Below are positions 1 through 64,000 of a stretch of DNA of 64,000 bases, one piece after another (positions within the stretch are counted from its first letter, which is position 1; each line of letters starts with the position of its first letter). The stretch is from an uncultured bacterium (GTDB lineage: Bacteria > Hydrothermota > UBA3073 > NMUJ01), in assembly GCA_965612795.1 (NCBI GenBank), contig CBFDTI010000001.1, positions 5,116 to 69,115 of the forward strand, written 5' to 3'. A model generated the notes under the pieces. The model was given only the letters and a program-made list of their open reading frames with translations, did not search any database and was not told the origin of the DNA. The position numbers and the translations under genes were made by a program.

Positions 1-3000
1 ACATACTTCAGGCTCCATCTCACCCAGCTCACGCATCGGCTGTCTCCCCTTTATCCTCAACTGCGGATACCCATACGCCCGATACCCTACCGCGGTTGCC
101 TTCACCCAATACCCCCGCCACGGCTCCATCCTATCCACCATCCTATACACACCGTCTTTATACTGCCACAACCATGGCTTTATCCATCCCCTTTGCACCG
201 CCTCATCCAACCCCACCCGCTGTATCGGTTTACCCCAGCTAACCCATTCCACCTCCACACTATCCCACTCCACTTCCATATTGAACGGCCCCCCTATAAT
301 ATTCCATCCATCATCCAACCCCACCACATACGGTTGCCCCGTATCTATCAGTGTACCAATAACTCTTATCTCACCCCCAGTATCTGCCACCACCACATAT
401 CCCTTACCTGGTTCTATGTATTCCACCTCCATGTATCTATCACCACACCATCGCATCACCTTCATCCCCCCAAATATCGAATCCACCTCACTCCATCTCG
501 GTTGCATCGGTATAGATACCAACCCCACACCATCCACCCTATGTCTCATCTCATCACCCACCACCATCACAATGTTTGGCCACTTATCATCCACCCTAAC
601 CTTCTGCTTAATGGTGTCACCCTCCACCACCGCCATCACTTCATACTCACCTGGCTCCACCTTATACTCAAACCGCCCCTTCTCATCCGTCTCCGCCTCA
701 AACTCACATCTACCATCACTCACGAACCTCACCTTCACCCCATGCTTACCATCACCCCACCAGCTACCCGTCACCCTACCTTTAGCTTCACAACTCCTTA
801 TCCCCACAAATGGGTTACCAAACAACGTCGCCCCCCACACCATACCCGTCGTATCCTCATACGGCCAACTCTTATACACCCTTCTTGTTGCCCACTTCTC
901 CACCTTCTCCGCATAGTATGCTGCCCCCATATACGCACCGCTCGCCAACCCCTTGTATACATGTTCATGATCCGTACCTATCCCCCTCGTCACCGCCATC
1001 ACCGTCGTACACATACTTCTACCCATTATATATGCCTCCGCTATTGTATAATCACTCTCTTTGTATATGAAATTACCCGCACTACATCCCCATATGAACG
1101 TTATCACCCCTCCCTGTCCCACCTGCCGTATCCACCACTCGTACACGTTACGTTTGGGCTCACGATCAAACTGCTGCAACATCGGCCCCGCATGCCCCCA
1201 CACATCCACAACCTCATACGGTTGTTGCAACAACCTCAGATACGTTTCACCGTCACCAAACACCCACCTATTACCCACTGCTATCACATTATCCCCATAT
1301 ATCGTACCTGCTATCTTCGCCATCTCCCACGCCGCACACCCATAATCATTATGCCCACAGTATATCAACACCCTATGTGGTACCACCATCTCACCCTCAT
1401 AGTAACGATGACACTTATCAAAGAAATACCGTATATTTTCCACATCACCATTCGTCCCCACGAAGCTCACCCACATCTGTGGCCGCCCTTCTTTACCCCA
1501 GTAATGCTTATCATACATACCATCACCATCCGTATCCTCAAACCTACCCTCCACATCCTCGTAATACAGTGCCATAGGGAACCTCCCATACGATGCCTCA
1601 AACATCGCCACCGGTATCCTACCCACCATTATCGCACCCGCTATCGTATCACATCGATACAACTCACGCAACATCTCTCGCACCTCCTCCGCCGTACACC
1701 ATTCCCCATAATATACATCTAATTCCATCCCCCACCCACGCTGCACATCATCCACATACCGCTCTATATAGCTCTGCAGCTCATGCTTCAACCTCCGTTC
1801 AACCAACATCACCGCTTTCCCCCTATTCATCATCTCCTTCAATGCACCATCAAACCCATACCCCGCAGGTGGCACATACTTACGTGCTGGTAGCTCACCC
1901 ACCACAGTCCTCACCCCCACTTCAACCTCACATTCATATGGTAACCTACATTTCTCACCCCCATGCACAAATCCAACCCTCACCCTGTACCTACCTGGCA
2001 CCTCCGGCACCTTCAGCTTACCACACAACTCCACTGTATCACCCACCGCTACTGGCTGTCCCAGCTTCATCACCTCCTCCCCCCGTACCAACCCCCACCT
2101 ATTTATCCACTCACAAACAAACCCATCACCCTCACTCCACGGTTTACCACCATCATTACACGCCTTAATCTTCACCTCTATCGTATCACCTGCCCTCACC
2201 TTATTATCCATATTCACCTCAATATACTTCACACCCACCACCTTCTCTCTTGTAAACTCATATATGTAGTTACCTGCCCCCACATACAGCTTATCCCCCA
2301 CCATAATGATCTCACCATCCACATACTCATCCAGCTCATACTCCCACACTATTTCACCATCACCCACATCTATCCCATACACCCGCTTATCCAACCCCCC
2401 TACATAGACAATATCGCCATCACCCCACGGCACCCCACGTGGTACATCACCTATCCTACAGCTCCACACCTCATCTCCCGTATTTTTGTCCACCGCATAC
2501 ACGTAACCATCGTCACACCCCACCACCACTTTATCATCCACCACTATCGGTTGTGTCTCCACCATACCACCCAGCTGCCTCGTCCATATCAACTCACCCG
2601 TCTCACCCTCCACCGCATACAGTTTATCCGTCCCCACATACAGTACACCATCATCCACCGCCGGCGCCCTATCCACCTTATATCCAGTCTCCACCCTCCA
2701 CATAATTCTACCATCTTCCAACCTCACCCCATACACACATCCATCAGTTCCTCCCACATACATCATATCGTCCCCCATAGCTGTTGCTTCATAGATCGAT
2801 CCATCCACCTCCGTCCTCCATATCAACCCACCCTCATCTGCATCCAAACAGTACACCCCCATCTGTGCACCAAAATACAACCTACCCTCCCTATACCATA
2901 CCTTACCCGCTATCTCACCACACGTCTCATACACCCATAAAGGTTTACCCCTGTGTCTATCAAAACAGTATACATTACCATCGAACCCCGCCACATACAG

Positions 3001-3255
3001 GTTATCACCCACCACCGTCGGTGTACCAGTGTAACTACTGTACCACCTATCCCCACATTTATATTCCCACATAAGCTCACCCGTCCTCACGTTGATAGCC
3101 TTAAGTTCACTCCCACCTGCATACATCACACTATCCACGATCGTCACCTTATTCGTCCCCACCTCATACCTATAGCCAAGATATAACGGTGGCTCCATCG
3201 CCCCCACATCTATAATCAGCATCACACCACATATCACACATACTCTTTGCCACAT
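1..3255 (-). CDS. Giant secreted multidomain surface protein, N-terminal part only; the C-terminus lies beyond the window start. It has a signal peptide and PQQ-type beta-propeller repeats, then a putative clan-CD (gingipain/C25-like) cysteine peptidase region.
   Basis: Reverse-complement translation from ATG 3255..3253 (SD AAAGGAGG 5 nt upstream, in-frame TAA just upstream) gives MWQRVCVICGVMLIIDVGAME... followed by repeats such as LYVAGFDGNVYCFDRHRGKPLW, GRLYFGAQMGVYCLDADEGGLIW, MMYVGGTDGCVYGVRLEDGRIMW (PQQ beta-propeller consensus). Further downstream (window ~900-1440) the frame stays open and reads ...VLIYCGHNDYGCAAWEM...VVDVWGHAGPMLQ...GVITFIWGCSAGNFIY..., a His/Cys arrangement (~36 aa apart) like clan CD peptidases. 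Not in ORF track because it runs off the window edge. Confidence 0.6.
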   Translation of the reverse strand, partial: MWQRVCVICGVMLIIDVGAMEPPLYLGYRYEVGTNKVTIVDSVMYAGGSELKAINVRTGELMWEYKCGDRWYSSYTGTPTVVGDNLYVAGFDGNVYCFDRHRGKPLWVYETCGEIAGKVWYREGRLYFGAQMGVYCLDADEGGLIWRTEVDGSIYEATAMGDDMMYVGGTDGCVYGVRLEDGRIMWRVETGYKVDRAPAVDDGVLYVGTDKLYAVEGETGELIWTRQLGGMVETQPIVVDDKVVVGCDDGYVYAVDKNTGDEVWSCRIGDVPRGVPWGDGDIVYVGGLDKRVYGIDVGDGEIVWEYELDEYVDGEIIMVGDKLYVGAGNYIYEFTREKVVGVKYIEVNMDNKVRAGDTIEVKIKACNDGGKPWSEGDGFVCEWINRWGLVRGEEVMKLGQPVAVGDTVELCGKLKVPEVPGRYRVRVGFVHGGEKCRLPYECEVEVGVRTVVGELPARKYVPPAGYGFDGALKEMMNRGKAVMLVERRLKHELQSYIERYVDDVQRGWGMELDVYYGEWCTAEEVREMLRELYRCDTIAGAIMVGRIPVAMFEASYGRFPMALYYEDVEGRFEDTDGDGMYDKHYWGKEGRPQMWVSFVGTNGDVENIRYFFDKCHRYYEGEMVVPHRVLIYCGHNDYGCAAWEMAKIAGTIYGDNVIAVGNRWVFGDGETYLRLLQQPYEVVDVWGHAGPMLQQFDREPKRNVYEWWIRQVGQGGVITFIWGCSAGNFIYKESDYTIAEAYIMGRSMCTTVMAVTRGIGTDHEHVYKGLASGAYMGAAYYAEKVEKWATRRVYKSWPYEDTTGMVWGATLFGNPFVGIRSCEAKGRVTGSWWGDGKHGVKVRFVSDGRCEFEAETDEKGRFEYKVEPGEYEVMAVVEGDTIKQKVRVDDKWPNIVMVVGDEMRHRVDGVGLVSIPMQPRWSEVDSIFGGMKVMRWCGDRYMEVEYIEPGKGYVVVADTGGEIRVIGTLIDTGQPYVVGLDDGWNIIGGPFNMEVEWDSVEVEWVSWGKPIQRVGLDEAVQRGWIKPWLWQYKDGVYRMVDRMEPWRGYWVKATAVGYRAYGYPQLRIKGRQPMRELGEMEPEVC

Positions 3256-3272
3256 AACACCTCCTTTAATTT

Positions 3273-3299
3273 AATTTATCGAATCCCCCCACTTGTGAA
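3273..3299 (-). promoter_or_regulatory. Putative promoter of the giant surface-protein gene (TTCACA -N15- TAAATT)
   Basis: Minus-strand reading: TTCACA (3299..3294), 15-nt spacer, TAAATT (3278..3273), ~18 nt before SD/ATG at 3255; same architecture as the tRNA promoters in this window. Confidence 0.3.
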
Positions 3300-3393
3300 C
3301 CATTTACTATCGCTATCCACCACCTCGCTGAATATAACGCCATCCTTATAAACATAACCCACAAACCCACAAGTTACCCCAGGCGTACACAAC

Positions 3394-3421
3394 TTGACAT
3401 TTTTGAAGTCTAAATTATTGA
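3394..3421 (+). promoter_or_regulatory. Putative promoter for the tRNA-Ser pair (TTGACA -N16- TATTGA)
   Basis: TTGACA at 3394-3399, TATTGA at 3416-3421, tRNA begins at 3435. Confidence 0.3.
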
Positions 3422-3434
3422 ATTATTAGACTAA

Positions 3435-3521
3435 GGAGGGTTAGCCTAATTGGTAAGGCGGCGGATTTGAAATCCGCTCCCCGCTGTAGCGGGGTTGGGG
3501 GTTCGAGTCCCTCACCCTCCG
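3435..3521 (+). tRNA. tRNA-Ser (anticodon TGA), class II with long variable arm, no encoded CCA
   Basis: Manual fold: acceptor GGAGGGT/ACCCTCC, D-arm GCC...GGC, anticodon stem GCGGA/TCCGC with loop TTTGAAA (TGA), variable arm CCCCGC/GCGGGG, T-arm GGGGG-TTCGAGT-CCCTC, discriminator G. Confidence 0.9.
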
Positions 3522-3522
3522 T

Positions 3523-3611
3523 GGAGAGGTGGCCGAGCGGCTTAAGGCAGCCGATTGCTAATCGGCTGAGGGGGTAAAACCCCTCCGTGGGTTCGAATCC
3601 CACCCTCTCCG
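3523..3611 (+). tRNA. tRNA-Ser (anticodon GCT), class II, separated from the preceding tRNA by 1 nt
   Basis: Acceptor GGAGAGG/CCTCTCC, anticodon stem GCCGA/TCGGC, loop TTGCTAA (GCT), long variable arm GAGGGGG..CCCCTC, T-arm GTGGG-TTCGAAT-CCCAC, discriminator G. Confidence 0.9.
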
Positions 3612-3618
3612 CTAATCG

Positions 3619-4548
3619 ATGTGGCTTTCTGTAATTTTTTTTATTCTCGGCCTCCTCCTGATAATCAAGGGCGCGGATTGGTTCACCGACGCCAGCCTCT
3701 CCCTGGCCAAAAAGTTAAACATCCCCACCATCGTAATAGGGGCAACCCTCGTCAGTGTAGCCACCACCATGCCCGAATTCTTCACCTCTTTAATAGCCAC
3801 CATAAGAGGTCACACCCAGATAGCCATCGGCAACGTACTCGGTTCCTGTATCTGCAACATCGGCCTCATACTCGGGCTCGTCTGGCTCTGTTCCACCTAT
3901 GTCCCCAACCACGACCGAACCGTACAGGTCAAATCCTTCCTCCTCATCGGTATGACCCTATCCGTATGGCTCCTCTCTTTCGGGTTCGGTTATACCACAC
4001 GTTGGCTCAGCCTGTTACTGCTCGGCTTCACAATCCTATTCCTCAACTACAACCGTCAGCTTACCGTCACCCACCGTCGTACCACCGTACCTATTGCATT
4101 CCCCGAGTTCTCACTCCCACGCACTTTATTATTTTTCTTCCTCGGGCTCGGCGCCCTACTCACCGGTAGCGACCTACTCGTACGTAACGGTGTCACCCTC
4201 GCACACACTCTTGGCATATCCGAGCTCGCCATCGGTATCTCACTCGTCGCCATCGGCACATCACTACCCGAGCTCGCCACCGCCATCGCCTCCATCATCA
4301 AGCATCACCCCGAACTCTCCGTCGGCAACCTCTTAGGTGCTGACGTACTCAACCTCGGTCTCATCATCGGTGTCTGTGGCCTCGTCTCCCCCTTACCACT
4401 CTCCTACATCACACGCGTATTATCCTTACCTCTGCTGTTGATACTAACGCTTATCGTCTTCTCACCCCGCGGTAACATACGTCTACGTGGCATTTCACTA
4501 TTATGCATTTACATAGCATATCTCATACTACACCTATGGTATGGCTAA
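3619..4548 (+). CDS. Ca2+:cation antiporter, CaCA family (YrbG-like Na+/Ca2+ exchanger)
   Basis: Polytopic membrane protein with the two alpha-repeat signatures GNVLGSCICNIGLILG and SVGNLLGADVLNLGLIIG. Confidence 0.8.
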   Translation: MWLSVIFFILGLLLIIKGADWFTDASLSLAKKLNIPTIVIGATLVSVATTMPEFFTSLIATIRGHTQIAIGNVLGSCICNIGLILGLVWLCSTYVPNHDRTVQVKSFLLIGMTLSVWLLSFGFGYTTRWLSLLLLGFTILFLNYNRQLTVTHRRTTVPIAFPEFSLPRTLLFFFLGLGALLTGSDLLVRNGVTLAHTLGISELAIGISLVAIGTSLPELATAIASIIKHHPELSVGNLLGADVLNLGLIIGVCGLVSPLPLSYITRVLSLPLLLILTLIVFSPRGNIRLRGISLLCIYIAYLILHLWYG

Positions 4549-5471
4549 TCCTTCTACCACTTATTTCACCTTCTGATACCGTCACCATACTCATACCCCC
4601 CGGCACCACCATCTACACAATCTCACAAACCTTACATGATTCCGGCATCATCCAAAGCCCCTGGCTTTTCCGCATATGGGCACGCCTCACCGCCACCGAT
4701 CGTCACCTCCAATCCGGCCTTTACCGTTTCCCTCGCCCCTATACCATTGAAGCCACACTACACAAACTACGTACAGGTAAGGGTGAGCTCATCAAACTCA
4801 CCATCCCCGAAGGCCTCACCTTACATGAAATTGCCACACTTGTCGAATCCCATCTTTACGTACCACGTGACAGCTTCCTCCACTATGCACACGATACCTC
4901 CTTCTTACACAGCTTAGGCATACCCGCCACCACCGCCGAAGGTTACCTATTCCCCACCACCTATTTCCTACCACCCTTCATCTCCGCCCGCCACGTACTA
5001 AAGGAGATGATACATCAGTTCTACCAACACATCACCCCCGACATGCTAAACCGTGCCTCACAGCTCGGCTTCTCCCTACACGAAATCGTCACCCTCGCCT
5101 CCATCATCGAAAAAGAAGCCGTCCTCAAATCCGAGCTACCACTCATCTCATCCGTCTTCCACAACCGGCTCTCCCGTGGCATGAAACTCGAAGCCAACCC
5201 CACCGTCGAGTATGCATTAGGTCATAAAAAGCGCTGGCTCACCAACAAAGATTTACAAACCCCTTCCCCCTATAATACCTATCTATATCCCGGGTTACCA
5301 CCCGGCCCCATCTGTAACCCCAGCCTCGACGCAATACTTGCTGCCTTATATCCCGCAGATACTGATTATCTTTACTTTGTCAGCCGTGGCGACGGCACCC
5401 ATATCTTTTCCAAAACCTACACCGCACACAAGCGTGCCGTCCGCCGTCTACGTAAGTTCTGGCTCCGTTAG
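4536..5471 (+). CDS. mltG: Endolytic murein transglycosylase MltG (YceG-like)
   Basis: C-terminal signature SPYNTYLYPGLPPGPICNP plus N-terminal TM segment; start moved to ATG 4536 (MVWLILLPLI) to avoid 45-nt overlap with upstream gene; ORF-track start 4503 also possible. Confidence 0.8.
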   Translation: MVWLILLPLISPSDTVTILIPPGTTIYTISQTLHDSGIIQSPWLFRIWARLTATDRHLQSGLYRFPRPYTIEATLHKLRTGKGELIKLTIPEGLTLHEIATLVESHLYVPRDSFLHYAHDTSFLHSLGIPATTAEGYLFPTTYFLPPFISARHVLKEMIHQFYQHITPDMLNRASQLGFSLHEIVTLASIIEKEAVLKSELPLISSVFHNRLSRGMKLEANPTVEYALGHKKRWLTNKDLQTPSPYNTYLYPGLPPGPICNPSLDAILAALYPADTDYLYFVSRGDGTHIFSKTYTAHKRAVRRLRKFWLR

Positions 5472-8400
5472 AACTTAAACTCCGTCCAGACCCTCACCCC
5501 CAATATCTGCGTATCCGTACCACGTGTCCTCTCCTTACTACGGCTGTAGTTTATGCTTGCACCCCCCACAATAACCGACGAAAACCTATACGAACCCTCC
5601 AACCTCACACTTATACTATAGCTATCACGTGTCTTATGTCCCGTCGTGATATTCTTCCTCTCATCCACTGTACGACTAACTTTAAGGTTGAAGTTCACCG
5701 ACCTCCCACCTTTCAACCACCCCAGTATCGGTGTCCCTCCCTGTGTTGTCACACTAAACGATGTACTGAAATTCACATTCTGTCGCCTATTACTCCATAC
5801 GTTGCGGTTCCAATCCTCCTCTTTACTGCGGGTTTCACTTATACTGAAGCTTATCGGCATATTGGGTTTCTTAAGGTTAGCCCCACTGATCTGCAAATTC
5901 CATTCCTCCTGCACACTCTGAATCGTATCCCCACGTTCACACCTCACCGTACGTGACTTCTTATAATTCAAAGATGGGCTCACCCCAGTTATAAGTTTAG
6001 CCATCCCCGGTATGTACCTCTCTACCCCCGTAATCCTAACCATCGCATCCGGGAACCTCACCACCTCCTGTACTGAAAAGTTACCCAACTTACCACCACT
6101 CGTCCTACTCTCCTGATAGTTGATGCTAACACTCAGAATATCTTTCAGGTTGAACCCCGACCCTACCTTCAGGTTGAACCCATCCTGCTTCATATCATCC
6201 GTATACGGTAACTTAGGTAGGTTCTCAAAATCCACCCTCCTACCGTATCGGAACTCACTCGGCGGCCGTTCCTTCAGGTAATAAAACCTAAACGTCCTAT
6301 TATTTGATACACTCACCTGCACCGGATTCACCCACCCAAGTAGTGGTAACTCCTTCGTCGGCAATGTAATATTAAACTCATTCCTTATGTCGAGCCCCAC
6401 ATTCCTCAAATCCATCGTATCACTTATGAGCTCCCTACCATGATATTCGTTATACCCCACACTGTAAGTCCATCTCGGTTGTAACTTCCATACGCTCGGC
6501 GTAAGGTTTATCGAAACGTTCTCCCTCCAATTCGTCTGTGCCTCTATAACCATATCCTGTACCACCTCCAACCCATACCTCACCGATATCATCTTCATCG
6601 GACTATACCCCACATTCGCCGAATATGTGATATTCCTCTGCCACGGTGTCCTCCTGCTCAACGTATAGGTTTCACCCATCCTCCTGTACCTCACCGCATG
6701 TTGTGCCCCATAACTTGCACCCAACCTTATACTCTGTGGCAACATCTGCCATTCCCATTTCCATATAGAAATAGGTTTGATAGATGGCCTCACCTCATAC
6801 GTCGCATTCAACGTCGCATTATACGATGAATCTATACTTTCATACGATTCGTTCCACCCCTGCCTGTAACTACCCGTAACATTCAAATTATCAAATATCA
6901 CATGCGTAAGCCAGAACTTCGACGCCTTACTCTTACGCCAGCTCACCGTCACACTACGGTTTTCTGCCAAACTCGCATAATCCTTACGCACATCCTCCTT
7001 CAGCTCAACATCCTTACCCGCCAGATATCTGGGTAAACTGCGACTCCTGCTCATCGTCACCCGCACCGGTATCACCACACCCCAATCCTTCGGCAAGAAC
7101 TTATGTAAGCTCACACTTCCGTTCACCGTATACGCGTACCTCTCACCTCCCCCAAACCTATACGCTTCACCCATCTGTTTAAAATACGGATCCCTATGCG
7201 TAAACGCAACATCCACATCCGCCACATCCGCCAGCTTCACCTTACCTCTTAACTCGCTCGCAAACCCCACCTCTGCCCGCACCTCACTCAAAAACAGATC
7301 ATCCACCCATATAACCCCAGACACAGTCTGTTCACCTTCATTCGCTATCACAAGCTCTATCCTCCTGATATTTGTAAGCGATGGCCTCCCCTTTATCCCG
7401 TATATCCCCTGCCTGAATATACCCTCAACCGTATCCGGACGTATCATCTTCAGGTTTGTCAACTCCTTAAATGGTACCCTAATCTCACGCCACTCGTACC
7501 CATCAAGCTCCACTTTATACTCATAGAAATTGGACGTATCACCCCCAAACCTCACATATAACGTAACCGGGTCACCCTCATACAGCCTCACATAGAACAC
7601 CAGACTCTTATACATCAAGAAATCCATCCCATTCGGCTCGGTAAAATACACTCTTACACTGCTGTCAGGTGCCACCTCCCGATACGTCAACACCATCGAC
7701 CCTTCTGGTTTCAACCTACCCAGTTCGTCACGCTCCACCTTCACCTCCGGTGGCGGCGTATATTCCTCCGCCCCTATCGTCGATATATACGATATTTCGA
7801 CTTTCGGTTCACCTTCCGCTGGTTTAACCACCCTCCACTTCGTACCTACCACATTAAACTCCACTATATCCACAGTATCGGGTTCACCCACCTCCACCCA
7901 TATACGTGCCATCCTTATGCGATCCCATGAGGGTACCCCCACCACCTTGTACACTTGCTTAAGCGGCACCTGATACAATCGCCACCCATTGTACTCATCC
8001 ACCAAGAACACCGTATCTTCCAGATCCACCCTATACTCGTAGTAGTTTTCCTCCAGATCGAGCACCCCATTACCGTTAAGATCCTCAGTATTCAACCGCC
8101 CATCACCCTCCGTCCCATTAATATGCGAGTAATCATACGGCCTACTCGGATCGTACCTGTAGTCATCATTACCATCGTCACCTGGTACATTATCCTCATC
8201 ATCTCCCCTAACACCGTCCAACCCCACATCATCCACATCCTGCGACCACTCCCTCGTTACAGGGTCACCCTCTGCATCCAACTCACCGTTATACCCCTGT
8301 ATTGAACCATCCGCCACCCTTCTCGGTGCATCCTCCGGTATATTAGTACCCAGATCCACATACAACACACCCTTACCACGTACACGTATCTCTATATAAT

Positions 8401-10747
8401 CCTTATCCGTAAAATCTTCACCCACCCTCGATATCAACTTTTGCAACGAAATCCAATCCCCCTCCTCGCTCGCCGGTATCACCAACCTCAGATACGATAT
8501 CCTCTCCTTCTTGTAATACTCTGGTAGGTTAGGATACACATCACCTTTCTCAACCATCTGCTCACCTACTGGGTTGTACCACAACACCTGCACAAAATCT
8601 GCCGTATCTTTACCATTTGGCACACTACCATACGACCATTCCAACCTATCCGTACCCAACCTCGTCCGTGCAAGCGTATTCTCAAAATCATCCAGATACA
8701 CCCTACCATATGTGTTCGGGTTAGGTGCCGAAACCGCCCCATGGAATGACACCTCCACCTGTGTCGGTACCTCCGTCGTCACTATCGGTAACCTATCTAT
8801 CAACTTCGATATCGCCCATATCTCCTTATTCAAATGTACTGACATCTCACCAAATATCCCACGTCGTGGCTCCTCACCTATCTTCGGTTTACCCCTAGCA
8901 GCTGCCGGTGTCTGCACCGAATTGTATATAAGTGTAAAGTACGATGCCCCCAACCCAAACTCATAATCCGCATGCAAGCCCAACAGGTTCCTTGTCGCCA
9001 GCGACAGAAACGGTGCCACCTCGTAATCTATCGATATATGTGCATCTGGTGCCATACCACCTTCCGGATGTAATGTCAACATACCTGTCTCATAATTTAT
9101 CGTGTAATCCTTATCCCTCTGCAGCACCCTACCATCCAGCTTCACAACTTCCGACCCTTCTATCACATTGAACCCCAGATTATAGTAAGTCTTCACCCCC
9201 AGGTATATTACCTTTATGTAGTAGTTACCCACAAAATCTGGCGGATATCGTGCTATATGATATATAGAATCTGGTGGCGATAACCTCAAAAACGGAAACG
9301 GCTCCGGAAATATTATAATCCCCTTCGCTGCATGTATCCTCGACAGATCCAACTCCCCATTCGGTTTCTGTAACCCCAACAGCTCCACATATGGCTTACC
9401 TGTAGCAGTATCCACATCCTGATCCTCTCCCTCACCCGTACTCCTCCTGTATACGGATATCTCCAACCTACTCACATCTATATCCTTCGCCGGTAAACTA
9501 TACACATTTTTCCATTCACGCCACCACGATAGATACGCCGGGTTAGGTGTACCCAACTTCAACGCCACCAACCTCAACGTATCACCTGTATCATCACCCA
9601 CCTGTATCGTATCACCTGCTGGTGTCACATACTTATATGTCACACCCAACTTCTCACCCTCACGTAGACCTCGATTCAACTCGATAAACTTAAGCACCTC
9701 ATCAAACGTATAAAAATCGTACCCTACAGCATCAAAGAACCCAACCTCCTTAACCTCCTGTCCACTCGTATCCATGTCATATATAACACCGACCTTAGCT
9801 GGATAGTTATTCGTCAACACATTATCATCGTAGTAAACCTTCAGGTCGATTATCTCACCCGCCGTATCCGGTACTATCGTCAACCTACCGTAAGCATCCC
9901 TAACCGTATCCACCAACACCCAGAAAAATCTTCCCCTCACAAAATCTATATCCCGTATTATCGCGCTATCACGTGCAGCCCTACCTTCGAAATGCTTCGT
10001 CTGCGTCTCACCCTGCTGTTTCGATGCTATTATTGTGAAATTCACCGGCCCCAGCATCCCATACGATTTGAGTCCAAACAACCCACGATGGCTCACCCTC
10101 GCCCCTATGAGTGACACCCCCGGCAACGTCAACGCTACGTTACCCGCCTCTATCCCCTGTATTACATCATCCTCACCACCCTCATACTTCAACCTAATCG
10201 TATTTTTGATATCAAGTTCACGCTCCGAATCGTGGTCAATAAATGCATGTAAACGCTCACCAATCGTCCCCTGAAGTTTAACCCTCAACCGCTGTTTCAT
10301 CATCAACTCAGGTAACCTCAACCTCGACTCACCTTCCTTGTACACACGGTTAGCCACAAACCGTTGCTGGCCACCCAGCTCTATCCTCTGTGACCCATTT
10401 ATCTTTATGCTACCACCTTCACCTAATATGTTACTCATAGGACCTGGCAACGTTATCGGTATATGTATGGTAGGTATAAGTCCAGCCTCTTCTTCCTCCC
10501 TCCTCTGGGTGGCTTCACCTTCCTCCAATTGTATCGATTGCCACTTATCGTGAAATACTTTCAGATACAGGTTGTTCAGATACTCATCGTACCCATGTGC
10601 CTCAAAATGTATGATATAATTGTTCGCATAAAACTTACTCAACACAAACAACCCATCGTACAAATAAACCTGCTCATTTATACTATACGCACTTGCTAAC
10701 CCTACCCACAACCCTATTATGTAGACACAAAGTTTTTTGCTGCTCAC
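5468..10747 (-). CDS. Giant (1759 aa) outer-membrane beta-barrel protein with signal peptide, Asp-rich Ca-binding-like segment and C-terminal Phe; possibly SprA-like (T9SS translocon) family
   Basis: N-terminal signal peptide MSSKKLCVYIIGLWVGLASAYS; middle DGVRGDDEDNVPGDDGNDDYRYDPS...DLNGNGVLDLEEN (thrombospondin-type-3-like acidic repeats); ends ...ILGVRVWTEFKF (OMP terminal aromatic). SprA assignment is from memory of family features and the presence of T9SS cargo in the window, not a motif match. Confidence 0.65.
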   Translation of the reverse strand: MSSKKLCVYIIGLWVGLASAYSINEQVYLYDGLFVLSKFYANNYIIHFEAHGYDEYLNNLYLKVFHDKWQSIQLEEGEATQRREEEEAGLIPTIHIPITLPGPMSNILGEGGSIKINGSQRIELGGQQRFVANRVYKEGESRLRLPELMMKQRLRVKLQGTIGERLHAFIDHDSERELDIKNTIRLKYEGGEDDVIQGIEAGNVALTLPGVSLIGARVSHRGLFGLKSYGMLGPVNFTIIASKQQGETQTKHFEGRAARDSAIIRDIDFVRGRFFWVLVDTVRDAYGRLTIVPDTAGEIIDLKVYYDDNVLTNNYPAKVGVIYDMDTSGQEVKEVGFFDAVGYDFYTFDEVLKFIELNRGLREGEKLGVTYKYVTPAGDTIQVGDDTGDTLRLVALKLGTPNPAYLSWWREWKNVYSLPAKDIDVSRLEISVYRRSTGEGEDQDVDTATGKPYVELLGLQKPNGELDLSRIHAAKGIIIFPEPFPFLRLSPPDSIYHIARYPPDFVGNYYIKVIYLGVKTYYNLGFNVIEGSEVVKLDGRVLQRDKDYTINYETGMLTLHPEGGMAPDAHISIDYEVAPFLSLATRNLLGLHADYEFGLGASYFTLIYNSVQTPAAARGKPKIGEEPRRGIFGEMSVHLNKEIWAISKLIDRLPIVTTEVPTQVEVSFHGAVSAPNPNTYGRVYLDDFENTLARTRLGTDRLEWSYGSVPNGKDTADFVQVLWYNPVGEQMVEKGDVYPNLPEYYKKERISYLRLVIPASEEGDWISLQKLISRVGEDFTDKDYIEIRVRGKGVLYVDLGTNIPEDAPRRVADGSIQGYNGELDAEGDPVTREWSQDVDDVGLDGVRGDDEDNVPGDDGNDDYRYDPSRPYDYSHINGTEGDGRLNTEDLNGNGVLDLEENYYEYRVDLEDTVFLVDEYNGWRLYQVPLKQVYKVVGVPSWDRIRMARIWVEVGEPDTVDIVEFNVVGTKWRVVKPAEGEPKVEISYISTIGAEEYTPPPEVKVERDELGRLKPEGSMVLTYREVAPDSSVRVYFTEPNGMDFLMYKSLVFYVRLYEGDPVTLYVRFGGDTSNFYEYKVELDGYEWREIRVPFKELTNLKMIRPDTVEGIFRQGIYGIKGRPSLTNIRRIELVIANEGEQTVSGVIWVDDLFLSEVRAEVGFASELRGKVKLADVADVDVAFTHRDPYFKQMGEAYRFGGGERYAYTVNGSVSLHKFLPKDWGVVIPVRVTMSRSRSLPRYLAGKDVELKEDVRKDYASLAENRSVTVSWRKSKASKFWLTHVIFDNLNVTGSYRQGWNESYESIDSSYNATLNATYEVRPSIKPISIWKWEWQMLPQSIRLGASYGAQHAVRYRRMGETYTLSRRTPWQRNITYSANVGYSPMKMISVRYGLEVVQDMVIEAQTNWRENVSINLTPSVWKLQPRWTYSVGYNEYHGRELISDTMDLRNVGLDIRNEFNITLPTKELPLLGWVNPVQVSVSNNRTFRFYYLKERPPSEFRYGRRVDFENLPKLPYTDDMKQDGFNLKVGSGFNLKDILSVSINYQESRTSGGKLGNFSVQEVVRFPDAMVRITGVERYIPGMAKLITGVSPSLNYKKSRTVRCERGDTIQSVQEEWNLQISGANLKKPNMPISFSISETRSKEEDWNRNVWSNRRQNVNFSTSFSVTTQGGTPILGWLKGGRSVNFNLKVSRTVDERKNITTGHKTRDSYSISVRLEGSYRFSSVIVGGASINYSRSKERTRGTDTQILGVRVWTEFKF

Positions 10748-10864
10748 AAACCTTCTCCTTCGCTACCCCTCCTTTTAGAGAATATACCTATTACCTACGG
10801 GTGTCAATCCACCCCTTACAGATGTTTTCACTTTACTTTCCGCTCACATCGATATTTTATTTAA

Positions 10865-11815
10865 ATGCGCAACCTATTACCGTTGGTGATTTTACTCATA
10901 ATCTGTTGCAAACGCACTCCCATAGGTATAGACGAGATCTCCTCCCGCATGGGTGCTGTCCTATACGTAAAAACTCACCCTCAAGTGGATTCACTCATCC
11001 TCTCACATCGTAGCACCGGTTACGCATCCCACCTCTACGTAGGTACGTCGTACAATTTCGAATCCAAAACCCTACTTCGGTTCGGCTACCCCGACACCAT
11101 TGCCGCTACTGCCGATTCTGCTTTCCTCTATCTGTACAACGTAGAAGGTGACACAATCCCCATCATCATCGCATACTTTCAAGACACCTGGTCAGAATCC
11201 GACACCCTACCCTGGAGTTTCCCCCATAGTTATGAACCCATAGACACATCTTATATCACCCCCGACACCACCAAACTCCCCTTACGTATACCACTACAGA
11301 CCAACATCCTACTATATGCACCCACCTCAGACACCGTTGTACGCTGGCCCTCACACGAAACTTCCATCTCTACCGAGGTCGCAATCTATCATGCCGATAG
11401 TGTCACCCACTATGTAGTTCTCGAGGATACCTATCTCGACACTTTCTATACCACCGGATTCTTCATCCAATCCGGCACCTACCCCCAACGTCTATGTGTT
11501 TCGATAGATACAACTCTACCACCTGATGCCCAATTCCACAGAGCAACCCTCCACCTCTATATGGATTCCAGTCACAACTATCAAGGTATAGTAGCCAACT
11601 ACAGTGGTGTCACCACATTTCCATCCGTACGTCACACCGATACACTTTTAATCGACCTACTACCCATCATGTCCAAACTCATCACCGACACCTCCTACAG
11701 TTTTGTACTACAGGCACACGATGAAGGTAGCTACCTCTCACGCATCTGGTTACGTGACACCTTACTACTTGAACTCATATATTCGTTACCACCCACCGGC
11801 CCGGAGGTACCATGA
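10865..11815 (+). CDS. Lipoprotein with two DNRLRE-like repeats, function unknown
   Basis: Lipobox-like LLIICC at N-terminus; segments KTLLRFGYPDTIAATADSAFLYLY and PPDAQFHRATLHLY resemble the RxLLRFDL...ATIxSAxLxLY pattern of DNRLRE domains. Confidence 0.5.
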   Translation: MRNLLPLVILLIICCKRTPIGIDEISSRMGAVLYVKTHPQVDSLILSHRSTGYASHLYVGTSYNFESKTLLRFGYPDTIAATADSAFLYLYNVEGDTIPIIIAYFQDTWSESDTLPWSFPHSYEPIDTSYITPDTTKLPLRIPLQTNILLYAPTSDTVVRWPSHETSISTEVAIYHADSVTHYVVLEDTYLDTFYTTGFFIQSGTYPQRLCVSIDTTLPPDAQFHRATLHLYMDSSHNYQGIVANYSGVTTFPSVRHTDTLLIDLLPIMSKLITDTSYSFVLQAHDEGSYLSRIWLRDTLLLELIYSLPPTGPEVP

Positions 11816-12708
11816 TCCGCATTCCACGTTTATCAATCCTCCTACCGCTATTATTACCTATCTGCCTTTACACCACTTCCTTCCACAGCATTTACGGTGA
11901 TTACGAATGGCTACCCTCTCCACCACCTTCTATCTCCTTAAGGCGTACCTTACATTCACACGTAGGGTTCGACATCACCCTGGTGACTGCAAAACAATCC
12001 CGTTACTCCGCAAACGATATCTCCGCTCGCATGACCTCACTTAGCTTACTCTTACCCATCCGCTATTCGTTATCCCTCTGGGGTGACCTCACCATGTTAC
12101 AAGATGCCACCTACTACGCACTCAGTGAACCCCACGAAATAGCTGGCGAACCCTACCATTACGAGCTCACCGGTAGTGGGTCCACCTATCGTGCCACACT
12201 TACACCTGTATTCCACTTATCTAAGCTCTCGTTCGGGTTAGGGCTCGTCCATTACTTTGGTAGGCTCGAAGAGCGCTGGTTACTGGATTTCGACAACCTC
12301 ACCGATCGTGTCGATACCTTCTCCACGTATGTTTCATCCTGGTCACCTGTATTGCTACTAAACGAGTCATATACTCCACTAAACCTACGTACTCTTATCA
12401 CCAACACCGAACTAATTCTATCCATAACCTTTCCACGGCTACCATTCGTTCCACGTATTCAGTTCAACTGGTATTCACCCTACTACTCCATATCGGCCGG
12501 CTTTACCTCTCACAACTCTGCCATTGACCTCATTTACACCCATTACGGTACAGTAACCTCAACCACCCTAAAGCTTGCCCATCCTTTTGGCTTTAAGGAG
12601 TTCACCCTAACCCCTAACCTTTCCGTCGTGTATCGTACCAGCCCTAACATACAAGAGTGGGGTTGCATAATTTCAGTAACCTTCGATGGCACCGAGCGTA
12701 TCGATTAA
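11812..12708 (+). CDS. Hypothetical secreted/outer-membrane protein
   Basis: Signal peptide MIRIPRLSILLPLLLPICLYT; beta-strand-rich alternating pattern; start overlaps stop of upstream lipoprotein gene (ATGA). Confidence 0.5.
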   Translation: MIRIPRLSILLPLLLPICLYTTSFHSIYGDYEWLPSPPPSISLRRTLHSHVGFDITLVTAKQSRYSANDISARMTSLSLLLPIRYSLSLWGDLTMLQDATYYALSEPHEIAGEPYHYELTGSGSTYRATLTPVFHLSKLSFGLGLVHYFGRLEERWLLDFDNLTDRVDTFSTYVSSWSPVLLLNESYTPLNLRTLITNTELILSITFPRLPFVPRIQFNWYSPYYSISAGFTSHNSAIDLIYTHYGTVTSTTLKLAHPFGFKEFTLTPNLSVVYRTSPNIQEWGCIISVTFDGTERID

Positions 12709-13612
12709 CCGTATCGCCGGCATCGACGTAGGTGGTACCTTCATCAAATCAGGCCTCATTTCCGGCAACCAAATCATCACCACCCGCCGTGACCCTACCC
12801 CATCCTCACCTGTAGAAATTATCGATACCCTAACATTTATAATACAGACGCTTTCACCCCAACTCGTAGGTATCGGCATGCCAGGTCTTGTCCAACATGG
12901 CGTGGTGAGCCATCCCCCCAACATACCCGGTTGGTCGGTGATCGACCTACAAACTGAACTCCGCAAAAGGGTCAACCTCCCCGTCTTTGTAGACAACGAT
13001 GCAAATATGGTCACCTACGGCGAATTCCGTATGGGTGCAGCCCAAGGTCTACGCAACGTCATCCTCTTAACCTTAGGCACCGGTGTAGGGGCTGGCTTAA
13101 TCATCGACGGTCAACTCTACCATGGCAAGGGGTATGCCGGTGAGATCGGTCACATAACGGTAGAACCTCACGGCTATCGCTGCCACTGTGGTAACCGTGG
13201 CTGCCTCGAAGCCTATGTCGGCACCTCATACGTTGTACCTCGTGTAAAAGCGATCCTACCCTATCGCGATTCATTGCTTAATAAATATCCTGAAATCACC
13301 ATGGAAACCATTGCCACCGCCGCTAAACAAGGTGACCCCTTAGCTACTGAGATCATCGACGAAATCGCATACTACTTAGGTATAGGTGTAGCGACACTCT
13401 ATTCCATCTTCGATCCCGACGCTATCATCTTAGGTGGCGGTGTCGCCAACATTGGCGACCCTTTCTTTACCAAGGTCAAATCCTACGCCATCCAACGTCT
13501 CTACGGTGACCGCGATATTATCCTTTTACCTTCTAAACTCAAGGATACAGCCGGCGTATGGGGGGCTGCCCTCTGGGCGCTCGACCAATACACTCACTCC
13601 TTGGGTGAATAG
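12686..13612 (+). CDS. ROK-family sugar kinase (glucokinase-like)
   Basis: N-terminal GIDVGGTFIK ATP-binding motif and ROK zinc signature HGYRCHCGNRGCLEAYVG. Confidence 0.8.
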   Translation: MAPSVSINRIAGIDVGGTFIKSGLISGNQIITTRRDPTPSSPVEIIDTLTFIIQTLSPQLVGIGMPGLVQHGVVSHPPNIPGWSVIDLQTELRKRVNLPVFVDNDANMVTYGEFRMGAAQGLRNVILLTLGTGVGAGLIIDGQLYHGKGYAGEIGHITVEPHGYRCHCGNRGCLEAYVGTSYVVPRVKAILPYRDSLLNKYPEITMETIATAAKQGDPLATEIIDEIAYYLGIGVATLYSIFDPDAIILGGGVANIGDPFFTKVKSYAIQRLYGDRDIILLPSKLKDTAGVWGAALWALDQYTHSLGE

Positions 13613-16014
13613 GTTTCAACCTTCTCCTTTTGTTTGACCCGTTTACGCATCAACAGCGCCTCTTTGATCGCATCTATTGCACGGTCGACAAACTTAAACT
13701 CTATCCCCTGTTTTATATAGTCCGGTATTTTTTCAAGGTCGTTCTTATTCCACTTCGGTAGTATCACTTTCTTTATCCCACTATTCTTAGCTGCTAATAT
13801 CTTCTCACGTATACCACCGACTGGTAACACCTTACCTCGTAACGTAATCTCACCCGTCATCGCCACCTCAGGATTTACCGGTACCTCCGTAAACAGTGAC
13901 GCAAGTGCTGTCGCTATCGCCACACCCGCCGATGGTCCATCCTTCGGTATAGCACCACCCGGTATATGTATGTGCACATCGTATTTTTCCAACTCTTCCG
14001 GGTTCACCCCCAGTTCCGCCAGTATCGACCTCACGTAAGAGTATGCTGCTTTCGCCGATTCCTGTAGCACCTCACCCAACCTACCCGTAAGTATAAGGTT
14101 TTTCTTACCCGGTAGCTTCACCGCCTCTATGAACATAATCTCACCCCCCGTAGGGGTCCAGCTCAGCCCCGTCACCACACCGATTTCGGGCTTCTTACCT
14201 TTGACTTCAGCAAAGTATTTTGGTGGCCCCAAAAACTTCACCAGATTCGTCTTCGTTATCTTCGTCACCCCTTTCTTACCCGCAGCCACCTCCTTGGCCA
14301 CCTTCCTACAACAAGCGGCAATCGCACGCTCAAGGTCACGCACCCCCGCCTCACGCGTATACTCCGTAATTATCCTCATAATCGCATCCTTCGTAAACTG
14401 TATATGCTTTTCGGTTAACCCATGTTCCTTCATCTGCTTCGGTATAATATGGCGGCTCGCTATTTCAAGCTTCTCCTGTGGCACATACCCCGGTATATGT
14501 ATGATCTCCATGCGGTCGAGCAACGCCGGTGGTATCGTATACGTGACGTTAGCTGTGGTGATAAACATCACCTTTGACAGATCAAACGGCACCTCCAGGT
14601 AGTGATCACTAAAGCTATCGTTCTGCTCCGGATCGAGTGCCTCCAGCAACGCAGCTGCTGGATCACCCCTGAAATCCGCCCCTATCTTATCGATTTCGTC
14701 CAACATAAATACTGGGTTCTTAACCCCCGCTTTCCTGATACCCTGTATTATCCTACCGGGTAACGCCCCTATATACGTACGTCTATGTCCACGTATCTCA
14801 GCTTCATCCCTTATACCACCCAGCGAGAACCTGACAAACTTCCTACCCAACGCACGTGCTATGGATTTACCCAATGACGTCTTACCTACGCCTGGCGGGC
14901 CCACGAAACATAGTATTGGCCCCTTCATGTCCTGTTTGACCTTCCTAACCGCAAGGAACTCGAGTATCCTTTCTTTAACCTCATCCAGATCGTAATGATC
15001 CTCATCCAATATCTTCTTAGCGCGCTCAATATCGAGGTTATCCTCAGTTTCCTTATCCCATGGCAACGCTATCAACCAATCTATATACGTACGCGATACC
15101 TCATACCCCGGCATACCTGGTTGTAGACGTTCGAGCTTCTCCAGCTCCATAAATGCCACCTTTTTCGCCTCCTCCGGCATACCTGACGCTTCTATCTTTT
15201 TGCGTAGCTCTTCGACTTCCGATACTCCTGCCTCACCCAGCTCCTTCTTTATCGCCTGCAACTGTTGACGTAACAGGTACTCACGTTGCGTCTTACCCAG
15301 CTCAGTCTGCACCTGATCCCTTATCTTTTCCGCCAACTGTATGATGTTAAGCTCTTGACTCAATATCGGTAATAACCTACCTATACGTTCCTTGGGGTCT
15401 ATTGCATTCAATATCTCCAGCCGTGCCTGATACTTCAACGAAGGCAAGTTTGACGCTATGAAATCGGCCAACTTACCCGGATCTTCTATCTTCTCCACCA
15501 CTATTGCCAGTTCATCCGGTATCTCATCCGTATGCTGTACGATCTCCCTCACAAACTTATGCACATTCTTGATGGTAGCCTGCACCTGTAGGTCCTGCAT
15601 ATCTACCGGTGGTTCGTGTATCACCTCAATCTTCACCTTGTGGAACGGCTTCGTCTGTGTCACTTTCACCACCTTAGCCCTTACGATACCCTGCAGTAAC
15701 AACCTTATCTCACCCATCGGCCCCGTAGCCATCTTCATGATACCTGACACCACACCTATCGGGTTGTACAGCTCGGTTATCGGTACATCTTCTTTCTTCT
15801 CCTTGATTGGTACCACCAAAACCAACCTATGTGCACCCAACACCGAACGTATACCTTCTTTTTCAGCCTCATCCACCACCACATGTGGCATCACCGTGTA
15901 GGGGAACGGCACCTTATCACTTACCACCAATACCGGTAGTTCATCCGGTATCTCTATTTTTGTATCTTTGGGTTCCATCTCTTCAGGTTTTGGTTGCTTT
16001 TTGCCAAACATCAT
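13594..16014 (-). CDS. lon: ATP-dependent Lon protease
   Basis: Lon N-domain, Walker A GPPGVGKTSLGKSIA, sensor/arginine finger region, catalytic PKDGPSAGVAIATAL. Confidence 0.95.
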   Translation of the reverse strand: MMFGKKQPKPEEMEPKDTKIEIPDELPVLVVSDKVPFPYTVMPHVVVDEAEKEGIRSVLGAHRLVLVVPIKEKKEDVPITELYNPIGVVSGIMKMATGPMGEIRLLLQGIVRAKVVKVTQTKPFHKVKIEVIHEPPVDMQDLQVQATIKNVHKFVREIVQHTDEIPDELAIVVEKIEDPGKLADFIASNLPSLKYQARLEILNAIDPKERIGRLLPILSQELNIIQLAEKIRDQVQTELGKTQREYLLRQQLQAIKKELGEAGVSEVEELRKKIEASGMPEEAKKVAFMELEKLERLQPGMPGYEVSRTYIDWLIALPWDKETEDNLDIERAKKILDEDHYDLDEVKERILEFLAVRKVKQDMKGPILCFVGPPGVGKTSLGKSIARALGRKFVRFSLGGIRDEAEIRGHRRTYIGALPGRIIQGIRKAGVKNPVFMLDEIDKIGADFRGDPAAALLEALDPEQNDSFSDHYLEVPFDLSKVMFITTANVTYTIPPALLDRMEIIHIPGYVPQEKLEIASRHIIPKQMKEHGLTEKHIQFTKDAIMRIITEYTREAGVRDLERAIAACCRKVAKEVAAGKKGVTKITKTNLVKFLGPPKYFAEVKGKKPEIGVVTGLSWTPTGGEIMFIEAVKLPGKKNLILTGRLGEVLQESAKAAYSYVRSILAELGVNPEELEKYDVHIHIPGGAIPKDGPSAGVAIATALASLFTEVPVNPEVAMTGEITLRGKVLPVGGIREKILAAKNSGIKKVILPKWNKNDLEKIPDYIKQGIEFKFVDRAIDAIKEALLMRKRVKQKEKVETYSPKE

Positions 16015-16424
16015 TCAATCACCAAAATACGTTTTTCTTTCTCTTTTCTATGGAGTTTAAGTGAGAACAACCCATGATAGTTATCCACCTCAATACGCTT
16101 CTCATCCACCGCAAACGGTAGCTTTATTTTCCTTTCGAACGGCCCAAAATTTATCTCCTCCGCCAAACATTCAGCCCCCTTGATGCTTTCAGGTGGGAAC
16201 GTCTCCCCTTTTATTATAAGTGTATCCCTATCTTCATCCAGATAGAAATGTACATCTTCCGTACGTACACCACCAAGGTTCACCAGCACTGTCACCACAT
16301 CACCCTTCACGTACATGCATACTGGTGGGAACACCTCCACAAACATCGAATCTGGTGTACTCAACATAGGCATCCTTCTTGCCCACCATACTGCCATAAA
16401 TTTACGATATTCAATATCGGCCAT
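16011..16424 (-). CDS. Small heat-shock protein, Hsp20/alpha-crystallin family
   Basis: Alpha-crystallin domain pattern (VLVNLGGVRTEDVHFYLDEDRDTLIIKGE ... FERKIKLPFAVDEKRIEVDNYHGLFSLKL); stop overlaps lon start (operon). Confidence 0.65.
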   Translation of the reverse strand: MADIEYRKFMAVWWARRMPMLSTPDSMFVEVFPPVCMYVKGDVVTVLVNLGGVRTEDVHFYLDEDRDTLIIKGETFPPESIKGAECLAEEINFGPFERKIKLPFAVDEKRIEVDNYHGLFSLKLHRKEKEKRILVIE

Positions 16425-16663
16425 CTTTTAAAGATATATGTCACCTTCTACGGTCAACCATATTGTGTATAAAAACGCCATACTCGATACTTTAAATACT
16501 GCTAAATAACTATCACGTGAGTGATGCCTCTCACCACAATCGTGAAATTTACCTACAAATTTTTAAACAAATAAGGAAATAAAGGTTTATTCTTTTAATA
16601 GGCATTCAGAGATATTGGCAACCGATGTTGTGAGGGATACCTTTAATGAAGGAGGTGCATGGT

Positions 16664-16777
16664 ATGGAGTGTATCTTTACAAAAGTTGTATGTGGCAAAT
16701 TATGGGAGCAATCAAATCGTAGTCTTGCAATAGAAGGGAGATGCAAAATTTTAGTAAAAAGGAGGTGTTATGTTTAA
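16664..16777 (+). CDS. Putative 37-aa Cys-containing micro-protein (MECIFTKVVCGKLWEQSNRSLAIEGRCKILVKRRCYV)
   Basis: Strong SD AAGGAGGTG 8 nt upstream of ATG 16664; stop TAA overlaps ATG of the next gene (ATGTTTAA). An alternative 24-aa frame from ATG 16659 exists. Below ORF-track size cut-off. Confidence 0.2.
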   Translation: MECIFTKVVCGKLWEQSNRSLAIEGRCKILVKRRCYV

Positions 16778-17375
16778 ATTGAGGGTATTATTGGTGATAA
16801 CTCTATACGTTGTGGCTATTACGATACCCACGTGTATGAATGGCCATAAGATGATATTGAATGAAGTAACCACTCCACATAATTTATGGCAACAGTATCA
16901 CTCTTTCAGATTAAACCCCTATGCACAAGTGACAGAGACGAGAATGTTTACTACTTGTATGAGCACGACAGAGACGGGAAGAAGTAAAAAGAATAACTTT
17001 ATCAAAACCGCTGCCATATATGGGTTAGAATGGCTTGGTACCACAGTTGTTACAGGAGTGTGGTCGTTTATAGCGATGATGGGATACTGGCCCCCTGGTG
17101 CTGATATCTCGGATCTCCCTCCGCCAGAAATTATGTTTCGTACTTTCTGTTATTTATATGTAGGAGGTAACACTCTACTAGGGGGCTTCTCTACATGGGG
17201 TATCGGTAAACTCCTGAAGCAACGTGGGTCCTTATGGGGGGCGTGTCTTGGAGCATGCATAGGTAGTGTGACAGGTCTATTTGCAGGGCGTTATATTATG
17301 GGCATGGGTGGGGTATGTCTTTATTTTTTGGCCCCTTCAATAGGGGCAGTAATAGGGTACAATTGGGGGAGGTAG
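16770..17375 (+). CDS. Hypothetical membrane protein with C-terminal glycine-zipper segment
   Basis: SD AAAAAGGAGGTG; N-terminal hydrophobic segment; C-terminus GACLGACIGSVTGLFAGRYIMGMGGVCLYFLAPSIGAVIGYNWGR (GxxxG repeats). Coding strand is G/T-rich, unlike neighbouring + strand genes. Confidence 0.5.
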   Translation: MFKLRVLLVITLYVVAITIPTCMNGHKMILNEVTTPHNLWQQYHSFRLNPYAQVTETRMFTTCMSTTETGRSKKNNFIKTAAIYGLEWLGTTVVTGVWSFIAMMGYWPPGADISDLPPPEIMFRTFCYLYVGGNTLLGGFSTWGIGKLLKQRGSLWGACLGACIGSVTGLFAGRYIMGMGGVCLYFLAPSIGAVIGYNWGR

Positions 17376-17377
17376 AG

Positions 17378-17506
17378 ATGATCAGCTCGAAAATGAACTT
17401 CATAGTAGCAATCCACGATATAACCGATGGCATAAAAAGATATGCAAATGGTACTTCATCACCATGGAGACACCCAACTACCGTGCAACGAAGAAGTTCA
17501 GCGTGA
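17378..17506 (+). CDS. Putative small protein (MISSKMNFIVAIHDITDGIKRYANGTSSPWRHPTTVQRRSSA)
   Basis: GGGGGAGG SD 5 nt upstream of ATG 17378, immediately after the stop of the membrane-protein gene. Confidence 0.2.
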   Translation: MISSKMNFIVAIHDITDGIKRYANGTSSPWRHPTTVQRRSSA

Positions 17507-17595
17507 TTCGATAATACATTATCACAAGATACGTCACGGTGCGATAGTTACTTGTCAACCCCATCCATAGCTTTACTTTTACACCTCATACCAAC

Positions 17596-18987
17596 ATGCA
17601 GATACTTAAGGTTAAACTCCAGAATGTCTCATCCTACCATGCACAGAATGATACACGCATACGTTATGTGTTGGAATTCATTTCCACCTTCTACGGTATA
17701 AGGGTAGAACCTTCACCCGAAGGCATTACCCTACCTACACCGCAATTTGATAGCTGGACACCCAATAACATACGTATCACTTACATCGATACTATACCCG
17801 TACTTTACACTGATCAACAACCCACCCACATAATCTCCACCACCGGCCATGTAGGGTTCGACCTCATAGGTGCAACGTTTTTCTTGTTATCACTATCTGA
17901 GGAGCTGAAATTCCACACCCCACGGTTCCGCTCATCACTCTCTTTACTACACAAGTTTGACCTACTCCATACACCTCTTATCAACTTATGGCTCATACAG
18001 ATAGAGCATCACCTACGTACCAAAGGTTACCACCTACCACCCCGCTGGCCTACCGGCAAATTCGCAATCGTACTAACCCATGACATCGATCGTCTCGGTA
18101 CGGTTGAGTTCACCCTTCACGGTAAACTACGTCGCATCATGTTACTCAACACCATGAAGCATCTCACCCTCCGCACATTATTACGTAGTGTAGGCGCACC
18201 CCTCCATTACCTACTGTGTAAGGGGCTCAGAATGTACTCACCCACCATCGTAAACCCTGACATCGGGGATTGGATTACTTGCGAATCCCAATACGGGTGG
18301 CGGTCGACTTTCTTCATTTTCCCCGATAAAGTCTACCCACGAGATCCATCCGACCCCATCTACACCTATCACGATAAAACGCTATTCCATGGCAAACCCA
18401 TAAAGCTTATCGATTTATTGCGAGAACTCAAACCCACCCACGATATAGGTTTACACGCCAGCCGCCACAGTTATAATAACTTCAACACCTTACGCATGGA
18501 AAGACGACGCCTTTCGCAACTCATAGGCAATATAGATGCCGTTCGTCACCACTACATAAGCTTCGACGCGTATCAATCACCCGCCACACTTGAAGCTGCT
18601 GGTTTCACCATAGATTCGAGCCTCGGTTGGCCTGATAATGTTGGCTTCCGTGCCGCTGTAGCATATCCGTTCAAGCTATGGGATCACACCCGTATGCGTT
18701 CCACAAACGTATGGGAGGTACCACTCACATTACAGGAATCCATAGCCATCGTACATTTAGGGCTTGACACACCCGCTAAATTATGGTCGCTAATCGATAA
18801 ACTCATACATGAAGCCTCCCGTAGCACCGGTATGCTTACATTGTTGTTCCATCCCGCCGCTATCGATATGCCGTTCGATACCTTCAAATTCTATCGCGAG
18901 TTACTTACCCGCTTATCGCACGAAGATGCATGGATCACCACCATCTCAGGTATTAAAGATTGGCTATCACAGCGTACACCACAATGA
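17596..18987 (+). CDS. Putative polysaccharide deacetylase-like (NodB/CE4-type) protein
   Basis: FAIVLTHDIDRLG and GLHASRHSYNNF motifs resemble NodB motif 1/2; weak assignment from memory. Confidence 0.45.
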   Translation: MQILKVKLQNVSSYHAQNDTRIRYVLEFISTFYGIRVEPSPEGITLPTPQFDSWTPNNIRITYIDTIPVLYTDQQPTHIISTTGHVGFDLIGATFFLLSLSEELKFHTPRFRSSLSLLHKFDLLHTPLINLWLIQIEHHLRTKGYHLPPRWPTGKFAIVLTHDIDRLGTVEFTLHGKLRRIMLLNTMKHLTLRTLLRSVGAPLHYLLCKGLRMYSPTIVNPDIGDWITCESQYGWRSTFFIFPDKVYPRDPSDPIYTYHDKTLFHGKPIKLIDLLRELKPTHDIGLHASRHSYNNFNTLRMERRRLSQLIGNIDAVRHHYISFDAYQSPATLEAAGFTIDSSLGWPDNVGFRAAVAYPFKLWDHTRMRSTNVWEVPLTLQESIAIVHLGLDTPAKLWSLIDKLIHEASRSTGMLTLLFHPAAIDMPFDTFKFYRELLTRLSHEDAWITTISGIKDWLSQRTPQ

Positions 18988-20144
18988 CACACGTGGTAAT
19001 GTTCGTATTTAACCCAGTCCTCCACGATAGCCGCGTACTACGTGAGGCACGCTCACTTGTACGGTTTGGCTACAAAGTGAAACTCATTGGCACCACAGAA
19101 GCTACCCGACCCGAAACCATCCCACTTGATGGTATCGAAATACTCAGGTTACCATTGCTCAGATTACCCATAATTTCAGCCTCCGACATCAAATTCCTAC
19201 GTGTCCTCCTGTACGGGCTAAGAATATTATGGTACAGCATACAGGTACGCAACACAAAAGCTGACATCTACCACATACACGATTTCGAACCCCTACTAAT
19301 CGGATATCTGTTAGCCAAGAAATATCACTCCAAGCTTGTGTATGATTCACACGAACTCTATTGGGGACGCTTCCGGTTACCTTGGTGGGGCGAACCCCTC
19401 CGTAAGTTACTTACGAAACTGGAATCCTTTCTTGCACATCGTACAGATTATGTTATCACCGTAAGTCATGGCCTGTCACAGGAACTATCGACCCGCTTCA
19501 AAACAAAAAGTATAGCCGTGGTACGCAACATATCTGAGGTATCCCATACCCACTGTACACGTAACTTACGTAGGGATGCAAACATACCAGATGACGCCAA
19601 AATCATCGTCCATACTGGTAACCTGCTACCGATGGAGAGGTGCTTCGACGAAATCATAACCTCCATGCAGCTACTACCAGCCAACATATACCTTGTATTC
19701 GTTGGCACAGGTAAACTGCTACCACATCTATTACAACTATCCAAACAGCTCAACCTAAGCTCAAGGGTTAAATTCCTCCCCCCCGTGCACCCACACGAGG
19801 TCGTCCCTTATATTAAGGAATGTGATATAGGGATCGTCAGCACACGCCCGGATACGCCATCATCCTATCATGCGTTACCTCATAAGCTGTTCGAATACAT
19901 AGCTGCTACCCTACCAGTAGTAGCTGGTAACCTACCCGAAGTTCAAACCATTGTCAAAAGTTACGATATAGGGGTTATCTTCCACTCTTACGATCCTCAC
20001 TCCATAGCAGCTGCTATTAAAAAGGCTTTAGAGCCTACCAACTACATCAGGTTTAAACATAACATAAGGAAAGCACACAAGGAATTGAACTGGCAGGTTG
20101 AACAACACAAGCTCCTATCAGTTTATGAAAATCTAACACGTTAG
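18984..20144 (+). CDS. Glycosyltransferase, GT-B fold (family 4-like)
   Basis: C-terminal EX7E-type region LFEYIAATLPVVAGNLPEVQTIV...; start moved to ATG 18984 (MTHVVMF) from TTG 18960. Confidence 0.75.
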   Translation: MTHVVMFVFNPVLHDSRVLREARSLVRFGYKVKLIGTTEATRPETIPLDGIEILRLPLLRLPIISASDIKFLRVLLYGLRILWYSIQVRNTKADIYHIHDFEPLLIGYLLAKKYHSKLVYDSHELYWGRFRLPWWGEPLRKLLTKLESFLAHRTDYVITVSHGLSQELSTRFKTKSIAVVRNISEVSHTHCTRNLRRDANIPDDAKIIVHTGNLLPMERCFDEIITSMQLLPANIYLVFVGTGKLLPHLLQLSKQLNLSSRVKFLPPVHPHEVVPYIKECDIGIVSTRPDTPSSYHALPHKLFEYIAATLPVVAGNLPEVQTIVKSYDIGVIFHSYDPHSIAAAIKKALEPTNYIRFKHNIRKAHKELNWQVEQHKLLSVYENLTR

Positions 20145-20480
20145 GTGTAACGCTGCCACCGTCCGCTTACTTTCCGCTATTTTGTTATAGGTTTTGACCG
20201 CCTCCGCTGTTATCTGTATATGAAGTTCGATACCACGTTTATTGCATACATCCACCACTTCCTTCGCTACATCCATCACCCCATACGCACCCGTACCTAT
20301 AATCAACACCTCAGGCCGTTCATCCAGTATATGCTCGATATCACACATCTGCAGGTAATGCCCCTGCTCACGCCACCACGATGATTGTACACGATCGGGA
20401 AATATAATTATATCACGTGTGTAAACCTCACCATCAACAATTATTCTACCAAACTCGTAGTGCTCCACCTTGGGTGCCAT
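20133..20480 (-). CDS. Mth938-like domain protein (DUF498 family)
   Basis: FGRIIVDGEVYTRDIII...PEVLIIGTGAYGVM...GIELHI pattern typical of Mth938 domain. Confidence 0.55.
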   Translation of the reverse strand: MAPKVEHYEFGRIIVDGEVYTRDIIIFPDRVQSSWWREQGHYLQMCDIEHILDERPEVLIIGTGAYGVMDVAKEVVDVCNKRGIELHIQITAEAVKTYNKIAESKRTVAALHLTC

Positions 20481-20490
20481 AGGATATATA

Positions 20491-20545
20491 AGCCCAGGAC
20501 CGGACTCGAACCGGCGACCTTCCCGCCAAGGCGGGATGCTCTACC
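20491..20545 (-). pseudogene. tRNA-like 3' remnant with intact T-arm and acceptor 3' strand, anticodon arm replaced by a CCCGCC-TT-GGCGGG hairpin, and 5' end missing
   Basis: RC reads GGTAGAGCATCCCGCCTTGGCGGGAAGGTCGCCGGTTCGAGTCCGGTCCTGGGCT; 3' half identical to tRNA-Thr at 20802-20874 except the anticodon region, which cannot form a 5-bp stem/7-nt loop. Confidence 0.5.
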
Positions 20546-20792
20546 GTTTTTGATGGCATATTAGCTCCTTGAATGCTCTACCTCCCTTGTAACGTTTCAA
20601 TAAAGTCTCACGACGTCGAGCCTCCCTTAACGTATCGTACTTTTCATAATAAATCAACCTCAACGGGCGCCTTGCTTTCAGTGATTTGGTCTTACCGCTG
20701 TTGTGCTCTTTTATCCGACGGTTCAAGTTCTTGGTAACCCCAATGTAATATCCATTATCCTTGAGGCTTTGCAGTACATATACATAGTACAT
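20541..20792 (-). CDS. GIY-YIG nuclease-superfamily small protein (YhbQ/UPF0213-like), 83 aa
   Basis: MYYVYVLQSLKDNGYYIGVTKNLNRRIKEHNSGK = GIY-YIG motif. First ATG is at 20792. The ORF-track TTG start at 20843 would overlap the tRNA-Thr gene and is rejected. Confidence 0.75.
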   Translation of the reverse strand: MYYVYVLQSLKDNGYYIGVTKNLNRRIKEHNSGKTKSLKARRPLRLIYYEKYDTLREARRRETLLKRYKGGRAFKELICHQKR

Positions 20793-20801
20793 AAAACATA
20801 A

Positions 20802-20874
<73 letters not shown>

Positions 20875-20882
20875 ATTTACTA

Positions 20883-20909
20883 AATTTACATCAGCTTGTT
20901 TTATGTCAA
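20883..20909 (-). promoter_or_regulatory. Promoter of tRNA-Thr (TTGACA -N15- TAAATT, 8 nt before tRNA 5' end)
   Basis: Minus-strand TTGACA at 20909..20904, TAAATTTAG at 20888..20880; identical architecture repeated upstream of each tRNA-like unit. Confidence 0.4.
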
Positions 20910-20938
20910 CAATTTAAATCCACAAGTATTTATTTAAT

Positions 20939-21000
20939 GGGACTCGAATCGGCGACCTTCCCGCCAAGGCGGGATGCTCTACCCGCTGAGCTACCTGGGC
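20939..21000 (-). pseudogene. tRNA-like 5' remnant: first 26 nt identical to tRNA-Thr, same aberrant CCCGCC-TT-GGCGGG anticodon-region hairpin, T-arm 3' strand and acceptor 3' strand missing
   Basis: RC reads GCCCAGGTAGCTCAGCGGGTAGAGCATCCCGCCTTGGCGGGAAGGTCGCCGATTCGAGTCCC then diverges (ATTAAATAAA). Confidence 0.5.
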
Positions 21001-21008
21001 ATCTACTA

Positions 21009-21035
21009 AATTTACATCGGTCTATTTCATGTCAA
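21009..21035 (-). promoter_or_regulatory. Promoter copy upstream of tRNA-like remnant (TTGACA -N15- TAAATT)
   Basis: TTGACA 21035..21030, TAAATT 21014..21009, 8 nt from remnant 5' end. Confidence 0.35.
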
Positions 21036-21071
21036 TAATTCACGACTTTCACAGTCTAAAGGACTTTTAAA

Positions 21072-21113
21072 GGGACTCGCACCGGCGCCCTCTTCCCACT
21101 GAGCTACTTGGGT
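21072..21113 (-). pseudogene. Third, more degraded tRNA-like remnant (acceptor + D-arm fused directly to T-arm-like segment, no anticodon arm)
   Basis: RC ACCCAAGTAGCTCAGTGGGAAGAGGGCGCCGGTGCGAGTCCC. Confidence 0.3.
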
Positions 21114-21120
21114 ATAACCA

Positions 21121-21146
21121 AATTTACATCGACCCCTATATGTCGA
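21121..21146 (-). promoter_or_regulatory. Promoter copy (TCGACA -N14- TAAATT) upstream of third tRNA-like remnant
   Basis: TCGACA 21146..21141, TAAATT 21126..21121. Confidence 0.3.
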
Positions 21147-21205
21147 TATAAGTTACAAAACAAATTGACCATCCCCTAACCGCTTTATCTTTAATTTGTG
21201 CGTTA

Positions 21206-21802
21206 ATGACGATATGTTCGGTTAACGAAGGTATCACACGTGCAATAGATTTGATCCATACTCTACAGACAACCCCTGTAATCATAGGTATCGCTGGCGG
21301 CTCATGTGCCGGTAAGACACTAATCGCCCAGCAGATAGCCACCAGAGTAGATGGTGTCATCCTTCCGCTCGACGATTATTATGTAGGTATCGATCACATA
21401 CCTGATAATAATTTTGACCACCCCTCAGCTATGGAATTAACCTTACTCAAACACCACCTACATCTATTAAAACAGGGTAAACCCATCCACAAACCCATCT
21501 ATGATTTTGTCACCCACAAGCGGGTAGGTTACCACCCATTTACACCTTCGCACGTAATCATCACCGAAGGCCTCTACGCATTACACCAAATATTTCGCAG
21601 CATACTCGACGTAAAGATCTACGTTGAAGCTCGTGACGCCACCCGTTTAGCACGTCGGTTAGTACGTGACATGTCAGAACGTGGCCGCACCCGTGAAAGC
21701 GTCCTCCGTCAGTGGTATACCACCGTTTTACCCATGCACAGAACTTACGTTGTACCTCAAAAATCCTACGCCGACATTATCATTGTAAACGATGGAGATT
21801 GA
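21206..21802 (+). CDS. udk: Uridine kinase / PRK-family nucleoside kinase
   Basis: P-loop IGIAGGSCAGKT, LPLDDYY motif, overall Udk-like length and layout. Confidence 0.8.
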   Translation: MTICSVNEGITRAIDLIHTLQTTPVIIGIAGGSCAGKTLIAQQIATRVDGVILPLDDYYVGIDHIPDNNFDHPSAMELTLLKHHLHLLKQGKPIHKPIYDFVTHKRVGYHPFTPSHVIITEGLYALHQIFRSILDVKIYVEARDATRLARRLVRDMSERGRTRESVLRQWYTTVLPMHRTYVVPQKSYADIIIVNDGD

Positions 21803-22364
21803 CAAAATCTACCTGCTCAAAAATTTGCGTGGCATCATACATTTCGATCCCCACCTCAACGTAACCACCGAATGGACCTGGCTACGTAAAAAATTCAGAT
21901 ACAGGAAGCTTGGCATCTCACAACATCTGTTGGAGCTCAGCGGGTTACCCACACTTTCGATGCTGGAGATACTCACCCCCACACTAAAGTTATCGGATCT
22001 ACCTTCACCAGCCAGCGATTCACTTGCACTTGCCACGGAGTACGTAACGCCTCTTATAATCCTAAAGTCGGCAAGCCTCAAACCCTACGAACCTCTTGTA
22101 CTCCATAAGGTGACAACTGTAGAGAGACTACCCGATATCGAGTTACGTCGCAATATACGGTTGGTAAACTATTCCATCATAGACTATTGTCGTGATATCA
22201 TCCACGCGGATGCTGCCACCCGCCTTAAGATCGTACAGGATGATGCGAAACGCTTCTGGCGTGTCCAACCCGGCACCATCCCCCTTATAGTATGGCTCGA
22301 TTTAGCCAAACTCAAATCCCCACCCTTAAAGTTGGTCATCCCCTCGGTAATAATCGACCTCTAA
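21792..22364 (+). CDS. Putative CYTH-domain (triphosphate tunnel metalloenzyme-like) protein
   Basis: N-terminal MEIDKIYLL matches the CYTH EIE+KFL start motif; overlaps udk stop by 11 nt (possible split of a PRK-CYTH fusion). Confidence 0.4.
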   Translation: MEIDKIYLLKNLRGIIHFDPHLNVTTEWTWLRKKFRYRKLGISQHLLELSGLPTLSMLEILTPTLKLSDLPSPASDSLALATEYVTPLIILKSASLKPYEPLVLHKVTTVERLPDIELRRNIRLVNYSIIDYCRDIIHADAATRLKIVQDDAKRFWRVQPGTIPLIVWLDLAKLKSPPLKLVIPSVIIDL

Positions 22365-22379
22365 CACCAGAAATACGGG

Positions 22380-24476
22380 TCAATTACCCAGCATCCCCAG
22401 TTGCCACATTATGAATAACAGATTGTCAGCATAAGATTCTACCACCTTACGTAATGGCTTACCCGCCCCATGTCCAGATTTCGGCTCTATGTATAACAAT
22501 ACAGGTCTATCGGGGGTTGCCAGCTCCTGCATCTTAGCTGCCATCTTCATTGCATGCATAGGGTGTACCCTCGTATCAGATTCGGCTGTCTTAAACAACA
22601 CCGCTGGATAGATTCTACCTTTCTCCACATGATGGTACGGCGAATACGCATACAGCCACTTAAATGCGTTCGGATCCTCAGGATCACCATACTCCGGTAT
22701 CCACAGGTGTGCTACCAAGAACTTGTGATACCTCAACATATCAAGTAACGGTACACTACAGATCACCACCCTAAACAGCTCCGGTCGCTGTGTCATCGCC
22801 GCCCCCACCAGCAACCCACCATTACTTCCACCCATAATTGCCAACTTATCAGGTTTAGTATACCCCACATCTATCAAGTATTCAGCAGCTGCTATGAAAT
22901 CATCGAACACATTCTGCTTTTTATCCAACATACCCGCCCTGTGCCACTCCTCACCATACTCGTCACCCCCACGTATACCCGCATGTGCATATACACCGCC
23001 ACGTGATAACCATGGTAACAACGTTCTCACAAAATATGGGCTCATACCCAACCCGAACCCACCATACCCCGTGAGTATGGTAGGGTTGTTACCATCGAGC
23101 ACGATCCCTTTCTTGTGGATCACGTACATTGGTACCTTCGTACCGTCCTTCGATTCGTAGAAGATGAGATCTTGCTCATACTCCAAGGGATCGAACTCCA
23201 CCTCTTGTTGGAACACCCGTTCAGCTTCAAACGTTTTAAGGTTCAGCCTGTATATCGTGGGTGGATAGAAGAACGACATAAATCGATAGTATAGCTCATC
23301 GCTATCCCATCGCCCGCTGAAACTCACACTCCCATACGTAGGTAGCTGCACCTCATGTACCAACTTACCTTCCGTTGTGTACACAAGTAACCTATAATAC
23401 GTATCTTGCTTTACAGTGATCACTAATTTACCTCCCACTATACCGAACTGCTTTATAACTCCCTTACCTTCAGGTATAATTTCTTGCCACTCTCCGATAT
23501 CCGGCTTATCTACTGTTGTACGCAATATCCGATACCTTGGTGCCTTATAGTTAGTCTTTATGAAAATCGTATCCCCTATAACATCCGCAGAGAATATTGC
23601 TTCCATACCGATTGCGATCGGGATTAATCTTTCACTCGATGGCTCCATAACATAGAGATCGTTTTGCGTCCACCCCTTATGTACAGTGATGATCACCCAG
23701 TTACCATCCGACGATAGCCTTACACCCGGTATCTCCTTTTCGGATAATGTTTCACCAAACACCAACCTATCATTCTCCCACGGTTCGCCCATCTTGTGCA
23801 TAAATATCATTGGCCGAAACTTTTCACTCTCCGTATTCCTCGTGTAGTAAAACCTGTCACCCTCTTTCATCCATGCAATACTTGCCCATTTCGCATCCGG
23901 TATAGTATCAGCAATAGGTTCACCTCTCTCCACATCCATAATGTAGAGTGTACTGTTTTCACTACCACTCTTCGATTTACCATATGCCACATATCTACCA
24001 TCCACCGATGGATAATACCAATCCATCGCCACCGTCCCATCCTCACTGAATTTGTTCGGATCAATAACCACCCTACCGCTATCAGGTACAAATCTACTCT
24101 CTACCACGTAAAGTATGGGATGGTTCTCCTTCCCTTTACGCTTCGTATAGAAGAAACGTTCACCATATATTGCAGGTAATGATACCACCTCCGCCTCAAA
24201 TATCTTCATCAGCTCATCGATTAACTCTCTCCTCCCAGGTAGTGAATCCAATATCCCACGTGTAAGCGCATTCTGTTGCTCTATCCACTCTCTTACTCTA
24301 CTGTCATCAAGGTTTTCCAACCACCTATATGGATCCACTATCTCAACCCCAAACATCGTATCCACGACGTTAACTTTAGGTGTCTTCGGATACTGTATCA
24401 TGATACCCCCTACAATTACTGATAATATCCATCCACACATCTCATCCAAATTTACTCTAAGTCTTCCCGACATCAA
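22380..24476 (-). CDS. Prolyl oligopeptidase (S9A family serine peptidase)
   Basis: Beta-propeller N-domain followed by alpha/beta hydrolase with nucleophile elbow MGGSNGGLL and C-terminal ...HGAGKP motifs. Confidence 0.85.
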   Translation of the reverse strand: MMSGRLRVNLDEMCGWILSVIVGGIMIQYPKTPKVNVVDTMFGVEIVDPYRWLENLDDSRVREWIEQQNALTRGILDSLPGRRELIDELMKIFEAEVVSLPAIYGERFFYTKRKGKENHPILYVVESRFVPDSGRVVIDPNKFSEDGTVAMDWYYPSVDGRYVAYGKSKSGSENSTLYIMDVERGEPIADTIPDAKWASIAWMKEGDRFYYTRNTESEKFRPMIFMHKMGEPWENDRLVFGETLSEKEIPGVRLSSDGNWVIITVHKGWTQNDLYVMEPSSERLIPIAIGMEAIFSADVIGDTIFIKTNYKAPRYRILRTTVDKPDIGEWQEIIPEGKGVIKQFGIVGGKLVITVKQDTYYRLLVYTTEGKLVHEVQLPTYGSVSFSGRWDSDELYYRFMSFFYPPTIYRLNLKTFEAERVFQQEVEFDPLEYEQDLIFYESKDGTKVPMYVIHKKGIVLDGNNPTILTGYGGFGLGMSPYFVRTLLPWLSRGGVYAHAGIRGGDEYGEEWHRAGMLDKKQNVFDDFIAAAEYLIDVGYTKPDKLAIMGGSNGGLLVGAAMTQRPELFRVVICSVPLLDMLRYHKFLVAHLWIPEYGDPEDPNAFKWLYAYSPYHHVEKGRIYPAVLFKTAESDTRVHPMHAMKMAAKMQELATPDRPVLLYIEPKSGHGAGKPLRKVVESYADNLLFIMWQLGMLGN

Positions 24477-24494
24477 GTTGACATCACTTCTTGT

Positions 24495-25457
24495 ATGATT
24501 ACTTTGTTATCACACATAACGATGGGCAATCCACTCAAACTATCAATCGTCATCCCCGCCTACAATGAAGAGGATAACATTGAGCCACTCCTCGAAAAAC
24601 TCTCCTCCGTAGTGACAACTGTCGATTTCCCTATCGAGGTAGTAATTGTTGACGATGGTAGCACGGACAACACGCTCGCAGTTGCCCAACGTTGTGCCAC
24701 CCGCTACAATTTTGTCAAAGTCATCTCACAACCCCATATGGGGTTAACACCTGCCCTCATACGTGGGTTTGAAGCCTCCACTGGTGATGTATTTATGTTC
24801 TTACCTGCCGACCTACAAGTTATGCCGGATGAGATACCGAAATTCATGTCACTCATCAACTCAGGTTATGACATCGTCTGCGCTTGGTACCACCCCATAA
24901 AGCCACCTCCGTTCACAAAATCCCTTGCCTCCAAAATCTACAACGCATTATCACGCAAAATGTTCGGCATAACAGTACATCACATGAACTCCGCCAAAGC
25001 CATCCGCCGTACCGTGATGGAGAACATCCCCTTACGGCCCGACTGGCATCGCTACATCGTAGCAATAGCACACACTTACGGTTATAAAGTGGGTGAGGTC
25101 AAGGTCAACCTCTACCCCCGTCACTCCGGTAAGAGCAAGTTCGGCTTCTGGCGTATACCCATTGGGATGTTAGATCTCATAGCTGTTAAGCTACAGCTCA
25201 AATTCCTACGTAAACCTCTACTTTTTTTCGGCCTGTGGGGTGGCATATCACTCCTAATCGGTATCATCATAGGTATCGTCGCCCTGTACATGAGGTTCAT
25301 CTTACACCATGGCCTGCGTGTACTCGCATACCCTACTATACTCTTTACACTTGCTGGCCTTATACTTATCACCATCGGCATATTCGGTGAGCTAACCGCC
25401 GGCCTAAGGGATGAACTCCGCGTATTGATGCGCAAACTCGACCGCCTAACTAAGTGA
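24495..25457 (+). CDS. Family-2 glycosyltransferase (dolichyl/polyprenyl-phosphate sugar transferase-like) with C-terminal TM helices
   Basis: LSIVIPAYNEEDNI ... IVDDGSTDNT DXD-type motifs; true start may be ATG 24522. Confidence 0.8.
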   Translation: MITLLSHITMGNPLKLSIVIPAYNEEDNIEPLLEKLSSVVTTVDFPIEVVIVDDGSTDNTLAVAQRCATRYNFVKVISQPHMGLTPALIRGFEASTGDVFMFLPADLQVMPDEIPKFMSLINSGYDIVCAWYHPIKPPPFTKSLASKIYNALSRKMFGITVHHMNSAKAIRRTVMENIPLRPDWHRYIVAIAHTYGYKVGEVKVNLYPRHSGKSKFGFWRIPIGMLDLIAVKLQLKFLRKPLLFFGLWGGISLLIGIIIGIVALYMRFILHHGLRVLAYPTILFTLAGLILITIGIFGELTAGLRDELRVLMRKLDRLTK

Positions 25458-26381
25458 CCGTTTCCTCATAATATATGCATGTTCACCATCAGGATAGTAG
25501 TTTAAACATGTTCTCTCAATTTCGAACCCCAACTTCTTATACAACCTCTGTGCGATACGGTTAGAGACTCTAACTTCAAGATAAACCTCATATCCTTCAT
25601 ATTTGTTAAGCAATTTCCTCATCAACCTCTCACCCACCCCCATCCCCCTATAATCAGGATGTACCGCTATATTTGCTATGTGAATTTTGTACCCATCTTC
25701 AACTTCAAACACCACATATCCAATGACTTGCCCCTCTTTTGTTGCCACCCATACGTATCTACCGTCACTACGGATGAAATATGCAAACGCCGCCATCGGC
25801 CATGGCATCTTAAATGACACCTTCTCTATCGCATGTATACGAGTAACATCCTCTATTGTTGCCTCCCTGATCTCAAACCCTATGATCCTGTATAGTTTCG
25901 ACTCACATATCGGACAGAACGTATCCATTTTACGGTCGGTATCGTAGATAGAGTTAGAAAAACACATCACACATTTTGTATCCCGACAATGTTCCATCAT
26001 GTGTAAATGTCCCACTTCATGCACCACTTCCTTACGTACACGTGCCAAAAATATCTGCGGTTCATCGTGTACTAACCTTGCCAACGCCACCATCGCACGT
26101 CTACCCGCTACATCTGCTAACCCGAACACAAAGTTTAACCCCTCCACATACGCATCATATGGTAAAATACACAATTTATAATCCCCGTTTGCAGGTGGTG
26201 CTACCATCCCAAGCAATGCTTCCGCATTGTATTGCCCTCTATCCATATTGTAAATACTGTTAGGGATTTGAATCGGCTCCATCACCTCCGTCACGGTGAT
26301 GAAACGTTTCCTCAAGATTTTCTCAACCTCATCAATGGTGGTACGTTCGAAATATCTATCTACGGGGATGACAAATATCAT
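25446..26381 (-). CDS. Fusion protein: archaemetzincin-like zinc peptidase (M54) N-domain + GNAT acetyltransferase (RimI-like) C-domain
   Basis: HEVGHLHMMEHCRDTKCVMCF...CPICE (HExxHxxGxxHC + Cys4 zinc-binding arrangement of archaemetzincins) followed by GNAT motifs (IANIAVHPDYRGMGVGERLMRKLL). Confidence 0.6.
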   Translation of the reverse strand: MIFVIPVDRYFERTTIDEVEKILRKRFITVTEVMEPIQIPNSIYNMDRGQYNAEALLGMVAPPANGDYKLCILPYDAYVEGLNFVFGLADVAGRRAMVALARLVHDEPQIFLARVRKEVVHEVGHLHMMEHCRDTKCVMCFSNSIYDTDRKMDTFCPICESKLYRIIGFEIREATIEDVTRIHAIEKVSFKMPWPMAAFAYFIRSDGRYVWVATKEGQVIGYVVFEVEDGYKIHIANIAVHPDYRGMGVGERLMRKLLNKYEGYEVYLEVRVSNRIAQRLYKKLGFEIERTCLNYYPDGEHAYIMRKRSLS

Positions 26382-27100
26382 CTAACGATGACACTTTCCA
26401 CATATTGCTTTAAGATTGGGACAAATGCTTCCACCTCATGTGGCAAGTATATTTTCCCCTCCTTGATACGTTCATCTAATGTCTTCACAGTATGCACTAT
26501 CTGTAACACATAGCGTTTAGCACCCTTAATCCACTCACCTATCTTCTTTGCCTCCTCTGTGTTGAAAAACATCGGCAACACTGAAGTCCTAAACTCATAA
26601 TCAATACCACTCTCCATTATCATTTTAATACTTTTGTCGATTTTTTCTATATCTACCGGCACACCTGCCACCTCTGCATACCTATCTTTCGCCCCTTTTA
26701 TGTCCATTGCAATAAAGTCTATCAACTTATCATTTATGAGCTGTGCCAACACCTCCGGGAACGCACCATTCGTATCAATCTTTACAGGATACCCCTTAGA
26801 CTTTGCTCTACGGATAAAATCTATTATCTCCTGATGTAGTAGCGGTTCACCTCCAGTTATTGCAATCCCATCTATGAGCCCCTTGCGACGTTCAAGGTAC
26901 CTGAATACTTCCTCTTCATCGATATCAGGCAATTTCTCCCACCCTATGACAAGCTCCGGGTTATGACAGTATGGACACCTAAAGTTACACCCCCCTGTAA
27001 ACACGATCGTCGCTATCCTGCCAGGAAAGTCTATCAAGCTCACTTTCTGCCATCCTTTAAATTTCATCGTTTTAAAATATCCATCCCCTTCATTAGTCAA
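26378..27100 (-). CDS. Radical-SAM activating enzyme (glycyl-radical-enzyme activase / NrdG-PflA-like family)
   Basis: GGCNFRCPYCHN CxxxCxxC cluster motif and ITGGEPLL. Confidence 0.65.
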   Translation of the reverse strand: MTNEGDGYFKTMKFKGWQKVSLIDFPGRIATIVFTGGCNFRCPYCHNPELVIGWEKLPDIDEEEVFRYLERRKGLIDGIAITGGEPLLHQEIIDFIRRAKSKGYPVKIDTNGAFPEVLAQLINDKLIDFIAMDIKGAKDRYAEVAGVPVDIEKIDKSIKMIMESGIDYEFRTSVLPMFFNTEEAKKIGEWIKGAKRYVLQIVHTVKTLDERIKEGKIYLPHEVEAFVPILKQYVESVIVR

Positions 27101-27142
27101 TTAACTTCTTGTCATTTCATCATAACTGCTATCTTTAAACAT

Positions 27143-28648
27143 ATGGAACACTTACATCCGCTCGAGGTTAAAGTCTTACGCGTATTTAAACAACATCAAC
27201 AAATAGTTGAATCAAAAATCCCCGAACTCTCAGGTATCGATCCAAAACAACTACCAAAGGTCATCAGCTGGTTACTCACAAAAAACTTACTCGAAGTTAC
27301 CGCCGAAAACATCACCCGCAAAGTACGGTTAACTGAACTCGGTAAACAGTTTCGTGACACTGGTATACCCGAGCTACGTATCTTAGATGCTGTTAAAAAG
27401 GGTGCACGTCCATTATCCGAGCTACGTAAACTTGTAAGTGACGCCCTATTTGGTAAAGCCATCGGTAGGCTTAAGCAACTAGGTGCGATAACTATTACTG
27501 ACGATAAAGCCTCATTTGTAAAACTACCGGATGAACTCACCAGCCTACAGAATATCTTAACCAAAATAGGTGATACAAGTTACCCATGGGATAAACTATC
27601 ACCCATGGAACAGGCTCTCATCACCCAATACTCACGTAAGCGTGGCAAACAACGTGGCATCTTCCGTGTCGACGAATACCGTGACCGCATATTTTCACTC
27701 ACTCCAACCGGCAAACAACTACTTACCCAGTTACCGGAAGAGATATCCGAAGAGATCTCACAGCTCACCCCCGACCTCCTACGTGACGGTAGCTGGCGTA
27801 CCTATAAGCTCAGGCCATATAATTTAATGCTACCCCCCAAACCCATCGTGGTAGGGCATCGTCACCCCTACTCACTATTTCTGTCCAAAGTACGTCAAAA
27901 GCTACTTGCGATGGGGTTTGAAGAGATGAAGGGCCCGCTCGTTGAGTACGAGTTCTGGAACATGGACGCCCTCTATATGCCACAGTTCCATCCCGCCCGT
28001 CAGATACACGACGTATATTTTGTAAAATCACCCAAATACGGCAAACCACTATCCCTACACATACTCGAAAGAGTAGCCGCCGTCCATCGCAACGGCGCTG
28101 ATACCGGGTCAAAGGGTTGGCGTTACGAATTCGATTACCAACGTGCACACAGGTTAATCCTCAGGAGCCAGGGTACTGCATTATCAGCACGTACACTTGC
28201 AAGCAACCCACACATCCCCGGTAAGTACTTCGCTATAGCCCGATGTTTCCGTTACGATAAAATTGACGCTTCACATTTACCTGACTTCTATCAAATCGAA
28301 GGCATCGTCATCAGCCCACACGTAAACCTACGCACACTGTTGGGGTTGCTCAAACTATTTGCTGAGGAGTTCGCACGCACCACGGAGGTGGAGTTCCGTC
28401 CCGGCTATTTCCCATTTACTGAACCATCGGTTGAGCTACACGCCAAAATCGACAACAAATGGGTAGAACTCGGTGGTGCCGGCATCTTCCGTAAAGAGGT
28501 AACCTATCCACTTGGGGTAGAGCTTCCCGTCCTCGCATGGGGGTTGGGCCTCGACCGTATGGCTATGTCTGCACTCGAAATAAAGGATATAAGATTGTTG
28601 TTTTCACGTGACCTTAGTTTCTTAAGACAAAGAGTTAAAAGACTATAA
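27143..28648 (+). CDS. pheS: Phenylalanyl-tRNA synthetase alpha subunit, archaeal/eukaryotic-type (~500 aa)
   Basis: Class II core motifs (FRxE-like ...CFRYD..., GLGLDRMAM), long N-terminal extension; start moved to ATG 27143 (MEHLHPLEV) from upstream TTG-type ORF-track start. Confidence 0.85.
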   Translation: MEHLHPLEVKVLRVFKQHQQIVESKIPELSGIDPKQLPKVISWLLTKNLLEVTAENITRKVRLTELGKQFRDTGIPELRILDAVKKGARPLSELRKLVSDALFGKAIGRLKQLGAITITDDKASFVKLPDELTSLQNILTKIGDTSYPWDKLSPMEQALITQYSRKRGKQRGIFRVDEYRDRIFSLTPTGKQLLTQLPEEISEEISQLTPDLLRDGSWRTYKLRPYNLMLPPKPIVVGHRHPYSLFLSKVRQKLLAMGFEEMKGPLVEYEFWNMDALYMPQFHPARQIHDVYFVKSPKYGKPLSLHILERVAAVHRNGADTGSKGWRYEFDYQRAHRLILRSQGTALSARTLASNPHIPGKYFAIARCFRYDKIDASHLPDFYQIEGIVISPHVNLRTLLGLLKLFAEEFARTTEVEFRPGYFPFTEPSVELHAKIDNKWVELGGAGIFRKEVTYPLGVELPVLAWGLGLDRMAMSALEIKDIRLLFSRDLSFLRQRVKRL

Positions 28649-30267
28649 TGCCTACAATAGTTGTACACAAAGAAGATTTCCTTACTCTGTTAGGTCACGT
28701 ACCAGATACCGACGAGCTAGCACGTGCCAAATCCCAATTAGTCGACATATTAGATGACGAACTCAAGATAGAGATAGCAGATACCAACCGCCCCGATCTA
28801 TGGAGTGCCGAAGGTATCGCACGTGAGCTATCAGGCCCCAAGGAGTACAGCTTCTTCGACACCTCCCCTCAATACGAGGTTATCGTCTCACCTGAAGTAC
28901 TCGAAGTACGCCCCTACATAGGTGCGTTCCTCGTCAAAGACATAAAATTAACCGACATTTCGCTACGTAGTATTATACAAAGTCAAGAAAAGCTCAGCGA
29001 CCTATACGGTAGAGGTAGACGTGACATAGCCATCGGCATATACGATGCATCAAAGATTGTCTTCCCCATACATTACCGTGGTGTACACCCATCAGAGGTA
29101 CGGTTCACGCCACTCGATATGACCGAGGAGCTATCACTCGATGAGATATTAGATAAACATCCAAAAGGCATCGAATACGGCCACCTAATCAAGTCGTGTA
29201 AATTCTATCCGTTACTTGTAGACAACGATAACAAGGTGCTATCGTTCCCCCCCATAATAAACAGCCGTTACATTGGTGAAGTCAAACCCGCTCACACATA
29301 TTTATTCTGCGAAACCACAGGCACTAACCTCGAAATGGTGCTACTCGTAACCAATATCCTTGCAACCAACTTCGCCGATCGTGGTGCCCAGATATTACCT
29401 ATTTTGATAGTCTACCCCAACGGCAAGAAGGTCAAAACTCCCCAGGATATCAGCGAACCTTGGGAATTATCACCCCATGAGGTACAGGAGCTGCTCGGCA
29501 TCTCTTTAGATATGGACGAAATCCACTCCACTCTACGGGCTGCTAATTACAGGATTAAAGATGGCAAACTCTATCCTCCCCCTTGGCGTGCTGATATCAT
29601 GAGTGTAGCCGATATAATCGAAGACATAGCAATACACCGTGGTTATAATACGTTTACACCAGTGGGATTGACGGATTTCACGGTAGGTCACTCCGCCCCT
29701 ATTGAGGAGCTCATCGAAGATATCCGCAACATCATGGTAGGAATAGGGTTTGAAGAGATACTCTCACATGTACTCACATCAAAAGATAACCTCATATACC
29801 GTATGAACCTACCCGAACGTAAAATCATAGAAATCGATAACGTCATGAGCTTATCCTATTCTGTTCTACGTGATACAATAATACCGTCACTGTTGGAGGT
29901 TGAATCCCTAAGCAGCAAATCACTATACCCACATAAGTTGTTCGAAGTAGGTGAAGTCGTAATTTACGATCCAGACTCACCTGAATACTCCCGTACAGTG
30001 AACCATCTCGCTGCAATAGTAGCACATCCGCAAGCAAATTTCTCCGAAACACATAGCTATCTAAATGCACTATTTCATCAACTTAACCTCACTTACAAAA
30101 TAGAGCCAACCTCACACCCTTCTTACATATCCGGTAGGGTGGCCAAAATTCTCGTCAATAATAACGAAATCGGCATCATCGGCGAACTACACCCGGAAGT
30201 ACTTACCCGCTGGAACATTAAAATACCTGTAAGTGCATTTGAGATAGAAATAGATGCTATCGGTTAA
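28648..30267 (+). CDS. pheT: Phenylalanyl-tRNA synthetase beta subunit, archaeal-type (539 aa, lacks bacterial N-terminal domains)
   Basis: B3/B4 and B5-like regions; length typical of archaeal PheT; start overlaps pheS stop. Confidence 0.8.
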   Translation: MPTIVVHKEDFLTLLGHVPDTDELARAKSQLVDILDDELKIEIADTNRPDLWSAEGIARELSGPKEYSFFDTSPQYEVIVSPEVLEVRPYIGAFLVKDIKLTDISLRSIIQSQEKLSDLYGRGRRDIAIGIYDASKIVFPIHYRGVHPSEVRFTPLDMTEELSLDEILDKHPKGIEYGHLIKSCKFYPLLVDNDNKVLSFPPIINSRYIGEVKPAHTYLFCETTGTNLEMVLLVTNILATNFADRGAQILPILIVYPNGKKVKTPQDISEPWELSPHEVQELLGISLDMDEIHSTLRAANYRIKDGKLYPPPWRADIMSVADIIEDIAIHRGYNTFTPVGLTDFTVGHSAPIEELIEDIRNIMVGIGFEEILSHVLTSKDNLIYRMNLPERKIIEIDNVMSLSYSVLRDTIIPSLLEVESLSSKSLYPHKLFEVGEVVIYDPDSPEYSRTVNHLAAIVAHPQANFSETHSYLNALFHQLNLTYKIEPTSHPSYISGRVAKILVNNNEIGIIGELHPEVLTRWNIKIPVSAFEIEIDAIG

Positions 30268-31399
30268 CCACTTTATCAAAGATTGATGCCAACTTACCCA
30301 CAACATGTGCTGCCTGGAACCCCTCAATCGTACCTCTCCATGGGTAATTATCAGAGTAGAACGCATTGTAATACTTTAGTATCAAACGTTTTATCCCATC
30401 AATATCGTCTGGATCCACTCCCTCACCCATACCATACTTTTCAACCAACTCACGTGCCCTCACCCCTCTGGGTGCTATCGCTATAACTGGATGCGGCATA
30501 CCCATATACTCGAACAACTTACATGTTATCATAAAGTGTGGCTCATACTTACCCACAAGCAACAGTAGCAACACACTGTTTTCGTAGAACCCCTTAATCC
30601 TATGATATGGCACATACGCGTAGTGTTTAATATACGGTCGTCGAGGCAGCGGTACCTCCAAATGCCCTACAAAGTTAACCTCTATTTTATCGCTATCTAT
30701 TTTACCTTCATCTATCAACTCATCGATCCCTTTAATAAATGTGTAGGGAGGTGCTAATTTACGTATCACCCCCGGATAGAGTATGGAGAATATCTCCATT
30801 TTAGGTACCTCTATAGTCATATCATATGGTGTAGGTATTATCTCAACCTTATCGTATCCATTGACATATTTGCGAAAAGTCTCATCCAACACCACAATAC
30901 GGTCGCTCACCCCATACACCCAGCGTTTAATCCAGTTATTGCTTACCCATGGGTCACGCAAGTCTATCACCAACGGCACCCCTGTTAACGTTTTCAAGAT
31001 CGCCCCTATTATGAGGTCAGTCACTGGTGGTGAGGTTGCAAATATCAGCTCTATTCTTTTGCGTTTGATCATATCGTAACCTTTGTAGATTGCAAACGGT
31101 ATCCACCCCATCTCCTTTTCTATCCATCGCAATAATTTAGGTCGTGCCTTACCACCGGTAAGTTGCGTAACACCCAAAAGTCTCAGTATCCGCAGCAGGT
31201 CGAGCGACTCAGTAAAACACACATCTTTAACAATGAGCAACGAACCATCATACGCATAGTAAGCACCAGGTTTGGGTGTCAAAACAACCGGTTCGTATCC
31301 ATATTCAGGAAGGTATTTCTCAAACCTCACCACCCTATGTACACCTGATAACCCCAATGGCGGGTGATAGTAAGCGATCAACAACACCCTACGCATCAT
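30257..31399 (-). CDS. Putative GT-B fold glycosyltransferase
   Basis: N-terminal LLIAYYHPPLGLSGVHR...GYEPVVLT and C-terminal FEYMGMPHPVIAI segments resemble GT4-like enzymes; weak. Confidence 0.45.
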   Translation of the reverse strand: MMRRVLLIAYYHPPLGLSGVHRVVRFEKYLPEYGYEPVVLTPKPGAYYAYDGSLLIVKDVCFTESLDLLRILRLLGVTQLTGGKARPKLLRWIEKEMGWIPFAIYKGYDMIKRKRIELIFATSPPVTDLIIGAILKTLTGVPLVIDLRDPWVSNNWIKRWVYGVSDRIVVLDETFRKYVNGYDKVEIIPTPYDMTIEVPKMEIFSILYPGVIRKLAPPYTFIKGIDELIDEGKIDSDKIEVNFVGHLEVPLPRRPYIKHYAYVPYHRIKGFYENSVLLLLLVGKYEPHFMITCKLFEYMGMPHPVIAIAPRGVRARELVEKYGMGEGVDPDDIDGIKRLILKYYNAFYSDNYPWRGTIEGFQAAHVVGKLASIFDKVVNR

Positions 31400-33462
31400 T
31401 TTGTAACAGCGAGCTTACCCCGTACCCAACGTCCATCAGCCAACTTAACAATAACTTGATAGACTCCCACCGGTATAGCATCCAATTCCTTCACATGTAT
31501 TATGGGGGAATCACCCTGTCCCGCAATAGAATATATTAACCTCCCACTCAACGTGTATAGATACATGGTTTGCCACACATAAGGGGTGACGATTGTCAAC
31601 GTACTATGTTTACCCACAACAAAAGGATTAGGATATATTTCAACTTTCGTAATCTCCCAACTTGGTGACAACGTAACCTTTGATATACCCCCACGTGTGG
31701 GTATCCACATTGAAAACCTCTCATTATCCCATACAATATCACGTGTAAAGTCCACATATTCCGAAGCCACCAACCCATCACCTATTGTGTAATTAATGAG
31801 TTCACCTGAACTTGGGTTAAGTACACTCACACCCTGCATATTCACCAGCATCCAGATTCTACCTTCCCAATCCTCTTCCAACGCCAGTATGTCATTGCTT
31901 GGCAGGTCACTATTGGTTGAGGTGTACTCACCGATCACCTTACCATCTCTTATCCGGAATACACCCGCACGTGTAGCCACCCATATATCACCAGCCCTAT
32001 CACATATGAGGTCCGTAACCCATGTAGTGGGTAGCAGGTTGCTCAGTATTTCAAACCCTCCATCCTTATGTATACATGCAATACCATACATGTGGCTACC
32101 TACCCACATATTTCCGTGACGATCCTCGGCAAACGCACCAGGTGTAACAAATTGCCACGTGTTGATAACCGAATCGTCCACAATCTCAAAGATATATCCA
32201 CCATTTGTACCTACCCACAGGTGATCGTTTGCATCTACGTACATACCCCAAACTATATTTGAGCCACTACCTGGTAAATGGAACCTTTTTAAAGAATCAC
32301 TTTCCGGGATATACTTTGCTAACCCTACATCATCACCCCAAAAGCTTATCCATAGGTTACCCTTACTATCACTCACGATATATCTTGCACGCTTAATTTC
32401 ATCTTCCCCAGCAAGATAATGCGCATAATACCATTTACCTTCTACCTCATATATTCGGGTGATGGCAGGCTCCCATGCCGTAAAATGTACCGCCCATATG
32501 TCACCGTTGGGGCTCAACGCTATACTGCTTGTGATATTGCTTACCATCGATGTAGGAAAACTATCCTTCAACAACGTATCCGTTGTCCAAGCTACCAACC
32601 CACATTTGAAACTACCCACCCATACTACACTATCTAAAATCACTAAATGGCCTTGCCCCCTTGGTGCATAAAGTAACGGCGTAAGTGATGGCCACCATGT
32701 ACCGTTCCACTTTTTAACACCCCACCTCGTAGAAGCCAACAGCAAAGTATCACCCTTACAGAAATCGAACACCTCCGGATACGCATTCACAAGTTGCGAA
32801 CTTCCCCTTACATACATCACTATCCCAGAGTCTGTACCCACCCATAAAGTGTCATTACACCACTCCAATGCCGTAATCCTAGCTTCCCTAACTTCAACCG
32901 GTAGATCCGTCTTTGGTATCACATGCCAGCCGTTACCTTCAACATCCGTTACACCGATACCGTCTTCTGTACAGAACCACAACGAATCGTTATGATAATA
33001 AACACGCAATACTTTATTATCCAACGGTACAGGTAGGTTCCAATAGCTTATTCTCTCAATATCGGATAAGTTAGCAGCAAGTTCCAATACCGTGACAGGT
33101 GCATCATCCTCAGTAGCTATCCATACTCTTCTACCTGCTACTGCCATTGAAGAGAACCTGTCACTTTGTGGTAACCCCTGTGCGTTCGTGTAACTGTACG
33201 ATATACCATGCGTGAAGATTACCAACCCCTTACTACGTGTAAGACACCACACCCCAGACGAGTCTACAAATATATCCTGTACGTTATTTTCGGTAAGCCC
33301 ATCCACATTTGTTAAATGTTGTAACTCATCCGTATCAGGGTTATAAATTACCACACCACCCTCGGTTGCTGCATAAATACAAGTTTCGTAATGAAAAATA
33401 TCATTCACTTTATAAGTAGAGAGAAAGCTCTCCCATACGATCCCCAATACAAACAATATCAT
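31396..33462 (-). CDS. Secreted beta-propeller protein (two-component-regulator-propeller-like repeats) with T9SS C-terminal sorting domain
   Basis: Repeated W/Y-containing blade motifs; C-terminus YPNPFVVGKHSTLTIV...GVYQVIVKLADGRWVRGKLAVTK matches the Por secretion tail (YPNPF start). Confidence 0.6.
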   Translation of the reverse strand: MILFVLGIVWESFLSTYKVNDIFHYETCIYAATEGGVVIYNPDTDELQHLTNVDGLTENNVQDIFVDSSGVWCLTRSKGLVIFTHGISYSYTNAQGLPQSDRFSSMAVAGRRVWIATEDDAPVTVLELAANLSDIERISYWNLPVPLDNKVLRVYYHNDSLWFCTEDGIGVTDVEGNGWHVIPKTDLPVEVREARITALEWCNDTLWVGTDSGIVMYVRGSSQLVNAYPEVFDFCKGDTLLLASTRWGVKKWNGTWWPSLTPLLYAPRGQGHLVILDSVVWVGSFKCGLVAWTTDTLLKDSFPTSMVSNITSSIALSPNGDIWAVHFTAWEPAITRIYEVEGKWYYAHYLAGEDEIKRARYIVSDSKGNLWISFWGDDVGLAKYIPESDSLKRFHLPGSGSNIVWGMYVDANDHLWVGTNGGYIFEIVDDSVINTWQFVTPGAFAEDRHGNMWVGSHMYGIACIHKDGGFEILSNLLPTTWVTDLICDRAGDIWVATRAGVFRIRDGKVIGEYTSTNSDLPSNDILALEEDWEGRIWMLVNMQGVSVLNPSSGELINYTIGDGLVASEYVDFTRDIVWDNERFSMWIPTRGGISKVTLSPSWEITKVEIYPNPFVVGKHSTLTIVTPYVWQTMYLYTLSGRLIYSIAGQGDSPIIHVKELDAIPVGVYQVIVKLADGRWVRGKLAVTK

Positions 33463-33851
33463 TTACCCAGCTTATTACGTATGAATTCTATCACCTGCTC
33501 TTTGTTGCCCCTAAACCTCACGTACATACCACGAAAGTTTTCCAACCTGTTGGGTTTATCAAACGGGCTAAGCAATACACCATATTTATCGACATAGTAG
33601 CTTTTGATCGACTCCCAGCGCCTGAATTGTGTCACAAAGAACCCCTTTTTATAGACACCCCTGTCGTTCATTACATAGGTGGTTGGCAAAAAATACGACA
33701 ATATATTTACAACAAGCAAAAACGTACCAAATAATGTCCACCACACTCCCCACGTATAGTAAAGACCAATCGCCAAAAACACAATAAAAGCTATCAAATA
33801 CGCTGTTTTACGTGGCTCCTCTTTAGCGGGTAACGACCGCCATTCTATCAT
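33459..33851 (-). CDS. Membrane protein with two TM helices and a bacterial PH-like (YdbS/bPH_2-type) domain
   Basis: Two hydrophobic helices then ~70-aa soluble domain; architecture-based call. Confidence 0.4.
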   Translation of the reverse strand: MIEWRSLPAKEEPRKTAYLIAFIVFLAIGLYYTWGVWWTLFGTFLLVVNILSYFLPTTYVMNDRGVYKKGFFVTQFRRWESIKSYYVDKYGVLLSPFDKPNRLENFRGMYVRFRGNKEQVIEFIRNKLGK

Positions 33852-34954
33852 AACTTAAGTTTATCAAACTCAGGTTTCAACATCTCATAGATTTTATCGA
33901 GTGCTGCTGATATCACCTTTGTATCACCAATTACTGGCATAAAGTTGGTATCCCCCAACCACCTTGGTACAATATGTACATGTATATGGTCGACCACACC
34001 CGCACCCGCCACTTTACCCACATTTATACCGATGTTGAACCCATGGGGATGCATCACCTTACGCAATATCTCCACAGAGGCTTGTACTAAACGCCCAACC
34101 TCCACAAGCTCTTCCGGAGTCAACTCTGTCAGTTCACCAGTGTGACGTGTGGGTGCTACCATCAAATGTCCGTTATTATAAGGGAAGATATTCATGACAA
34201 CAAAAGCCCGTTCACTACGATACAATACATAGCTCTTGGCCATATTTTTGAGCGCATCACAAAATATGCATCCCCCCTTGCGTGGCCCCGTTATGTACTC
34301 TATACGCCAAGGTGCCCACAACCTATGCGGTACTGTTGTCAACAGCTTTTCAGTTGTCTTAAAATGTAACTTCGCAACCTTACCTAATGCGTGTTCACCT
34401 TTTGTTAAGACAAATTCCTTACCTATCAGCTCCACTTCTGTAGACGCGCCCTTGGGTAACACCATACCTTCGCTCTCCGATAATTTATTTAATTGCTCCA
34501 AAAATGTAGCACGTGCCAAAAGTGACGCCAGCATCACCGCAAGATCCTCCTCCCCATGTGGATGTATCACCAACGGTACTCCTTTCGGGAAATACGATTT
34601 TATAAAATCCGGATCCGCAAACTGATCTATCACTATACGGTCGCAACTACCCACACTGTTAAGTAGCTTCATCACAACCCTACTATGTAGCCATGCCAAG
34701 ATATGGTTGAGGTTAGGTGTCCTACTATAGAGCTTATTGTATTCTGTAGGCGCCAGATAGCATATCTCATGTACACACAATTTTTTAATTTCCTGGCTCA
34801 GATATATAGCTTGTGCATCGGTTACCTTTTTGCTCTCCCTTATTGGTAGTTTCTTCAGTTCTGGTAGCTTCTCGTCATCCAAAAATACTGCCGCAACTGC
34901 CAATCCACCAAAATAATCCCCCTTACCAGCTTCGTCACTACCTATCCATCTCAT
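33848..34954 (-). CDS. Fusion: RNase HII-like N-domain + HIT (histidine triad) nucleotide hydrolase C-domain
   Basis: N-terminus IGSDEAGKGDYFGGLAVAAV (RNase H2 active-site motif); C-terminus GCIFCDAL...VDHIHVHIVPR (HIT HxHxHxx). Confidence 0.6.
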   Translation of the reverse strand: MRWIGSDEAGKGDYFGGLAVAAVFLDDEKLPELKKLPIRESKKVTDAQAIYLSQEIKKLCVHEICYLAPTEYNKLYSRTPNLNHILAWLHSRVVMKLLNSVGSCDRIVIDQFADPDFIKSYFPKGVPLVIHPHGEEDLAVMLASLLARATFLEQLNKLSESEGMVLPKGASTEVELIGKEFVLTKGEHALGKVAKLHFKTTEKLLTTVPHRLWAPWRIEYITGPRKGGCIFCDALKNMAKSYVLYRSERAFVVMNIFPYNNGHLMVAPTRHTGELTELTPEELVEVGRLVQASVEILRKVMHPHGFNIGINVGKVAGAGVVDHIHVHIVPRWLGDTNFMPVIGDTKVISAALDKIYEMLKPEFDKLKL

Positions 34955-37371
34955 TTTGTAACTATATTGATGAGCTTTTTAGGTACCACGATGATACGTT
35001 TCACCTGCTTACCCATAATATGTTGCCGTATTTTGGGATGTTCCAGTGCCATCTTACGTATATCGTCTTCTGTCACATCAAACGGTACCTGCAGACGTAC
35101 CCTAAGCTTACCATCAACCTGCACCGGTATCTCAATCTCCGGTAGGTATACTTTCCCTGGATCATACTGAGGCCAACTTGCGTGGAAAATAGATCCCTCA
35201 CCTCCGATCCTATGCCATAATTCTTCCGCTAGATATGGTGCAAATGGTGCAATCAGCTTCACTAACGTATAAAGCCCATAACCGAGCGTCTCGTCCTTTC
35301 CAGACTTGTAGAATTCATTGACAAGCTCCATCAACGCCGCTATCGCAGTATTATAGTGGAAATCTTCAATATCCTCCGTAACCTTCTTGATCGTGTAGTT
35401 AATCCTACGCAATAATATACTGTCATTAGCCGGTACATTCTCCGTGATTATATCGGTGTTCTCCGTCACAATCCTATAGACTCGATCAAGGAACCGCCGT
35501 GCACCTTCAACTACACGTTCGCTCCATATACCTTCTTTTTCCGGTGGCCCCAGAAACAGCACCCCCACACGTGCAACGTCTGCACCTACCCGCTGCACGA
35601 GAGGTCTCACCGGTACAGCTGTACCCCTTGAAGATGACATCACCTTTCCGTCTTCGTTCAATATCATACCCTGTGTGAACAACCGTAATGCCGGTTCATT
35701 CACCGGCGATATACCTGCATCGTATAACACTTTCGTGATAAATCTGAAGTATATCAGGTGACCGGTTGCATGCTCGATACCACCAATATATTGATCGATA
35801 GGCATCCATCTCTTCGCTATCTTAGGGTCAAATATTTCGTTATCGTTATGTGGGTCGGTGTATCGCAGTTGATACCAAGATGAATCCACGAACGTATCCA
35901 TAGTATCAGGGTCACGCTTTGCATCCCCTCCACACCGTGGACACTTTGTATTTATAAATTCAGGTACCGACTCAAGTGGCGATTTACCTTTAGGAGCGTA
36001 ATCCACCACTTCAGGTAATTTCACCGGTAACTCTTCTTCCGGCACAGGTACCACACCACAACGTGGACAATGTATCATAGGGATTGGTGCACCCCAATAA
36101 CGTTGCCGTGATACAAGCCAATCCCTAAGATGGAATTGCACCTCTCTACCACCCAATCCCATGGCCTTGAGCTCATCCGCCACTGCTGAAATCCCCTCTT
36201 CAGAGGTAAGTCCCGTAAATTTACCAGATTCTATCATCACCCCGTACTCTTCATAAGCTTTATCGAGCGGTTCGCTTAATTCACTATCCACGGGTTTAAT
36301 TACTACCTTTATCGGTAAGCCATACTTTTTAGCAAACTCAAAATCACGCTGATCGTGTGCAGGTACACCCATTACGATACCTGTCCCATATGTAGCAAGT
36401 ACATAATCACACACATAGATCGGAATACGTTCACCCGTAAAGGGATGCACCGCATATAGGCCTGTGAATACCCCAGTCTTTTCGCGTTCACGTGATGTAC
36501 GCTCTATCTCCGAAATCCTAAGCGACCTCTCGATATATTGGTGAACCTCCTCACTTAAGGGTAAGCCTTCCAATATCTCATGTTCTGGTGCTATCGCAAT
36601 AAATGTCACCCCAAATACAGTATCAGCACGTGTTGTAAACACTGGTAACTGCTTATCGAACTCTGGTAGCTTAAACACGATACGTACACCCTCGCTCTTG
36701 CCGATCCAATTTCGTTGCAGGTTTATCACCTCATCAGGCCATTTACCTTCGAGATATTTCAGATCATCCAGTAACCTCTCCGCATATGCAGTAATTTTGA
36801 AGAACCATTGGGTTAACTTACGTTTAATTACAAGGCTGCTACAACGCCAACATTTGCCATCACTCACTTGTTCGTTAGCTAACACTGTCTGACAGTTTGG
36901 GCACCAGTTCACATATGCAGGTTTACGGTAGGCCAGCCCTCTCTTGTAAAGTAGAAGGAATATCCATTGCGTCCATTTGTAGTACTCCGGTTCGCACGTC
37001 AGTATCTCACGTGTCCAATCATAACTTATACCCATGAGTCGGTAGCTTTCACGTGATATCTCGATATTCTTCATTGTCCAATCTCTTGGGTGTATACCAT
37101 GCCGTATTGCTGCATTCTCTGCGGGTAGGCCAAACGCATCCCAGCCCACCGGATGCAACACCTGATACCCCTGCATCATTTTGTACCGGGTTAATACATC
37201 ACCCAACACATAGTTACGTAGATGCCCTATGTGTAAGTCACCTGATGGATACGCGAACATCTCCAGTACGTAGAATTTTCTGGCCGGATCCGGTCTATCC
37301 GTAGTTCTATAAATACCCTGGGTCTCCCACCACTTACGCCATCTATCCTCTATTTCATGAATCGGGTACAT
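34951..37371 (-). CDS. leuS: Leucyl-tRNA synthetase
   Basis: Class I HIGH (PSGDLHIGHL) and KMSKS-region, CP1 editing domain, overall LeuS layout. Confidence 0.95.
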   Translation of the reverse strand: MYPIHEIEDRWRKWWETQGIYRTTDRPDPARKFYVLEMFAYPSGDLHIGHLRNYVLGDVLTRYKMMQGYQVLHPVGWDAFGLPAENAAIRHGIHPRDWTMKNIEISRESYRLMGISYDWTREILTCEPEYYKWTQWIFLLLYKRGLAYRKPAYVNWCPNCQTVLANEQVSDGKCWRCSSLVIKRKLTQWFFKITAYAERLLDDLKYLEGKWPDEVINLQRNWIGKSEGVRIVFKLPEFDKQLPVFTTRADTVFGVTFIAIAPEHEILEGLPLSEEVHQYIERSLRISEIERTSREREKTGVFTGLYAVHPFTGERIPIYVCDYVLATYGTGIVMGVPAHDQRDFEFAKKYGLPIKVVIKPVDSELSEPLDKAYEEYGVMIESGKFTGLTSEEGISAVADELKAMGLGGREVQFHLRDWLVSRQRYWGAPIPMIHCPRCGVVPVPEEELPVKLPEVVDYAPKGKSPLESVPEFINTKCPRCGGDAKRDPDTMDTFVDSSWYQLRYTDPHNDNEIFDPKIAKRWMPIDQYIGGIEHATGHLIYFRFITKVLYDAGISPVNEPALRLFTQGMILNEDGKVMSSSRGTAVPVRPLVQRVGADVARVGVLFLGPPEKEGIWSERVVEGARRFLDRVYRIVTENTDIITENVPANDSILLRRINYTIKKVTEDIEDFHYNTAIAALMELVNEFYKSGKDETLGYGLYTLVKLIAPFAPYLAEELWHRIGGEGSIFHASWPQYDPGKVYLPEIEIPVQVDGKLRVRLQVPFDVTEDDIRKMALEHPKIRQHIMGKQVKRIIVVPKKLINIVTK

Positions 37372-37395
37372 CGAATTTATAACTAAAACTACAGA

Positions 37396-38007
37396 TTAAG
37401 GGTTGAAGTCAACCCACCATTTCTTGCCTTTTGTGAGTTCACACAGTTTTACCACATTCTTACCGACCAATGTTGCATAATGTACCGCTTCACGATCTTT
37501 TGTAACATCCTCAAACCCTATCGAGTATGTAAACCCATACGGTGGGAATAACAGACCCATATCGTTAAGTGTACCCATCAACCCCAATATAGTTTGCATC
37601 GCACCATCCTCCGTACCGGTTACGACTATGCCACCAACTTTACCATCGAGTAACTTACCTTCGTTCTCAAGCGCTGTTAGCCTATCTATGAGGTTCTTCA
37701 TCATCCCTGACATCGCGTACCAGTACACTGGGGTGACGAAAATCAAGATATCCGCCTCCAGTATCTTTTCAAATATCCAAACCATATCATCACGCAGATC
37801 GTCCGATGTACATGTGCGGCGGGTACATTTTTTCGGATCTTCCGACCCACACCCCTTACATGGACGGATATCGCAATCTACAAGATGTAAGATTTCCACT
37901 TCATAACCACTTTCTTCTATTGTTTCAATCACCACACGAGCTAATTCCATGGTTATACCATCTTTACGAGGTGACCCATTTATAACAAGCGCTTTACCCA
38001 TTGTCAC
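37396..38007 (-). CDS. Iron-sulfur flavoprotein / NADPH-dependent FMN reductase family
   Basis: LVINGSPRKDG flavodoxin-like motif plus compact Cys cluster CKGCGSEDPKKC typical of Isf-like proteins. Confidence 0.7.
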   Translation of the reverse strand: MTMGKALVINGSPRKDGITMELARVVIETIEESGYEVEILHLVDCDIRPCKGCGSEDPKKCTRRTCTSDDLRDDMVWIFEKILEADILIFVTPVYWYAMSGMMKNLIDRLTALENEGKLLDGKVGGIVVTGTEDGAMQTILGLMGTLNDMGLLFPPYGFTYSIGFEDVTKDREAVHYATLVGKNVVKLCELTKGKKWWVDFNP

Positions 38008-38857
38008 CTCCCACTTTCACGGTAATATTATCAATAAGCCTTGCCTTACCGAGATATGCAGCAATAGCTATAAGAGCTTCACCCTTTTCCAACCTCTCTA
38101 TCGGGTTGAGTTCCTCTTTATCCACGATCTCGATATATTCCACCCTTATGCGATCGTACTTAGATAGGAACTCGTGCATAGCGGCTATAATTTTACTTGC
38201 ATCACGTTCACCCTGTTCCACAAGGTTTTTGGCCAACAATAGCGATTGATAAATAGCAGGTGCTACCTTACGTTCTTCCTCAGTAAGATATTCGTTTCTT
38301 GAGCTCATCGCCAGTCCATCTGGTTCACGTACGGTGGGCCCCACGATTATTTTGACGGGAAAGTTAAGGTCACGCACCATCCGTTTTATTATTATTGCCT
38401 GTTGTGCATCTTTCTCACCAAATACTGCAATATCTGGCATAACGATATTGAAGAGCTTCGCCACCACCGTAGTGACACCACGAAAATGTCCTGGCCTGTA
38501 TCTACCACATAGCTTATCGGAGAGCCCCTTCACCTCGACATATGTGGTAAACCCCTTAGGATACAGGTCATCAACCGATGGGTAAAACATTATATCTACC
38601 CCCATCTTCTCAAGTATCTCTTTGTCACGCTCAATATCCCTGGGATATCTATCGTAATCTTCACTCGGTCCAAACTGAATGGGGTTGACAAATATACTCA
38701 CAACCACAATATCAGCATGCTTGCGTGCTATATTTATAAGAGAAGTATGTCCCTCATGCAGATACCCCATAGTGGGTACGAACCCCACTGTCTTACCCCG
38801 TCTTTTATATTCAAGCGATAGTCGCTGCATATCTTTTGACCGTGTCACGATCCTCAT
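37994..38857 (-). CDS. panC: Pantoate--beta-alanine ligase
   Basis: PTMGYLHEGHTSLI (PTMGxLHxGH) and downstream PanC motifs. Confidence 0.9.
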   Translation of the reverse strand: MRIVTRSKDMQRLSLEYKRRGKTVGFVPTMGYLHEGHTSLINIARKHADIVVVSIFVNPIQFGPSEDYDRYPRDIERDKEILEKMGVDIMFYPSVDDLYPKGFTTYVEVKGLSDKLCGRYRPGHFRGVTTVVAKLFNIVMPDIAVFGEKDAQQAIIIKRMVRDLNFPVKIIVGPTVREPDGLAMSSRNEYLTEEERKVAPAIYQSLLLAKNLVEQGERDASKIIAAMHEFLSKYDRIRVEYIEIVDKEELNPIERLEKGEALIAIAAYLGKARLIDNITVKVGGDNG

Positions 38858-39308
38858 CGCTGAGCTCCTTCACTAACTCATACACTGTTTTCTTAAGAAC
38901 GGGATGCACCAAATTAGGTGCTATATCAGCCAGCGGTATCAACACAAACGGCCGTACATGTAAATATGGGTGTGGTATCTTAAGTTCAGGTGTATCGAGT
39001 ATCAATTCATCGTAAAATAAGATGTCAATATCTATCTCACGTGGCCCCCAACGTGGTGACGGTTGACGTCCTACCCGTTGTTCTATCGCTTTTATCTCAC
39101 GAAGAAGTAACAATGGTGCAAGCTCCGTCACCATCCTTATCACAGCGTTTAAAAATCGTGGCTGTACCATCTGACCCCATGCTTCTGTCTCATAAACTGG
39201 CGATATTGTGATTAGTTTTCCTACTTTGTGAAGCTCACCTATTGCACGTTTAAGATAGATTAACCTTTCCCCTTTGTTCGATCCTAACCCCAGATATACT
39301 TCATTCAC
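38811..39308 (-). CDS. folK: 2-amino-4-hydroxy-6-hydroxymethyldihydropteridine pyrophosphokinase (HPPK)
   Basis: VYLGLGSNKG...PRxIDIDIL HPPK motifs. Confidence 0.9.
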   Translation of the reverse strand: MNEVYLGLGSNKGERLIYLKRAIGELHKVGKLITISPVYETEAWGQMVQPRFLNAVIRMVTELAPLLLLREIKAIEQRVGRQPSPRWGPREIDIDILFYDELILDTPELKIPHPYLHVRPFVLIPLADIAPNLVHPVLKKTVYELVKELSDEDRDTVKRYAATIA

Positions 39309-40323
39309 TACCCAATTCTTTAGCTTTGTTCATATCCTGGATAGATGCATCCTTATTACCTAACTTCCAATGTATACCCGATCGTATAGTATAATACTCT
39401 GCTTTGTTGGGGTTTATCTCGATTGCTTTCGAAATCGCATCGAGCGCCTTCTCGTAATTCTCCGCCTGTATACACATCACTGCCAGCAGATACCAAGCCT
39501 CTTCATCGTCGGGGTTAAGCTCTGTAGCTTTCGCAAACTCTTCTATAGCCTTATCGTATTGTTTAAGCTGTGCGTAAAGGTTACCCAAGTTGTAATAGGT
39601 ATCGCTATTGTTAGGGTTAAGCCTGAGCGACTCCTCAAAATACACTATGGCACTATCAGCATACTCTTTATCTTGTGTATCATTGTATTTATTTGCATAG
39701 ATAACACCCATGAAGTAATGTGCATCCCCACTGGTGTCGATTGCTATCCACTTCCTAAGTATAGAGAGAGCTTCGTCCCATTTCTTCTCTTTTGTGTAGC
39801 GATTAACCAGTATTTCTGCAGACTTCGATATCCATTCCGCTCGTGGGGAGTGTTCAATTATCCCTATGAGAGTGGATTCAGCAAGCGCCTCTTCACCACC
39901 CTGCAGGTATGCTTGTGCTAGGTAAAAATGTGCTGAGAACGAGTCAGGTTCTAACTCTATAGCGCGTTTAAACCGCTCTATCGCCTTATCCCACTCCTTT
40001 TCGTTGAAACACAGAGCACCAGCGTTGAAATACACACCCCAATAGAAGCCAATATCTTTCTCCATATCCTTAAATGCATATGCTGAATCGAGCTCTATAG
40101 CGTGCTCCCATGCATCACTTGCATTCAGATAGTCTTTCTTCATAGCATACGCACGACCCAACCACATGTAAGCGTCAGCGTTCGGGTTCTCGCTAATCTC
40201 AAGTTGAAACTGTTCGATCGCCTTATCCCAGTTCTGTTGTTGCATGTAAACCTTACCACCGGTCATATGTTCAGATGCACACCCTACAACCAACAGGCCA
40301 ACAAGAATAAGCCAGTGCTTCAT
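39301..40323 (-). CDS. TPR-repeat lipoprotein
   Basis: Lipobox LLVVGCAS followed by multiple 34-aa TPR repeats (W-LG-Y...A...F...A...P). Confidence 0.7.
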   Translation of the reverse strand: MKHWLILVGLLVVGCASEHMTGGKVYMQQQNWDKAIEQFQLEISENPNADAYMWLGRAYAMKKDYLNASDAWEHAIELDSAYAFKDMEKDIGFYWGVYFNAGALCFNEKEWDKAIERFKRAIELEPDSFSAHFYLAQAYLQGGEEALAESTLIGIIEHSPRAEWISKSAEILVNRYTKEKKWDEALSILRKWIAIDTSGDAHYFMGVIYANKYNDTQDKEYADSAIVYFEESLRLNPNNSDTYYNLGNLYAQLKQYDKAIEEFAKATELNPDDEEAWYLLAVMCIQAENYEKALDAISKAIEINPNKAEYYTIRSGIHWKLGNKDASIQDMNKAKELGSE

Positions 40324-40646
40324 TCTACCCCCTTCTGGATTTAAAATACTTGTAAATCTTAGGTGTCAACATATCTCACAATGTATGGGACCGAATTCAT
40401 CTGGTACATAGCTTCAATCCATAGCTTGATGGTTACCATTTTCACATAGTTTTAGTACATGAAAGGTCAGATGCCCAGGATTTTACAAGTAATACTTTTA
40501 GAGATATATGTTACTGTTGTGGTAAACTTATTGGTAGTGACAATTTCTGAGGTATTGTGTGTACATTCCCAAAATCTATCCCTGCAGCCGTAACAGCTGC
40601 TGTAGCTGCCGCATTTGCCGTCTCAAAGAAAATACGGTAACCACGG

Positions 40647-42020
40647 TTAAGCTCCACACTTTCTGCAAACAAGTTGTATCATTATCACGAGCAATGACAC
40701 CATAACCCCAGGTATGAACCCATGTATCCCATATGGATTTCTTAGTATAAGCCATACCAATGAGGTGACAAACCCACCCAACATCGAATATATCACACGT
40801 ATACGGTAGGGTTCCCTCATATATATACCAAAAATTAATGGAAACAATGTGATAGATGCAACTACTGCCCACGCGAATGCACACAGTGTAAGCACAAGAG
40901 CGGGCGGCTTAAGCGCGATACCTAATGAGATTAACCCTATTACTATACTCCATAACCTACCATATAGGACACCCATTTCTTTGTAACGTACAAGATCCTT
41001 TACGATGCTGCTGGATAGTATTATCAAGATCGCAGAGAAAGTTGACATCCCTGCAGCTATAACACCCACAAGAAATATGGCCTCACCAAGCGGGTTAAGG
41101 ACCAGTTTAACCAAACTTGGAATCGCCAAATCCGGTGACTTTAAGTGTGGAAACAATATACGAGCTATCGCACCGTTAAAATATGGAAGCACTGCCATAC
41201 TGCAGCCCAAAGTTGCTAATATAGCACCTACACGTATGAGTTCCTTGCGTTTGATTGAATAAAATCGTACGATAAGTTGTGGCATACCCCACACACCGAG
41301 ACTCACCACTAATGCGAACGAAAACAACCCCTTAGCCCCCCATATCCCAGGGGTAGTAACTAATCCCTCATTTATAAGGCGCAACTTCTCATGTACAATG
41401 GTGAACCCACCTGTATATCGTAGTGCCATCCCCGTAATCATAACGAGTGCCACCATCATTATAATAGCTTGTACGAAGCCAGTCCATACCACCGCAAAGT
41501 AACCACCTAGTACCACATAAATAAGGATTATCAAACCCGATAATACTACACCCACCCAGTACGGCATATCCATAAGCACTTCAAATGAATGTCCCATACC
41601 TTTGAGGATGCTCACGTTGTAGACTATCATAAACAGCACGATGACAATAGCGGAGAATATCTTTGCCACCTCACTGTTGTATAATTTACCGAGGAAATCC
41701 GGCAGCGTAATACTATTGTAACGATGTGTCAACTCACGTATACGTTCACCAAGCAATATCCAACATAACGTGCCACCAAACAGCACGTTGAATGCACCTA
41801 TCCATATGGTGGCCATCCCGTATTTATAGCCATAACCCGCACCTCCCACAATTACGACTGATGAAAAATAAGCTGCTACATATGAGAGTGCAGTCACCCA
41901 CACCCCTATACGACGACCACCAAGATAATAATCTTCGTCACCCTTTGTACGTTTCTGCCATAATAATCCGATTACCAATAACAATCCAAGGTATAAGCAA
42001 AGCACAACCACATATATCAT
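40647..42020 (-). CDS. Sodium:solute symporter family transporter (PutP/PanF-like)
   Basis: SSF N-terminal pattern ...DYYLGGRRIGVWVTALSYVAAYFSSVVIVGGAGYGY...; located near panC so a pantothenate symporter role is conceivable but unproven. Confidence 0.8.
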   Translation of the reverse strand: MIYVVVLCLYLGLLLVIGLLWQKRTKGDEDYYLGGRRIGVWVTALSYVAAYFSSVVIVGGAGYGYKYGMATIWIGAFNVLFGGTLCWILLGERIRELTHRYNSITLPDFLGKLYNSEVAKIFSAIVIVLFMIVYNVSILKGMGHSFEVLMDMPYWVGVVLSGLIILIYVVLGGYFAVVWTGFVQAIIMMVALVMITGMALRYTGGFTIVHEKLRLINEGLVTTPGIWGAKGLFSFALVVSLGVWGMPQLIVRFYSIKRKELIRVGAILATLGCSMAVLPYFNGAIARILFPHLKSPDLAIPSLVKLVLNPLGEAIFLVGVIAAGMSTFSAILIILSSSIVKDLVRYKEMGVLYGRLWSIVIGLISLGIALKPPALVLTLCAFAWAVVASITLFPLIFGIYMREPYRIRVIYSMLGGFVTSLVWLILRNPYGIHGFIPGVMVSLLVIMIQLVCRKCGA

Positions 42021-42186
42021 CGATGGCGTATGTACCAGATTACACTATATATAATACATGCCAGGATCAAAACATACGCACCAAATGTAGATGGTGGGCA
42101 GCCCATCGTAACTAAGATGAAGTCCTATCATAGAAGGTCAACTCCTCAAGGCTTGTCTAACATTGAAAATGCTGTATATTATTAGA

Positions 42187-42532
42187 TGACCGGGTGGATC
42201 GGGTGGTCGCCCCGATGTTGGGGAGGAAAGTCCGGGCACCACAGGGCAGGGTACCCCGCGATAAGCGGGGGCTCTAGGAGCGATATCTCCTAGAGACGGA
42301 AAGTGCCACAGAAAACAGACCGCCAGCGGTCCCGTTCTATGGGATGCGGGCAAGGGTGAAAAGGTGGGGTAAGAGCCCACCGCTCTGGTGGCGACACCAG
42401 AGGCACGGCAAACCCTACCCGGTGCAAGGCCAAATAGGGGGAGAGGTGGCCCGCCTCGTCATCACCCCGGGTAGGCCGCTAAGATAGATGACCACCCTCG
42501 ACAGAACCCGGCTTACAGATCCACCCGGTCAT
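42187..42532 (+). ncRNA. rnpB: RNase P RNA, bacterial type A
   Basis: P1 pairing GACCGGGTGGATC (42188-42200) with GATCCACCCGGTC (42518-42530); universally conserved GGAGGAAAGTCCGGGC (P4 5' strand) and ACAGAACCCGGCTTA (P4 3' strand). Confidence 0.85.
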
Positions 42533-43611
42533 AACTTGTAGTATGGAGGATATACCAGTATATAATCACCGAACCCGTGTTCGTCCACAAATATGAACAC
42601 CATGTTACGTGAATAGTAATACCATATCTCATAGGGCTTATATTCGAGTTCGAATGGATGTGATTCCACCTCATCCGGTGGCCCCAATAGTATATAAACC
42701 CTACCTCTATCGGTACGCCATCCTTCCTGAGTTTCACGAAAATGTGTATTCGCATACTCTACACGTTCCAGGTATGTCTCCTTATATTCATTATGTGGGG
42801 TACCGGGAGTAGGGTCACGTTTTTCCCAGAACTTCTTCCATAACTGTTCACGCTCGGAGCGAGTTTTGGCCTTCCTGAACGCATCCATTTCGTCGCCTGT
42901 CGCTATGTAAGATAATACCTCGTAGTTATCGATGTACTTCCAATCAAGATATGGGCCAAACAGTAACGTATCTTCATAGACTTTATCACCAAGCCTTAAC
43001 TGATATATACCCTGCTTTTCGTCAGCTCTCACATATAACGTGCATGGGTAAGTGATTCTATCTCCACTCAAAATTATGCTGTCAGTTCTATCCCCTATTT
43101 TGTAATAAACTGTGAAAGGCGCTTTCTTCTCACGAAAATCATATACATTGAAAATCAAGTATCCCAAAAGCACACTATCTTCTGTTGCTATAAAAATAGG
43201 CGATGAGAACGTTAACACATTTTCTGGTTTATCTGGTATCCTGATAGTCTCTCGCTGCCTGGACACAGTTTGTGTCTGTAGATCACGTAGCTCCACTTCC
43301 AACGTATATTCGCCGGGTTCAAACGGCCCCATTTTCAGCTCACTTGTAAGCTCATAATACGACACGGTGGTTTCATATTCTGGGAACACTTTACGGTCTA
43401 TATGGATGTCGCCGATCTCAATTTCACCATGCCTCATGTATGCCGAGATTGCAAAATTGGTCACAAACTCCGTATCTTGACGTATGAAAGTGAGCTCGTT
43501 TGCCGGTATCGAAACATATACAAGCAGATATGGGCGCCCATCTTCCCATATAAGGGTTTTTTGGTAACTAAACCCTACCATAAAAAGGAGTAATAAACAC
43601 CACATACTCAC
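42529..43611 (-). CDS. GWxTD-domain secreted protein
   Basis: Signal peptide; C-terminal GWRTDRGRVYILLGPPDEVE matches GWxTD motif. Confidence 0.55.
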   Translation of the reverse strand: MSMWCLLLLFMVGFSYQKTLIWEDGRPYLLVYVSIPANELTFIRQDTEFVTNFAISAYMRHGEIEIGDIHIDRKVFPEYETTVSYYELTSELKMGPFEPGEYTLEVELRDLQTQTVSRQRETIRIPDKPENVLTFSSPIFIATEDSVLLGYLIFNVYDFREKKAPFTVYYKIGDRTDSIILSGDRITYPCTLYVRADEKQGIYQLRLGDKVYEDTLLFGPYLDWKYIDNYEVLSYIATGDEMDAFRKAKTRSEREQLWKKFWEKRDPTPGTPHNEYKETYLERVEYANTHFRETQEGWRTDRGRVYILLGPPDEVESHPFELEYKPYEIWYYYSRNMVFIFVDEHGFGDYILVYPPYYKL

Positions 43612-43645
43612 TTATAAGTTACTGGACAAATCCATTTATGCAATA

Positions 43646-43804
43646 TCATTCGTGTGTCCCGAACATCTGTAAGAATTTCACAATAACATTGATATTACGC
43701 CAGAGAAATATCAATCCTATAAGCAGAAATATTAGCACGATTATAGGAGTCCATGCAGGTCTTATCCTCCTATACTGCACAAATTTATAGTTAGGCCATT
43801 TCAT
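43646..43804 (-). CDS. Possible 52-aa single-TM micro-protein downstream of trmI
   Basis: ATG 43804 ... MKWPNYKFVQYRRIRPAWTPIIVLIFLLIGLIFLWRNINVIVKFLQMFGTHE; overlaps trmI stop by 14 nt; no supporting motif. Confidence 0.15.
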   Translation of the reverse strand: MKWPNYKFVQYRRIRPAWTPIIVLIFLLIGLIFLWRNINVIVKFLQMFGTHE

Positions 43805-44564
43805 TCACAATTTTATTCCCAAATGTAATATAACCCGTATGACATATCATAAACTCCCTTGGCCGTGTTTTACCCTCACGCACCAATATCTCACGTTCTA
43901 TAACCTCCACTGTACGTAACCGCACAAAGTAACTCTTCAACGCCTCATATGTTTTCTGTACCTGTTCAATGTTAGGTGAAAGTGATACCCAAAATCCACC
44001 GGGTTCTAGCACCTCATACACTGGACGGACGAATTCCCATGGTTCAGGTACATCCACAAAAGCCACCTCCACTGCAGGGATATTGAACCCTTCCTTTGTA
44101 GGGTCACACAGTAAGAATTCCACTCTATCTGCTAAGCTTGCCCTCCTCACATTGTTTATTGCATTATCCAGAAACTCCTTACGACGCTCAAATGAGTATA
44201 CTTTACCTGTTGTCCCCACGATAGTGGCAAGCACTATGGTGAATGCACCCGATCCTGTACCCACTTCGAGAACACGGCTACCACATCCTATAGACGTATA
44301 TAACAACATAAGGCCAGCATCTTTTGGATATATGATAGTTGTCAATCTACGTACCTTAAGCATTAGATCGCCGGTGGCTGGCTTTATCACATAAAATGTC
44401 GTCCCAGATGAGGAAACAATCTTCTCACCCCATTTCAAATCCTCAGGTAGGATAATCTCCCCCTTATGTGTGGAAAATTTAACCCCTGGTTTATAAACAA
44501 GTAGAAACTGTGCCTTCGGTCCACTATACAATAGAATTTGGTCACCTTCGTGCACTGATTGCAT
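43791..44564 (-). CDS. trmI: tRNA (adenine-N1)-methyltransferase TrmI
   Basis: N-terminal beta-barrel-like domain plus SAM motif I VLEVGTGSGAFT. Confidence 0.75.
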   Translation of the reverse strand: MQSVHEGDQILLYSGPKAQFLLVYKPGVKFSTHKGEIILPEDLKWGEKIVSSSGTTFYVIKPATGDLMLKVRRLTTIIYPKDAGLMLLYTSIGCGSRVLEVGTGSGAFTIVLATIVGTTGKVYSFERRKEFLDNAINNVRRASLADRVEFLLCDPTKEGFNIPAVEVAFVDVPEPWEFVRPVYEVLEPGGFWVSLSPNIEQVQKTYEALKSYFVRLRTVEVIEREILVREGKTRPREFMICHTGYITFGNKIVNEMA

Positions 44565-45697
44565 TACTTGAAAAATTCAATAATCGTATCTATAACATAA
44601 TCAACCTCATCTTCCGATAAATACTGGAAAATAGGCAAAGATAGCACCTCCTTACTAGCTTTTTCAGAAACTGGCAGATCACCCTCCCTATAACCAAGGT
44701 ATGATAACGCCGGCTGTAAGTGACACGGTATGGGATAATGTATTGCAGTTTCTATCCCTCTCTCCTGGAGGAACTTCCGCAGATTATCACGTTCTGGCGT
44801 CCTTATAGTGTACTGGTGATAGATATGGGTTCTATCAGGCTTTTTAGTTGGTATTTCAACAACCCCCTGGAGCTTCATATTGTATTTGGCTGCAATAGCT
44901 CTTCGACGTTCGTTCCACTCTTCAAGACGTTTAAAATTCACGCTAAGTATAGCAGCCTGTATCGCATCGAGCCGCGAGTTATACCCCCAATCCGGATAGT
45001 AATACTTCCTTGTGGCCCCATGTATTCTATATGTCTTGACTTTCTCATAAAGTGCAGGATCATCTGTAAATATCATGCCTGCATCACCAAATGCAGGTAG
45101 ATTTTTTGTAGGGAAGAAGCTCACCCCTCCTAACAAGCCGAACGAGCCCACCTTTTTACCTTTGTATTCAGCACCTAATGCTTGTGCAAGATCCTCTACC
45201 ACGGGTATCTCATACTTTGTAGCAATATCCATGATTTCATCCATATCCGCACTCTGGCCATAAAGATGTACAGGCATGATCGCCTTTAACCGTGAACGTA
45301 CAGATGGCGGCAGATGTTTAATCACAATAGCAAGGTGTGCGGGATCCATATTGTAGGTTTGGGGTTCGATATCCACAAAGATAGGTGTAGCACCCAACCG
45401 TATTATAACCTCAGGTGTTGCAAAAAACGTAAATGTAGTAGTTATGACGAAATCACCCTGTCCCACACCTATCGCACGTAGTGCCAGCAGTAATGCATCT
45501 GTGCCACTCGCTACTCCCAACGCATATGAGGTACCTACATAATGTGCTAATGTTTGTTCAAGCTGTGCTACAACATCACCCAGAATAAACCTACCGGTAT
45601 TAAGTACTGAGCCGATTGCTGCATCTATATCGGGTTTCAAGTCTTCATACAATCGTCGAAGATTAATCAACGGTACATGCATCTCATATCTCTTCAT
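44564..45697 (-). CDS. DegT/DnrJ/EryC1/StrS-family PLP-dependent sugar aminotransferase
   Basis: GTDAL...GDEVI-type motifs (ALGVASGTDALLLALRAIG) and PLP-lysine region. Confidence 0.85.
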   Translation of the reverse strand: MKRYEMHVPLINLRRLYEDLKPDIDAAIGSVLNTGRFILGDVVAQLEQTLAHYVGTSYALGVASGTDALLLALRAIGVGQGDFVITTTFTFFATPEVIIRLGATPIFVDIEPQTYNMDPAHLAIVIKHLPPSVRSRLKAIMPVHLYGQSADMDEIMDIATKYEIPVVEDLAQALGAEYKGKKVGSFGLLGGVSFFPTKNLPAFGDAGMIFTDDPALYEKVKTYRIHGATRKYYYPDWGYNSRLDAIQAAILSVNFKRLEEWNERRRAIAAKYNMKLQGVVEIPTKKPDRTHIYHQYTIRTPERDNLRKFLQERGIETAIHYPIPCHLQPALSYLGYREGDLPVSEKASKEVLSLPIFQYLSEDEVDYVIDTIIEFFK

Positions 45698-46254
45698 TTT
45701 ACGCGTTCAATATATTCGCCAGTACGTGTATCAACTTTGATGATATCGCCTTCCTCGATAAATAGTGGTACCGTAATGGTGAGTCCCGTCTCCAGTTTAG
45801 CAGGTTTACTACCGCCGGTCGCAGTATCACCACGTACACCAGGGGGTGTCTCAACTACTTTAAGTTCGACAAAATTTGGCAATTTCACACCTACAGGTTC
45901 GCCATCTGCATAAACTATATTCACGTTCATGTTCTCTGTAAGGTAATTACGTGCTTCACCCACAACTTCAACAGATAGCGGAAGCTGATCGTATGTTTCC
46001 ATATCCATGAAATAGAACGTATCGCCTTCACGATATATGTACTGAAAGTTCTTTTCCTCCAGATGTACGATGTCTATCTTATCGCCCGCTTTGAAGGTAC
46101 GTTCCAGCACCACACCAGTTTTAAGGTTTTTGAGCCGTGTTCGCACAAAAGCACCACCTCTACCCATTTTCACATGTTGAAAATCCACAACTGTATAGAG
46201 GGCATCCTCCAACTTTATTGTTACACCTTTTCTTAGGTCGGATGTTGTGGCCAT
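45694..46254 (-). CDS. efp: Elongation factor P
   Basis: VKMGRGGAFVRTRLKNLKTG KOW-like motif, three-domain length. Confidence 0.9.
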   Translation of the reverse strand: MATTSDLRKGVTIKLEDALYTVVDFQHVKMGRGGAFVRTRLKNLKTGVVLERTFKAGDKIDIVHLEEKNFQYIYREGDTFYFMDMETYDQLPLSVEVVGEARNYLTENMNVNIVYADGEPVGVKLPNFVELKVVETPPGVRGDTATGGSKPAKLETGLTITVPLFIEEGDIIKVDTRTGEYIERVK

Positions 46255-46255
46255 A

Positions 46256-46993
46256 TCACCCCCTTGTTATACTAAAAGTCGCCAAATACTGTTTAATAAG
46301 TGGTATGTTGGAGGTTTTGAACTCCTCAATATCGCCCTCGAAGATTATCTTACCTTCCGCCAACATCGCTATTTTATCCGCTACGGTAAATGTACACTGT
46401 AGATCATGTGTCACAATTATTGCTGTAAGTCCAAGTGTTTTCTGTAGTTCCTTTATTAACTCGTTTATCTTTTGTGCAGTGAGTGGATCCAATCCCGTCG
46501 TAGGTTCATCAAATAGTAGATATTTGGGTTCCATTGCCAACGCACGTGCAATAGCTACACGTTTTTTCATACCACCCGAGAGCTCCGATGGCATAAGTTC
46601 TTCGCTACCCGCCATCTCAACGAGTGTGAGTTTATCACGTGCTATACGACGTAGATTCTCCTCCGGCAAATGGTCGTGCACCCTCAATGCAAGTGTAACA
46701 TTTTCCCATACAGGTGACGAGTCGAGTAACGCCGAGCCCTGAAACACCATAGCCATTTTCCTACGTATGTTCCAAAGCTGTTTGCTGGATGCTCTCGTTA
46801 TATCTATACCATCTATAAATATATTACCGCTGTCAGGTTTAAGTAACCCTATGATGTGTTTCAATAACACACTTTTGCCCACCCCCGAACGCCCCAATAT
46901 TACAGTGATCTTCTTCTCTGGAATTATGAGGTTTACACCCCTTAACACATGGTTATCACCAAAGGATTTATGTAAATCTTTAACCTCTATCAT
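46256..46993 (-). CDS. ABC transporter ATP-binding protein, MlaF-like
   Basis: Walker A GRSGVGKS, signature LSGGMKKRVAIARAL, Walker B LLFDEP. Confidence 0.8.
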   Translation of the reverse strand: MIEVKDLHKSFGDNHVLRGVNLIIPEKKITVILGRSGVGKSVLLKHIIGLLKPDSGNIFIDGIDITRASSKQLWNIRRKMAMVFQGSALLDSSPVWENVTLALRVHDHLPEENLRRIARDKLTLVEMAGSEELMPSELSGGMKKRVAIARALAMEPKYLLFDEPTTGLDPLTAQKINELIKELQKTLGLTAIIVTHDLQCTFTVADKIAMLAEGKIIFEGDIEEFKTSNIPLIKQYLATFSITRG

Positions 46994-47754
46994 AAGTAAT
47001 TAAACATCAGCACACCAACAACGTTGTCAAACAACAACACAAGTACTGAAGCAGCTACTACACTTTGAGTAGCACATTTACCTACACTTTCGGCACCTCC
47101 CATAGCTTTCATCCCATAGAAGGTACCAATAATACCTATTATTACACCGAATACTGCACTCTTGACAAGGCTACCCGCAAACTCTATCGGCAGAAAATTA
47201 AACCTTAATCCCTCTATGTAGTTGATCAATTTTATATGAAGTAAAGTAGCTGCACATACCCCACCACCTATCATAGCAGAGACCTCACCCACCATCGTCA
47301 ATATCGGGGTAGCAATCAACGTCGCCATTATCCTTGGCAATATTATGTAATGATAAGGATCTATAGCAAGTGTCTCAAGAGCATCTATCTGCTCGGTGAC
47401 CTTCATGCTACCTATCTCTGCTGCTAAAGCTGACGTCACCTTACCTGCGAGTAGCAACCCCGTTAATAATGGACCTAACATTATAAGGAACGCTTTTGCT
47501 ACTGCCATACCTATGTACACTTCAGGGAAATACCCCCTCCCCTGAAAGGCGGCTTGATACGCGGTGGCAAATCCACCAAAGAAGAGCGTTATCAATATGA
47601 TGGATAACGAACCTACACCAAGCTTCCAAACTTCACTGATAATAGATGGTATCACACTGAAAACCCTCGGTAAACGCTTGAGCACTTCCCATATAAATAG
47701 TGTAAGCTCCCCTACATAACTAAGTGCCTTCATATTGCCTCTCAAGTTCCACAA
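46990..47754 (-). CDS. ABC transporter permease, MlaE-like
   Basis: Five-TM permease with conserved ...ILPRIMATLIATPIL... segment. Confidence 0.75.
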   Translation of the reverse strand: MWNLRGNMKALSYVGELTLFIWEVLKRLPRVFSVIPSIISEVWKLGVGSLSIILITLFFGGFATAYQAAFQGRGYFPEVYIGMAVAKAFLIMLGPLLTGLLLAGKVTSALAAEIGSMKVTEQIDALETLAIDPYHYIILPRIMATLIATPILTMVGEVSAMIGGGVCAATLLHIKLINYIEGLRFNFLPIEFAGSLVKSAVFGVIIGIIGTFYGMKAMGGAESVGKCATQSVVAASVLVLLFDNVVGVLMFNYL

Positions 47755-49060
47755 AACGGGTATAATCTTCTTGAAAATATAGTTGTGTTATACCCACAGG
47801 ACCATTACGATTTTTACCAATAATTACTTGGAAAATATTTTGTTCAGTTTCGGTCTCCGGTTTGTGTAAAAATATCACAATATCTGCATCCTGCTCTATA
47901 GCACCAGATTCACGTAAATCCGATAATTTTGGTGGCCTCTTCTCCCTCGCAGCAGCCCTCGATAGCTGCGATACTGCAATAACCGGTAAGTCTAACTCTT
48001 TGGCTAAATCTTTCAACGATCTGGATATAAAGCTTATCTCCTGCTGACGATTCTCCATTCTACGGTGTGACGTAATAAGCTGTAGATAATCGACTATTAT
48101 GAGCTTGACATCTTCTCGTGATTTAAGTCTCCGTGCCTTTGCACGTAATTCCAGTATAGATATTGCCGGTGTATCATCAATAAAGATAGGAGATTCGGAG
48201 AGATTACCCGACGCAGTGTATAATCGGGAGAGATCCTCTTGTGTTATATTACCGGTCCGTACTTTATGGATACCCACCTGTGCATGCATACACAGTAGAC
48301 GTTGTACAACATGCTCTTTTGACATTTCTAAACTAAAAAACGCAACCGGCACAGGTGGATCCGAACGTACCGCGAGATGTTCTATAATATTAAGTGCAAA
48401 TGCTGTTTTACCCATACCAGGGCGCGCTGCTAGGACAATAAATTCACTGTTATGAAAACCTGCAGTATATTTATCAAGATCATTGAACCCAGAAGGTATA
48501 CCAGTGATGAACCTTCGTTCCCTATAAGCCTTTTCTATCATCTCGAACACATCCGTAAGCACCGCACGTACAGGTATAAACCCCCTCTTTATTCTCTTCT
48601 CTTTAATAGAGAATATGAGTCTCTCCGCCTCATCCAACGTCTCATCCACGTCCTCCGGCATAGCATACGCTGCCTCGATGATCTTTTTACCAGCTCGTAT
48701 CATCTCACGCAAAACAGCCTTGTCTGCAACTATGCGCGCATAATGCTCGATATTTGCCAGAGAGGCGACGCTTTCTAACAAATTGGCTAAGAACTCTTTT
48801 CCGCCAATTTCTTCTAACATTCCTTTGTCTTTCAGTTTTTCGGCCAATGTCACAACATCAACAACTTCGTTTGATTCATACATTTCGACTATTGTTTCAA
48901 AGATTTGGCGATGCGATTTGAGGTAGAATGTGTTAGGTGTAAGCATAGTTATGACCTTCTCTATAGCATCTTTACTCATTATCATAGCACCCAGCAGGCT
49001 ACGTTCTGCGTCTACTGAGTGTGGTTCGTATGCCTCAATTTGTTCTTTCTTCTCTTTCAT
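47720..49060 (-). CDS. dnaB: Replicative DNA helicase DnaB
   Basis: N-terminal DnaB domain, Walker A ARPGMGKTAFALN, RecA-fold motifs. Confidence 0.9.
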   Translation of the reverse strand: MKEKKEQIEAYEPHSVDAERSLLGAMIMSKDAIEKVITMLTPNTFYLKSHRQIFETIVEMYESNEVVDVVTLAEKLKDKGMLEEIGGKEFLANLLESVASLANIEHYARIVADKAVLREMIRAGKKIIEAAYAMPEDVDETLDEAERLIFSIKEKRIKRGFIPVRAVLTDVFEMIEKAYRERRFITGIPSGFNDLDKYTAGFHNSEFIVLAARPGMGKTAFALNIIEHLAVRSDPPVPVAFFSLEMSKEHVVQRLLCMHAQVGIHKVRTGNITQEDLSRLYTASGNLSESPIFIDDTPAISILELRAKARRLKSREDVKLIIVDYLQLITSHRRMENRQQEISFISRSLKDLAKELDLPVIAVSQLSRAAAREKRPPKLSDLRESGAIEQDADIVIFLHKPETETEQNIFQVIIGKNRNGPVGITQLYFQEDYTRFVELERQYEGT

Positions 49061-49724
49061 CGTAAAGTCTCCTTAGTAATTTAAGATGTTCCCAGGCCTC
49101 TTTTTTCCAACCTCCGTGTCTAAGCAGTGCTGCTGGGTGAAATGTTGGTAACACTTTAATTCCCTTCCAGTCGCATATTTTACCTCGTAGTCTACTGAAT
49201 TCATACCTACTTTTCTCCAATATTACCGATGTAGCAAATTTACCCAATGTCAATATTATGCTGGGCTTTATAATTTCGATCTGACGTATTAGATAATCTT
49301 TACATGCTCTTATCTCTTCCGGTAGAGGATCTCGGTTCCCTGGTGGCCTGCATTTCAATACATTCGCTATATAGACGTCCTCCCTACTAAATCCAATAGC
49401 TTCTAACATCTTATCCAGCAGTTTACCTGCTTCACCCACGAACGGTCTGCCTTGCAGATCTTCTTCCCTACCTGGTGCCTCACCTACCAACATGATGACA
49501 CAATTTGGATTACCTTCCCCAAACACCACCTTGTTCCTGGTCTTGTGTAATCCACACTTTTTGCACTCCAAAACCTTCCTCTTAAGTTCATCCAAAACTT
49601 TAACCTTACCCTCTTTTATCGCCTTACCTGTTACCCTTATTACACTATTTTCAAGCCAATAGATACCCCTACCCAACAACTCTTCACTCTTAAAGTATTG
49701 CTTTAATTTATCAATTTTCATCAA
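49035..49724 (-). CDS. Uracil-DNA glycosylase, family 4
   Basis: [21 protein letters not shown] motif and Cys cluster. Confidence 0.85.
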
Positions 49725-50346
49725 AAATAAAAAAATTTTCTACCTTATCTACAATTATTTTGCTCAATTTTCTTTTCGATACCCTACCGATATCCCAAAT
49801 TTTAAGCTCTCTATCCACAATTATTGCCTCAATATTATCGCTACCAAATGTCGTTGGTTTATTAACAACTATCATATCGAGTCCTTTTTTCCTCAGCTTC
49901 TCTACCCCATTCCATACCATAAATTCTGTCTCCAATGCGAATCCGACTAGGGTCTTACCTGGGTATCGTTTTCTTGTGATTTCCAGCACATCTGGTGTGG
50001 GTTCGAACTTAGGCTCAAATTTTACATCTTTTTTAAGCTTCTTGTTGTATCTCTTGACCGGCTTAAAATCTGTGGGTGCTGCACACATTATTAATGCCGC
50101 CCCCCTCTTTAAGTTTTCGACGACTGCATTGAGCATCTCTTCTGTTGACTCCACTCGCACAAATTCTACTCCTACCGGTTTTTCCAACCCTGTGGGTCCA
50201 GACACCAGTATAACATGTCCTCCCCTATCTCTAATCTCTTCCGCTATAGCGTATCCCATTTTACCCGAAGCTGGGTTTGAGATAAATCTCACCGCATCTA
50301 TATACTCTCTAGTAGGTCCCGCTGTCACCACTATAGTTCTACCCAC
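49711..50346 (-). CDS. coaB: Phosphopantothenate--cysteine ligase (CoaB domain), encoded separately from CoaC
   Basis: VVTAGPTREYIDAVRFISNPASGKMGYAIAEE; GTG start at 50346 immediately after an A9 run. Confidence 0.8.
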   Translation of the reverse strand: MGRTIVVTAGPTREYIDAVRFISNPASGKMGYAIAEEIRDRGGHVILVSGPTGLEKPVGVEFVRVESTEEMLNAVVENLKRGAALIMCAAPTDFKPVKRYNKKLKKDVKFEPKFEPTPDVLEITRKRYPGKTLVGFALETEFMVWNGVEKLRKKGLDMIVVNKPTTFGSDNIEAIIVDRELKIWDIGRVSKRKLSKIIVDKVENFFIFDEN

Positions 50347-50900
50347 TAAACTTTTTTTTTATCCAGAATTTCTTCCACAAATTTCACTATCTTCTCGGGG
50401 TTACGCATCCTACCCTTACCGATCTTACCGGACGCCAGCTCACCCTCCTCCGGCTCTATTATCTTATATCCCATAACTTCCGACAACTTTCTGATATTTT
50501 CCTGCAACACTTTATTTTCCCATAACCTTTCTTCCATGGCAGGTGCCAACACCACCGGTGCCCTTGTTGTTGCAACTGTTGCCAACAACACATTATCTGC
50601 AATACCAGCCGCTACTTTGTTAATAAAATCGTAACTAGCGGGTGCCACTAACACCAAGTCAGCATCTGCCAACTCCACATGTACTGGTACAGTTTGTGAT
50701 ATAAAAAACTCGCTATAAACCTTATTCTGGCTCAACACCTCCGCTGCAAGTGGCGAAACAAACTGTTTAGCATCCGGTGTCAACACAACCTTCACCTCGT
50801 ATCCTTCTTTCCTGAGCAACCTCACAATTTCCAACCCTTTATATGCAGCAATACTCGCAGTAATACCGAGTATCACCTCTCCTTTTCTTCCTCTTTCCAT
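50346..50900 (-). CDS. coaC: Phosphopantothenoylcysteine decarboxylase (CoaC flavoprotein domain)
   Basis: ILGITASIAAYKGLEIVRLLRKEGYEVKVVLTPDAKQFV flavoprotein motif; ends ...LDKKKV* in the A9 run. Confidence 0.8.
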   Translation of the reverse strand: MERGRKGEVILGITASIAAYKGLEIVRLLRKEGYEVKVVLTPDAKQFVSPLAAEVLSQNKVYSEFFISQTVPVHVELADADLVLVAPASYDFINKVAAGIADNVLLATVATTRAPVVLAPAMEERLWENKVLQENIRKLSEVMGYKIIEPEEGELASGKIGKGRMRNPEKIVKFVEEILDKKKV

Positions 50901-51103
50901 ACCACCTTCTTCTCTATGAGCCTCCTTAAGCTTTCCAGGCTAAAGTTTCGCAACTCACCCCCCATTATCTCGCCACCTAACATCTTAAAATCACGAAATA
51001 TCCTATGCGCCTCTTTAGCCGCTATCACTATCGCCTTATATTTGTTATCCACAACCTTCTCCAAATCCTCAACTGCTACAAATGGTCTCTTTTTTTCTGC
51101 CAT
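50873..51103 (-). CDS. rpoZ: DNA-directed RNA polymerase omega subunit
   Basis: VAVEDLEKVVDNKYKAIVIAAKEAHRI resembles the RpoZ core; conserved position upstream of coaBC. Confidence 0.6.
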   Translation of the reverse strand: MAEKKRPFVAVEDLEKVVDNKYKAIVIAAKEAHRIFRDFKMLGGEIMGGELRNFSLESLRRLIEKKVVWKEEEKER

Positions 51104-51119
51104 TTTTATCCTGTTAAGT

Positions 51120-52205
51120 CTAACTTCCTCTATAAAAGGGTAGTTTCACTATCTCCGCATTTACTCGTTTCCCTCTTATATCCACCTCCACTTTGGTTCC
51201 CACCCCATACGTTATATTGACGTATCCCATACCAATCCCGCATCCCAGTGTAGGCGAATATCCCCCACTCGTAATGTATCCTATCTCCTCATCCCCGAAA
51301 TATAAGAGCTGACCCTTCCTCGGTACGGCCTTAGCTTCTCTCACTATTATCCCTACTCTATGTCTTGTCATCTTCTCCTTCTTCAACCTCAAACTTTCCT
51401 TACCTATAAATTCACCTTTGTTGAGTTTCACAACCCATCCTAACTTTGCTTCCCAAGGTGTAGTGGTCTCATCAATATCATTCCCATACAGTGGTAACCC
51501 AGCTTCTAACCTCAACATATCCCGTGCAATCAACCCACATACTGCCATATTGTACTTTTTACCCCTTTCTATCAACCTATCCCATACCTTCACACTATCT
51601 TCCGATGATATGTAAATCTCCACCCCATCCTCTCCGGTATACCCTGTACGAGATACCATCACCCTCACATTGTCAATCTTACTTCTCGTCATTTCGAATC
51701 TACGAATCTGTGACACCTTCCCTTCCGTAAGCTCGTCCACCATTTCTATCGCTTTTGGCCCCTGTACCGCTATAAGTACCGTTCTATCACTTATATCCTC
51801 CACCTGTACCTTAAATTTTCTGCTATTCTCCCTCACCCATTCATAATCTTTACTTATGTTTGCAGCATTGACCACCAACATAAACTCATCCCCTTCCAAC
51901 CTGTATACGATTAGATCGTCTACAATACCACCTTCCGTATTACACATCATCGAATACTGTGCTGAAAATGGTTTCAGTTTACCCACGTCATTTACTGTGA
52001 TATAGTTAACGAACTCAAACGCCCCCTTCCCTCTTATACTGAACTCACCCATGTGGGAAACATCAAACATTCCCACTTTCTCCCTAACTGATCGTACCTC
52101 TTCTATCACCCCACGATAATACATAGGCATGTAGAAGCCCGCAAACTCACCCATCTTCGCACCCAGCTCCACGTGCCTCTCATGGAGAGGCAACTGCTTC
52201 AGCAT
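51120..52205 (-). CDS. gcvT: Glycine cleavage system T protein (aminomethyltransferase)
   Basis: N-terminal ...LHERHVELGAKMGEFAGFYMPMYY...GMFDVSHMG GcvT signature. Confidence 0.9.
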   Translation of the reverse strand: MLKQLPLHERHVELGAKMGEFAGFYMPMYYRGVIEEVRSVREKVGMFDVSHMGEFSIRGKGAFEFVNYITVNDVGKLKPFSAQYSMMCNTEGGIVDDLIVYRLEGDEFMLVVNAANISKDYEWVRENSRKFKVQVEDISDRTVLIAVQGPKAIEMVDELTEGKVSQIRRFEMTRSKIDNVRVMVSRTGYTGEDGVEIYISSEDSVKVWDRLIERGKKYNMAVCGLIARDMLRLEAGLPLYGNDIDETTTPWEAKLGWVVKLNKGEFIGKESLRLKKEKMTRHRVGIIVREAKAVPRKGQLLYFGDEEIGYITSGGYSPTLGCGIGMGYVNITYGVGTKVEVDIRGKRVNAEIVKLPFYRGS

Positions 52206-53305
52206 TACTCTTCTGGTACGAATCTATCTTTGAGCTTCTCCATAACCTGCGGCAACGTTGTATACTCCATTTCGGCAAGCCCTAACCTATGTGGTTCAAA
52301 CGGTCCATGTGCCCTCATATAGTTTGCGATAACGTTCGCCATACCGCGTGCCTCATCGAAACTCGGGTCATCAAACATATCACGTGGCCCCACAAGCATC
52401 CCATCCTGCGTTATCTGTAAACCTGCTGCTATAACTCGTGGCGGGCCATCAAACCTTGATGGATTGGCTTGCTCAAATCCCACAGGCATAAGCGGTCCAT
52501 GATGAGACCCTCTCATCCATCCTGCCACCAGGTGTGGATTCGTAAACGGCTCCAACACCTCACCCACTGCTGGGAAGCCACTCTGTGTCCTCACTATAAG
52601 TACCGGATCATCTTTCCCCACATATCTACCAGCCATCATCGATAGCTTCTGAGTCGATGACACAGCTGCTATCTCGCCATCCTTTCTGAAGACTCGCTTA
52701 ATTATGTAATGCTCCATTGCCCCTATTAAAACAAGCATATCATATATCTCTTCAGGTGTATCAAACACTATTTTCTTGTGCTCATACACATCCAAGACTT
52801 CAAACTTAAACCCATTATGAAGTTTAGGATCTATCACCAATCCTGCCGTGTTGAACGGATCTGCAAAAATCTTATATAGGATGAAATTCCATGCCCCCGG
52901 TGATGTTTTATCCGCCATGAAAACAATCACAGGTTCGCTGGGTCTCACCTCAATTTCCATCTCCGCCACACCCGGTCCCATACCTTTCACATTGCCTGAG
53001 AATGCTTCACTAAGTATATCCTGGCCTGCTCCGTATAAGCCCATCTTCTTCGCAATCTCCGTACATGCGGTAAATATATCCCACGCTGTTTTGTGGATAT
53101 CCGGGTTATCTTCACCCTTCGTATGTGTCATTATGAGTTCCAGATCATCTCCACAATGCAATACCCTATAATCTTTGATGATTCCTCTCTCTTTTGCCTT
53201 ACCTAATTCCTCCTTCGCCTCATCCATGAGTGCTGGATGCATAGAAGAGTGGCCAACATATCCACCGATATCCGCTTTTATCACTGATAATGTAACCTTA
53301 CCCAT
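52205..53305 (-). CDS. fbp: Fructose-1,6-bisphosphate aldolase/phosphatase (class V FBPase, archaeal-type)
   Basis: N-terminus MGKVTLSVIKADIGGYVGHSSMHP and length match the bifunctional FBPA/P family. Confidence 0.8.
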   Translation of the reverse strand: MGKVTLSVIKADIGGYVGHSSMHPALMDEAKEELGKAKERGIIKDYRVLHCGDDLELIMTHTKGEDNPDIHKTAWDIFTACTEIAKKMGLYGAGQDILSEAFSGNVKGMGPGVAEMEIEVRPSEPVIVFMADKTSPGAWNFILYKIFADPFNTAGLVIDPKLHNGFKFEVLDVYEHKKIVFDTPEEIYDMLVLIGAMEHYIIKRVFRKDGEIAAVSSTQKLSMMAGRYVGKDDPVLIVRTQSGFPAVGEVLEPFTNPHLVAGWMRGSHHGPLMPVGFEQANPSRFDGPPRVIAAGLQITQDGMLVGPRDMFDDPSFDEARGMANVIANYMRAHGPFEPHRLGLAEMEYTTLPQVMEKLKDRFVPEE

Positions 53306-53316
53306 TTTTTCCTCCT

Positions 53317-53610
53317 TTATTTAATCTCTGACACCATACTTATGGCGTCAAACGGGCACTCCACTGCACATATGCCACATCCCTTGCAATACTCATAATC
53401 TATCACAAAACGCTCATTTTCTATCACAATAGCAGGTTCGGGACAGTACTTCCAACATATTCCACAGTTTTTACATTTTCCATAGTCGATCACGGGTCGC
53501 ATCTGACGCCATGTCCCAGTTTTGTTAACTCGCATACTACTTAATGATACAGCCAACGGTGGCATATCTTCAACACCTGCCCATTCTATCTTCTTAGCTT
53601 CCTTTTTCAT
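53317..53610 (-). CDS. 2-oxoacid:ferredoxin oxidoreductase delta subunit (2x[4Fe-4S] ferredoxin)
   Basis: CKNCGICWKYCP and CKGCGICAVECP motifs. Confidence 0.75.
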   Translation of the reverse strand: MKKEAKKIEWAGVEDMPPLAVSLSSMRVNKTGTWRQMRPVIDYGKCKNCGICWKYCPEPAIVIENERFVIDYEYCKGCGICAVECPFDAISMVSEIK

Positions 53611-54167
53611 CTTAACCTCTTCTTCATAATTTCATAAGCCTCTTCAGCTGCTTTCACATTTTCCTCTTTTTTGACGGGTGCAAGCTTATAGACTGCCTTA
53701 AGTATTGCCTCTTTCGACACTATACCCGACCACGCAGCGAATGCACCCACCATTGGTGTATTCACAATAGGTGCAGTTTTTGACCCCAACCCATACTTAA
53801 CGGCTATACTTGTAGCGTCAATAGTTGCTATACTGTAGTTCACGTTTAGATTAAGTTCATCCGGTTCCCGTGGTGTATTGATAAGCACCTTACCACCATC
53901 TTTTAACCCTTCAAACACATTAACGCCACCTCCAATAAGTGTAGGATCAAGTACCACCACCATATCTGGGTGATATATTTTGCATCTTAAAAATATCTTA
54001 CAGTCGTTCACCCTCAAAAACGTAGCCACCGGTCTACCTCTTCTTTCAACCCCATACTCCGGAAACGCCTGTGCAAACTTACCTTCGCTCACCAATGCAT
54101 CCGCAAGTATCTTAGACGCTACCACTGTACCCTGACCACCCCTACCGTGCATCCTTATTTCTATCAT
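53607..54167 (-). CDS. 2-oxoacid:ferredoxin oxidoreductase gamma subunit
   Basis: MIEIRMHGRGGQGTVVASKILA gamma-subunit signature. Confidence 0.8.
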   Translation of the reverse strand: MIEIRMHGRGGQGTVVASKILADALVSEGKFAQAFPEYGVERRGRPVATFLRVNDCKIFLRCKIYHPDMVVVLDPTLIGGGVNVFEGLKDGGKVLINTPREPDELNLNVNYSIATIDATSIAVKYGLGSKTAPIVNTPMVGAFAAWSGIVSKEAILKAVYKLAPVKKEENVKAAEEAYEIMKKRLR

Positions 54168-55300
54168 TTCGCCCTCTCCGCTAGTTCTATCGCCTTCATT
54201 GCACCCTCTTTCATAGATCGTACCGTGATAAGGTTTGCACTTTCGAGTATTTTCAATGCCTCATCCTCATTCGTCCCGGTCAACCTAACCACAATAGGCA
54301 CATCCACACGCATCTTACCTAGTGTTTCCACTATCCCTTTTGCTACGTCATCGCATCGTGTTATTCCGCCAAAGATGTTAAACCATATCGCCTTAACATT
54401 TCTATCCTCGAGTAACAATTCCATAGCCTTCATCACCTTCTCAGGGCTCGAACTTCCACCAATATCCAAGAAATTAGCAGGTTTCCCCCCATATCGCTTT
54501 ATTATATCCATAGTAGCCATAGCGAGCCCAGCCCCATTCACCACACACCCTATGTTGCCGTTCAATTTTATATAGCTCAGTCCATACTTTTTGGCTTCCC
54601 ATTCCTTGACCTCATCTTCCTCTGGCTCACGCATAAGTTCCTGCCTCCTATACAGCCCATTGTCGTCAATTATAACTTTAGCATCACACGCATATATTTT
54701 ACCCGTTGTATCAACTGCTAATGGGTTGATTTCCACAAGCGTAGCATCGTTCTCCTTGAATGCCCTGAATAAGTTCAAATATATCCTTGTGGCTTGCTTT
54801 CTAAGTTCAGCTTCCTCAAATACCTTAAACGCCAGCTGCCTTGCCTGATATGGCATGAATTCGAACAGCCCCATATCGATTGTCGTCCTATATATCTTGT
54901 CAGGTTTTTCTCTCGCTATCTCTTCGATATCTACACCACCTTCATCACTCGCCATAACTGTTATACTTTGACGTGCACGGTCCAACACCACCCCTATATA
55001 AGTCTCCTTTGCTATGTCGATTGCTCTTGCCACCAGTATCTTTTTGACTGTTATACCCTTGATCGACATCCCCAGTATAGCGTCAGCTTTCTCCCTAACT
55101 TCATCTATCGAATACGCAAGCTTCACCCCACCCGCCTTACCTCTACCACCTACTAACACCTGTGCTTTGATCACTACGGGTAACCCCACCTCTTTCGCTA
55201 TCTCTACTGCTTCCTCTTTGGAAGTCACCACTTTACCTTCACCGAACGGTATCCCATATTTTTTTAGTAACTCTCTACTCAAATATTCCGGTAGTTTCAT
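54164..55300 (-). CDS. sucC: Succinyl-CoA synthetase beta subunit (ADP/GDP-forming)
   Basis: ATP-grasp N-domain KAQVLVGGRGKAGGVKL and C-terminal GGKPANFLDIGG. Confidence 0.85.
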   Translation of the reverse strand: MKLPEYLSRELLKKYGIPFGEGKVVTSKEEAVEIAKEVGLPVVIKAQVLVGGRGKAGGVKLAYSIDEVREKADAILGMSIKGITVKKILVARAIDIAKETYIGVVLDRARQSITVMASDEGGVDIEEIAREKPDKIYRTTIDMGLFEFMPYQARQLAFKVFEEAELRKQATRIYLNLFRAFKENDATLVEINPLAVDTTGKIYACDAKVIIDDNGLYRRQELMREPEEDEVKEWEAKKYGLSYIKLNGNIGCVVNGAGLAMATMDIIKRYGGKPANFLDIGGSSSPEKVMKAMELLLEDRNVKAIWFNIFGGITRCDDVAKGIVETLGKMRVDVPIVVRLTGTNEDEALKILESANLITVRSMKEGAMKAIELAERAK

Positions 55301-55317
55301 TTCTCATTAAAATACGT

Positions 55318-55743
55318 TTAACTTACGCCTGTCAACGGAACTACTTTCATCTCAATCACACGTTCGGCCTCACCAACTATCTTCAGAAATATATCGATTC
55401 GTCCACCTGGCAAATATTCAGCCACCCTATCCGCCCATTCTATAACCACCACACCCGGTACTCTTAGGTAATCCCACAACAGTGGGAAATCTACTTCTCC
55501 TCTATATAGATCTACGTGGAACACTTTAAACCTACATTCGTATTCTACCACCCATATGAATGATGGGCTCTTAACCTCTACATCTGGACAGCCCGCACCT
55601 TTAATTATACCCCTTGCAAGCACAGTTTTACCTGATCCCAATTCCCCATACAGTGCTATGAGTTCGTCCCCTCTAAGTTTAAGTCCTACCTTCCTACCAA
55701 ACTCCTCTGTCTCCTCTGGACTATGGGTTACGATCTTCATCAA
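55318..55743 (-). CDS. tsaE: tRNA threonylcarbamoyladenosine biosynthesis protein TsaE
   Basis: P-loop GELGSGKT and SPSF motif. Confidence 0.85.
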   Translation of the reverse strand: MMKIVTHSPEETEEFGRKVGLKLRGDELIALYGELGSGKTVLARGIIKGAGCPDVEVKSPSFIWVVEYECRFKVFHVDLYRGEVDFPLLWDYLRVPGVVVIEWADRVAEYLPGGRIDIFLKIVGEAERVIEMKVVPLTGVS

Positions 55744-56810
55744 TCATATTCGTGTGCGTCGATCTCACCCCGCAACACCCTCAGTACACCAGAAGCGAGT
55801 GCTTCCATTTCACGTTCACCAGGGTATACTTTAACTGGTGCGAGAAAGCCCACCCTTTCCCTGATTAAGTCAACAAAATCCTGTTCATTTGCTAACCCTC
55901 CCGTAAGTATTATAGCGTCTATTTTACCTTTCAAAACGGCTGCACCCGCCGCTATCTCCTTAGCTATCTGATACGCCATAGCTTCGTAGATAAGTTTCGC
56001 TTCATTATCACCAGCTTCTATTCTGCGTTTCACTTCTCTCAAATCATTTGTACCAAGGTATGCAACCATCCCCCCCTGCCCTACTATTCTCTTCCAAAGC
56101 TGTTCCCTGGTGTACTTGCCGGATAGAACAAGTTCGATCAACTGCCACACGGGTAGTGTACCCGTCCTTTCAGGCGTAAATGGTCCCTCACCGTTCAGTG
56201 CATTATTAACATCCACAACCCTACCATCTTTGTGTATACCTACTGATATTCCACCTCCCATATGTGCCACTATGAATGCACACTCTTCGTAATGTTTACC
56301 CAGCTCCTCTGCCGCAATACGTGCAACGTATTTCTGGTTTAGTGCATGAAATATACTTTTACGCTCGATCTCGGGCAATCCTGACACCTTTGCGATAGGT
56401 TCCATTTCATCTACCACTACCGGATCTACAATATAGACGGGTATGTCATATGGTTGTCCTATCTCAACCCCTAAGATCGCACCCAGGTTAGATGCATGTG
56501 CACCATACTTCATGCTGCTGAGGTCATCCAACATCCGTCTGTTCACCCTGTATACGCCACTTGCGAGTGGCTTCAACAACCCACCCCTTGCTGCTATTGC
56601 CGAAAGTTCTGCCTCACGTAATCCATGCCGATGCATGCTCTCAATTATGATCTCCTTACGCATAGGTAATTGTTCGATAAGGTTCGAATATTTACGTAAC
56701 TCTTCGATGGGGTGATGTAACTTCTCTTCCCATACTTTACGTTCATCCTCAAAATACGCTATTTTCGTGGATACAGAACCCGGATTTATCACCAATATCC
56801 CAAATCCCAT
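55740..56810 (-). CDS. buk: Butyrate kinase (acetate/butyrate kinase family)
   Basis: ILVINPGSVSTK N-terminal signature; ~355 aa. Confidence 0.85.
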   Translation of the reverse strand: MGFGILVINPGSVSTKIAYFEDERKVWEEKLHHPIEELRKYSNLIEQLPMRKEIIIESMHRHGLREAELSAIAARGGLLKPLASGVYRVNRRMLDDLSSMKYGAHASNLGAILGVEIGQPYDIPVYIVDPVVVDEMEPIAKVSGLPEIERKSIFHALNQKYVARIAAEELGKHYEECAFIVAHMGGGISVGIHKDGRVVDVNNALNGEGPFTPERTGTLPVWQLIELVLSGKYTREQLWKRIVGQGGMVAYLGTNDLREVKRRIEAGDNEAKLIYEAMAYQIAKEIAAGAAVLKGKIDAIILTGGLANEQDFVDLIRERVGFLAPVKVYPGEREMEALASGVLRVLRGEIDAHEYD

Positions 56811-56819
56811 ATCATCTCC

Positions 56820-57317
56820 TTAAAACTTATACCCTATCTTACGTAGAAATTGCTTACGCTTAGCTATTTCCGTATCATCTTCCACACCTATTGGAGTAAA
56901 TCCATCCACCACACCTAGCACTCCCCTACCTTGTCCTGTCCTCACCACAATAACTTCGAGCGGGTTGGCGGTTGCTGCAAAAATATGGCATATCTCCGGT
57001 ACGCGCTTCAGGTGTGGCATTATATTTATTGGGTACGCATCTCTTATGATAAGCACAAAGGTATGACCTGCCCCTATCTTCCTGGCATTTTCCTTAGCAG
57101 CCTCTATCAATTCATCATCATTACCCGCATATCTTATAAGGCGTGCACCCGATGCTTCGTTAAATGCAAGCCCCCATTTTACACCAGGTACCGCGCCTAC
57201 GACTGCCTCACCGATGTCCTCCACACTTTTGATAAAATGTGTTTGCCCCACGATTATATTGGCATCTTTTGGTATGTTCAACTTCACAACTTCGAGTTCC
57301 ATCTTTTCCTCCTTCAT
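56820..57317 (-). CDS. Conserved hypothetical protein (possibly adenosine-specific-kinase-like family)
   Basis: 165-aa ORF in operon context; family guess from memory only. Confidence 0.4.
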   Translation of the reverse strand: MKEEKMELEVVKLNIPKDANIIVGQTHFIKSVEDIGEAVVGAVPGVKWGLAFNEASGARLIRYAGNDDELIEAAKENARKIGAGHTFVLIIRDAYPINIMPHLKRVPEICHIFAATANPLEVIVVRTGQGRGVLGVVDGFTPIGVEDDTEIAKRKQFLRKIGYKF

Positions 57318-57388
57318 CTATTTAATTTCTTATAGATATCGATACCGTCAACATTTACCAAACTCAACCTCACCTTATATTAATCACC

Positions 57389-58258
57389 ATGGCCATGGTG
57401 AAGATAAGGTTAGCATACCCTCATGATGCGGAACACATTACGCAGATACATCTGTCGGATGCACCTTCACAGGTTGTTGCAGCCACCGACCCATACACTC
57501 GTTGGTATCACGGGGGCCCTTGGATGCATCCACTTACTGCACGTAAGTATATCAAACGTGTCACCCATCGTGGTGGTAGAATCTTTCTTGCCGTTGATAA
57601 ATACCCCATAGGGGAAGCGGACGTATGGGAGAGCCATGAATGGCACACCCGTATATTACATATCTCATTGTTATGGGTACACTTAAAATATCGAAAGAGA
57701 GGAATTGGTAGCAGTTTGATGAATCACATAGTACAGTATGCAAGTCGAATAGGTGTAACTTACATAACTACCTGGCCAGAAGAGGCTGCACTAAGCTTTT
57801 ACGACAAATGGGGGTTCAGATTACATTTACCTCAAACCTATGTAAAACTGCATGCCAAGAACTGGCACCTAAATTACGAGAGGATACCCTTCACCCCACG
57901 TAAATTACCCACCACGTTCACCCTGTTGCTAGGTAAAACCCAATGTTCACGTGAGCATTGGGAAATAGTACCCTGGGAGGCAAAGTTGCTCAATCGCTAC
58001 AAAGCAACGCGTTTCTTCGCATTACGTGGAATCGTACATGGCCTTCCGTATTATCTCTACCTCATGAAATGGCCATGGGACGACTACTATAGGGCTTATC
58101 TTTGGGTGAAAGAGAAAGATCCAATCTTTATACCTTTCATCCAACAACTCGCGCATGATAATGGATGGCACTACATCACAACGGTGGTACCGAATGAGTT
58201 ACTACCCCGCAATAACTATATAAAAATAAAACCCATTAACCTGTGGTATAGGGGATAA
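57389..58258 (+). CDS. GNAT-family N-acetyltransferase
   Basis: [19 protein letters not shown] acetyl-CoA binding motif. Confidence 0.6.
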
Positions 58259-58329
58259 TCTTTAACCTACATATCATTGACACCCTACATTCTTTAGTAA
58301 CTTATAAAGATAGAAAGATAGGAGGTGAC

Positions 58330-60036
58330 ATGAACTATAGACCCATACATGCACCTCGTGGTACTCAATTAAGTTGCAAATCGTGGCCACTCGAAGCCCC
58401 CCTACGTATGTTGATGAATAACGTTGATCCCGACGTAGCAGAGATACCTGAGGAGCTCATCGTTTATGGAGGTGCCGGCAAAGCCGCCCGTAACTGGGAG
58501 TGTTTCTGGGCAATCGTTGAGAGTCTCAAGAATATGGACGAAGACGAAACCTTACTCGTACAATCCGGTAAACCGGTCGCCATATTCCGTACATCCACAT
58601 GGGCACCAAGGGTGTTGATCGCTAACTCATTACTTGTACCTAACTGGGCAAATTGGGATCACTTTCGTAAACTTGAAGCTATGGGATTAATAATGTACGG
58701 TCAGATGACTGCCGGTAGCTGGATCTACATCGGTACCCAGGGCATAATACAAGGTACTTACGAGACGTTTGCTGCCGCTGCCAGCAAACACTTTGACGGT
58801 ACACTTCGTGGCAAATTTGTACTCACCGCAGGTATGGGCGGTATGAGTGGTGCACAACCTCTTGCTATCACCATGAACGGCGGTGTTGCCCTCGTTGTAG
58901 AAGTAAACCCCGCACGTATCGAACGTCGTCTAAAACAGGGTTTTGTCGATACCATGGTATGGGATCTTGATGAAGCCTTAAAGCTTGTTGATAAATATGT
59001 AAAAGAGAAAAAACCTTATTCAATAGGGCTTGTAGGTAACGCATCCGACACACATCCAGAGCTTGTACGTCGTGGCATAATACCGGATTTGTTGACGGAT
59101 CAAACCTCTGCCCATGATACACTTAATGGCTACGTACCTGGTGGTATGACGTACGAGGAGGCGATCGACCTCCGTCACCGTGACCCCGATACCTATGTGA
59201 AACTCGCGTATGAATCAATCGCACGCCAAATGGAAGCTATGCTCGAGATGCAACGTCAAGGTGCAGTAGCTTTCGACTACGGTAATAACATACGTGGACA
59301 AGCAGTTAAGGCAGGCATCAAAGACGCATTCAACATACCCGGCTTTGTACTCGAGTATATACGGCCACTATTTTGTGAAGGACGTGGCCCATTTAGGTGG
59401 GTAGCCTTATCCGGTGATCCCGAAGATATTTACCGTACAGATCGTGCTGTACTGGAGCTATTCCCCGAGAATGACATACTTACGCGGTGGATCAAACTTG
59501 CCGAAGAGAAAGTCCCCTTCCAGGGGTTACCTGCACGTGTCTGCTGGTTAGGTTATGGTGAACGTGCTGAGTTTGGCTTACGTATCAATCACATGGTACG
59601 TAAAGGTCAGCTCAAAGCCCCCATAGTGATAGGGCGTGACCATTTGGATACTGGGTCGGTTGCTTCCCCTTATCGTGAAACTGAGCAGATGAAGGACGGT
59701 TCTGATGCGATAGCGGATTGGCCTATCCTTAACGCATTGCTGAATACTGCATCGGGTGCCACCTGGGTTTCAGTACACCATGGTGGCGGTGTAGGTATAG
59801 GTTACTCCATACATGCAGGTCAGGTTATAGTAGCTGATGGCACAAAAGTGTCAGACCTCAAACTCGAACGTGTGCTCACCAACGACCCAGGTATCGGTAT
59901 CGCACGTCATGCAGATGCGGGCTATTCCAAAGCCATAGAGGTGGCACAATCCAAACAGATAAGAATACCGATGATAGAGTTTCGCTCCCAGCTACAAGAA
60001 ATACTAGGTAAGGAGCAACCCACCAAAGTAAATTAA
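58330..60036 (+). CDS. hutU: Urocanate hydratase
   Basis: Full-length match to urocanase pattern (…[19 protein letters not shown]…[10 protein letters not shown]…); SD AGGAGGTG upstream. Confidence 0.9.
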
Positions 60037-60054
60037 CGAGTAAAAGGAGTTTGC

Positions 60055-61377
60055 ATGGAGTATGTTGAAGCATTAAGGGATAAAATTTTAAATCACTGTT
60101 CGAAAATCGGCATAATAGGGTTAGGTTATGTGGGGTTACCGCTTGCACGCGAATTCCTGAAGAAAGGGTTCAAGGTGCTCGGGTTCGATATTGACGAGGC
60201 TAAAGTTAACGCTATAAATGCAGGTCAAAGTTACATCAAACACATAGATTCTGACTTCATAAGCCACTACAGGGAGAAGGGATACCTGGAGGCAACAACC
60301 GACTTCACACGGTTAAAAGAGGCCGATCATATCTTAATCTGTGTACCAACCCCACTTGGTAAGCACAACGAACCTGACCTATCTTATGTATTGAACACCA
60401 CCCGTACCATCAGCCATAACTTACGCCCGGGTCATCACATAGTACTGGAGAGTACGACCTATCCTGGTACAACAGAAGAGGAGATGCTACCCATACTTGA
60501 GGAATCAGGCCTAAAAGTAGGTAAGACGTTCTTTTTAGGGTATTCTCCCGAACGCGAGGATCCTGGCAATAAAGAGTACACCACATCCAATATACCCAAA
60601 GTTGTGAGCGGTGTCACTCCATCTTGTTTGGAAATTACAAAGTTACTCTACGATCAAATTGTTAAGGAGACTGTCCCTGTATCATCACCCCGTATAGCGG
60701 AGTCGACAAAACTGCTCGAAAACATCTACCGTGCAGTCAACATAGCACTTGTAAACGAGTTAAAGATCATATTTGATCGCATGGGTATCGACATATGGGA
60801 AGTTATCAAAGCAGCTTCTACGAAACCGTTTGGTTTCCACCCTTTCTATCCAGGGCCTGGGCTTGGTGGCCACTGTATACCAATTGACCCATTTTATCTT
60901 ACATGGAAAGCGCGTGAATACGGGCTCAACACCCACTTTATCGAGCTTGCAGGTGAAATTAATACCTCAATGCCATATTTTGTAGTGGATAAAGTCATCC
61001 ACGCACTCAACCAGCATGGTAAATCATTAAAAGGTGCCAATATACTCATACTTGGGGTAGCTTACAAACCGGACGTGGATGATATGCGTGAGAGTCCTGC
61101 ACTTAAAATTATCGAAATACTGTGCGAACATGGTGCTATTGTGGATTATAACGACCCACATATACCTGAATTACCACCCACCCGCAAGTATCGTTACAAA
61201 ATGCGTTCTGTACCGCTTACTCCTGAGACGCTCAAAAAGTATGATGCTATCATCATAACAACAAATCATACCGCTTATGATTATGGGATGATCGCACAGC
61301 ATGCCAAATTGATAGTGGATACACGTAACGCGATGGACGGTATATCTGACCTACGTGCTAAACTTGTAAAGGCCTAA
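60055..61377 (+). CDS. UDP-sugar (UDP-GlcNAc/ManNAc/Glc) 6-dehydrogenase family enzyme
   Basis: N-terminal Rossmann IGIIGLGYVGLPLA and catalytic Cys region GGHCIPIDP. Confidence 0.85.
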   Translation: MEYVEALRDKILNHCSKIGIIGLGYVGLPLAREFLKKGFKVLGFDIDEAKVNAINAGQSYIKHIDSDFISHYREKGYLEATTDFTRLKEADHILICVPTPLGKHNEPDLSYVLNTTRTISHNLRPGHHIVLESTTYPGTTEEEMLPILEESGLKVGKTFFLGYSPEREDPGNKEYTTSNIPKVVSGVTPSCLEITKLLYDQIVKETVPVSSPRIAESTKLLENIYRAVNIALVNELKIIFDRMGIDIWEVIKAASTKPFGFHPFYPGPGLGGHCIPIDPFYLTWKAREYGLNTHFIELAGEINTSMPYFVVDKVIHALNQHGKSLKGANILILGVAYKPDVDDMRESPALKIIEILCEHGAIVDYNDPHIPELPPTRKYRYKMRSVPLTPETLKKYDAIIITTNHTAYDYGMIAQHAKLIVDTRNAMDGISDLRAKLVKA

Positions 61378-62141
61378 CCTTCACGTTTGATATAAGCGTA
61401 AGCGTTGTGATTGTGAATACTTTCCAGGCTTTCAACCTCTATTTCATATCCAAGTACACGCCCGTCATTGTTTAACTTAACTGCTACGTTACGGGCTACA
61501 TCCTCAACAAATGAAGGATGTTCGTACGCCAATTCAGTGACGTACTTCTCGTCTTCACGCTTGAGTAACGCATATACAGGGGCGGATGCACAATCCTCCA
61601 CCATTTTGATAAGATCTTCTATCCATAGCAACCCACGAAAGTGCACCTTCACCCTTATGTAAGTGCGTTGGTTATGTGCACCTTTTTCTGAAATCTCCTT
61701 AGAGCATGGACATACTGTATTTACTGGTACTTCCACCCACAGGTAAAGTTTGATCCTATCTTTGAATTTACCGATAATTCCACAGTTATAACCCATCAGA
61801 CTCTTAAGGTTAGATGCAGGTGCTTGCTTTTCAATAAAATATGGAAAAAACAACTCTATATGCGCAGATTCGGCATCAAACAGCTCTTTCATACGATGTA
61901 AAATCTTCCCAATATTTTGTATCGCTATTTCACCCCTGTACTCGTTGAGTATTTCAACAAACCTACTCATATGGGTGCCACGAAAATTATGTGGCAAATT
62001 CACGTACATGTTTACTCTTGCAATAGTGTGTTGAAATTCATGTGCTTTGTCACGCAAAAGTATAGGATACGAGAGGTTACGTACACCTACTTTATCAATG
62101 GGTATGCATCGATCGTCATTCTCCCGTTGCACATCCTTCAT
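61374..62141 (-). CDS. folE2: GTP cyclohydrolase FolE2/MptA family
   Basis: VPVNTVCPCSKEIS conserved Cys motif and length ~255 aa. Confidence 0.75.
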   Translation of the reverse strand: MKDVQRENDDRCIPIDKVGVRNLSYPILLRDKAHEFQHTIARVNMYVNLPHNFRGTHMSRFVEILNEYRGEIAIQNIGKILHRMKELFDAESAHIELFFPYFIEKQAPASNLKSLMGYNCGIIGKFKDRIKLYLWVEVPVNTVCPCSKEISEKGAHNQRTYIRVKVHFRGLLWIEDLIKMVEDCASAPVYALLKREDEKYVTELAYEHPSFVEDVARNVAVKLNNDGRVLGYEIEVESLESIHNHNAYAYIKREG

Positions 62142-62490
62142 AGTAGCGTACCCCCTGACGTTCGTCCTCCCAAACTTCTACATACGTCAAATTTAAATTA
62201 TCCGGTATTTTACGATTCAAGTTTGTGAAAATGTATTTTGCGATATTCTCAACGGTTGGTGGGTTCATTTTAAAATAGGATAAATCGTTCAAATACTTAT
62301 GATCCAATTCTTTAAGTATTTCAGTCAACCACCCTCTTAACACGCGTAGATCGACGACCATCCCATTAGCGTCTAAATTATCGCCCTCGACGGTCACCCA
62401 CACACGAAAATTATGCCCATGTAGCTCCTCACCACAAATGCTAAGCTTATGTGCAGCAGCAAACTTATCCCCCACTATGAGTCTAAACAT
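62116..62490 (-). CDS. queD: 6-carboxytetrahydropterin / 6-pyruvoyl-tetrahydropterin synthase family (QueD/PTPS)
   Basis: FAAAHKL...CGEELHGHNFRV zinc-binding HGH motif with Cys and Glu. Confidence 0.85.
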   Translation of the reverse strand: MFRLIVGDKFAAAHKLSICGEELHGHNFRVWVTVEGDNLDANGMVVDLRVLRGWLTEILKELDHKYLNDLSYFKMNPPTVENIAKYIFTNLNRKIPDNLNLTYVEVWEDERQGVRYYEGCATGE

Positions 62491-62491
62491 A

Positions 62492-63388
62492 TCAAATCCT
62501 CAAACATATTGTGATTGTGCTTACATATCCCAAATTATAGCGCCATCCACTCAACATATAAGAAAAGGTGATAGGTATATCCTTAGCGGTTAAGTTATAA
62601 TCGAACCCCACATTCCAGACCCTTGTCCTATGTGCGATAGGTATCCCCACATTGATTTTCAAATCTGGCGTCACCTCCATCTTCCCACTGATGATATAGA
62701 ACAATCGTGTATCGCTATCTTTACGTAATTCAAGATTACCTGTAAAGTTTCTTCCTTTATAACCTAGATCTATTGCCAACACGATAGGTAATCGCACCCT
62801 GTAGTATCTTTCCGGAGTGTAATATCCAATGGGACCCAAATTATCAACCACAAATCCAATCTCCCATCTATCCACGGGTCTATGTGTTATACCTATTCCT
62901 ATCGCCCAATGCGTTATACTCGACACGTATATCTTCTCATAGATCAATTTAGGTACAATACCAACCATTGTGTTATCCCATACATGTGTATAACCAAATG
63001 TAAGCACAACTTGATATACACCATAGTAAGCTTGTAGCCATCTTCCAGTTTCATCCCGTAACTCCATATCCGCAATACCTGTACCCAATCCACTTACTTT
63101 GTAAAGGCTACGGTTGTTCTTACGTACCCATTTAAATGCAAAGCAATCGTCTCCCATAAAGTATCGTGTGTACGAGGAATATAACCCTTCATCGATATCT
63201 TCAGCTGGGTTAGAGTATTTGCACCACTCATAAGCTGTGGTTGGTAATTTAATAAACGCCAACCCCACATCAGGTTCAACCCTTTGTGTCCAATTATAGA
63301 TTTTATGTATTGTATCTTCTAACCAATCCCTGAAGCGATCCCATCCACTACCAGATACCAGTATCAACAGTAATAGGGTATAACTCAT
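62492..63388 (-). CDS. Hypothetical secreted beta-rich protein (possible outer-membrane protein)
   Basis: N-terminal hydrophobic signal-like segment, alternating beta pattern; no motif recognised. Confidence 0.45.
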
Positions 63389-64000
63389 ATAAGGTTGAGT
63401 AATTTTTCGACAATTATATCGCTTGTTACACCCTCAGCTTCAGCTGCAAAGTTAAGTATAAGCCTATGCCTCAATACGGGTAGCGCCACACTTTTTACGT
63501 CATCCCATGACGGTACAGGTCGCCCTTCGAGTAACGCACGTGCTTTTGCCCCTAATATCAAGTATTGTGATGCACGTGGGCTTGCACCCCAGCTTACCCA
63601 TTCTTTTATAAATTTGGGTACGCTACTGTTTTCTGATGGTCTGGTGAGATTGACAAAACGTACTACCTCTTCGATAAGCTTAGGTGCTACCGGCATGCGA
63701 CGTACAATATCCATTAGTTTCAATATTTCCTCACGTGTGAGGACGGACGAAACTTCAGGTTCATACCCTATGGTTGTGGTCTCTACAATTTTGACCTCTT
63801 CCTTTTCAGTTGGATAGTATATATTCACTTGGAACATAAATCTATCTTTCTGTGCCTCTGGCAATGGATACGTACCTTCATGTTCGATAGGGTTTTGTGT
63901 AGCTAATACAAAAAACGGGCGCGGCAAATCGTAGTCTTTACCAGCTACTGTAACTTTATACTCTTGCATCGCCTCAAGTAGTGCTGATTGTGTCTTGGGT
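63385..64000 (-). CDS. MoxR-family AAA+ ATPase (C-terminal part only; the N-terminus lies beyond the window end)
   Basis: ...[27 protein letters not shown] (sensor/arginine region) and MoxR C-terminal lid domain. Confidence 0.85.

Follow-up and report, generated by a model that had tools for sequence, protein, structure and literature searches.

The window (the whole 64,000-nucleotide stretch of DNA analyzed here) comes from a WOR-3 bacterium, and its islet between hsp20 and a deacetylase-like gene is an insertion that varies among strains. It is very probably the eroded remnant of a second copy, placed beside hsp20, of a ~7.6-kb operon for secreted enzymes. The islet had drawn attention for its odd composition, its double ribosome-binding sites, and a Cys-rich micro-ORF; all three would follow from one ordinary course of events, in which an operon copy inserted and then decayed through deletion. 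Table 1 gives the structural boundaries of the islet, its flanks, and the pieces of which it is composed.

Table 1. Features of the islet and its flanks (window coordinates; L009, L014, and L040 are operon loci)
Feature	Position	Strand	Evidence
hsp20 gene, left flank outside insert	16011..16424	-	Pfam HSP20, E 1e-7
Original intergenic DNA, hsp20 side	16425..16462		Also in islet-free L008; junction alignment
Insert, 1081 bp, absent from WOR-3 4484_18 (L008)	16463..17543	+	Alignment, skew
AT-rich left end of insert, 151 bp	16463..16613		No match to operon loci
Remnant: spacer, SD, and ATG of 135-aa SH3-like gene	16614..16658	+	L009 1430-1472, 82%
YVTN beta-propeller 3' end: last 24 codons and stop, MVWSVSLQKLYVANYGSNQIVVLQ*	16659..16733	+	L009 3000-3076
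37-aa four-Cys ORF	16664..16777	+	Out-of-frame reading of propeller remnant and intergenic spacer
Intact 201-aa gene	16770..17375	+	Own SD 16759-16767; full-length homologues
Giant T9SS-cargo gene, 5' remnant	17378..17454	+	L009 3720-3801 (95%), L009 3959-4022 (92%)
Giant gene 3' end, last 64 bp including stop	17452..17515	+	L040 7994-8057 (89%), L014 7797-7846 (98%)
Right end of insert, 28 bp	17516..17543		No match in any locus
Original intergenic DNA, deacetylase side	17544..17595		Also in L008
DUF7033 / VimE-like deacetylase gene, right flank outside insert	17596..18987	+	Pfam DUF7033

Results

The Islet Is a Strain-Variable Insertion with a Precise Empty Site

Comparison of synteny in relatives found the islet in several strains and absent from one. 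In the latter, WOR-3 4484_18 (L008), whose flanks are 95% identical to those of the window, hsp20 meets the deacetylase-like gene at window 16462/17544; window 12000 through 16462 aligns with L008 5489 through 9951, and window 17544 through 20309 aligns with L008 9949 through 12714. The junction carries only an ATA microhomology, and the position of the insert is ambiguous by the same 3 bp. Both junctions are also found in L001, L003, and L012, where the islet lies in the orientation seen in the window; the alignment to L003 continues to 16535, so that positions 16463 through 16535 of the unassigned left end are common to that strain. The flanking genes are well defined: hsp20 is 94 to 95% identical in L001, L003, and L008, and the deacetylase matches NCBIfam deacetylase_VimE with an E of 3e-24, under the curated cut-off. 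As the same junctions recur in at least four independent assemblies, an assembly chimera was rejected. An insertion sequence or miniature inverted-repeat element (MITE) was likewise rejected: the insert has no terminal inverted repeats and no target-site duplication beyond the ATA microhomology, and no transposase is present among its ORFs or Pfam matches. The insertion that the original prediction had offered as one possibility is thus borne out by a precise empty site in a close relative together with an identified source operon. The alternative that would have spoken against it, a housekeeping family held at the same position in relatives, was not what we found; several strains do have a gene there, but an accessory, strain-variable one from an unannotated family.

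The Insert Is Probably a Colinear, Deletion-Riddled Copy of an Operon

The islet matches, colinearly and at 82 to 95% identity, pieces of a ~7.6-kb operon that occurs at another place in genomes of this type (L009, L011, L014, and L040). The operon encodes BNR lipoprotein(s), a 135-aa SH3-like protein, a YVTN β-propeller, a membrane protein of ~205 aa, and a giant metallohydrolase. The giant gene product is a 1340-aa PHP/CehA-type metallohydrolase that matches CehA_McbA; both it and the operon's 1235-aa protein match the type A C-terminal sorting domain of type IX secretion system (T9SS) cargo (PF18962 and TIGR04183). Window 16657 through 17276 matches L009 3000 through 3622, colinear with the other pieces; the two L009 matches listed for the 5' remnant of the giant gene correspond to window 17314 through 17395 and 17393 through 17454. 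This remnant comprises the first six codons (17378 through 17395), a 158-bp deletion, and a 62-bp internal piece (17393 through 17454), which a further deletion of ~3.7 kb joins to the 64-bp 3' end. The giant cargo gene therefore survives in the window as 18 + 62 + 64 bp only. Operon L011 and islet L012 co-occur in one metagenome sample on separate contigs; among the loci examined, none carries a full operon and an islet on one contig.

The carriers share some deletions and differ in others. Those within the giant gene are shared: the 158-bp deletion is also present in L001, L003, L012, and L013, and the ~3.7-kb deletion has the same junction in L001, L003, and L012. Upstream, the window and L001 retain L009 1430 through 1472 and then 3000 onward, L003 retains L009 249 through 606 and then 3089 onward, the contig of L012, which begins within the islet, likewise picks up again at L009 3089, and L013 retains the whole propeller gene. 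A single origin followed by independent decay is the best explanation suggested by these alignments. In this account, hsp20 and the deacetylase-like gene were separated by a divergent 87-bp spacer into which one operon copy inserted, a single time and without transposon hallmarks, and later internal deletions stripped nearly all of it but the ~205-aa gene; the two giant-gene deletions, common to all carriers, would belong to the shared part of this history, and the upstream deletions, which vary by strain, to the separate part.

The polarity of this history can be questioned. A tree of flank distances groups the strains as ((window, L008), (L001, L003)), pairing the empty L008 with the islet-bearing window; taken at face value, it calls for a loss in L008 or a recombinational transfer of the empty allele, and L008 is then not simply the ancestral state. 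Moreover, both copies are compositional outliers (see below), so neither is obviously the older. The reverse history, in which the operon stood first at the hsp20/deacetylase site, the L040 copy is secondary, and L008 has deleted the remnant, nevertheless appears unlikely. Within 179 bp of unassigned ends, the L008 gap agrees both with the extent of operon homology and with the change in composition; such agreement is expected of an empty target site and would be fortuitous for a random deletion. In addition, the islet versions are all degraded, while the operon copies are intact. We therefore favor arrival of an operon copy at an originally empty hsp20/deacetylase spacer.

The Surviving Gene Encodes a Four-Helix Membrane Protein Apparently under Selection

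The 201-aa protein has an N-terminal signal/anchor helix, a linker of ~50 aa, and a 4-helix glycine-zipper membrane domain, in agreement with the C-terminal glycine zipper noted at the outset. AlphaFold models the 4-helix region with a pLDDT >90 over residues 73 through 197; the confident model came from a 40-sequence alignment, a 9-sequence alignment having given a pLDDT of 54. One database protein (P0130) is identical to the window protein, other homologs are full-length at 70 to 85% identity, and two at 46% identity span 72% of the query. A profile search defines a family of 104 representatives (E ≤ 1e-3) with a conserved C-terminal domain of ~130 aa and the motifs K..Y.LE..G, Y..GN.LL, G(K)LL.Q.GS.W, GAGIGS, and P.LGAVIGYN. 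As all named members are from WOR-3, the protein belongs to an unannotated WOR-3 four-helix membrane family, defined here. Searches of Pfam, NCBIfam, PHROGs, and PADLOC returned no informative match, a sequence-profile search of the PDB gave nothing meaningful, and no structure or family match assigns a function.

The ORF is intact in all alleles seen. Ratios of dN/dS are 0.26 to 0.85 between islet copies and 0.55 to 0.61 between operon copies (0.02 to 0.18 for the flanks), and the gene appears, on these values, to be still under purifying selection. It also appears to be a mosaic that swaps blocks of sequence with the full-operon copy. The nearest neighbor of the window gene switches by block: it differs from operon copy L040 at 4 of 150 positions in alignment columns 1 through 150, from L001 at 0 of 102 in columns 295 through 402, and from L013 at 0 of 126 in columns 403 through 528. 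Consistent with this pattern, 3395 of 6328 site pairs fail the four-gamete test.

The family gene adjoins a large gene in L009, in L040, and in the 46%-identical L006. A family-wide locus search, run from a 13-sequence subset, found PKD, Metallophos, or fn3 domains in the large ORF downstream of the family gene in 7 of the 8 broader-family loci tested. This arrangement hints, at low confidence, that the 201-aa product is a small integral-membrane protein that is normally the partner of a downstream large secreted hydrolase. A bolder proposal, which we consider improbable as a whole, is that large T9SS-secreted metallohydrolases have in the ~205-aa four-helix protein a WOR-3-specific class of partner in the membrane, or else a factor of immunity-like kind, and that selection maintains the orphan copy in the islet because it is protective or because it supplies loop variants that gene conversion shuffles into the operon copy.

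Somewhat more doubtful still is the narrower suggestion that the ~205-aa protein is an orphan immunity-like gene directed against the giant hydrolase or against a related weapon of competitors, kept after the loss of the effector and with variable loops that track effector variants. Several observations fit: every islet version, although deleted independently, has lost the giant gene and preserved this one intact, the loop segments are hypervariable and reassorted, L007 has tandem paralogs ahead of its large gene, and dN/dS is below 1. The properties of the partner fit less well. A toxin-domain search of the giant protein found none, and it resembles a degradative T9SS enzyme (PHP/CehA, BNR); other family loci carry Metallophos, PKD, or fn3. 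Across the two operon types compared, the giant gene is about 96% identical and the membrane-protein genes differ more, and hence no co-variation of toxin and immunity is evident. The position of the small gene upstream of the large one is an unusual order for such a pair, and neither PADLOC nor any immunity family gives a match.

The Composition of the Islet Is Inherited from the Operon

Recalculation showed that the skew of the window is not uniform and upheld the reversal reported for the islet. The + strand GC skew of the insert is +0.173 (z = 3.2), against a mean of −0.274 (sd 0.139, maximum +0.098) for the 608 other 1081-bp windows and a mean of −0.283 (sd 0.067) for the local 10- to 25-kb background. 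In 1-kb steps, 16501 through 17500 is the only clearly positive window (+0.19; neighbors −0.33 and −0.32); at 200-bp resolution, the sign flips near 16500 through 16650 and again near 17500, with a peak of +0.54 at 16600 through 16799. The 201-aa gene has a third-position (GC3) skew of +0.31 on the + strand, the only positive value among 55 long ORFs; the other 54, in either orientation, range from −0.03 to −0.76. By skew, GC3 skew, and GC, the islet has the composition unlike surrounding host DNA that is expected of an acquired or duplicated segment.

Other parts of the original description need adjustment. The islet is indeed more AT-rich than the rest of the window, although modestly so (GC 0.407 versus 0.454, sd 0.030). 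It had been called G/T-rich on the + strand within a C/A-rich window; the G-richness and the surrounding C-richness stand, but the AT skew of the insert is +0.03, with a T-rich part confined to about 17000 through 17350, and the A-richness of the remaining window is inconsistent. Rather than mirroring its background, the islet is more aptly called unskewed to slightly G-rich. No RNA family was found in an Rfam scan of the islet, scans for promoters and terminators gave sites no more numerous than in shuffled sequence, and a literature search on WOR-3 with GC skew and on extreme bacterial GC skew returned nothing relevant.

The source operon has the same character. In L040, it adjoins arginase and spermidine-synthase genes and has a skew of about +0.1 and a GC of 0.42, while its housekeeping neighbors on the same strand have GC3 skews of −0.43 to −0.63 and a GC of 0.45 to 0.49; the flanks thus show the same extreme skew as the window. 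Because the full operon is itself unskewed within strongly skewed housekeeping DNA, the composition of the islet is inherited rather than inverted. The islet and operon copies of the gene have GC3 skews of +0.31 to −0.10, which do not differ by more than sampling error (about 0.11 per gene), and since these copies recombine, the direction of substitution is an unreliable guide to any drift toward the host. We suggest that the operon never acquired the extreme strand bias of its host, most likely as a fairly recent arrival from another WOR-3 lineage of ordinary composition, and that time would have been too short for the islet to drift to host composition: the flanks diverge by only about 5% between strains, much less than such a drift would need. 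It is the composition of the operon that points to a foreign origin, for which no donor was found; given that the named family members are all WOR-3, the operon may instead be a resident that was inverted at an earlier time.

A recent local inversion had also been proposed for the islet itself. A short resident segment turned around relative to a replication or mutation strand bias would give a positive skew within a strongly negative background, with a G-rich coding strand like that of genes on the genome's other strand. This account is very unlikely. The relative shows a clean empty site and not the same DNA reversed; the segment reproduces, with deletions but in order, an operon at another site, which has the same composition and the same orientation relative to the bias; inversion would leave GC unchanged, yet the GC is 0.41 to 0.42 against 0.45 to 0.49 in the host; and no flanking inverted repeats were found. 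That the composition is instead dictated by the Gly/Trp/Val-rich membrane protein is scarcely credible: the 201-aa protein does have abundant Gly (GGN codons) and Trp, and its gene has a first-position skew of +0.32, but amino-acid-driven skew is ruled out by the third-position value (−0.44 and −0.58 in the adjoining genes) and by the strongest G excess, which falls in the non-coding remnant region, and other + strand genes of the window stay GC3-negative whatever their product.

The Micro-ORFs Are Leftovers of Larger Genes

The two near-consensus SD sites that had been noted, both of the AAGGAGGTG type, are present at about 16649 through 16657 and just ahead of the 201-aa gene. So are the 37-aa ORF with four Cys, its 24-aa alternative, and the overlap of the former with the start of the 201-aa ORF through ATGTTTAA. 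The ORF that follows the 201-aa gene is present as well, beginning at ATG 17378, although it encodes 42 aa and not 43. The alignments to the operon indicate what these elements once were. The first SD is evidently that of the operon's 135-aa gene, whose remnant is fused to the propeller remnant at ATGG. The 24-aa ORF (start 16659) likewise corresponds to the last 24 codons of the propeller gene, the L009 propeller protein ending in ...SMVWSVSLQKLYVANYGSNQIMVLQ*, and the downstream 42-aa ORF to the start of the giant gene. The 37-aa ORF is evidently not a conserved gene: its frame is broken in L001 by a 1-nt deletion, the region is deleted in L003 and L012, and it has no family match in Pfam, NCBIfam, PHROGs, or PADLOC. 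The first SD, like the micro-ORFs, is thus a leftover of a deleted gene.

A module in which the products of the 37-aa (or 24-aa) and 42-aa ORFs are modified or membrane-active peptides acting alongside the 201-aa protein can be set aside as extremely improbable, despite the good SD-like sites ahead of the ORFs and the four Cys of an ORF that overlaps the start of the 201-aa gene. Remnants of larger genes account for all three ORFs, the bases of the 37-aa frame (shifted or absent in the other strains) lie within the propeller gene in the operon, and the ORFs have no family matches. The islet ORFs lack the conserved precursor-peptide frame of a bacteriocin- or RiPP-like module, and no maturation, export, or immunity gene in the islet was matched in Pfam, NCBIfam, PHROGs, or PADLOC; maturation and export genes were not found nearby either. 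The original likening of the islet to a small membrane-active peptide or immunity-like module hence fails for the micro-ORFs, leftovers whose frames are not conserved in the nearest relatives, and is an improbable one for the 201-aa protein.

Discussion

These results mainly close the question of an odd islet, and its micro-ORFs should not be annotated as peptide genes. They also reach further. Where strand bias is this extreme, a patch without skew reveals recently arrived DNA with great sensitivity, and islets that have lost different parts document, on a small scale, the decay and conversion of genes in an uncultured phylum. The gene of the new family, consistently just upstream of large secreted hydrolases, offers a concrete pairing.

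The 201-aa protein resembles the glycine-zipper families PF05433 (Rick_17kDa_Anti, the SlyB-type 2TM hairpin), PF13488, and PF13441 in the GxxxG/A small-residue repeats of a C-terminal pair of short hydrophobic helices, and in many members of its family the N terminus has a signal-like segment that includes a conserved Cys, as in those families. It scores only 8.0 to 9.3 bits against the three (E 1.3 to 3.6; gathering cut-offs 24.2 to 28.9). Unlike them, it has a conserved four-helix unit of ~130 aa ending in GAVIGYN(L/W), and its family is without the SlyB-like periplasmic domain. Compared with T9SS cargo operons of the FCB group, the source operon is similar in that its 1340-aa protein bears a type A sorting domain, and the window encodes SprA; the 201-aa protein, however, resembles no known T9SS component.

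Orphan immunity genes occur in polymorphic toxin or bacteriocin loci. The islet is like these in that a small membrane-protein gene is kept and diversified after the loss of an adjacent large secreted-protein gene, with tandem paralogs in a relative; it is unlike them in that no toxin domain was recognized in the partner, co-variation is not evident between the two operon types compared, the small gene comes first, and no immunity family matches.

Horizontally acquired or duplicated DNA that has not yet drifted to the composition of its host is reportedly covered by the amelioration concept of Lawrence and Ochman. The islet fits in that its GC and skew are unlike those of the host, close strains vary in whether they carry it, and deletions are eroding it. 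There are also differences: what sets the host background apart is an unusually extreme strand bias and not a difference in GC content; the islet duplicates part of an operon whose own composition stands out in genomes of this type; and mobility genes, a tRNA target, and repeats are absent. Like a pseudogenized segmental duplicate, finally, the islet is a colinear multigene copy shrunk by internal deletions, which keeps the start and end fragments of neighboring genes as short ORFs with ribosome-binding sites. Unlike such a duplicate, its retained gene exchanges blocks with the intact copy and has the same dN/dS as that copy, and is therefore not simply on its way to loss.

Strand composition of the islet and its host

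The + strand of the window has a negative GC skew (about -0.1 to -0.7) in nearly all 1-kb intervals, independent of gene direction; the islet aside, near-zero values occur only around 58-61 kb. The highest 1-kb value (+0.19) falls at 16501-17500, and at 200-bp resolution the sign changes near 16500-16650 and near 17500, with a peak of +0.54. The exact insert has a GC skew of +0.173 (z = 3.2 against 608 other windows of the same length; mean -0.274, sd 0.139, maximum +0.098). Third-codon-position (GC3) skew on the + strand, computed for 55 long nonoverlapping ORFs called in the window, is negative in 54 (-0.03 to -0.76), including the neighbors hsp20 (-0.58) and the DUF7033 deacetylase-like gene (-0.44); the sole positive value, +0.31, belongs to the 201-aa ORF. 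The reversed skew of the original prediction is thus borne out; of its claim that the islet is G/T-rich and richer in AT, GC proved only mildly low (0.407 vs. 0.454, sd 0.030) and the islet is not T-rich overall.

The extreme strand bias of the host genome is a more unusual feature of the window than the islet. With GC3 skew down to -0.76, it is strongest at 1-3 kb and weakens toward 57-61 kb; it recurs, again independent of orientation, in the islet-bearing relatives L001 and L003, the islet-free relative L008, and the operon-bearing contig L040, and a literature search found no description of it in WOR-3. The most skewed part of the window holds two long ORFs with first-codon-position skews of -0.80 and -0.85 and no Pfam match, which may be spurious or else code for highly unusual proteins. 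A skew dip at 42-43 kb is due to the RNase P RNA gene, and a three-gene block of near-zero skew amid the negative background may be another arrival later than the setting of the bias.

Lineage-specific substitutions in the flanks (12100-16462 and 17544-19750) were polarized by comparison with L001, L003, and L008. On the + strand of the window lineage, C>T changes number 41 vs. 15 T>C, and A>G 22 vs. 7 G>A; the L001 and L003 lineages are close to balance. These counts show a bias that is now relaxing in the lineages of the window and L008; accordingly, GC3 skew is weaker in the window's flanking genes (e.g., lon, -0.59 vs. -0.68 and -0.70 in L001 and L003).

Insertion between hsp20 and the deacetylase gene

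A search of 5.8 billion proteins gave only eight cluster representatives for the 201-aa protein. Contigs with 70-85% identical homologs (L001/L002, L003/L004, and L012) share the arrangement of the window: lon and hsp20 lie to the left, and the homologous ~205-aa gene is followed to the right by DUF7033 and a GT4 glycosyltransferase. With the DUF7033 protein as query, species-representative genomes yielded one relative, "candidate division WOR-3 bacterium 4484_18" (L008). Its 95%-identical flanks meet without the 1081 bp, at a junction with only ATA microhomology and in an hsp20/DUF7033 spacer of 87 bp, so the islet appears to be an insertion that varies between strains, an alternative that the original prediction had rightly raised. 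Terminal inverted repeats, a target duplication, and a transposase are all absent. In the divergent hsp20/deacetylase spacer, the insertion point is bracketed by two TTGAC (-35-like) motifs set back to back, so hsp20 and the deacetylase gene may each have kept their own promoter; no terminator-like site lies between the 201-aa gene and the deacetylase gene.

Elsewhere in the window, a tRNA gene lies amid three or four partial tRNA copies (31-66 nt repeats), together with a 100-aa ORF whose L004 counterpart has a GIY-YIG domain; the arrangement suggests that sequence was repeatedly inserted or duplicated at the tRNA.

Source operon and decay of the inserted copy

The homologs P0003, P0004, and P0005 lie in a different setting, an operon that carries, in order, BNR_4/PDIAV-like lipoprotein gene(s), a 135-aa SH3-like gene, a 353-aa YVTN beta-propeller gene, the ~205-aa gene, and, beginning 3 bp after it, a giant gene. 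In its complete form the giant protein, of 1235 aa in L014 and 1340 aa in L040, combines BNR-like repeats with a metallohydrolase region of the CehA/McbA (PHP) type and a type A sorting domain for T9SS (PF18962/TIGR04183); SprA is encoded in the window itself. Islet pieces match the operon loci in the same order, so the inserted unit must once have spanned the whole operon, about 7.6 kb. Even "intact" operon copies have an interrupted first BNR lipoprotein gene, and in L014 the giant gene, whole in L040 (1340 aa), is also split; genuine decay or an assembly error would be the cause.

Coordinates of the islet, its matches, and other features
Feature	Position (strand)	Matching locus	Identity or detail
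Left flank	12000-16462	L008 5489-9951	
Islet	16463-17543		missing from L008
Right flank	17544-20309	L008 9949-12714	
TTGAC motifs	16450-16462, 17544-17560	L008 9914-10000	spacer
Islet piece	16614-16657	L009 1430-1472	82%
Islet piece	16657-17276	L009 3000-3622	86%
Islet piece	17314-17395	L009 3720-3801	95%
Islet piece	17393-17454	L009 3959-4022	92%
Islet piece	17452-17515	L040 7994-8057	89%; giant gene's last 64 bp incl. stop
Islet piece	17452-17501	L014 7797-7846	98%
24-aa frame	from 16659		
201-aa gene	16770-17375 (+)		
Broken lipoprotein gene		L014 345-1081	74 + 139 aa
Split giant gene		L014 3836-7865	87 + 1235 aa
Tandem paralogs		L007 113-1530	ORFs of 154, 77, 204 aa
Split family genes		L015 6929-7645	131 + 92 aa
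Long ORFs	193-1722, 1963-2940 (+)		
tRNA gene	20802-20874 (-)		repeats in 20490-21115
100-aa ORF	20541-20843 (-)		
RNase P RNA	42191-42531 (+)		bacterial class A, 255 bits
Near-zero skew block	57389-61377 (+)		GNAT acetyltransferase, urocanase, UDP-glucose dehydrogenase

All islet versions share the left junction, the right junction, and two deletions in the giant gene (158 bp and ~3.7 kb), and the ~205-aa ORF is intact in all. Their upstream parts differ. The window and L001 retain L009 1430-1472 and then 3000 onward; L003 retains the first 358 bp of the BNR lipoprotein gene (L009 249-606, 92%) and then 3089 onward; L012, a contig starting inside the islet, also resumes at 3089; and L013 retains the entire propeller gene with islet-type sequence downstream. 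This pattern points to one insertion followed by several decay paths. Flank distances give the quartet ((window, L008), (L001, L003)) (left-flank sums 0.079 vs. 0.127 and 0.132; right flank in the same order), which places the islet-free genome with the window. Hence either the remnant has disappeared from L008, or homologous recombination carries the empty allele from strain to strain. Because the gap matches the limits of operon homology and the composition change, we regard the L008 sequence as the probable uninterrupted target site, possibly reacquired.

Short ORFs are remnants of larger genes

Every sequence detail in the original prediction was found: two AAGGAGGTG-type Shine-Dalgarno (SD) sites, a 37-aa ORF with four Cys that overlaps the 201-aa start by ATGTTTAA, a 24-aa alternative, a short downstream ORF, and a glycine-zipper C terminus. 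Their reading as a peptide or immunity module is unsupported, as the short ORFs derive from larger genes and have no family match in Pfam, NCBIfam, PHROGs, or PADLOC. The operon's 135-aa gene is the source of the first SD and its ATG, and a deletion joined that ATGG to the end of the propeller gene. The 24-aa frame, MVWSVSLQKLYVANYGSNQIVVLQ and a stop, is the propeller protein's last 24 codons (the L009 protein terminates in SMVWSVSLQKLYVANYGSNQIMVLQ). The 37-aa ORF is propeller-tail DNA in another frame, extended through the intergenic spacer; L001 carries a 1-nt deletion that shifts it, and L003 and L012 have lost the whole region. The ~205-aa gene has the second SD as its normal ribosome-binding site, and the downstream ORF starts with the giant gene's SD, ATG, and first six codons (MI(S/R)SKM) before crossing two deletion junctions. 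These ORFs should not be annotated as peptide genes.

Origin of the odd composition

On L040 (29 kb), the full operon has a skew of about +0.1 and a GC of 0.42. The housekeeping genes directly after it (arginase-family, spermidine synthase, PvlArgDC, V-ATPase D, FabG, FabD, and others) have GC3 skews of -0.43 to -0.63 on the same strand and a GC of 0.45-0.49, a bias as extreme as that of the window. In such a genome the operon thus stands out as an unskewed island. Operon and islet are oriented alike with respect to the bias; the islet's composition was inherited and did not arise by a flip in place, which leaves the proposed inversion unsupported. The operon's composition is closer to that of wider-family loci (GC 0.35-0.51, mostly 0.38-0.42; coding-strand skew mostly around +0.1) than to that of the host. 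On composition only, a fairly recent arrival from another WOR-3 lineage is favored over an earlier inversion of DNA already resident, since the lower GC would then be left unaccounted for. The anomaly's persistence needs no special mechanism, since the divergence between strains in the flanks (about 5%) is far too small to erase a third-position skew gap of about 0.9 (+0.31 vs. about -0.6).

The surviving ~205-aa gene

The ~205-aa gene has a dN/dS of 0.26-0.85 among islet copies and 0.55-0.61 among operon copies, vs. 0.02-0.18 for the flanking lon, hsp20, and DUF7033; it evolves faster than its flanks yet is not constraint-free. It is also strikingly mosaic. In alignment columns 295-402, a Pro-rich loop between helices 1 and 2, two types differ at ~50% of sites; here the window is identical to L001 (0/102) and the L003 islet copy is nearest to the L040 operon copy (5/105). 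Over columns 403-528 the window matches L013 exactly (0/126) and shows 15-23 differences from all others, and in columns 1-150 it is closest to the L040 operon copy (4/150). The four-gamete test is failed by 3395 of 6328 informative-site pairs. Islet and operon copies therefore exchange blocks, through gene conversion if they share a genome or otherwise through recombination between strains; they co-occur in one sample (L011 and L012), and no contig links both. In more distant WOR-3 relatives, three tandem paralogs (L007) and split family genes (L015/L016) suggest frequent duplication and decay of the family.

Gene context is the most useful clue to function. In the source operon, and likewise in the 46%-identical L006, the gene directly adjoins the giant hydrolase gene; in 19 broader-family loci a large ORF usually follows directly, with PKD, Metallophos, or fn3 domains in seven of eight tested. 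Our working inference, held tentatively, is that the protein might be a small integral-membrane partner of the large secreted hydrolase. The more interesting alternative, an immunity-like role, would fit both the retention of an orphan copy and the variable loops, but neither a toxin domain nor covariation supports it: between the two operon types sampled, the giant gene is ~96% identical and the small genes differ more.

The islet is thus a partial operon copy decaying by deletion, recognizable because it lacks the strand bias of its host. Such a decaying copy is a known kind of event; what is new is limited to this instance and to a membrane-protein family that lacks annotation and has named members from WOR-3 only.

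Follow-up and report, generated by a model that had tools for sequence, protein, structure and literature searches.

The stretch of DNA analysed here (the window, 64,000 nucleotides) contains a gene that joins an archaemetzincin of peptidase family M54 to a RimI-type GNAT acetyltransferase in one polypeptide. The fused gene is located on the minus strand at 25446..26381. It runs from an ATG start through 311 codons to a stop codon at 25446..25448 (minus strand), with no internal stop in the ORF list, in agreement with the single ORF described in an earlier reading made from the sequence only. The M54 domain occupies aa 1-166 (25884..26381, minus strand) and the RimI-type GNAT N-alpha-acetyltransferase domain aa 167-311 (25449..25883, minus strand). 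We tentatively propose a bifunctional protein, whose M54 peptidase and RimI/Ard1-type acetyltransferase would act on the same protein N-terminus, and place the chance of this a little under even. What we infer is that both activities are coupled on one substrate, in which order the steps run and what the substrate is. The association of the two families is itself observed, and it recurs in unrelated lineages.

The fusion is real and selectively maintained, as judged from identical copies, an intact diverged ortholog and low dN/dS. The 936-nt gene shows 0 differences in four other assemblies (one from ENA, two from JGI and one from Logan), so that five independent assemblies agree. An ortholog with 86% identity (L001), carried by a MAG whose NCBI name provides the label WOR-3, keeps an unbroken reading frame without a stop despite 118 nucleotide differences. 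The 90% cluster of this ortholog comprises 28 sequences, and all but one of those listed or read are 311 aa long. Compared with the ortholog, the fused gene has a dN/dS of 0.16 overall, 0.15 in the M54 half and 0.17 in the GNAT half. The constraint is thus equal in the two halves, and both are under purifying selection. Nothing was found in favour of an artefact, in which an assembly or sequencing error joined two genes in this metagenomic source. The sequence-only reading had named such a merger as an outcome that would overturn the fusion; at the assembly level, the four identical copies, the ortholog free of frameshifts, its constrained dN/dS and the nearly uniform length of the cluster members effectively refute it, and we consider its probability close to nil.

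The assignment of the N-terminal half draws on profiles, PDB sequence matches, the model fold and the dN/dS given above. Pfam Peptidase_M54 (PF07998) matches aa 15-164 (E 3e-27, 96.3 bits vs a cut-off of 24.4), and NCBIfam archmetzin (NF033823) matches aa 2-163 with a borderline score (145.2 bits vs a cut-off of 145). Among PDB sequences, 2x7m (E 7e-29) and 3zvs (1.5e-26) match this half, and 2x7m, 3zvs and 4axq together span 1e-26 to 7e-29. The AlphaFold2 model superimposes on 3zvs (Foldseek) with a TM score of 0.92 and an rmsd of 1.4 Å, in line with a metzincin fold. These results bear out the archaemetzincin-type module with a Cys4 site (C132, C137, C156 and C159) noticed earlier, as both profiles score above their cut-offs. 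The domain search assigned the N-terminal domain to Peptidase_M54 and the C-terminal domain to Acetyltransf_1.

The zinc signature (25905..26021, minus strand; HEVGHLHMMEHCRDTKCVMCFSNSIYDTDRKMDTFCPIC) reads H121-E122-x-x-H125-x-x-M128-x-x-H131-C132-x4-C137-x-M139-x16-C156-x-x-C159 in translation, and is predicted to hold the catalytic zinc ligands and base, the Met-turn and a Cys4 structural zinc site. Residues H121, E122, H125, H131, C132, C137, M139, C156 and C159 are invariant in an alignment of 23 sequences. The Cys4 site and the Met-turn C-x-M are present, with a spacing of 16 residues rather than 17 between the Met and the third Cys. At position 128, the near-invariant Gly of the HExxHxxGxxH motif is replaced by Met, a substitution that the earlier reading had missed. 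Within the 23-sequence alignment, the two WOR-3 fusions alone lack this Gly. In the work that defined the archaemetzincin motif, the Gly is described as strictly conserved in metzincins (PMC3427221). Among 370 unique M54 motifs, it is present in 338, while 32 (9%) have another residue, including P0158, which likewise has Met. By their motif the WOR-3 fusions depart from the canonical Gly, yet this residue is not absolute within M54. The 9% of non-Gly motifs weakens Gly128Met as a mark of an inactivated peptidase. The NCBIfam model for CarG-type 'non-proteolytic archaemetzincin-like' proteins matches the query weakly (74.6 bits vs a cut-off of 250). Taken by its motifs, the N-terminal half is a member of the M54 family with intact catalytic residues and a predicted peptidase.

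The domain junction (25854..25913, minus strand; PICESKLYRIIGFEIREATI) leads from the last M54 helix into the first GNAT strand, and the linker is essentially nil in the translation. The AlphaFold2 model has a helix at 157-167 and then a strand at 170-173, with a mean pLDDT of 86 for residues 161-170. The junction aligns to that of the archaeal fusion P0137 with a one-residue gap, and dN/dS over aa 155-185 is 0.17. The whole model has a mean pLDDT of 95.3 and a pTM of 0.76, the latter falling short of proof for a fixed interface; as modelled, the two domains appear to be joined rigidly, almost without a linker.

The GNAT domain as delimited by profiles covers aa 168-307. Pfam Acetyltransf_1 (PF00583) matches aa 181-286 (E 2.7e-23, 82.9 bits vs a cut-off of 20.7), and the NCBIfam equivalog rimI (TIGR01575) matches aa 179-305 (113.3 bits vs a cut-off of 86.4). 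By sequence, this half matches SsArd1 (4lx9) with E values of 3e-17 to 4e-18 and the RimI structures 9mto, 5isv and 2cnm with E values of 6e-13 to 6e-10. The modelled GNAT half aligns with RimI/Ard1 structures at TM scores of 0.79-0.88 (0.85-0.88 for 9mto, 5isv and 4pv6), and its predicted fold is closest to N-terminal acetyltransferases. The acetyl-CoA loop of GNATs follows the pattern R/Q-x-x-G-x-G/A (motif A), and R245-G-M-G-V-G250 (25632..25649, minus strand) forms this pyrophosphate loop in the translation, with G250 invariant among the aligned fused proteins. In addition, H234 and E269 align with H88 and E127 of SsArd1, the residues mutated in PDB 6ag4/6ag5 (6ag4 is H88A/E127A), and both are invariant among the fused proteins. 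The GNAT half is therefore assigned to the RimI class, with its predicted catalytic and cofactor residues intact, and the complete RimI-like GNAT domain of the earlier reading is retained on the strength of the equivalog score, the Pfam match, the loop and H234/E269. The sole other GNAT within the 64-kb window (57389..58258) was considered as the 'real' RimI and rejected, as it scores 22 bits with the rimI profile. A search of the window for rpsR, the bS18 gene, with an approximate query sequence found none.

The host is a bacterium, a heat-spring-type member of WOR-3 (Caldifarciminota). A bacterial RNase P RNA is located in the window, which also encodes LonA, a bacterial-type LeuRS, PanC, FolK, MltG, SprA and DnaB; an archaeal host is rejected on these grounds. 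Upstream of the fusion and in the same direction is a gene for an NrdG2-type radical SAM activase-like protein (26378..27043, minus strand) with the cluster motif CNFRCPYC. Its mechanical ORF reaches 27100, and gene callers gave 221 or 229 aa. The encoded protein matches TIGR02495 (NrdG2 equivalog, 213 bits vs a cut-off of 131) and PF04055, and contains Radical_SAM and Fer4_12 domains only. The TGA stop of this gene overlaps the ATG of the fusion as ATGA, an arrangement kept in all six loci of the lineage (the window and L001-L005), so that the two genes are probably co-transcribed and translationally coupled. The genes around the fusion are housekeeping genes, and overlaps of 4-12 nt between genes are common in the window. 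A second unusual fusion, of RNase HII with HIT, is also encoded there. Neither tsaB, tsaD nor tsaE is among the annotated neighbours in the window. Compared with other M54 loci, the synteny of the window neighbours (the radical SAM gene, GT2, S9 peptidase and PheRS) is confined to the WOR-3 lineage.

Across about 15 billion proteins searched, the M54-RimI fusion was found only in the WOR-3 lineage and in Hydrothermarchaeales archaea (P0137, P0402, P0403 and the fragment P0213), and the same search yielded no relatives of the fusion between 86% and about 47% identity. The sequence-only reading had called the architecture unusual and suggested a survey for it. Rarity stands, with two lineages in this search; uniqueness does not, given the Hydrothermarchaeales fusions and the overlapping archaeal pairs. 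In these pairs, separate amzA and rimI genes follow each other in this order, co-directional and overlapping, at L039 (Methanocellales), L065 (Methanobacteriota), L091 (Hydrothermarchaeota), L092/L093 and L094/L095. Their stop/start overlaps of 4-80 nt suggest coupled expression. The pair is present in three of three loci picked from archaeal RimI/AmzA matches. The fused archaeal locus L086 and the split archaeal loci have the synteny UPF0146, amzA-rimI, UPF0058/DnaG in common, and the window has none of UPF0146, UPF0058 and DnaG. All M54-RimI fusions are named in NCBI only 'ribosomal protein S18-alanine N-acetyltransferase'; annotated solely as acetyltransferases, their peptidase half is hidden from name searches.

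A widespread amzA-rimI linkage is unsupported. A RimI-like gene lies within 6 kb in only two of the 80 best M54 genome loci, and the closest M54 gene has no rimI partner; nor is there an M54 neighbour beside the Pyrococcus rimI or three other close rimI genes. Because the pairing is sporadic, most archaemetzincins must work without a linked RimI. Record titles place 47 of the 80 best M54 loci of the genome collection in bacteria. This count and the bacterial host contradict the earlier statement that archaemetzincins are found mainly in archaea or eukaryotes, and there is nothing odd about an M54 gene in this genome as such.

The WOR-3 fusion probably arose independently of the archaeal fusions and pairs, as far as can be told from p-distances and NJ trees at about 35-45% identity. 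The archaeal pair members are among the sequences least similar to the WOR-3 halves, their best similarity rank being 71 of 96 for the M54 half and 30 of 38 for the GNAT half. For neither half did any of 500 bootstraps place an archaeal pair member nearest. By these ranks, and with no synteny in common, descent shared with the archaeal pairs is not indicated, and a recent transfer of an archaeal fusion or pair into WOR-3 is unsupported. The nearest stand-alone GNAT (P0148) has a bacterial context without an M54 gene nearby, and the nearest stand-alone M54 protein (P0138) has an archaeal context without a rimI partner nearby. Since the WOR-3 halves do not group with the archaeal clade, the amzA-rimI link probably arose at least twice. 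The fusion gene would have formed by merging amzA with rimI, for which a shift of frame by a single nucleotide where stop and start overlap, as they do in the archaeal amzA-rimI pairs, would suffice.

In the proposed mechanism, the M54 domain would bind a protein N-terminus and trim or cleave it, exposing a new alpha-amino group, onto which the GNAT domain would move the acetyl group from acetyl-CoA. The fusion would then represent a covalent peptidase-then-acetylase relay. RimI acetylates protein N-termini, namely Ala in bS18 and Ser in EF-Tu, each followed by a basic residue (PMC9079301), and by analogy bS18 or EF-Tu-like N-termini are candidate substrates. The groove of A. fulgidus AmzA suggests a basic and hydrophobic substrate (PMC3427221). 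Aminopeptidase activity with a preference for Ala and Arg was reported for the human enzymes AMZ1 and AMZ2, and is described as needing confirmation (PMC3427221). AmzA of M. kandleri and A. fulgidus has no peptidase activity in vitro, for which reason the peptidase step in the fusion is put forward as a proposal only; the inactivity of AmzA alone has been taken to mean that its specificity is stringent or that an activating factor is missing (PMC3427221). The sporadic pairing, the Met at Gly128 and the borderline archmetzin score (145.2 vs 145) also count against a coupled relay. In the literature, nothing was found on an M54-RimI fusion or an amzA-rimI link beyond one line in which Thermococcus archaemetzincins are linked with an N-acetyltransferase by STRING-type prediction (PMC4681839).

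Archaemetzincins are found in archaea, in many bacteria and in vertebrates (AMZ1 and AMZ2 in humans), and the archaeal members that were crystallised show no activity in vitro (PMC3427221). The fusion and the pairs name a candidate partner and a substrate class for them, namely N-termini handled by a RimI/Nat acetyltransferase, and offer a first concrete clue to the possible job of the long-enigmatic prokaryotic members. A broader generalisation, which we consider rather doubtful, is that the archaemetzincins of prokaryotes are peptidases dedicated to N-terminal processing and depend on a RimI/Nat partner for activation or substrate, in an unrecognised cleave-then-acetylate pathway that has become hard-wired two or more times (both in Hydrothermarchaeales and in WOR-3 bacteria). 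If true, it would explain why isolated AmzA is inactive in vitro despite perfect active-site motifs, and would provide a function for this family, which is conserved between archaea and humans and whose role has been an unanswered question since 2005.

Two other readings, both unlikely in our view and to the same degree, do without such a relay. The domain might be an adaptor rather than a working peptidase, a zinc-stabilised docking or recognition module that brings N-termini or the ribosome to the RimI domain. AmzA with complete motifs is inactive in standard assays and has an occluded active site, and CarG is a documented non-proteolytic family member acting through protein-protein contacts (PMC3427221); a separate NCBIfam model exists for such proteins, although the query matches it weakly, and Gly128 is Met in both WOR-3 fusions. 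Nevertheless, Glu122 and all three His ligands are kept under purifying selection, whereas CarG is without the catalytic Glu (PMC3427221). The Gly is also missing from 9% of otherwise canonical M54 motifs, and the archaeal fusions retain it. Alternatively, the loss of a stop codon may have joined two unrelated neighbouring enzymes in a merger that is tolerated without functional coupling. The two genes are separate in most genomes and their fusion is confined to two narrow lineages, the RNase HII-HIT fusion hints at a fusion-prone or compact genome, and the short gene overlaps of the window fit as well. This reading has to contend with the adjacency, overlap or fusion of the two genes, which is seen in several lineages of archaea and, separately, in a bacterium. 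The WOR-3 and archaeal halves are not closest relatives, and such recurrence is unexpected of chance neighbours. The confidently modelled junction without a linker and the equal constraint on both halves also speak against it.

Two further readings keep both activities and are much less probable. It is improbable that the halves oppose each other in a form of proofreading, in which an M54 aminopeptidase would remove unacetylated N-terminal residues and the GNAT would cap the correct ones, with a kinetic choice between trimming and capping. Aminopeptidases are blocked by N-acetylation, which counts for this idea, and we know of no trimming-versus-capping system of such kind in prokaryotes, which counts against it. 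Human AMZ1 and AMZ2 are reported to prefer Ala and Arg (PMC3427221), and RimI substrates have Ala or Ser in first place and Arg or Lys in second (PMC9079301), but the argument is entirely inferential and the aminopeptidase activity of AMZ1/2 needs confirmation (PMC3427221). More improbable still is a maturation cassette with RiPP-like logic, where the upstream radical SAM protein would modify a protein or peptide, the M54 domain cleave it and the GNAT cap it. The ATGA overlap in all six lineage loci favours such a cassette, as does the presence of M54 genes adjoining or near AmmeMemoRadiSam-type radical SAM genes in three bacterial loci. However, the radical SAM protein is an NrdG2-type glycyl-radical-activase equivalog without a SPASM or RiPP-recognition domain, no precursor-peptide gene is evident, the archaeal amzA-rimI pairs have no conserved radical SAM neighbour, and the surroundings of the fusion are housekeeping.

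Compared with known systems, the N-terminal 166 aa resemble AmzA (MEROPS M54; M. kandleri 2X7M, A. fulgidus 3ZVS/4AXQ) with 35-36% identity and TM scores of 0.84-0.93; both have a Met-turn, a Cys4 structural zinc site and a catalytic zinc site of the form HExxHxxxxxH. The AmzA proteins that have been characterised stand alone, with about 160-195 aa, whereas in the fusion the C-terminal helix continues into the GNAT domain, the Gly of HExxHxxGxxH is Met and the host is bacterial. CarG of Myxococcus xanthus is likewise a bacterial M54-fold protein, which acts through partner proteins and depends on its Cys4 zinc site (PMC3427221), but it has lost the catalytic Glu that the window protein keeps, and the fusion stays far below the CarG-type cut-off (74.6 vs 250 bits). 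The C-terminal 145 aa resemble RimI (2CNM, 5ISV, 9MTO) and Ard1/Nat (SsArd1 4LX9, T. volcanium 4PV6) in passing the rimI equivalog, in the RGMGVG loop, in the matches to H88/E127 and in fold. Unlike these single-domain enzymes, the fusion adds an N-terminal peptidase-family domain, and its GNAT lacks the extended loop of about 11 residues of SsArd1, seen as an alignment gap. The eukaryotic relay of MetAP and NatA at the ribosome exit is alike in logic only, with a metallopeptidase that exposes an N-terminus for acetylation by Naa10, a GNAT homologous to RimI. MetAP1 and NatA were solved together on the ribosome (PDB 9F1C, by title), and the C-terminal domain of the fusion matches Naa10 significantly in both structure and sequence. 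MetAP is unrelated in fold and family (M24), and in eukaryotes the enzymes are separate proteins, with the ribosome, NAC and Naa15 as their organisers. The archaeal amzA-rimI pairs match the fusion in families, order and strand, and differ in being two polypeptides and archaeal. The Candidatus Hydrothermarchaeales fusions (P0137, P0402 and P0403) have the same domain order, are similar in length (321-324 aa) and align at the junction with a gap of one residue; they differ in being archaeal and only 32-35% identical to the WOR-3 fusion, in keeping the canonical Gly and in their UPF0146/UPF0058/DnaG synteny.

The gene at 25446..26381 on the minus strand is one ATG-initiated ORF of 311 codons, whose product joins an archaemetzincin (M54) domain in its N-terminal half (aa 1–166) to a RimI-type GNAT domain in its C-terminal half (aa 167–311). 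The sequence-only reading had proposed this join, and it is borne out by the unbroken 311 codons and by Pfam and NCBIfam matches to both halves. Pfam profile searches assign the N-terminal domain to Peptidase_M54 (aa 15–164, E 3e-27), not to another family, and place Acetyltransf_1 at aa 181–286 (E 2.7e-23). Among the NCBIfam models, the archaemetzincin subfamily covers aa 2–163 with a borderline 145.2 bits against a cut-off of 145, and the rimI equivalog TIGR01575 covers aa 179–305 with 113.3 bits against 86.4. Sequence searches of the PDB match the N-terminal half to AmzA of M. kandleri (E 7e-29) and of A. fulgidus (E 1.5e-26), and the C-terminal half to SsArd1, an N-terminal acetyltransferase of Sulfolobus, as well as to RimI of bacteria and Naa10/20/50 of eukaryotes (E 3e-17 and weaker). 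Taken singly, both domains are ordinary representatives of known families.

The block HEVGHLHMMEHCRDTKCVMCFSNSIYDTDRKMDTFCPIC, in which an M54-type zinc and Cys4 site had been recognized, is coded at 25905..26021, as translation confirms. All ligand residues are present, and H121, E122, H125, H131, C132, C137, M139, C156, and C159 show no variation in an alignment of 23 sequences that includes stand-alone archaemetzincins; the corresponding classes (catalytic zinc ligands, general base, Met-turn, and Cys4 structural zinc site) are defined in PMC3427221. The Gly of HExxHxxGxxH, termed strictly conserved in metzincins (PMC3427221), is replaced by Met in both WOR-3 fusions, namely the window protein and its 86% ortholog. 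Gly occupies this position in 338 of the 370 unique M54 motifs gathered, and a different residue stands there in 32, in one case (protein P0158) also Met; thus the Met, though unusual, does not disqualify the domain. In the GNAT half, RGMGVG forms the acetyl-CoA loop, and H234 and E269 fall at the alignment positions of SsArd1 H88 and E127, which are mutated in PDB 6ag4/6ag5.

The two domains are connected with essentially no linker (C156-P-I-C159-ESKLYRII-GFEIREA), the last M54 helix running straight into the first GNAT strand. In the AlphaFold2 model, built from a 60-sequence alignment (mean pLDDT 95.3, pTM 0.76), helix 157–167 immediately precedes strand 170–173, and the junction block has a pLDDT of 86. 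Foldseek superposes the N-terminal half on AfAmzA (TM 0.92, rmsd 1.4 Å) and the C-terminal half on RimI/Ard1 (TM 0.85–0.88), and finds no PDB chain spanning both halves.

The fusion is very probably genuine and functional. The identical 936-nt sequence, with 0 differences, occurs in four other assemblies (ENA, two from JGI, and Logan), with the same neighbour genes throughout. A second species-level variant (locus L001, protein P0002) has 86% protein identity and differs at 118 nt, with no frameshift and no stop. The frame break between the halves that the sequence-only reading wished to see excluded is found in none of these assembled versions. The 90% cluster of P0002 holds 28 member sequences, nearly all of those read being 311 aa long. 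Between the two variants, dN/dS by Nei–Gojobori is 0.15 in the M54 half and 0.17 in both the GNAT half and the junction, so both halves and the join are under purifying selection. In the sequence, no in-frame Met for separate translation of the GNAT half is present at the domain boundary.

The host is a bacterium, because the window contains a bacterial class-A RNase P RNA (42191..42531, plus strand, 255 bits) and bacterial genes, and the cluster of the 86% ortholog includes NCBI MCD6082259.1, labelled 'candidate division WOR-3 bacterium' and now named Caldifarciminota. Other window genes encode LonA, a bacterial-type LeuRS, PanC, FolK, MltG/YceG, an SprA-like protein, and DnaB. Upstream, the fusion adjoins a co-directional NrdG2-type radical SAM activase-like gene (26378..27043, minus strand; TIGR02495, 213 bits), whose TGA stop shares 4 nt (ATGA) with the fusion's ATG; none of the window's annotated ORFs is an NrdD (anaerobic ribonucleotide reductase). 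Downstream lies a convergent GT2 glycosyltransferase gene (24495..25457, plus strand), and the 3′ ends overlap by 12 nt (25446..25457), which leaves no space for a terminator between them. Promoter and terminator consensus scans perform no better than on shuffled sequence. The unit is flanked by an S9 prolyl oligopeptidase gene and by archaeal-type PheRS alpha and beta genes (26963..30267, plus strand), archaeal-looking in a bacterial genome; the beta subunit (539 aa, B5 and tRNA_synthFbeta) matches a Desulfurococcaceae ORF in locus L006 (E 2.7e-71).

The window contains no second RimI, its sole other GNAT gene (57389..58258) not being RimI. A TPR-repeat protein encoded 13 kb from the fusion with its Nat-type domain (39301..40323, minus strand) has a weak match to PF12569, the NatA auxiliary subunit (35.7 bits against 33.3), and also many generic TPR matches; the PF12569 match is most likely generic TPR similarity. 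Another unusual fusion, of 368 aa (33848..34954, minus strand), joins RNase HII (aa 4–201) to HIT/DcpS_C (aa 229–331), and is also called as a single gene in the orthologous loci L001–L003. Two tRNA-Ser genes (anticodons TGA and GCT; 3435..3612, plus strand) stand head to tail, one base apart. Over the whole window (1..64000), the strands differ very markedly in composition: the plus strand has 18,481 C versus 10,544 G, with a GC skew of −0.27, locally to −0.55, and an AT skew of about 0. The third-codon-position skew tracks the DNA strand, not gene orientation (on the coding strand, +0.28 to +0.59 for minus-strand genes and −0.13 to −0.44 for plus-strand genes), which points to a strong mutational bias, probably linked to replication.

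A HMMER scan of 1.84 billion representatives, standing for about 15 billion proteins, returned 3,965 proteins at E <= 1e-10. Of the 150 best, just three cover both domains: the cluster to which the window protein belongs, P0137 (321 aa, 36%), and P0213, a fragment of 223 aa. A fused-protein profile, run on 5.8 billion clusters, brought in two more, P0402 and P0403, which NCBI labels Candidatus Hydrothermarchaeales or leaves without label. From these searches, the fusion is known from only two lineages, a WOR-3 bacterium and Hydrothermarchaeales archaea, which upholds the view of its architecture as unusual. All named fused examples (P0123, P0137, and P0402) carry only the product name 'ribosomal protein S18-alanine N-acetyltransferase', with no mention of a peptidase, and discussion of an M54–RimI fusion was not found in the searched literature mentioning archaemetzincin. 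The combination is a rare architecture, present unremarked in public databases.

At a Methanocellales locus (L039) and in a Methanobacteriota MAG (L065), both halves are matched by separate, co-directional, overlapping amzA and rimI ORFs. In three further look-ups, of a Hydrothermarchaeota-MAG archaemetzincin and the two archaeal RimI scoring best against the fusion profile, M54 is followed immediately by an overlapping GNAT gene in every case (overlaps of 4, 32, and 35 nt). The fused archaeal locus L086 and the split loci share UPF0146 upstream and UPF0058 or a DnaG-type primase downstream, so that in this archaeal group the fused and the split forms are orthologs, set apart by a frame change where stop and start overlap. 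None of the remaining 78 of the best 80 M54 genome loci has a RimI-like gene inside 6 kb, and neither the Pyrococcus RimI nor three further close RimI genes nor the closest stand-alone M54 has a partner gene nearby. By record titles, 47 of these 80 loci are bacterial. M54 is thus common in bacteria, and the remark that archaemetzincins are mainly archaeal or eukaryotic needs correction, the interpretation of the gene itself being supported. At the bacterial loci L008 (5992..7598), L061 (4811..7439), and L015 (618..3782), M54 is either the direct neighbour of an AmmeMemoRadiSam-system radical SAM gene (TIGR04337, 275–308 bits) or 1.6 kb away from one. Two PAC2-family genes precede the M54 gene in L008, and another radical SAM gene precedes it in L061. 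Such loci may represent a second neighbourhood in which archaemetzincins recur.

The WOR-3 M54 half shares 41–44% identity with stand-alone proteins of Desulfobacterota, Chloroflexota, and Thermoproteota, versus 33–36% with the archaeal group of paired or fused genes (best rank 71 of 96). Similarly, the GNAT half shares 42–45% identity with Pyrococcus RimI, Bacillota RimI, and unnamed singles, versus 34–38% with the pair group, whose best-placed member ranks 30 of 38. A pair member is the nearest neighbour of either half in 0 of 500 column bootstraps (an NJ tree was also built), the comparison being one of distances at low identity rather than a likelihood phylogeny. Of the stand-alone proteins, the GNAT nearest to the fusion has bacterial surroundings, and the nearest M54 has archaeal ones. 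These results favour an independent fusion in WOR-3.

The M54 and RimI families are repeatedly associated in unrelated lineages, and the fusion is a maintained single polypeptide, with both domains belonging to their families in sequence and fold and with catalytic residues intact. RimI acetylates the alpha-amino group of bS18 Ala1 and EF-Tu Ser1, with a basic residue next in both (PMC9079301), and the AfAmzA groove hints that its substrate is both basic and hydrophobic (PMC3427221). Aminopeptidase activity is reported for human AMZ1 and AMZ2, and AmzA alone is inactive, which its authors took to suggest either very strict specificity or a need for additional activators (PMC3427221). A STRING-type prediction ties Thermococcus archaemetzincins to an N-acetyltransferase (PMC4681839). 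The two domains might handle one protein N-terminus in sequence: the M54 domain would bind it and then trim or cleave, and the GNAT domain would acetylate the newly exposed amino group. We hold this order of steps on one putative N-terminal substrate only tentatively, as falling a little short of an even call.

The M54 domain could instead be a non-catalytic adaptor, as in CarG, the non-proteolytic archaemetzincin-like protein of Myxococcus xanthus, or the two activities could be uncoupled after a neutral merger, or opposed, with M54 trimming and GNAT capping. Another possibility is that the fusion and the radical SAM enzyme encoded upstream together make up a maturation cassette; in favour of this, M54 adjoins AmmeMemoRadiSam-type genes in Dehalococcoidia and Ignavibacteria loci, and in a Clostridia locus one is close by. 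M54 may be linked more broadly to radical SAM enzymes that modify proteins. What makes the fusion valuable is the Rosetta-stone clue it offers to the function of archaemetzincins, rather than any standing as a new kind of system. Cleavage followed by acetylation, as proposed here, would be similar in logic to the eukaryotic MetAP–NatA relay.

Follow-up and report, generated by a model that had tools for sequence, protein, structure and literature searches.

The locus described here raises the question of whether a ribonuclease H and a histidine-triad (HIT) enzyme are truly encoded by one bacterial gene, to which families the two halves belong, and whether they could work together. The gene comes from an uncultivated bacterium of hot sediment (WOR-3/Caldifarciminota) and lies on the minus strand, which the earlier note left unstated, at positions 33848–34954 of the window, by which we mean the whole stretch of 64,000 nucleotides that was analysed. 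According to the ORF list and the sequence, it comprises 368 codons and a TAA stop (33848–33850), and the frame runs without interruption from the ATG at 34954 to this stop, giving a protein of 368 aa. The start codon shares an ATGA overlap with the stop of the upstream leuS gene.

One gene for two domains

A catalytic domain assigned to the RNase HIII type occupies aa 1–201 (34352–34954, minus strand), based on PF01351, TIGR00716, PDB and Foldseek matches; residues 4–23 read IGSDEAGKGDYFGGLAVAAV. It is followed by an inter-domain linker at aa 202–210 with the sequence EKLLTTVPH (34325–34351, minus), placed by alignment and a linker table, and by a HIT domain assigned to the Rv2613c or 'ATP adenylyltransferase' type at aa 211–368 (33851–34324, minus; PF01230, NF052622, PDB and Foldseek matches). 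The AlphaFold2 model reached a mean pLDDT of 87.6 with both halves confident, a low pLDDT near the linker (residues 205–225) and a pTM of 0.62. A Foldseek search with this model matched the N-terminal half to RNase H3 structures (top matches 3asm, 2d0a and 4py5) and the C-terminal half to those of Ap4A phosphorylases (3ano, 3wo5 and 6af2). In Pfam, the domain check proposed in the earlier note, PF01351 was assigned to aa 4–201 (E 9.4e-30) and PF01230 to aa 239–331 (E 2.6e-17), both well outside what chance would give. Pfam, AlphaFold2 and Foldseek agree with the note that one polypeptide joins a type-2 RNase H domain to a complete HIT domain, and the motifs it quoted, CIFC (C229-x-x-C232) and HIHVHIVPR (H323 to R331), are both present exactly as described.

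The fusion is limited to one WOR-3/Caldifarciminota lineage, where it forms approximately 20 clusters at 90% identity, and it has one 50%-identity representative among 1.84 billion, which bears out the idea that such a bacterial fusion is uncommon. Assemblies carrying it come from NCBI, JGI, ENA and Logan; cluster 1 by itself has 30 members on contigs of up to 289 kb, and the gene occurs in five species-representative genomes. The nearest orthologues, in the WOR-3 MAGs L001 and L002, are 93–94% identical, and the 21 aligned fusion proteins are 45–93% identical overall. Regarding the misassembly that had been considered, the halves are joined in all close relatives but one (L052), and the recurrence of the same architecture in approximately 20 independent clusters from many assemblies excludes a local misassembly. 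In L052, a stop and restart between the halves leave separate genes, and an 8-nt deletion removes T-N-F from GDTNFMP. We rejected this split as the ancestral state because, in the HIT tree, L052 falls among the fused proteins, and because it carries the deletion; a secondary fission or an assembly error would explain it. GenBank names the fusion "ribonuclease HIII" only, and no paper describing an RNase HIII-HIT fusion was found in the literature. Both domains come from well-known superfamilies and nothing in them is categorically new, but as a genuine single gene the fusion is conserved and rare.

Families of the two halves

On the nuclease half, PF01351 (RNase_HII) scored 104.4 bits against a cut-off of 25.8 over profile positions 1–199 of 199. 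The RNase HIII model TIGR00716 (rnhC) reached 175.6 bits (cut-off 161.2), covering profile positions 84–284 only, whereas the top-scoring HII model stayed at 48.9 bits (cut-off 123.3). The PDB comparison gave E-values of 1e-21 to 1e-27 for HIII chains (2d0a, 3asm, 4py5, 3vn5) and of 1e-8 to 1e-11 for HII chains. A DEDE active site with Glu as the fourth carboxylate is the signature of RNase HIII (PMC9719913), and the RNase H3-specific features of the 4py5 structure comprise DEDE, GXG followed by an acidic residue or Ser, and a phosphate-pocket Tyr and His (PMC4132731). In the fusion, the predicted first and second carboxylates are Asp7 and Glu8 (codons at 34931–34936, minus), which align to Bst D97/E98 and Ta D78/E79; the third would be Asp110 (34625–34627, minus; Bst D202) and the fourth Glu135 (34550–34552, minus), aligned to Bst E232 and to 'KAEDD' of Ta-RNase H3. 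Just after Asp7-Glu8, G10-K11-G12-D13 aligns to Ta G81-K82-G83-E84, so that Asp13 sits where Ta-RNase H3 has Glu84 and RNase H2 its junction-sensing tyrosine, and the phosphate-pocket residues Y76 and H197 align to Ta Y147 and H263. D7 and E8 are invariant in all 21 fusion proteins and in 12 of 12 stand-alone short RNase HIII proteins; D110, E135, GKG-D, Y76 and H197 are likewise invariant in the 21 fusion proteins.

Judged by its sequence, the nuclease half belongs to the RNase HIII type, whose defining activity is hybrid cleavage dependent on Mg2+/Mn2+, rather than to HII. RNase HIII enzymes are biochemically RNase HI-like, cleaving RNA/DNA hybrids and having no dedicated role in ribonucleotide excision (PMC4132731, PMC9719913), and with Mn2+ certain of them cleave at single ribonucleotides (PMC9719913). 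Of the description 'RNase HII-like' in the earlier note, the type-2 RNase H fold stands, whereas the HII assignment falls with the failing HII models. The acidic residues it proposed to check are conserved, in the pattern DEDE (D7, E8, D110, E135) and not DEDD, and its 'ribonucleotide-excision nuclease' has to give way to an HIII-type enzyme with Asp13 at the junction-tyrosine position.

The TBP-like N-domain (DUF3378, 70–90 residues) is regarded as a hallmark of the RNase HIII family and binds the hybrid approximately 10 bp from the cut site. In the fusion protein, this domain (PF11858) gave no Pfam match, whereas the canonical P0150 has one. In the alignment with Bst RNase HIII, fusion residue 4 falls on residue 94; the protein begins three residues ahead of the first catalytic strand, and the DNA upstream is leuS in another frame. 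With no PF11858, a TIGR00716 match from position 84 and leuS upstream, the nuclease half was filed as an N-domain-less variant of the RNase HIII type and not as a canonical enzyme. The N-domain is reported to enhance substrate binding and to matter in vivo (PMC4132731), and RNase H activity of the N-domain-less form is therefore an assumption. Stand-alone short RNase HIII proteins (approximately 220 aa) are common among the homologues found, and elsewhere the catalytic domain is joined to DUF3378 or RnlA-like regions in proteins of 585–670 aa. A large uncharacterised class of N-domain-less RNase HIII is thereby documented, which raises the question of how such enzymes find RNA/DNA hybrids.

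On the C-terminal half, PF01230 (HIT) scored 63.7 bits against a cut-off of 21.5. The histidine-triad motif H323-I-H325-V-H327-I-V (33968–33988, minus) and, at the start of the HIT core, the CxxC motif C229-I-F-C232 (34259–34270, minus) were both read from the sequence. The triad is invariant in 21 of 21 fusion proteins and 13 of 13 stand-alone HITs, and both cysteines in every fused and stand-alone family member aligned, whereas Rv2613c, as aligned here, is without the motif; altogether, C229, C232, N311, H323, H325, H327, R331 and W332 are invariant in the 21 fusion proteins. Over aa 210–365, the PDB matches 6af2 (1.8e-35) and 3ano (1.1e-32) share 35–40% identity. The equivalog model NF052622, which is specific to actinobacteria, matched aa 210–362 with 142.2 bits, below its cut-off of 290, and the Hint models scored low (NF045834 43.8 against 130, PRK10687 21.4 against 206). 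Close homologues carry the JGI label 'ATP adenylyltransferase'. The half includes an N-terminal RLWAPWR and a C-terminal PRWxGDTNFMP extension, and the approximately 35 residues after the HIT core align to the C-terminal helix of Rv2613c. Neither the aprataxin C2HE zinc finger nor an FHA domain gave a Pfam match in the fusion protein.

These comparisons place the HIT half, at the level of sequence, in the branch of Rv2613c-type Ap4A phosphorylases or 'ATP adenylyltransferases', and not among Hint-type or aprataxin-type proteins. The 'nucleotide-phosphoramidase' of the earlier note, which implies a Hint-type protein, was not retained, the HinT models being below their cut-offs and 3ano and 6af2 the nearest structures (E 1e-32 to 1e-35). 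The nucleophiles of known HIT enzymes include H112 of Hint1 and H96 of FHIT, and by analogy H325 is the predicted nucleophile that would form a covalent AMP intermediate; between phosphorylase and hydrolase chemistry, the sequence does not decide. By residue conservation, both active sites of the fusion protein appear intact. The linker spans 8–72 aa across the family and is unconserved, the query linker falling into the shortest class. Invariant residues in both domains despite the divergence, together with this unconserved linker, point to purifying selection on both active sites.

Gene neighbourhood

Directly downstream, a gene for a 130-aa protein (33459–33851, minus) overlaps the fusion stop by 4 nt; its product reads as two transmembrane helices and a soluble domain. 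This membrane protein gave no Pfam, NCBIfam or PADLOC match, and a word-index homologue search with it returned two clusters only. At 14 loci from WOR-3, Stahlbacteria, Cloacimonadota and some unclassified MAGs, its gene lies near or beside that for the HIT protein or the fusion, in seven of them with a gap of 3–11 nt, so that it accompanies the HIT gene as a conserved neighbour in several phyla. Upstream lies leuS (leucyl-tRNA synthetase, 34951–37371, minus; identified by Pfam), which is given as context only. Aminoacyl-tRNA synthetases make Ap4A; however, the adjacency was rejected as a functional clue because it is not kept beyond the closest relatives, being present only in those of 93–94% identity and absent in L003–L005 and L052. 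Overlaps of 4 nt link neighbouring genes in the window, namely leuS, the fusion gene and the genes for the membrane protein and for a beta-propeller protein. A reading of nuclease, HIT and small membrane protein as a defence system was likewise rejected: the one PADLOC match was a generic HIT-family one (ThsC2, 4.8e-13), and neither the membrane protein nor endonuclease Q (EndoQ) matched.

For the wider context, 63 HIT loci were gathered by peptide patterns taken from the query protein, and the sample is therefore biased toward its closer relatives. EndoQ stands beside the unfused HIT orthologue on the same strand in 12 of 57 loci, on either side and usually with a gap of 6–70 nt, and MutS is near it on the same strand in 15 of 57, with a gap of approximately 60 nt in six Nitrospinota. 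In Stahlbacteria and Cloacimonadota, the gene for the 130-aa membrane protein lies directly downstream of the unfused HIT gene, and this conserved downstream neighbour allows two layouts to be set against each other, EndoQ-HIT-membrane protein and RNaseHIII::HIT-membrane protein. A rough NJ tree placed the fused HITs beside membrane-protein-linked and EndoQ-linked HITs. In reciprocal sampling from EndoQ, HIT was adjacent in 8 of 70 informative loci, which makes the EndoQ-HIT link lineage-restricted, and neither RNase HIII nor MutS was nearby in any of the 70. The EndoQ, MutS and membrane-protein context lends moderate support to a role of the HIT protein alongside DNA-repair enzymes. For the 'aprataxin-like logic' raised in the earlier note, the EndoQ and MutS neighbours are some indirect support, but they form a minority pattern, and the Nudix and CYTH fusion partners of the HIT clade point instead to the metabolism of dinucleoside polyphosphates.

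A tblastn search with the RNase HIII half against the 57 unfused HIT loci (flanks of up to 6 kb) found no RNase HIII gene, and the locus of the closest stand-alone short RNase HIII (P0025), where the gene lies after queC and faces ybeY-phoH in convergent orientation, has no HIT neighbour. A neighbourhood link between RNase HIII and HIT outside the fusion clade was rejected on these grounds. A chimera of a LigA N-terminus with HIT (P0199) was set aside as a link to ligase, as its only source is one 1.9-kb contig whose middle is garbled. Literature searches on RNase HIII with histidine triad, on endonuclease Q with HIT and on bacterial HIT deadenylases found nothing relevant.

Possible joint function and relation to known systems

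Our working explanation is a bifunctional enzyme with two competent halves, in which the HIT domain is a partner of 5'-incising enzymes; as a whole, we give it an even chance. Residues 1–201 would constitute a catalytic-domain-only RNase HIII and residues 211–368 an Rv2613c-type domain for nucleotidyl transfer by a histidine triad. The predicted first step is an attack by His325 on the alpha-phosphate of an adenylate joined through a 5'-5' pyrophosphate (in the mycobacterial homologues, Ap4A), giving a covalent AMP-enzyme intermediate that phosphate or water then resolves. HIT domains always form dimers, and Rv2613c assembles as a tetramer. Through HIT dimerisation, the fusion should therefore carry at least two RNase H heads on flexible tethers of 8–72 aa, and the avidity of multiple heads could make up for the absent N-domain. 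The fusion may have originated when a short rnhC joined the hit-membrane-protein gene pair in one WOR-3/Caldifarciminota lineage, taking the upstream slot that endonuclease Q holds in Stahlbacteria and Cloacimonadota. The HIT domain would then clean up after, or act as a partner of, enzymes that cut DNA 5' to an abnormal nucleotide, as EndoQ does 5' to its lesion (PMC4858679, PMC4357722), either stripping adenylyl groups or Np4-type caps from exposed 5' ends or turning over Ap4A locally. The substrates, the oligomeric state and the coupling of the two activities are what we infer from these comparisons, and that the nuclease and HIT halves work jointly is our hypothesis.

On the question of coupling, several observations point the other way: the fusion occurs in a single lineage, with no RNase HIII within 6 kb of the 57 HIT loci from other phyla; Nudix and CYTH partners and the Ap4A phosphorylase relatives suggest a metabolism of free dinucleoside polyphosphates; and the HIT domain is without the aprataxin-type zinc-finger module for DNA binding. 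The variable linker and the pTM of 0.62 argue against a fixed composite active site.

An incidental fusion of two independent housekeeping enzymes, with RNase HIII clearing hybrid RNA and HIT controlling the free dinucleoside-polyphosphate pool, is a serious alternative, although on the whole we doubt it. Such a fusion could have arisen through loss of the stop codon between adjacent, translationally coupled genes in a compact genome and have been kept as harmless, a route that we consider possible to the same limited degree. It would suit the characterised relatives of the HIT half, all of them Ap4A phosphorylases, the fusion of the same HIT clade to typical nucleotide-polyphosphate hydrolases (Nudix, CYTH), the narrow lineage with its variable, unconserved linker, the 4-nt overlaps that pack genes of the window regardless of function, and the separate halves of L052. 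However, the fusion was kept through divergence to 41–55% identity with both active sites invariant, and in several phyla the same HIT orthologue independently adjoins two further DNA-repair genes, MutS and, on one side or the other, EndoQ, which exceeds the expectation from packing alone; L052, moreover, seems derived or damaged, given its place in the fused clade and its 8-nt deletion. That stop and restart, with the deletion, could also be cited for an artefact (misassembly, gene-calling error or pseudogene), as could the GenBank annotation of one member of the P0005 cluster as a HIT-only protein of 173 aa, but an ORF that is uninterrupted in the window and in approximately 20 clusters, confident folds for both domains in the model and invariant catalytic residues reduce the probability of an artefact to almost nothing.

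The HIT domain could also be a structural stand-in for the lost N-domain, serving as a platform for oligomerisation or nucleic-acid binding with its own catalysis secondary. HIT domains dimerise, and the RNase HIII catalytic domain is modular, occurring with other N-terminal modules (DUF3378, RnlA-like). The TBP-like N-domain, said to enhance substrate binding (PMC4132731), is absent here. We nevertheless find this improbable: the minimal domain evidently functions by itself, given how common partnerless short RNase HIII proteins of approximately 220 aa are, the HIT domain sits at the C-terminus and not at the N-domain position, and a pure scaffold would not need the invariant catalytic histidines and nucleotide-pocket residues. 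The original proposal of a ribonucleotide-excision RNase HII with an aprataxin- or Hint-type adenylate hydrolase is largely refuted at the family level by the sequence comparisons and appears very improbable. The type-2 RNase H fold and the HIT motif are in its favour, as is the cutting of single ribonucleotides by some RNase HIII enzymes with Mn2+ (PMC9719913), but it is opposed by HII models far under their cut-offs next to an HIII model that passes, by the DEDE site with Asp13 where an acidic residue replaces the RNase H2 junction tyrosine in RNase H3, and by the missing zinc finger and FHA domain and the low Hint scores.

The explanation of a bifunctional enzyme can be taken one step further. 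To our knowledge, there is no recognised aprataxin in bacteria, and the Rv2613c-like HIT clade might be a prokaryotic functional counterpart of it, namely a 5'-end de-adenylylating or de-capping enzyme that is tethered in the WOR-3 fusion; we regard this as unlikely, if somewhat less so than the scaffold. The enzyme would possibly be phosphorolytic, releasing ADP, and would act at nicks from RNase HIII (at RNA), endonuclease Q (dU, dI, AP sites) and mismatch repair. If true, the WOR-3 fusion would be a Rosetta-stone case that physically tethers HIT to its nuclease. The fusion and the recurrent placement beside EndoQ and MutS turn a vague "Ap4A metabolism" into a testable hypothesis of action on adenylylated or Np4-capped 5' ends of nucleic acids in repair. 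If the activities are uncoupled, what is left would be a gene fusion peculiar to one lineage of an uncultivated phylum.

Compared with known systems, the catalytic domain resembles bacterial RNase HIII (Geobacillus stearothermophilus 2D0A, Thermovibrio ammonificans 4PY5, Aquifex aeolicus 3VN5) at approximately 30% identity and, for the model, an rmsd of 2.1–2.9 Å. They have in common DEDE, GXG plus an acidic residue, the Tyr/His pocket and a C-terminal helical extension ending AKLHFKTT; unlike the canonical enzymes, the fusion is without the 70–90 residue N-domain and carries a C-terminal HIT domain. The nearest relatives of the N-terminal half are the stand-alone short RNase HIII proteins of approximately 205–250 aa (P0025, P0144 and P0053, the last annotated 'ribonuclease HIII [Nitrospiraceae bacterium]'), with 46–50% identity. 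Like the fusion, they are without the N-domain, and they share its invariant residues, but they have no partner domain.

Among characterised proteins, those nearest to the HIT half are the Ap4A phosphorylases of mycobacteria (M. tuberculosis Rv2613c, 3ANO/3WO5; M. avium, 6AF2), a type of enzyme defined by the phosphate-dependent splitting of Ap4A into ATP and ADP. HxHxHxx and the extensions (R)LW(A/T)P(W/Y)R and PRWxGD(A/T)NF are shared, while the fusion has an extra CxxC and an attached nuclease. Work by Mori et al. in 2011 is said to have found Asn139, Gly146 and Ser147 important in the Rv2613c active site, and the entry 3WO5, 'S147Q of Rv2613c', indicates that S147 was a mutation target. 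Asn139 is conserved as N311, whereas Gly146 and Ser147 differ (A318 and G319 in the fusion). The same HIT clade also contains CYTH-HIT, HIT-Nudix, YbeY-HIT and tandem HIT proteins (HIT identity 50–55%), which suggests a clade that readily fuses with nucleotide- or RNA-acting enzymes; in comparison with these, a hybrid-nuclease partner is found only in the WOR-3 lineage.

Aprataxin, the eukaryotic HIT-zinc-finger 5'-deadenylase, belongs to the HIT superfamily and uses the same covalent His-AMP chemistry, but it represents a separate HIT branch, and its sequence relationship to the fusion is limited to the HIT core. The resemblance would be a functional analogy only. Incision by RNase H2 followed by abortive ligation yields 5'-AMP-RNA-DNA, which aprataxin resolves (PMC11418127), so that a HIT enzyme follows a type-2 RNase H in the pathway, a logic that the fusion also suggests.

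Domain architecture of the fusion protein

The fusion gene (33848-34954, minus strand) is one uninterrupted ORF of 368 aa, with its ATG at 34954 and its TAA at 33848-33850, and the N-terminus of its product reads MRWIGSDEAGKGDYFGGLAVAAV. The start codon overlaps the stop of the upstream leucyl-tRNA synthetase gene (ATGA), and the stop overlaps the start of the ORF for a 130-aa membrane protein by 4 nt. Pfam placed RNase_HII (PF01351, 9.4e-30, whole profile) on aa 4-201 and HIT (PF01230, 2.6e-17) on aa 239-331. An AlphaFold2 model, computed from an input alignment of 46 sequences, showed both halves with confidence (mean pLDDT 87.6), which dropped only in the linker (about 205-225) and in one loop (339-348). 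With a pTM of 0.62, the model fits two well-folded domains whose mutual orientation is not fixed. The single-polypeptide fusion of RNase H and HIT domains claimed in the earlier note was thereby confirmed, and the CIFC (aa 229-232) and HIHVHIVPR (aa 323-331) motifs were present as it had described them.

Its RNase HII label for the N-terminal half, however, had to be given up. The NCBIfam model TIGR00716 (rnhC) scored 175.6 bits against a cut-off of 161.2, whereas all RNase HII models stayed far under their own cut-offs. The top solved relatives in a sequence search were those of G. stearothermophilus (2d0a/3asm, 4e-27), T. ammonificans (4py5, 6e-25), and A. aeolicus (3vn5, 1e-21), while archaeal RNase HII chains reached only 1e-8 to 1e-11; Foldseek with the fusion model ranked the same RNase HIII/H3 structures first. 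In pairwise alignments, D7, E8, D110, and E135 correspond to D97, E98, D202, and E232 of the G. stearothermophilus RNase HIII. The four acidic residues that had been expected are conserved, but they form the DEDE set, which sets RNase HIII apart from the DEDD of HI and HII. Mapping onto the T. ammonificans enzyme (PMC4132731) placed the GXG motif at G10-K11-G12 and the phosphate-pocket residues Tyr147 and His263 at Y76 and H197. Glu84 of that enzyme, which contacts two 2'-OH groups and sits where RNase H2 has its junction-sensing tyrosine, is matched by Asp13, Asp being an allowed variant (PMC4132731). Judged by these features, the N-terminal half is RNase HIII-type, not HII.

The TBP-like N-domain (DUF3378, PF11858), present in canonical homologues such as P0150, gave no Pfam match in the window protein. 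The TIGR00716 match spans profile positions 84-284 only, the alignment to the G. stearothermophilus enzyme pairs residue 4 with its residue 94, and the sequence just upstream codes for leuS in a different frame. Numerous stand-alone proteins of about 205-250 aa share this truncated architecture; they are the nearest relatives of the N-terminal half (46-50% identity), and some carry the name 'ribonuclease HIII'. Separately, several long proteins (P0149, P0151, P0176, P0184, P0193, P0205, P0230, and P0271 with 585-670 aa; P0278 with 414 aa) carry an RNase HIII catalytic domain at the C-terminus. Their N-terminal 380-460 residues match RnlA-toxin/RnlA-DBD (TBP-like) weakly and may be multiplied hybrid-binding modules.

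For the C-terminal half, the closest characterised relatives were the unusual mycobacterial Ap4A phosphorylases, 6af2 of M. avium (1.8e-35) and Rv2613c of M. tuberculosis (3ano, 1.1e-32), aligned over aa 210-365 including the N-terminal RLWAPWR and C-terminal PRWxGDTNFMP extensions; Foldseek agreed with this assignment. The mycobacterial enzymes have a true HxHxHxx motif, yet convert Ap4A phosphorolytically to ATP + ADP (PMC7705103). Asn139 of Rv2613c is conserved as N311, while Gly146 and Ser147 correspond to Ala318 and Gly319. The only equivalog model for this half is actinobacterial, and its curated cut-off was missed (142 vs 290 bits). The earlier note's complete HIT domain stood, but neither the phosphoramidase nor the aprataxin type did: the protein fell far under the cut-offs of Hint-type phosphoramidase models, and Pfam found neither the zinc finger of aprataxin nor an FHA domain in it. 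By homology, this half is a complete Rv2613c-type HIT domain that would use either phosphate or water as the acceptor, and the predicted mode is that of an RNase HIII and an Ap4A-phosphorylase-type HIT enzyme in one protein.

Distribution and conservation of the fusion

In a word-index search of 5.8 billion proteins, about 20 clusters (P0001-P0020, 45-93% identity) had both domains, and the lower-ranked matches were all single-domain. When HMMER was run exhaustively on 1.84 billion representatives clustered at 50% identity, its best 150 matches contained one that spans both domains (P0002), a meaningful count because a two-domain match would have to rank high. Among species-representative genomes, the fusion was present in five loci: the WOR-3 MAGs L001 and L002 (93-94% identity), a further WOR-3 MAG (L005), and two unclassified MAGs (L003, L004). 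L001, 'candidate division WOR-3 bacterium 4484_18', is now placed by NCBI taxonomy in the phylum Caldifarciminota. The fusion, previously suspected to be uncommon, is rare and restricted to one lineage. Its sequence is already public under an incomplete name, GenBank and UniRef giving 'ribonuclease HIII' or 'Ribonuclease' only.

In an alignment of 21 fusion sequences, all checked catalytic and substrate-recognition residues of both domains were invariant, and the inter-domain linker varied from 8 to 72 unconserved residues (low-complexity in P0017 and P0018). This indicates purifying selection on both active sites with a flexible tether between them. The halves were found as separate genes in one relative only (L052:5965-7131, JAUVIV010000034.1), not in all close relatives, as a local misassembly of the window would have implied. 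There, a TAA is followed 2 nt on by an ATG in a different frame, and an 8-nt deletion shifts the frame of the HIT gene and takes out T-N-F of GDTNFMP. This deletion, and the nesting of the HIT domain within the fused clade in a rough NJ tree, speak against an ancestral split arrangement; in our reading, the halves were split secondarily, or this copy is damaged or mis-assembled.

Genomic partners of the HIT clade

The fusion gene lies in a packed run of functionally unrelated genes (30257-40323, minus strand) with ends overlapping or nearly so: TPR protein, HPPK, pantoate ligase, FMN reductase, leuS, fusion, membrane protein, 688-aa Reg_prop beta-propeller protein, and glycosyltransferase. Adjacency by itself carries little functional weight in this genome, and the upstream leuS is common only to nearly identical genomes. 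The panC and leuS orthologues of L001 (L001:2544-2933, L001:3823-6004) appear truncated or split in two ORFs and are intact in the window, which suggests frameshift errors of that assembly.

The sequence of the 130-aa protein (33459-33851, minus strand) suggests two transmembrane helices and a soluble domain, and it had no match in Pfam, NCBIfam, or PADLOC. The protein accompanies the fusion at every fused locus. In a Stahlbacteria locus, Cloacimonadota loci, and an unclassified MAG, it also follows the unfused HIT gene after a gap of 3-11 nt. Homologues (L016:2043-2429, L018:6489-6884, L028:6480-6869, L036:5234-5623, L037:3821-4210, L063:504-887, L003:5547-5930) share 41-46% identity and lie 0-11 nt downstream of the HIT or fusion gene across WOR-3, Stahlbacteria, Cloacimonadota, and an unclassified MAG. 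The occurrence beside unfused HIT genes therefore marks hit and the membrane protein as an older conserved pair, joined by rnhC.

Peptide patterns from the query yielded 63 HIT loci, a sample biased to its relatives, and neighbours of the unfused HIT gene were clustered in 57 loci from other phyla. Here, the two commonest partners were endonuclease Q (EndoQ) and MutS, and no RNase HIII gene occurred within 6 kb. The 410-aa EndoQ neighbour matched PfuEndoQ 5zb8 over its full length (2.4e-68) and also TIGR00375. It lies on the HIT strand in 12 of the 57 loci (L006, L007, L008, L014, L016, L018, L021, L023, L028, L036, L037, L038; several candidate phyla), mostly 6-70 nt upstream or downstream, as in L021 (EndoQ 4799-6031, HIT 6034-6489, same strand). 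In 15 of the 57 loci, Pfam-confirmed MutS follows HIT on its strand, starting about 60 nt past it in six Nitrospinota (L020, L025, L027, L029, L031, L032) and 0.5-2 kb away elsewhere, including loci with lapA/lapB-like genes in a gap of 1.6-2 kb (L011, L012, L017, L043, L045, L048, L050, L059). Reciprocally, HIT adjoined EndoQ in 8 (about 11%) of the 70 informative loci among 80 metagenome loci taken via EndoQ, and neither RNase HIII nor MutS was found near EndoQ in these. Beyond the 12 loci named above, EndoQ-HIT pairs occur at L068-L071, L092, L112, L116, and L142. Adjacency to EndoQ and MutS is thus recurrent but confined to a minority. One Stahlbacteria locus and several Cloacimonadota loci have the layout EndoQ-HIT-membrane protein, the same slot order as RNaseHIII::HIT-membrane protein in the window.

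Many other fusions occur in this HIT clade, among them some with nucleotide-polyphosphate hydrolases: HIT-Nudix (P0165, Pfam-confirmed; P0226, P0246, and P0249 by Nudix box), CYTH-HIT (P0028, P0142), tandem HIT (P0139, P0248), HIT with a C-terminal domain of about 130 aa and no Pfam match (P0164, P0183, P0185, P0197, P0219, P0277), and YbeY-HIT (P0089), YbeY being an rRNA-maturation nuclease. The gene of P0025, the closest stand-alone short RNase HIII (L064:4001-4663, L065:2852-3514), shares an overlap with the end of queC, and a ybeY-phoH pair stands in convergent orientation to it; its neighbours are unrelated, with no HIT gene found beside it, and the shared YbeY links the two weakly and indirectly. 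In P0199 (L067:333-1262), a 309-aa ORF of a 1.9-kb contig from a metagenome, the initial ~100 residues of NAD-dependent DNA ligase (Nlig-Ia/start of the adenylation domain) are combined with a Gly/Arg-rich segment of garbled sequence and a complete HIT domain. As a single short contig, probably frameshifted or chimeric, it was discounted as a ligase link.

Proposed function and comparison with known systems

Type-2 RNases H cut 5' of a ribonucleotide. EndoQ likewise incises 5' of dU, dI, or AP sites (PMC4357722, PMC4858679). In eukaryotes, abortive ligation at an RNase H2 nick leaves 5'-AMP-RNA-DNA, which is removed by the HIT enzyme aprataxin (PMC11418127). The parallel between these 5'-side cutters and the aprataxin case is the strongest argument, by analogy, for functional coupling. 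From family knowledge, His325 would attack a 5'-5' linked adenylate to give an AMP-enzyme, then resolved by phosphate or water, and dimers or tetramers of the HIT domain would hold several nuclease heads per assembly. The HIT activity might assist the nuclease: it could clear 5' ends that are adenylylated or Np4-capped, or turn over Ap4A locally.

What was observed is one polypeptide with two intact, conserved catalytic domains and a flexible linker, together with a conserved pairing of hit and the membrane protein. That the enzyme is bifunctional and in some way functionally related to nucleic-acid repair has, in our estimate, about even chances. That the two activities are independent of each other is a less probable reading, though one to be taken seriously; the Nudix and CYTH partners of the clade are no less compatible with free dinucleoside-polyphosphate/triphosphate metabolism than with nucleic-acid end repair. 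Within the repair-related reading, a specifically aprataxin-like step is far less certain than the overall picture and appears unlikely.

No paper was found on the fusion architecture or on an EndoQ-HIT link. The fusion gives a testable hypothesis for the obscure physiology of the Rv2613c-type HIT clade and brings the short RNase HIII proteins into view as an uncharacterised class. One defining feature of canonical RNase HIII is its TBP-like N-domain, which the window protein lacks, and the CxxC motif of the window protein is missing from Rv2613c. With the N-domain absent and the equivalog cut-off missed, the protein is therefore best described as the fusion of an N-domain-less RNase HIII-type catalytic domain with an Rv2613c-type HIT domain, a plain member of neither family.
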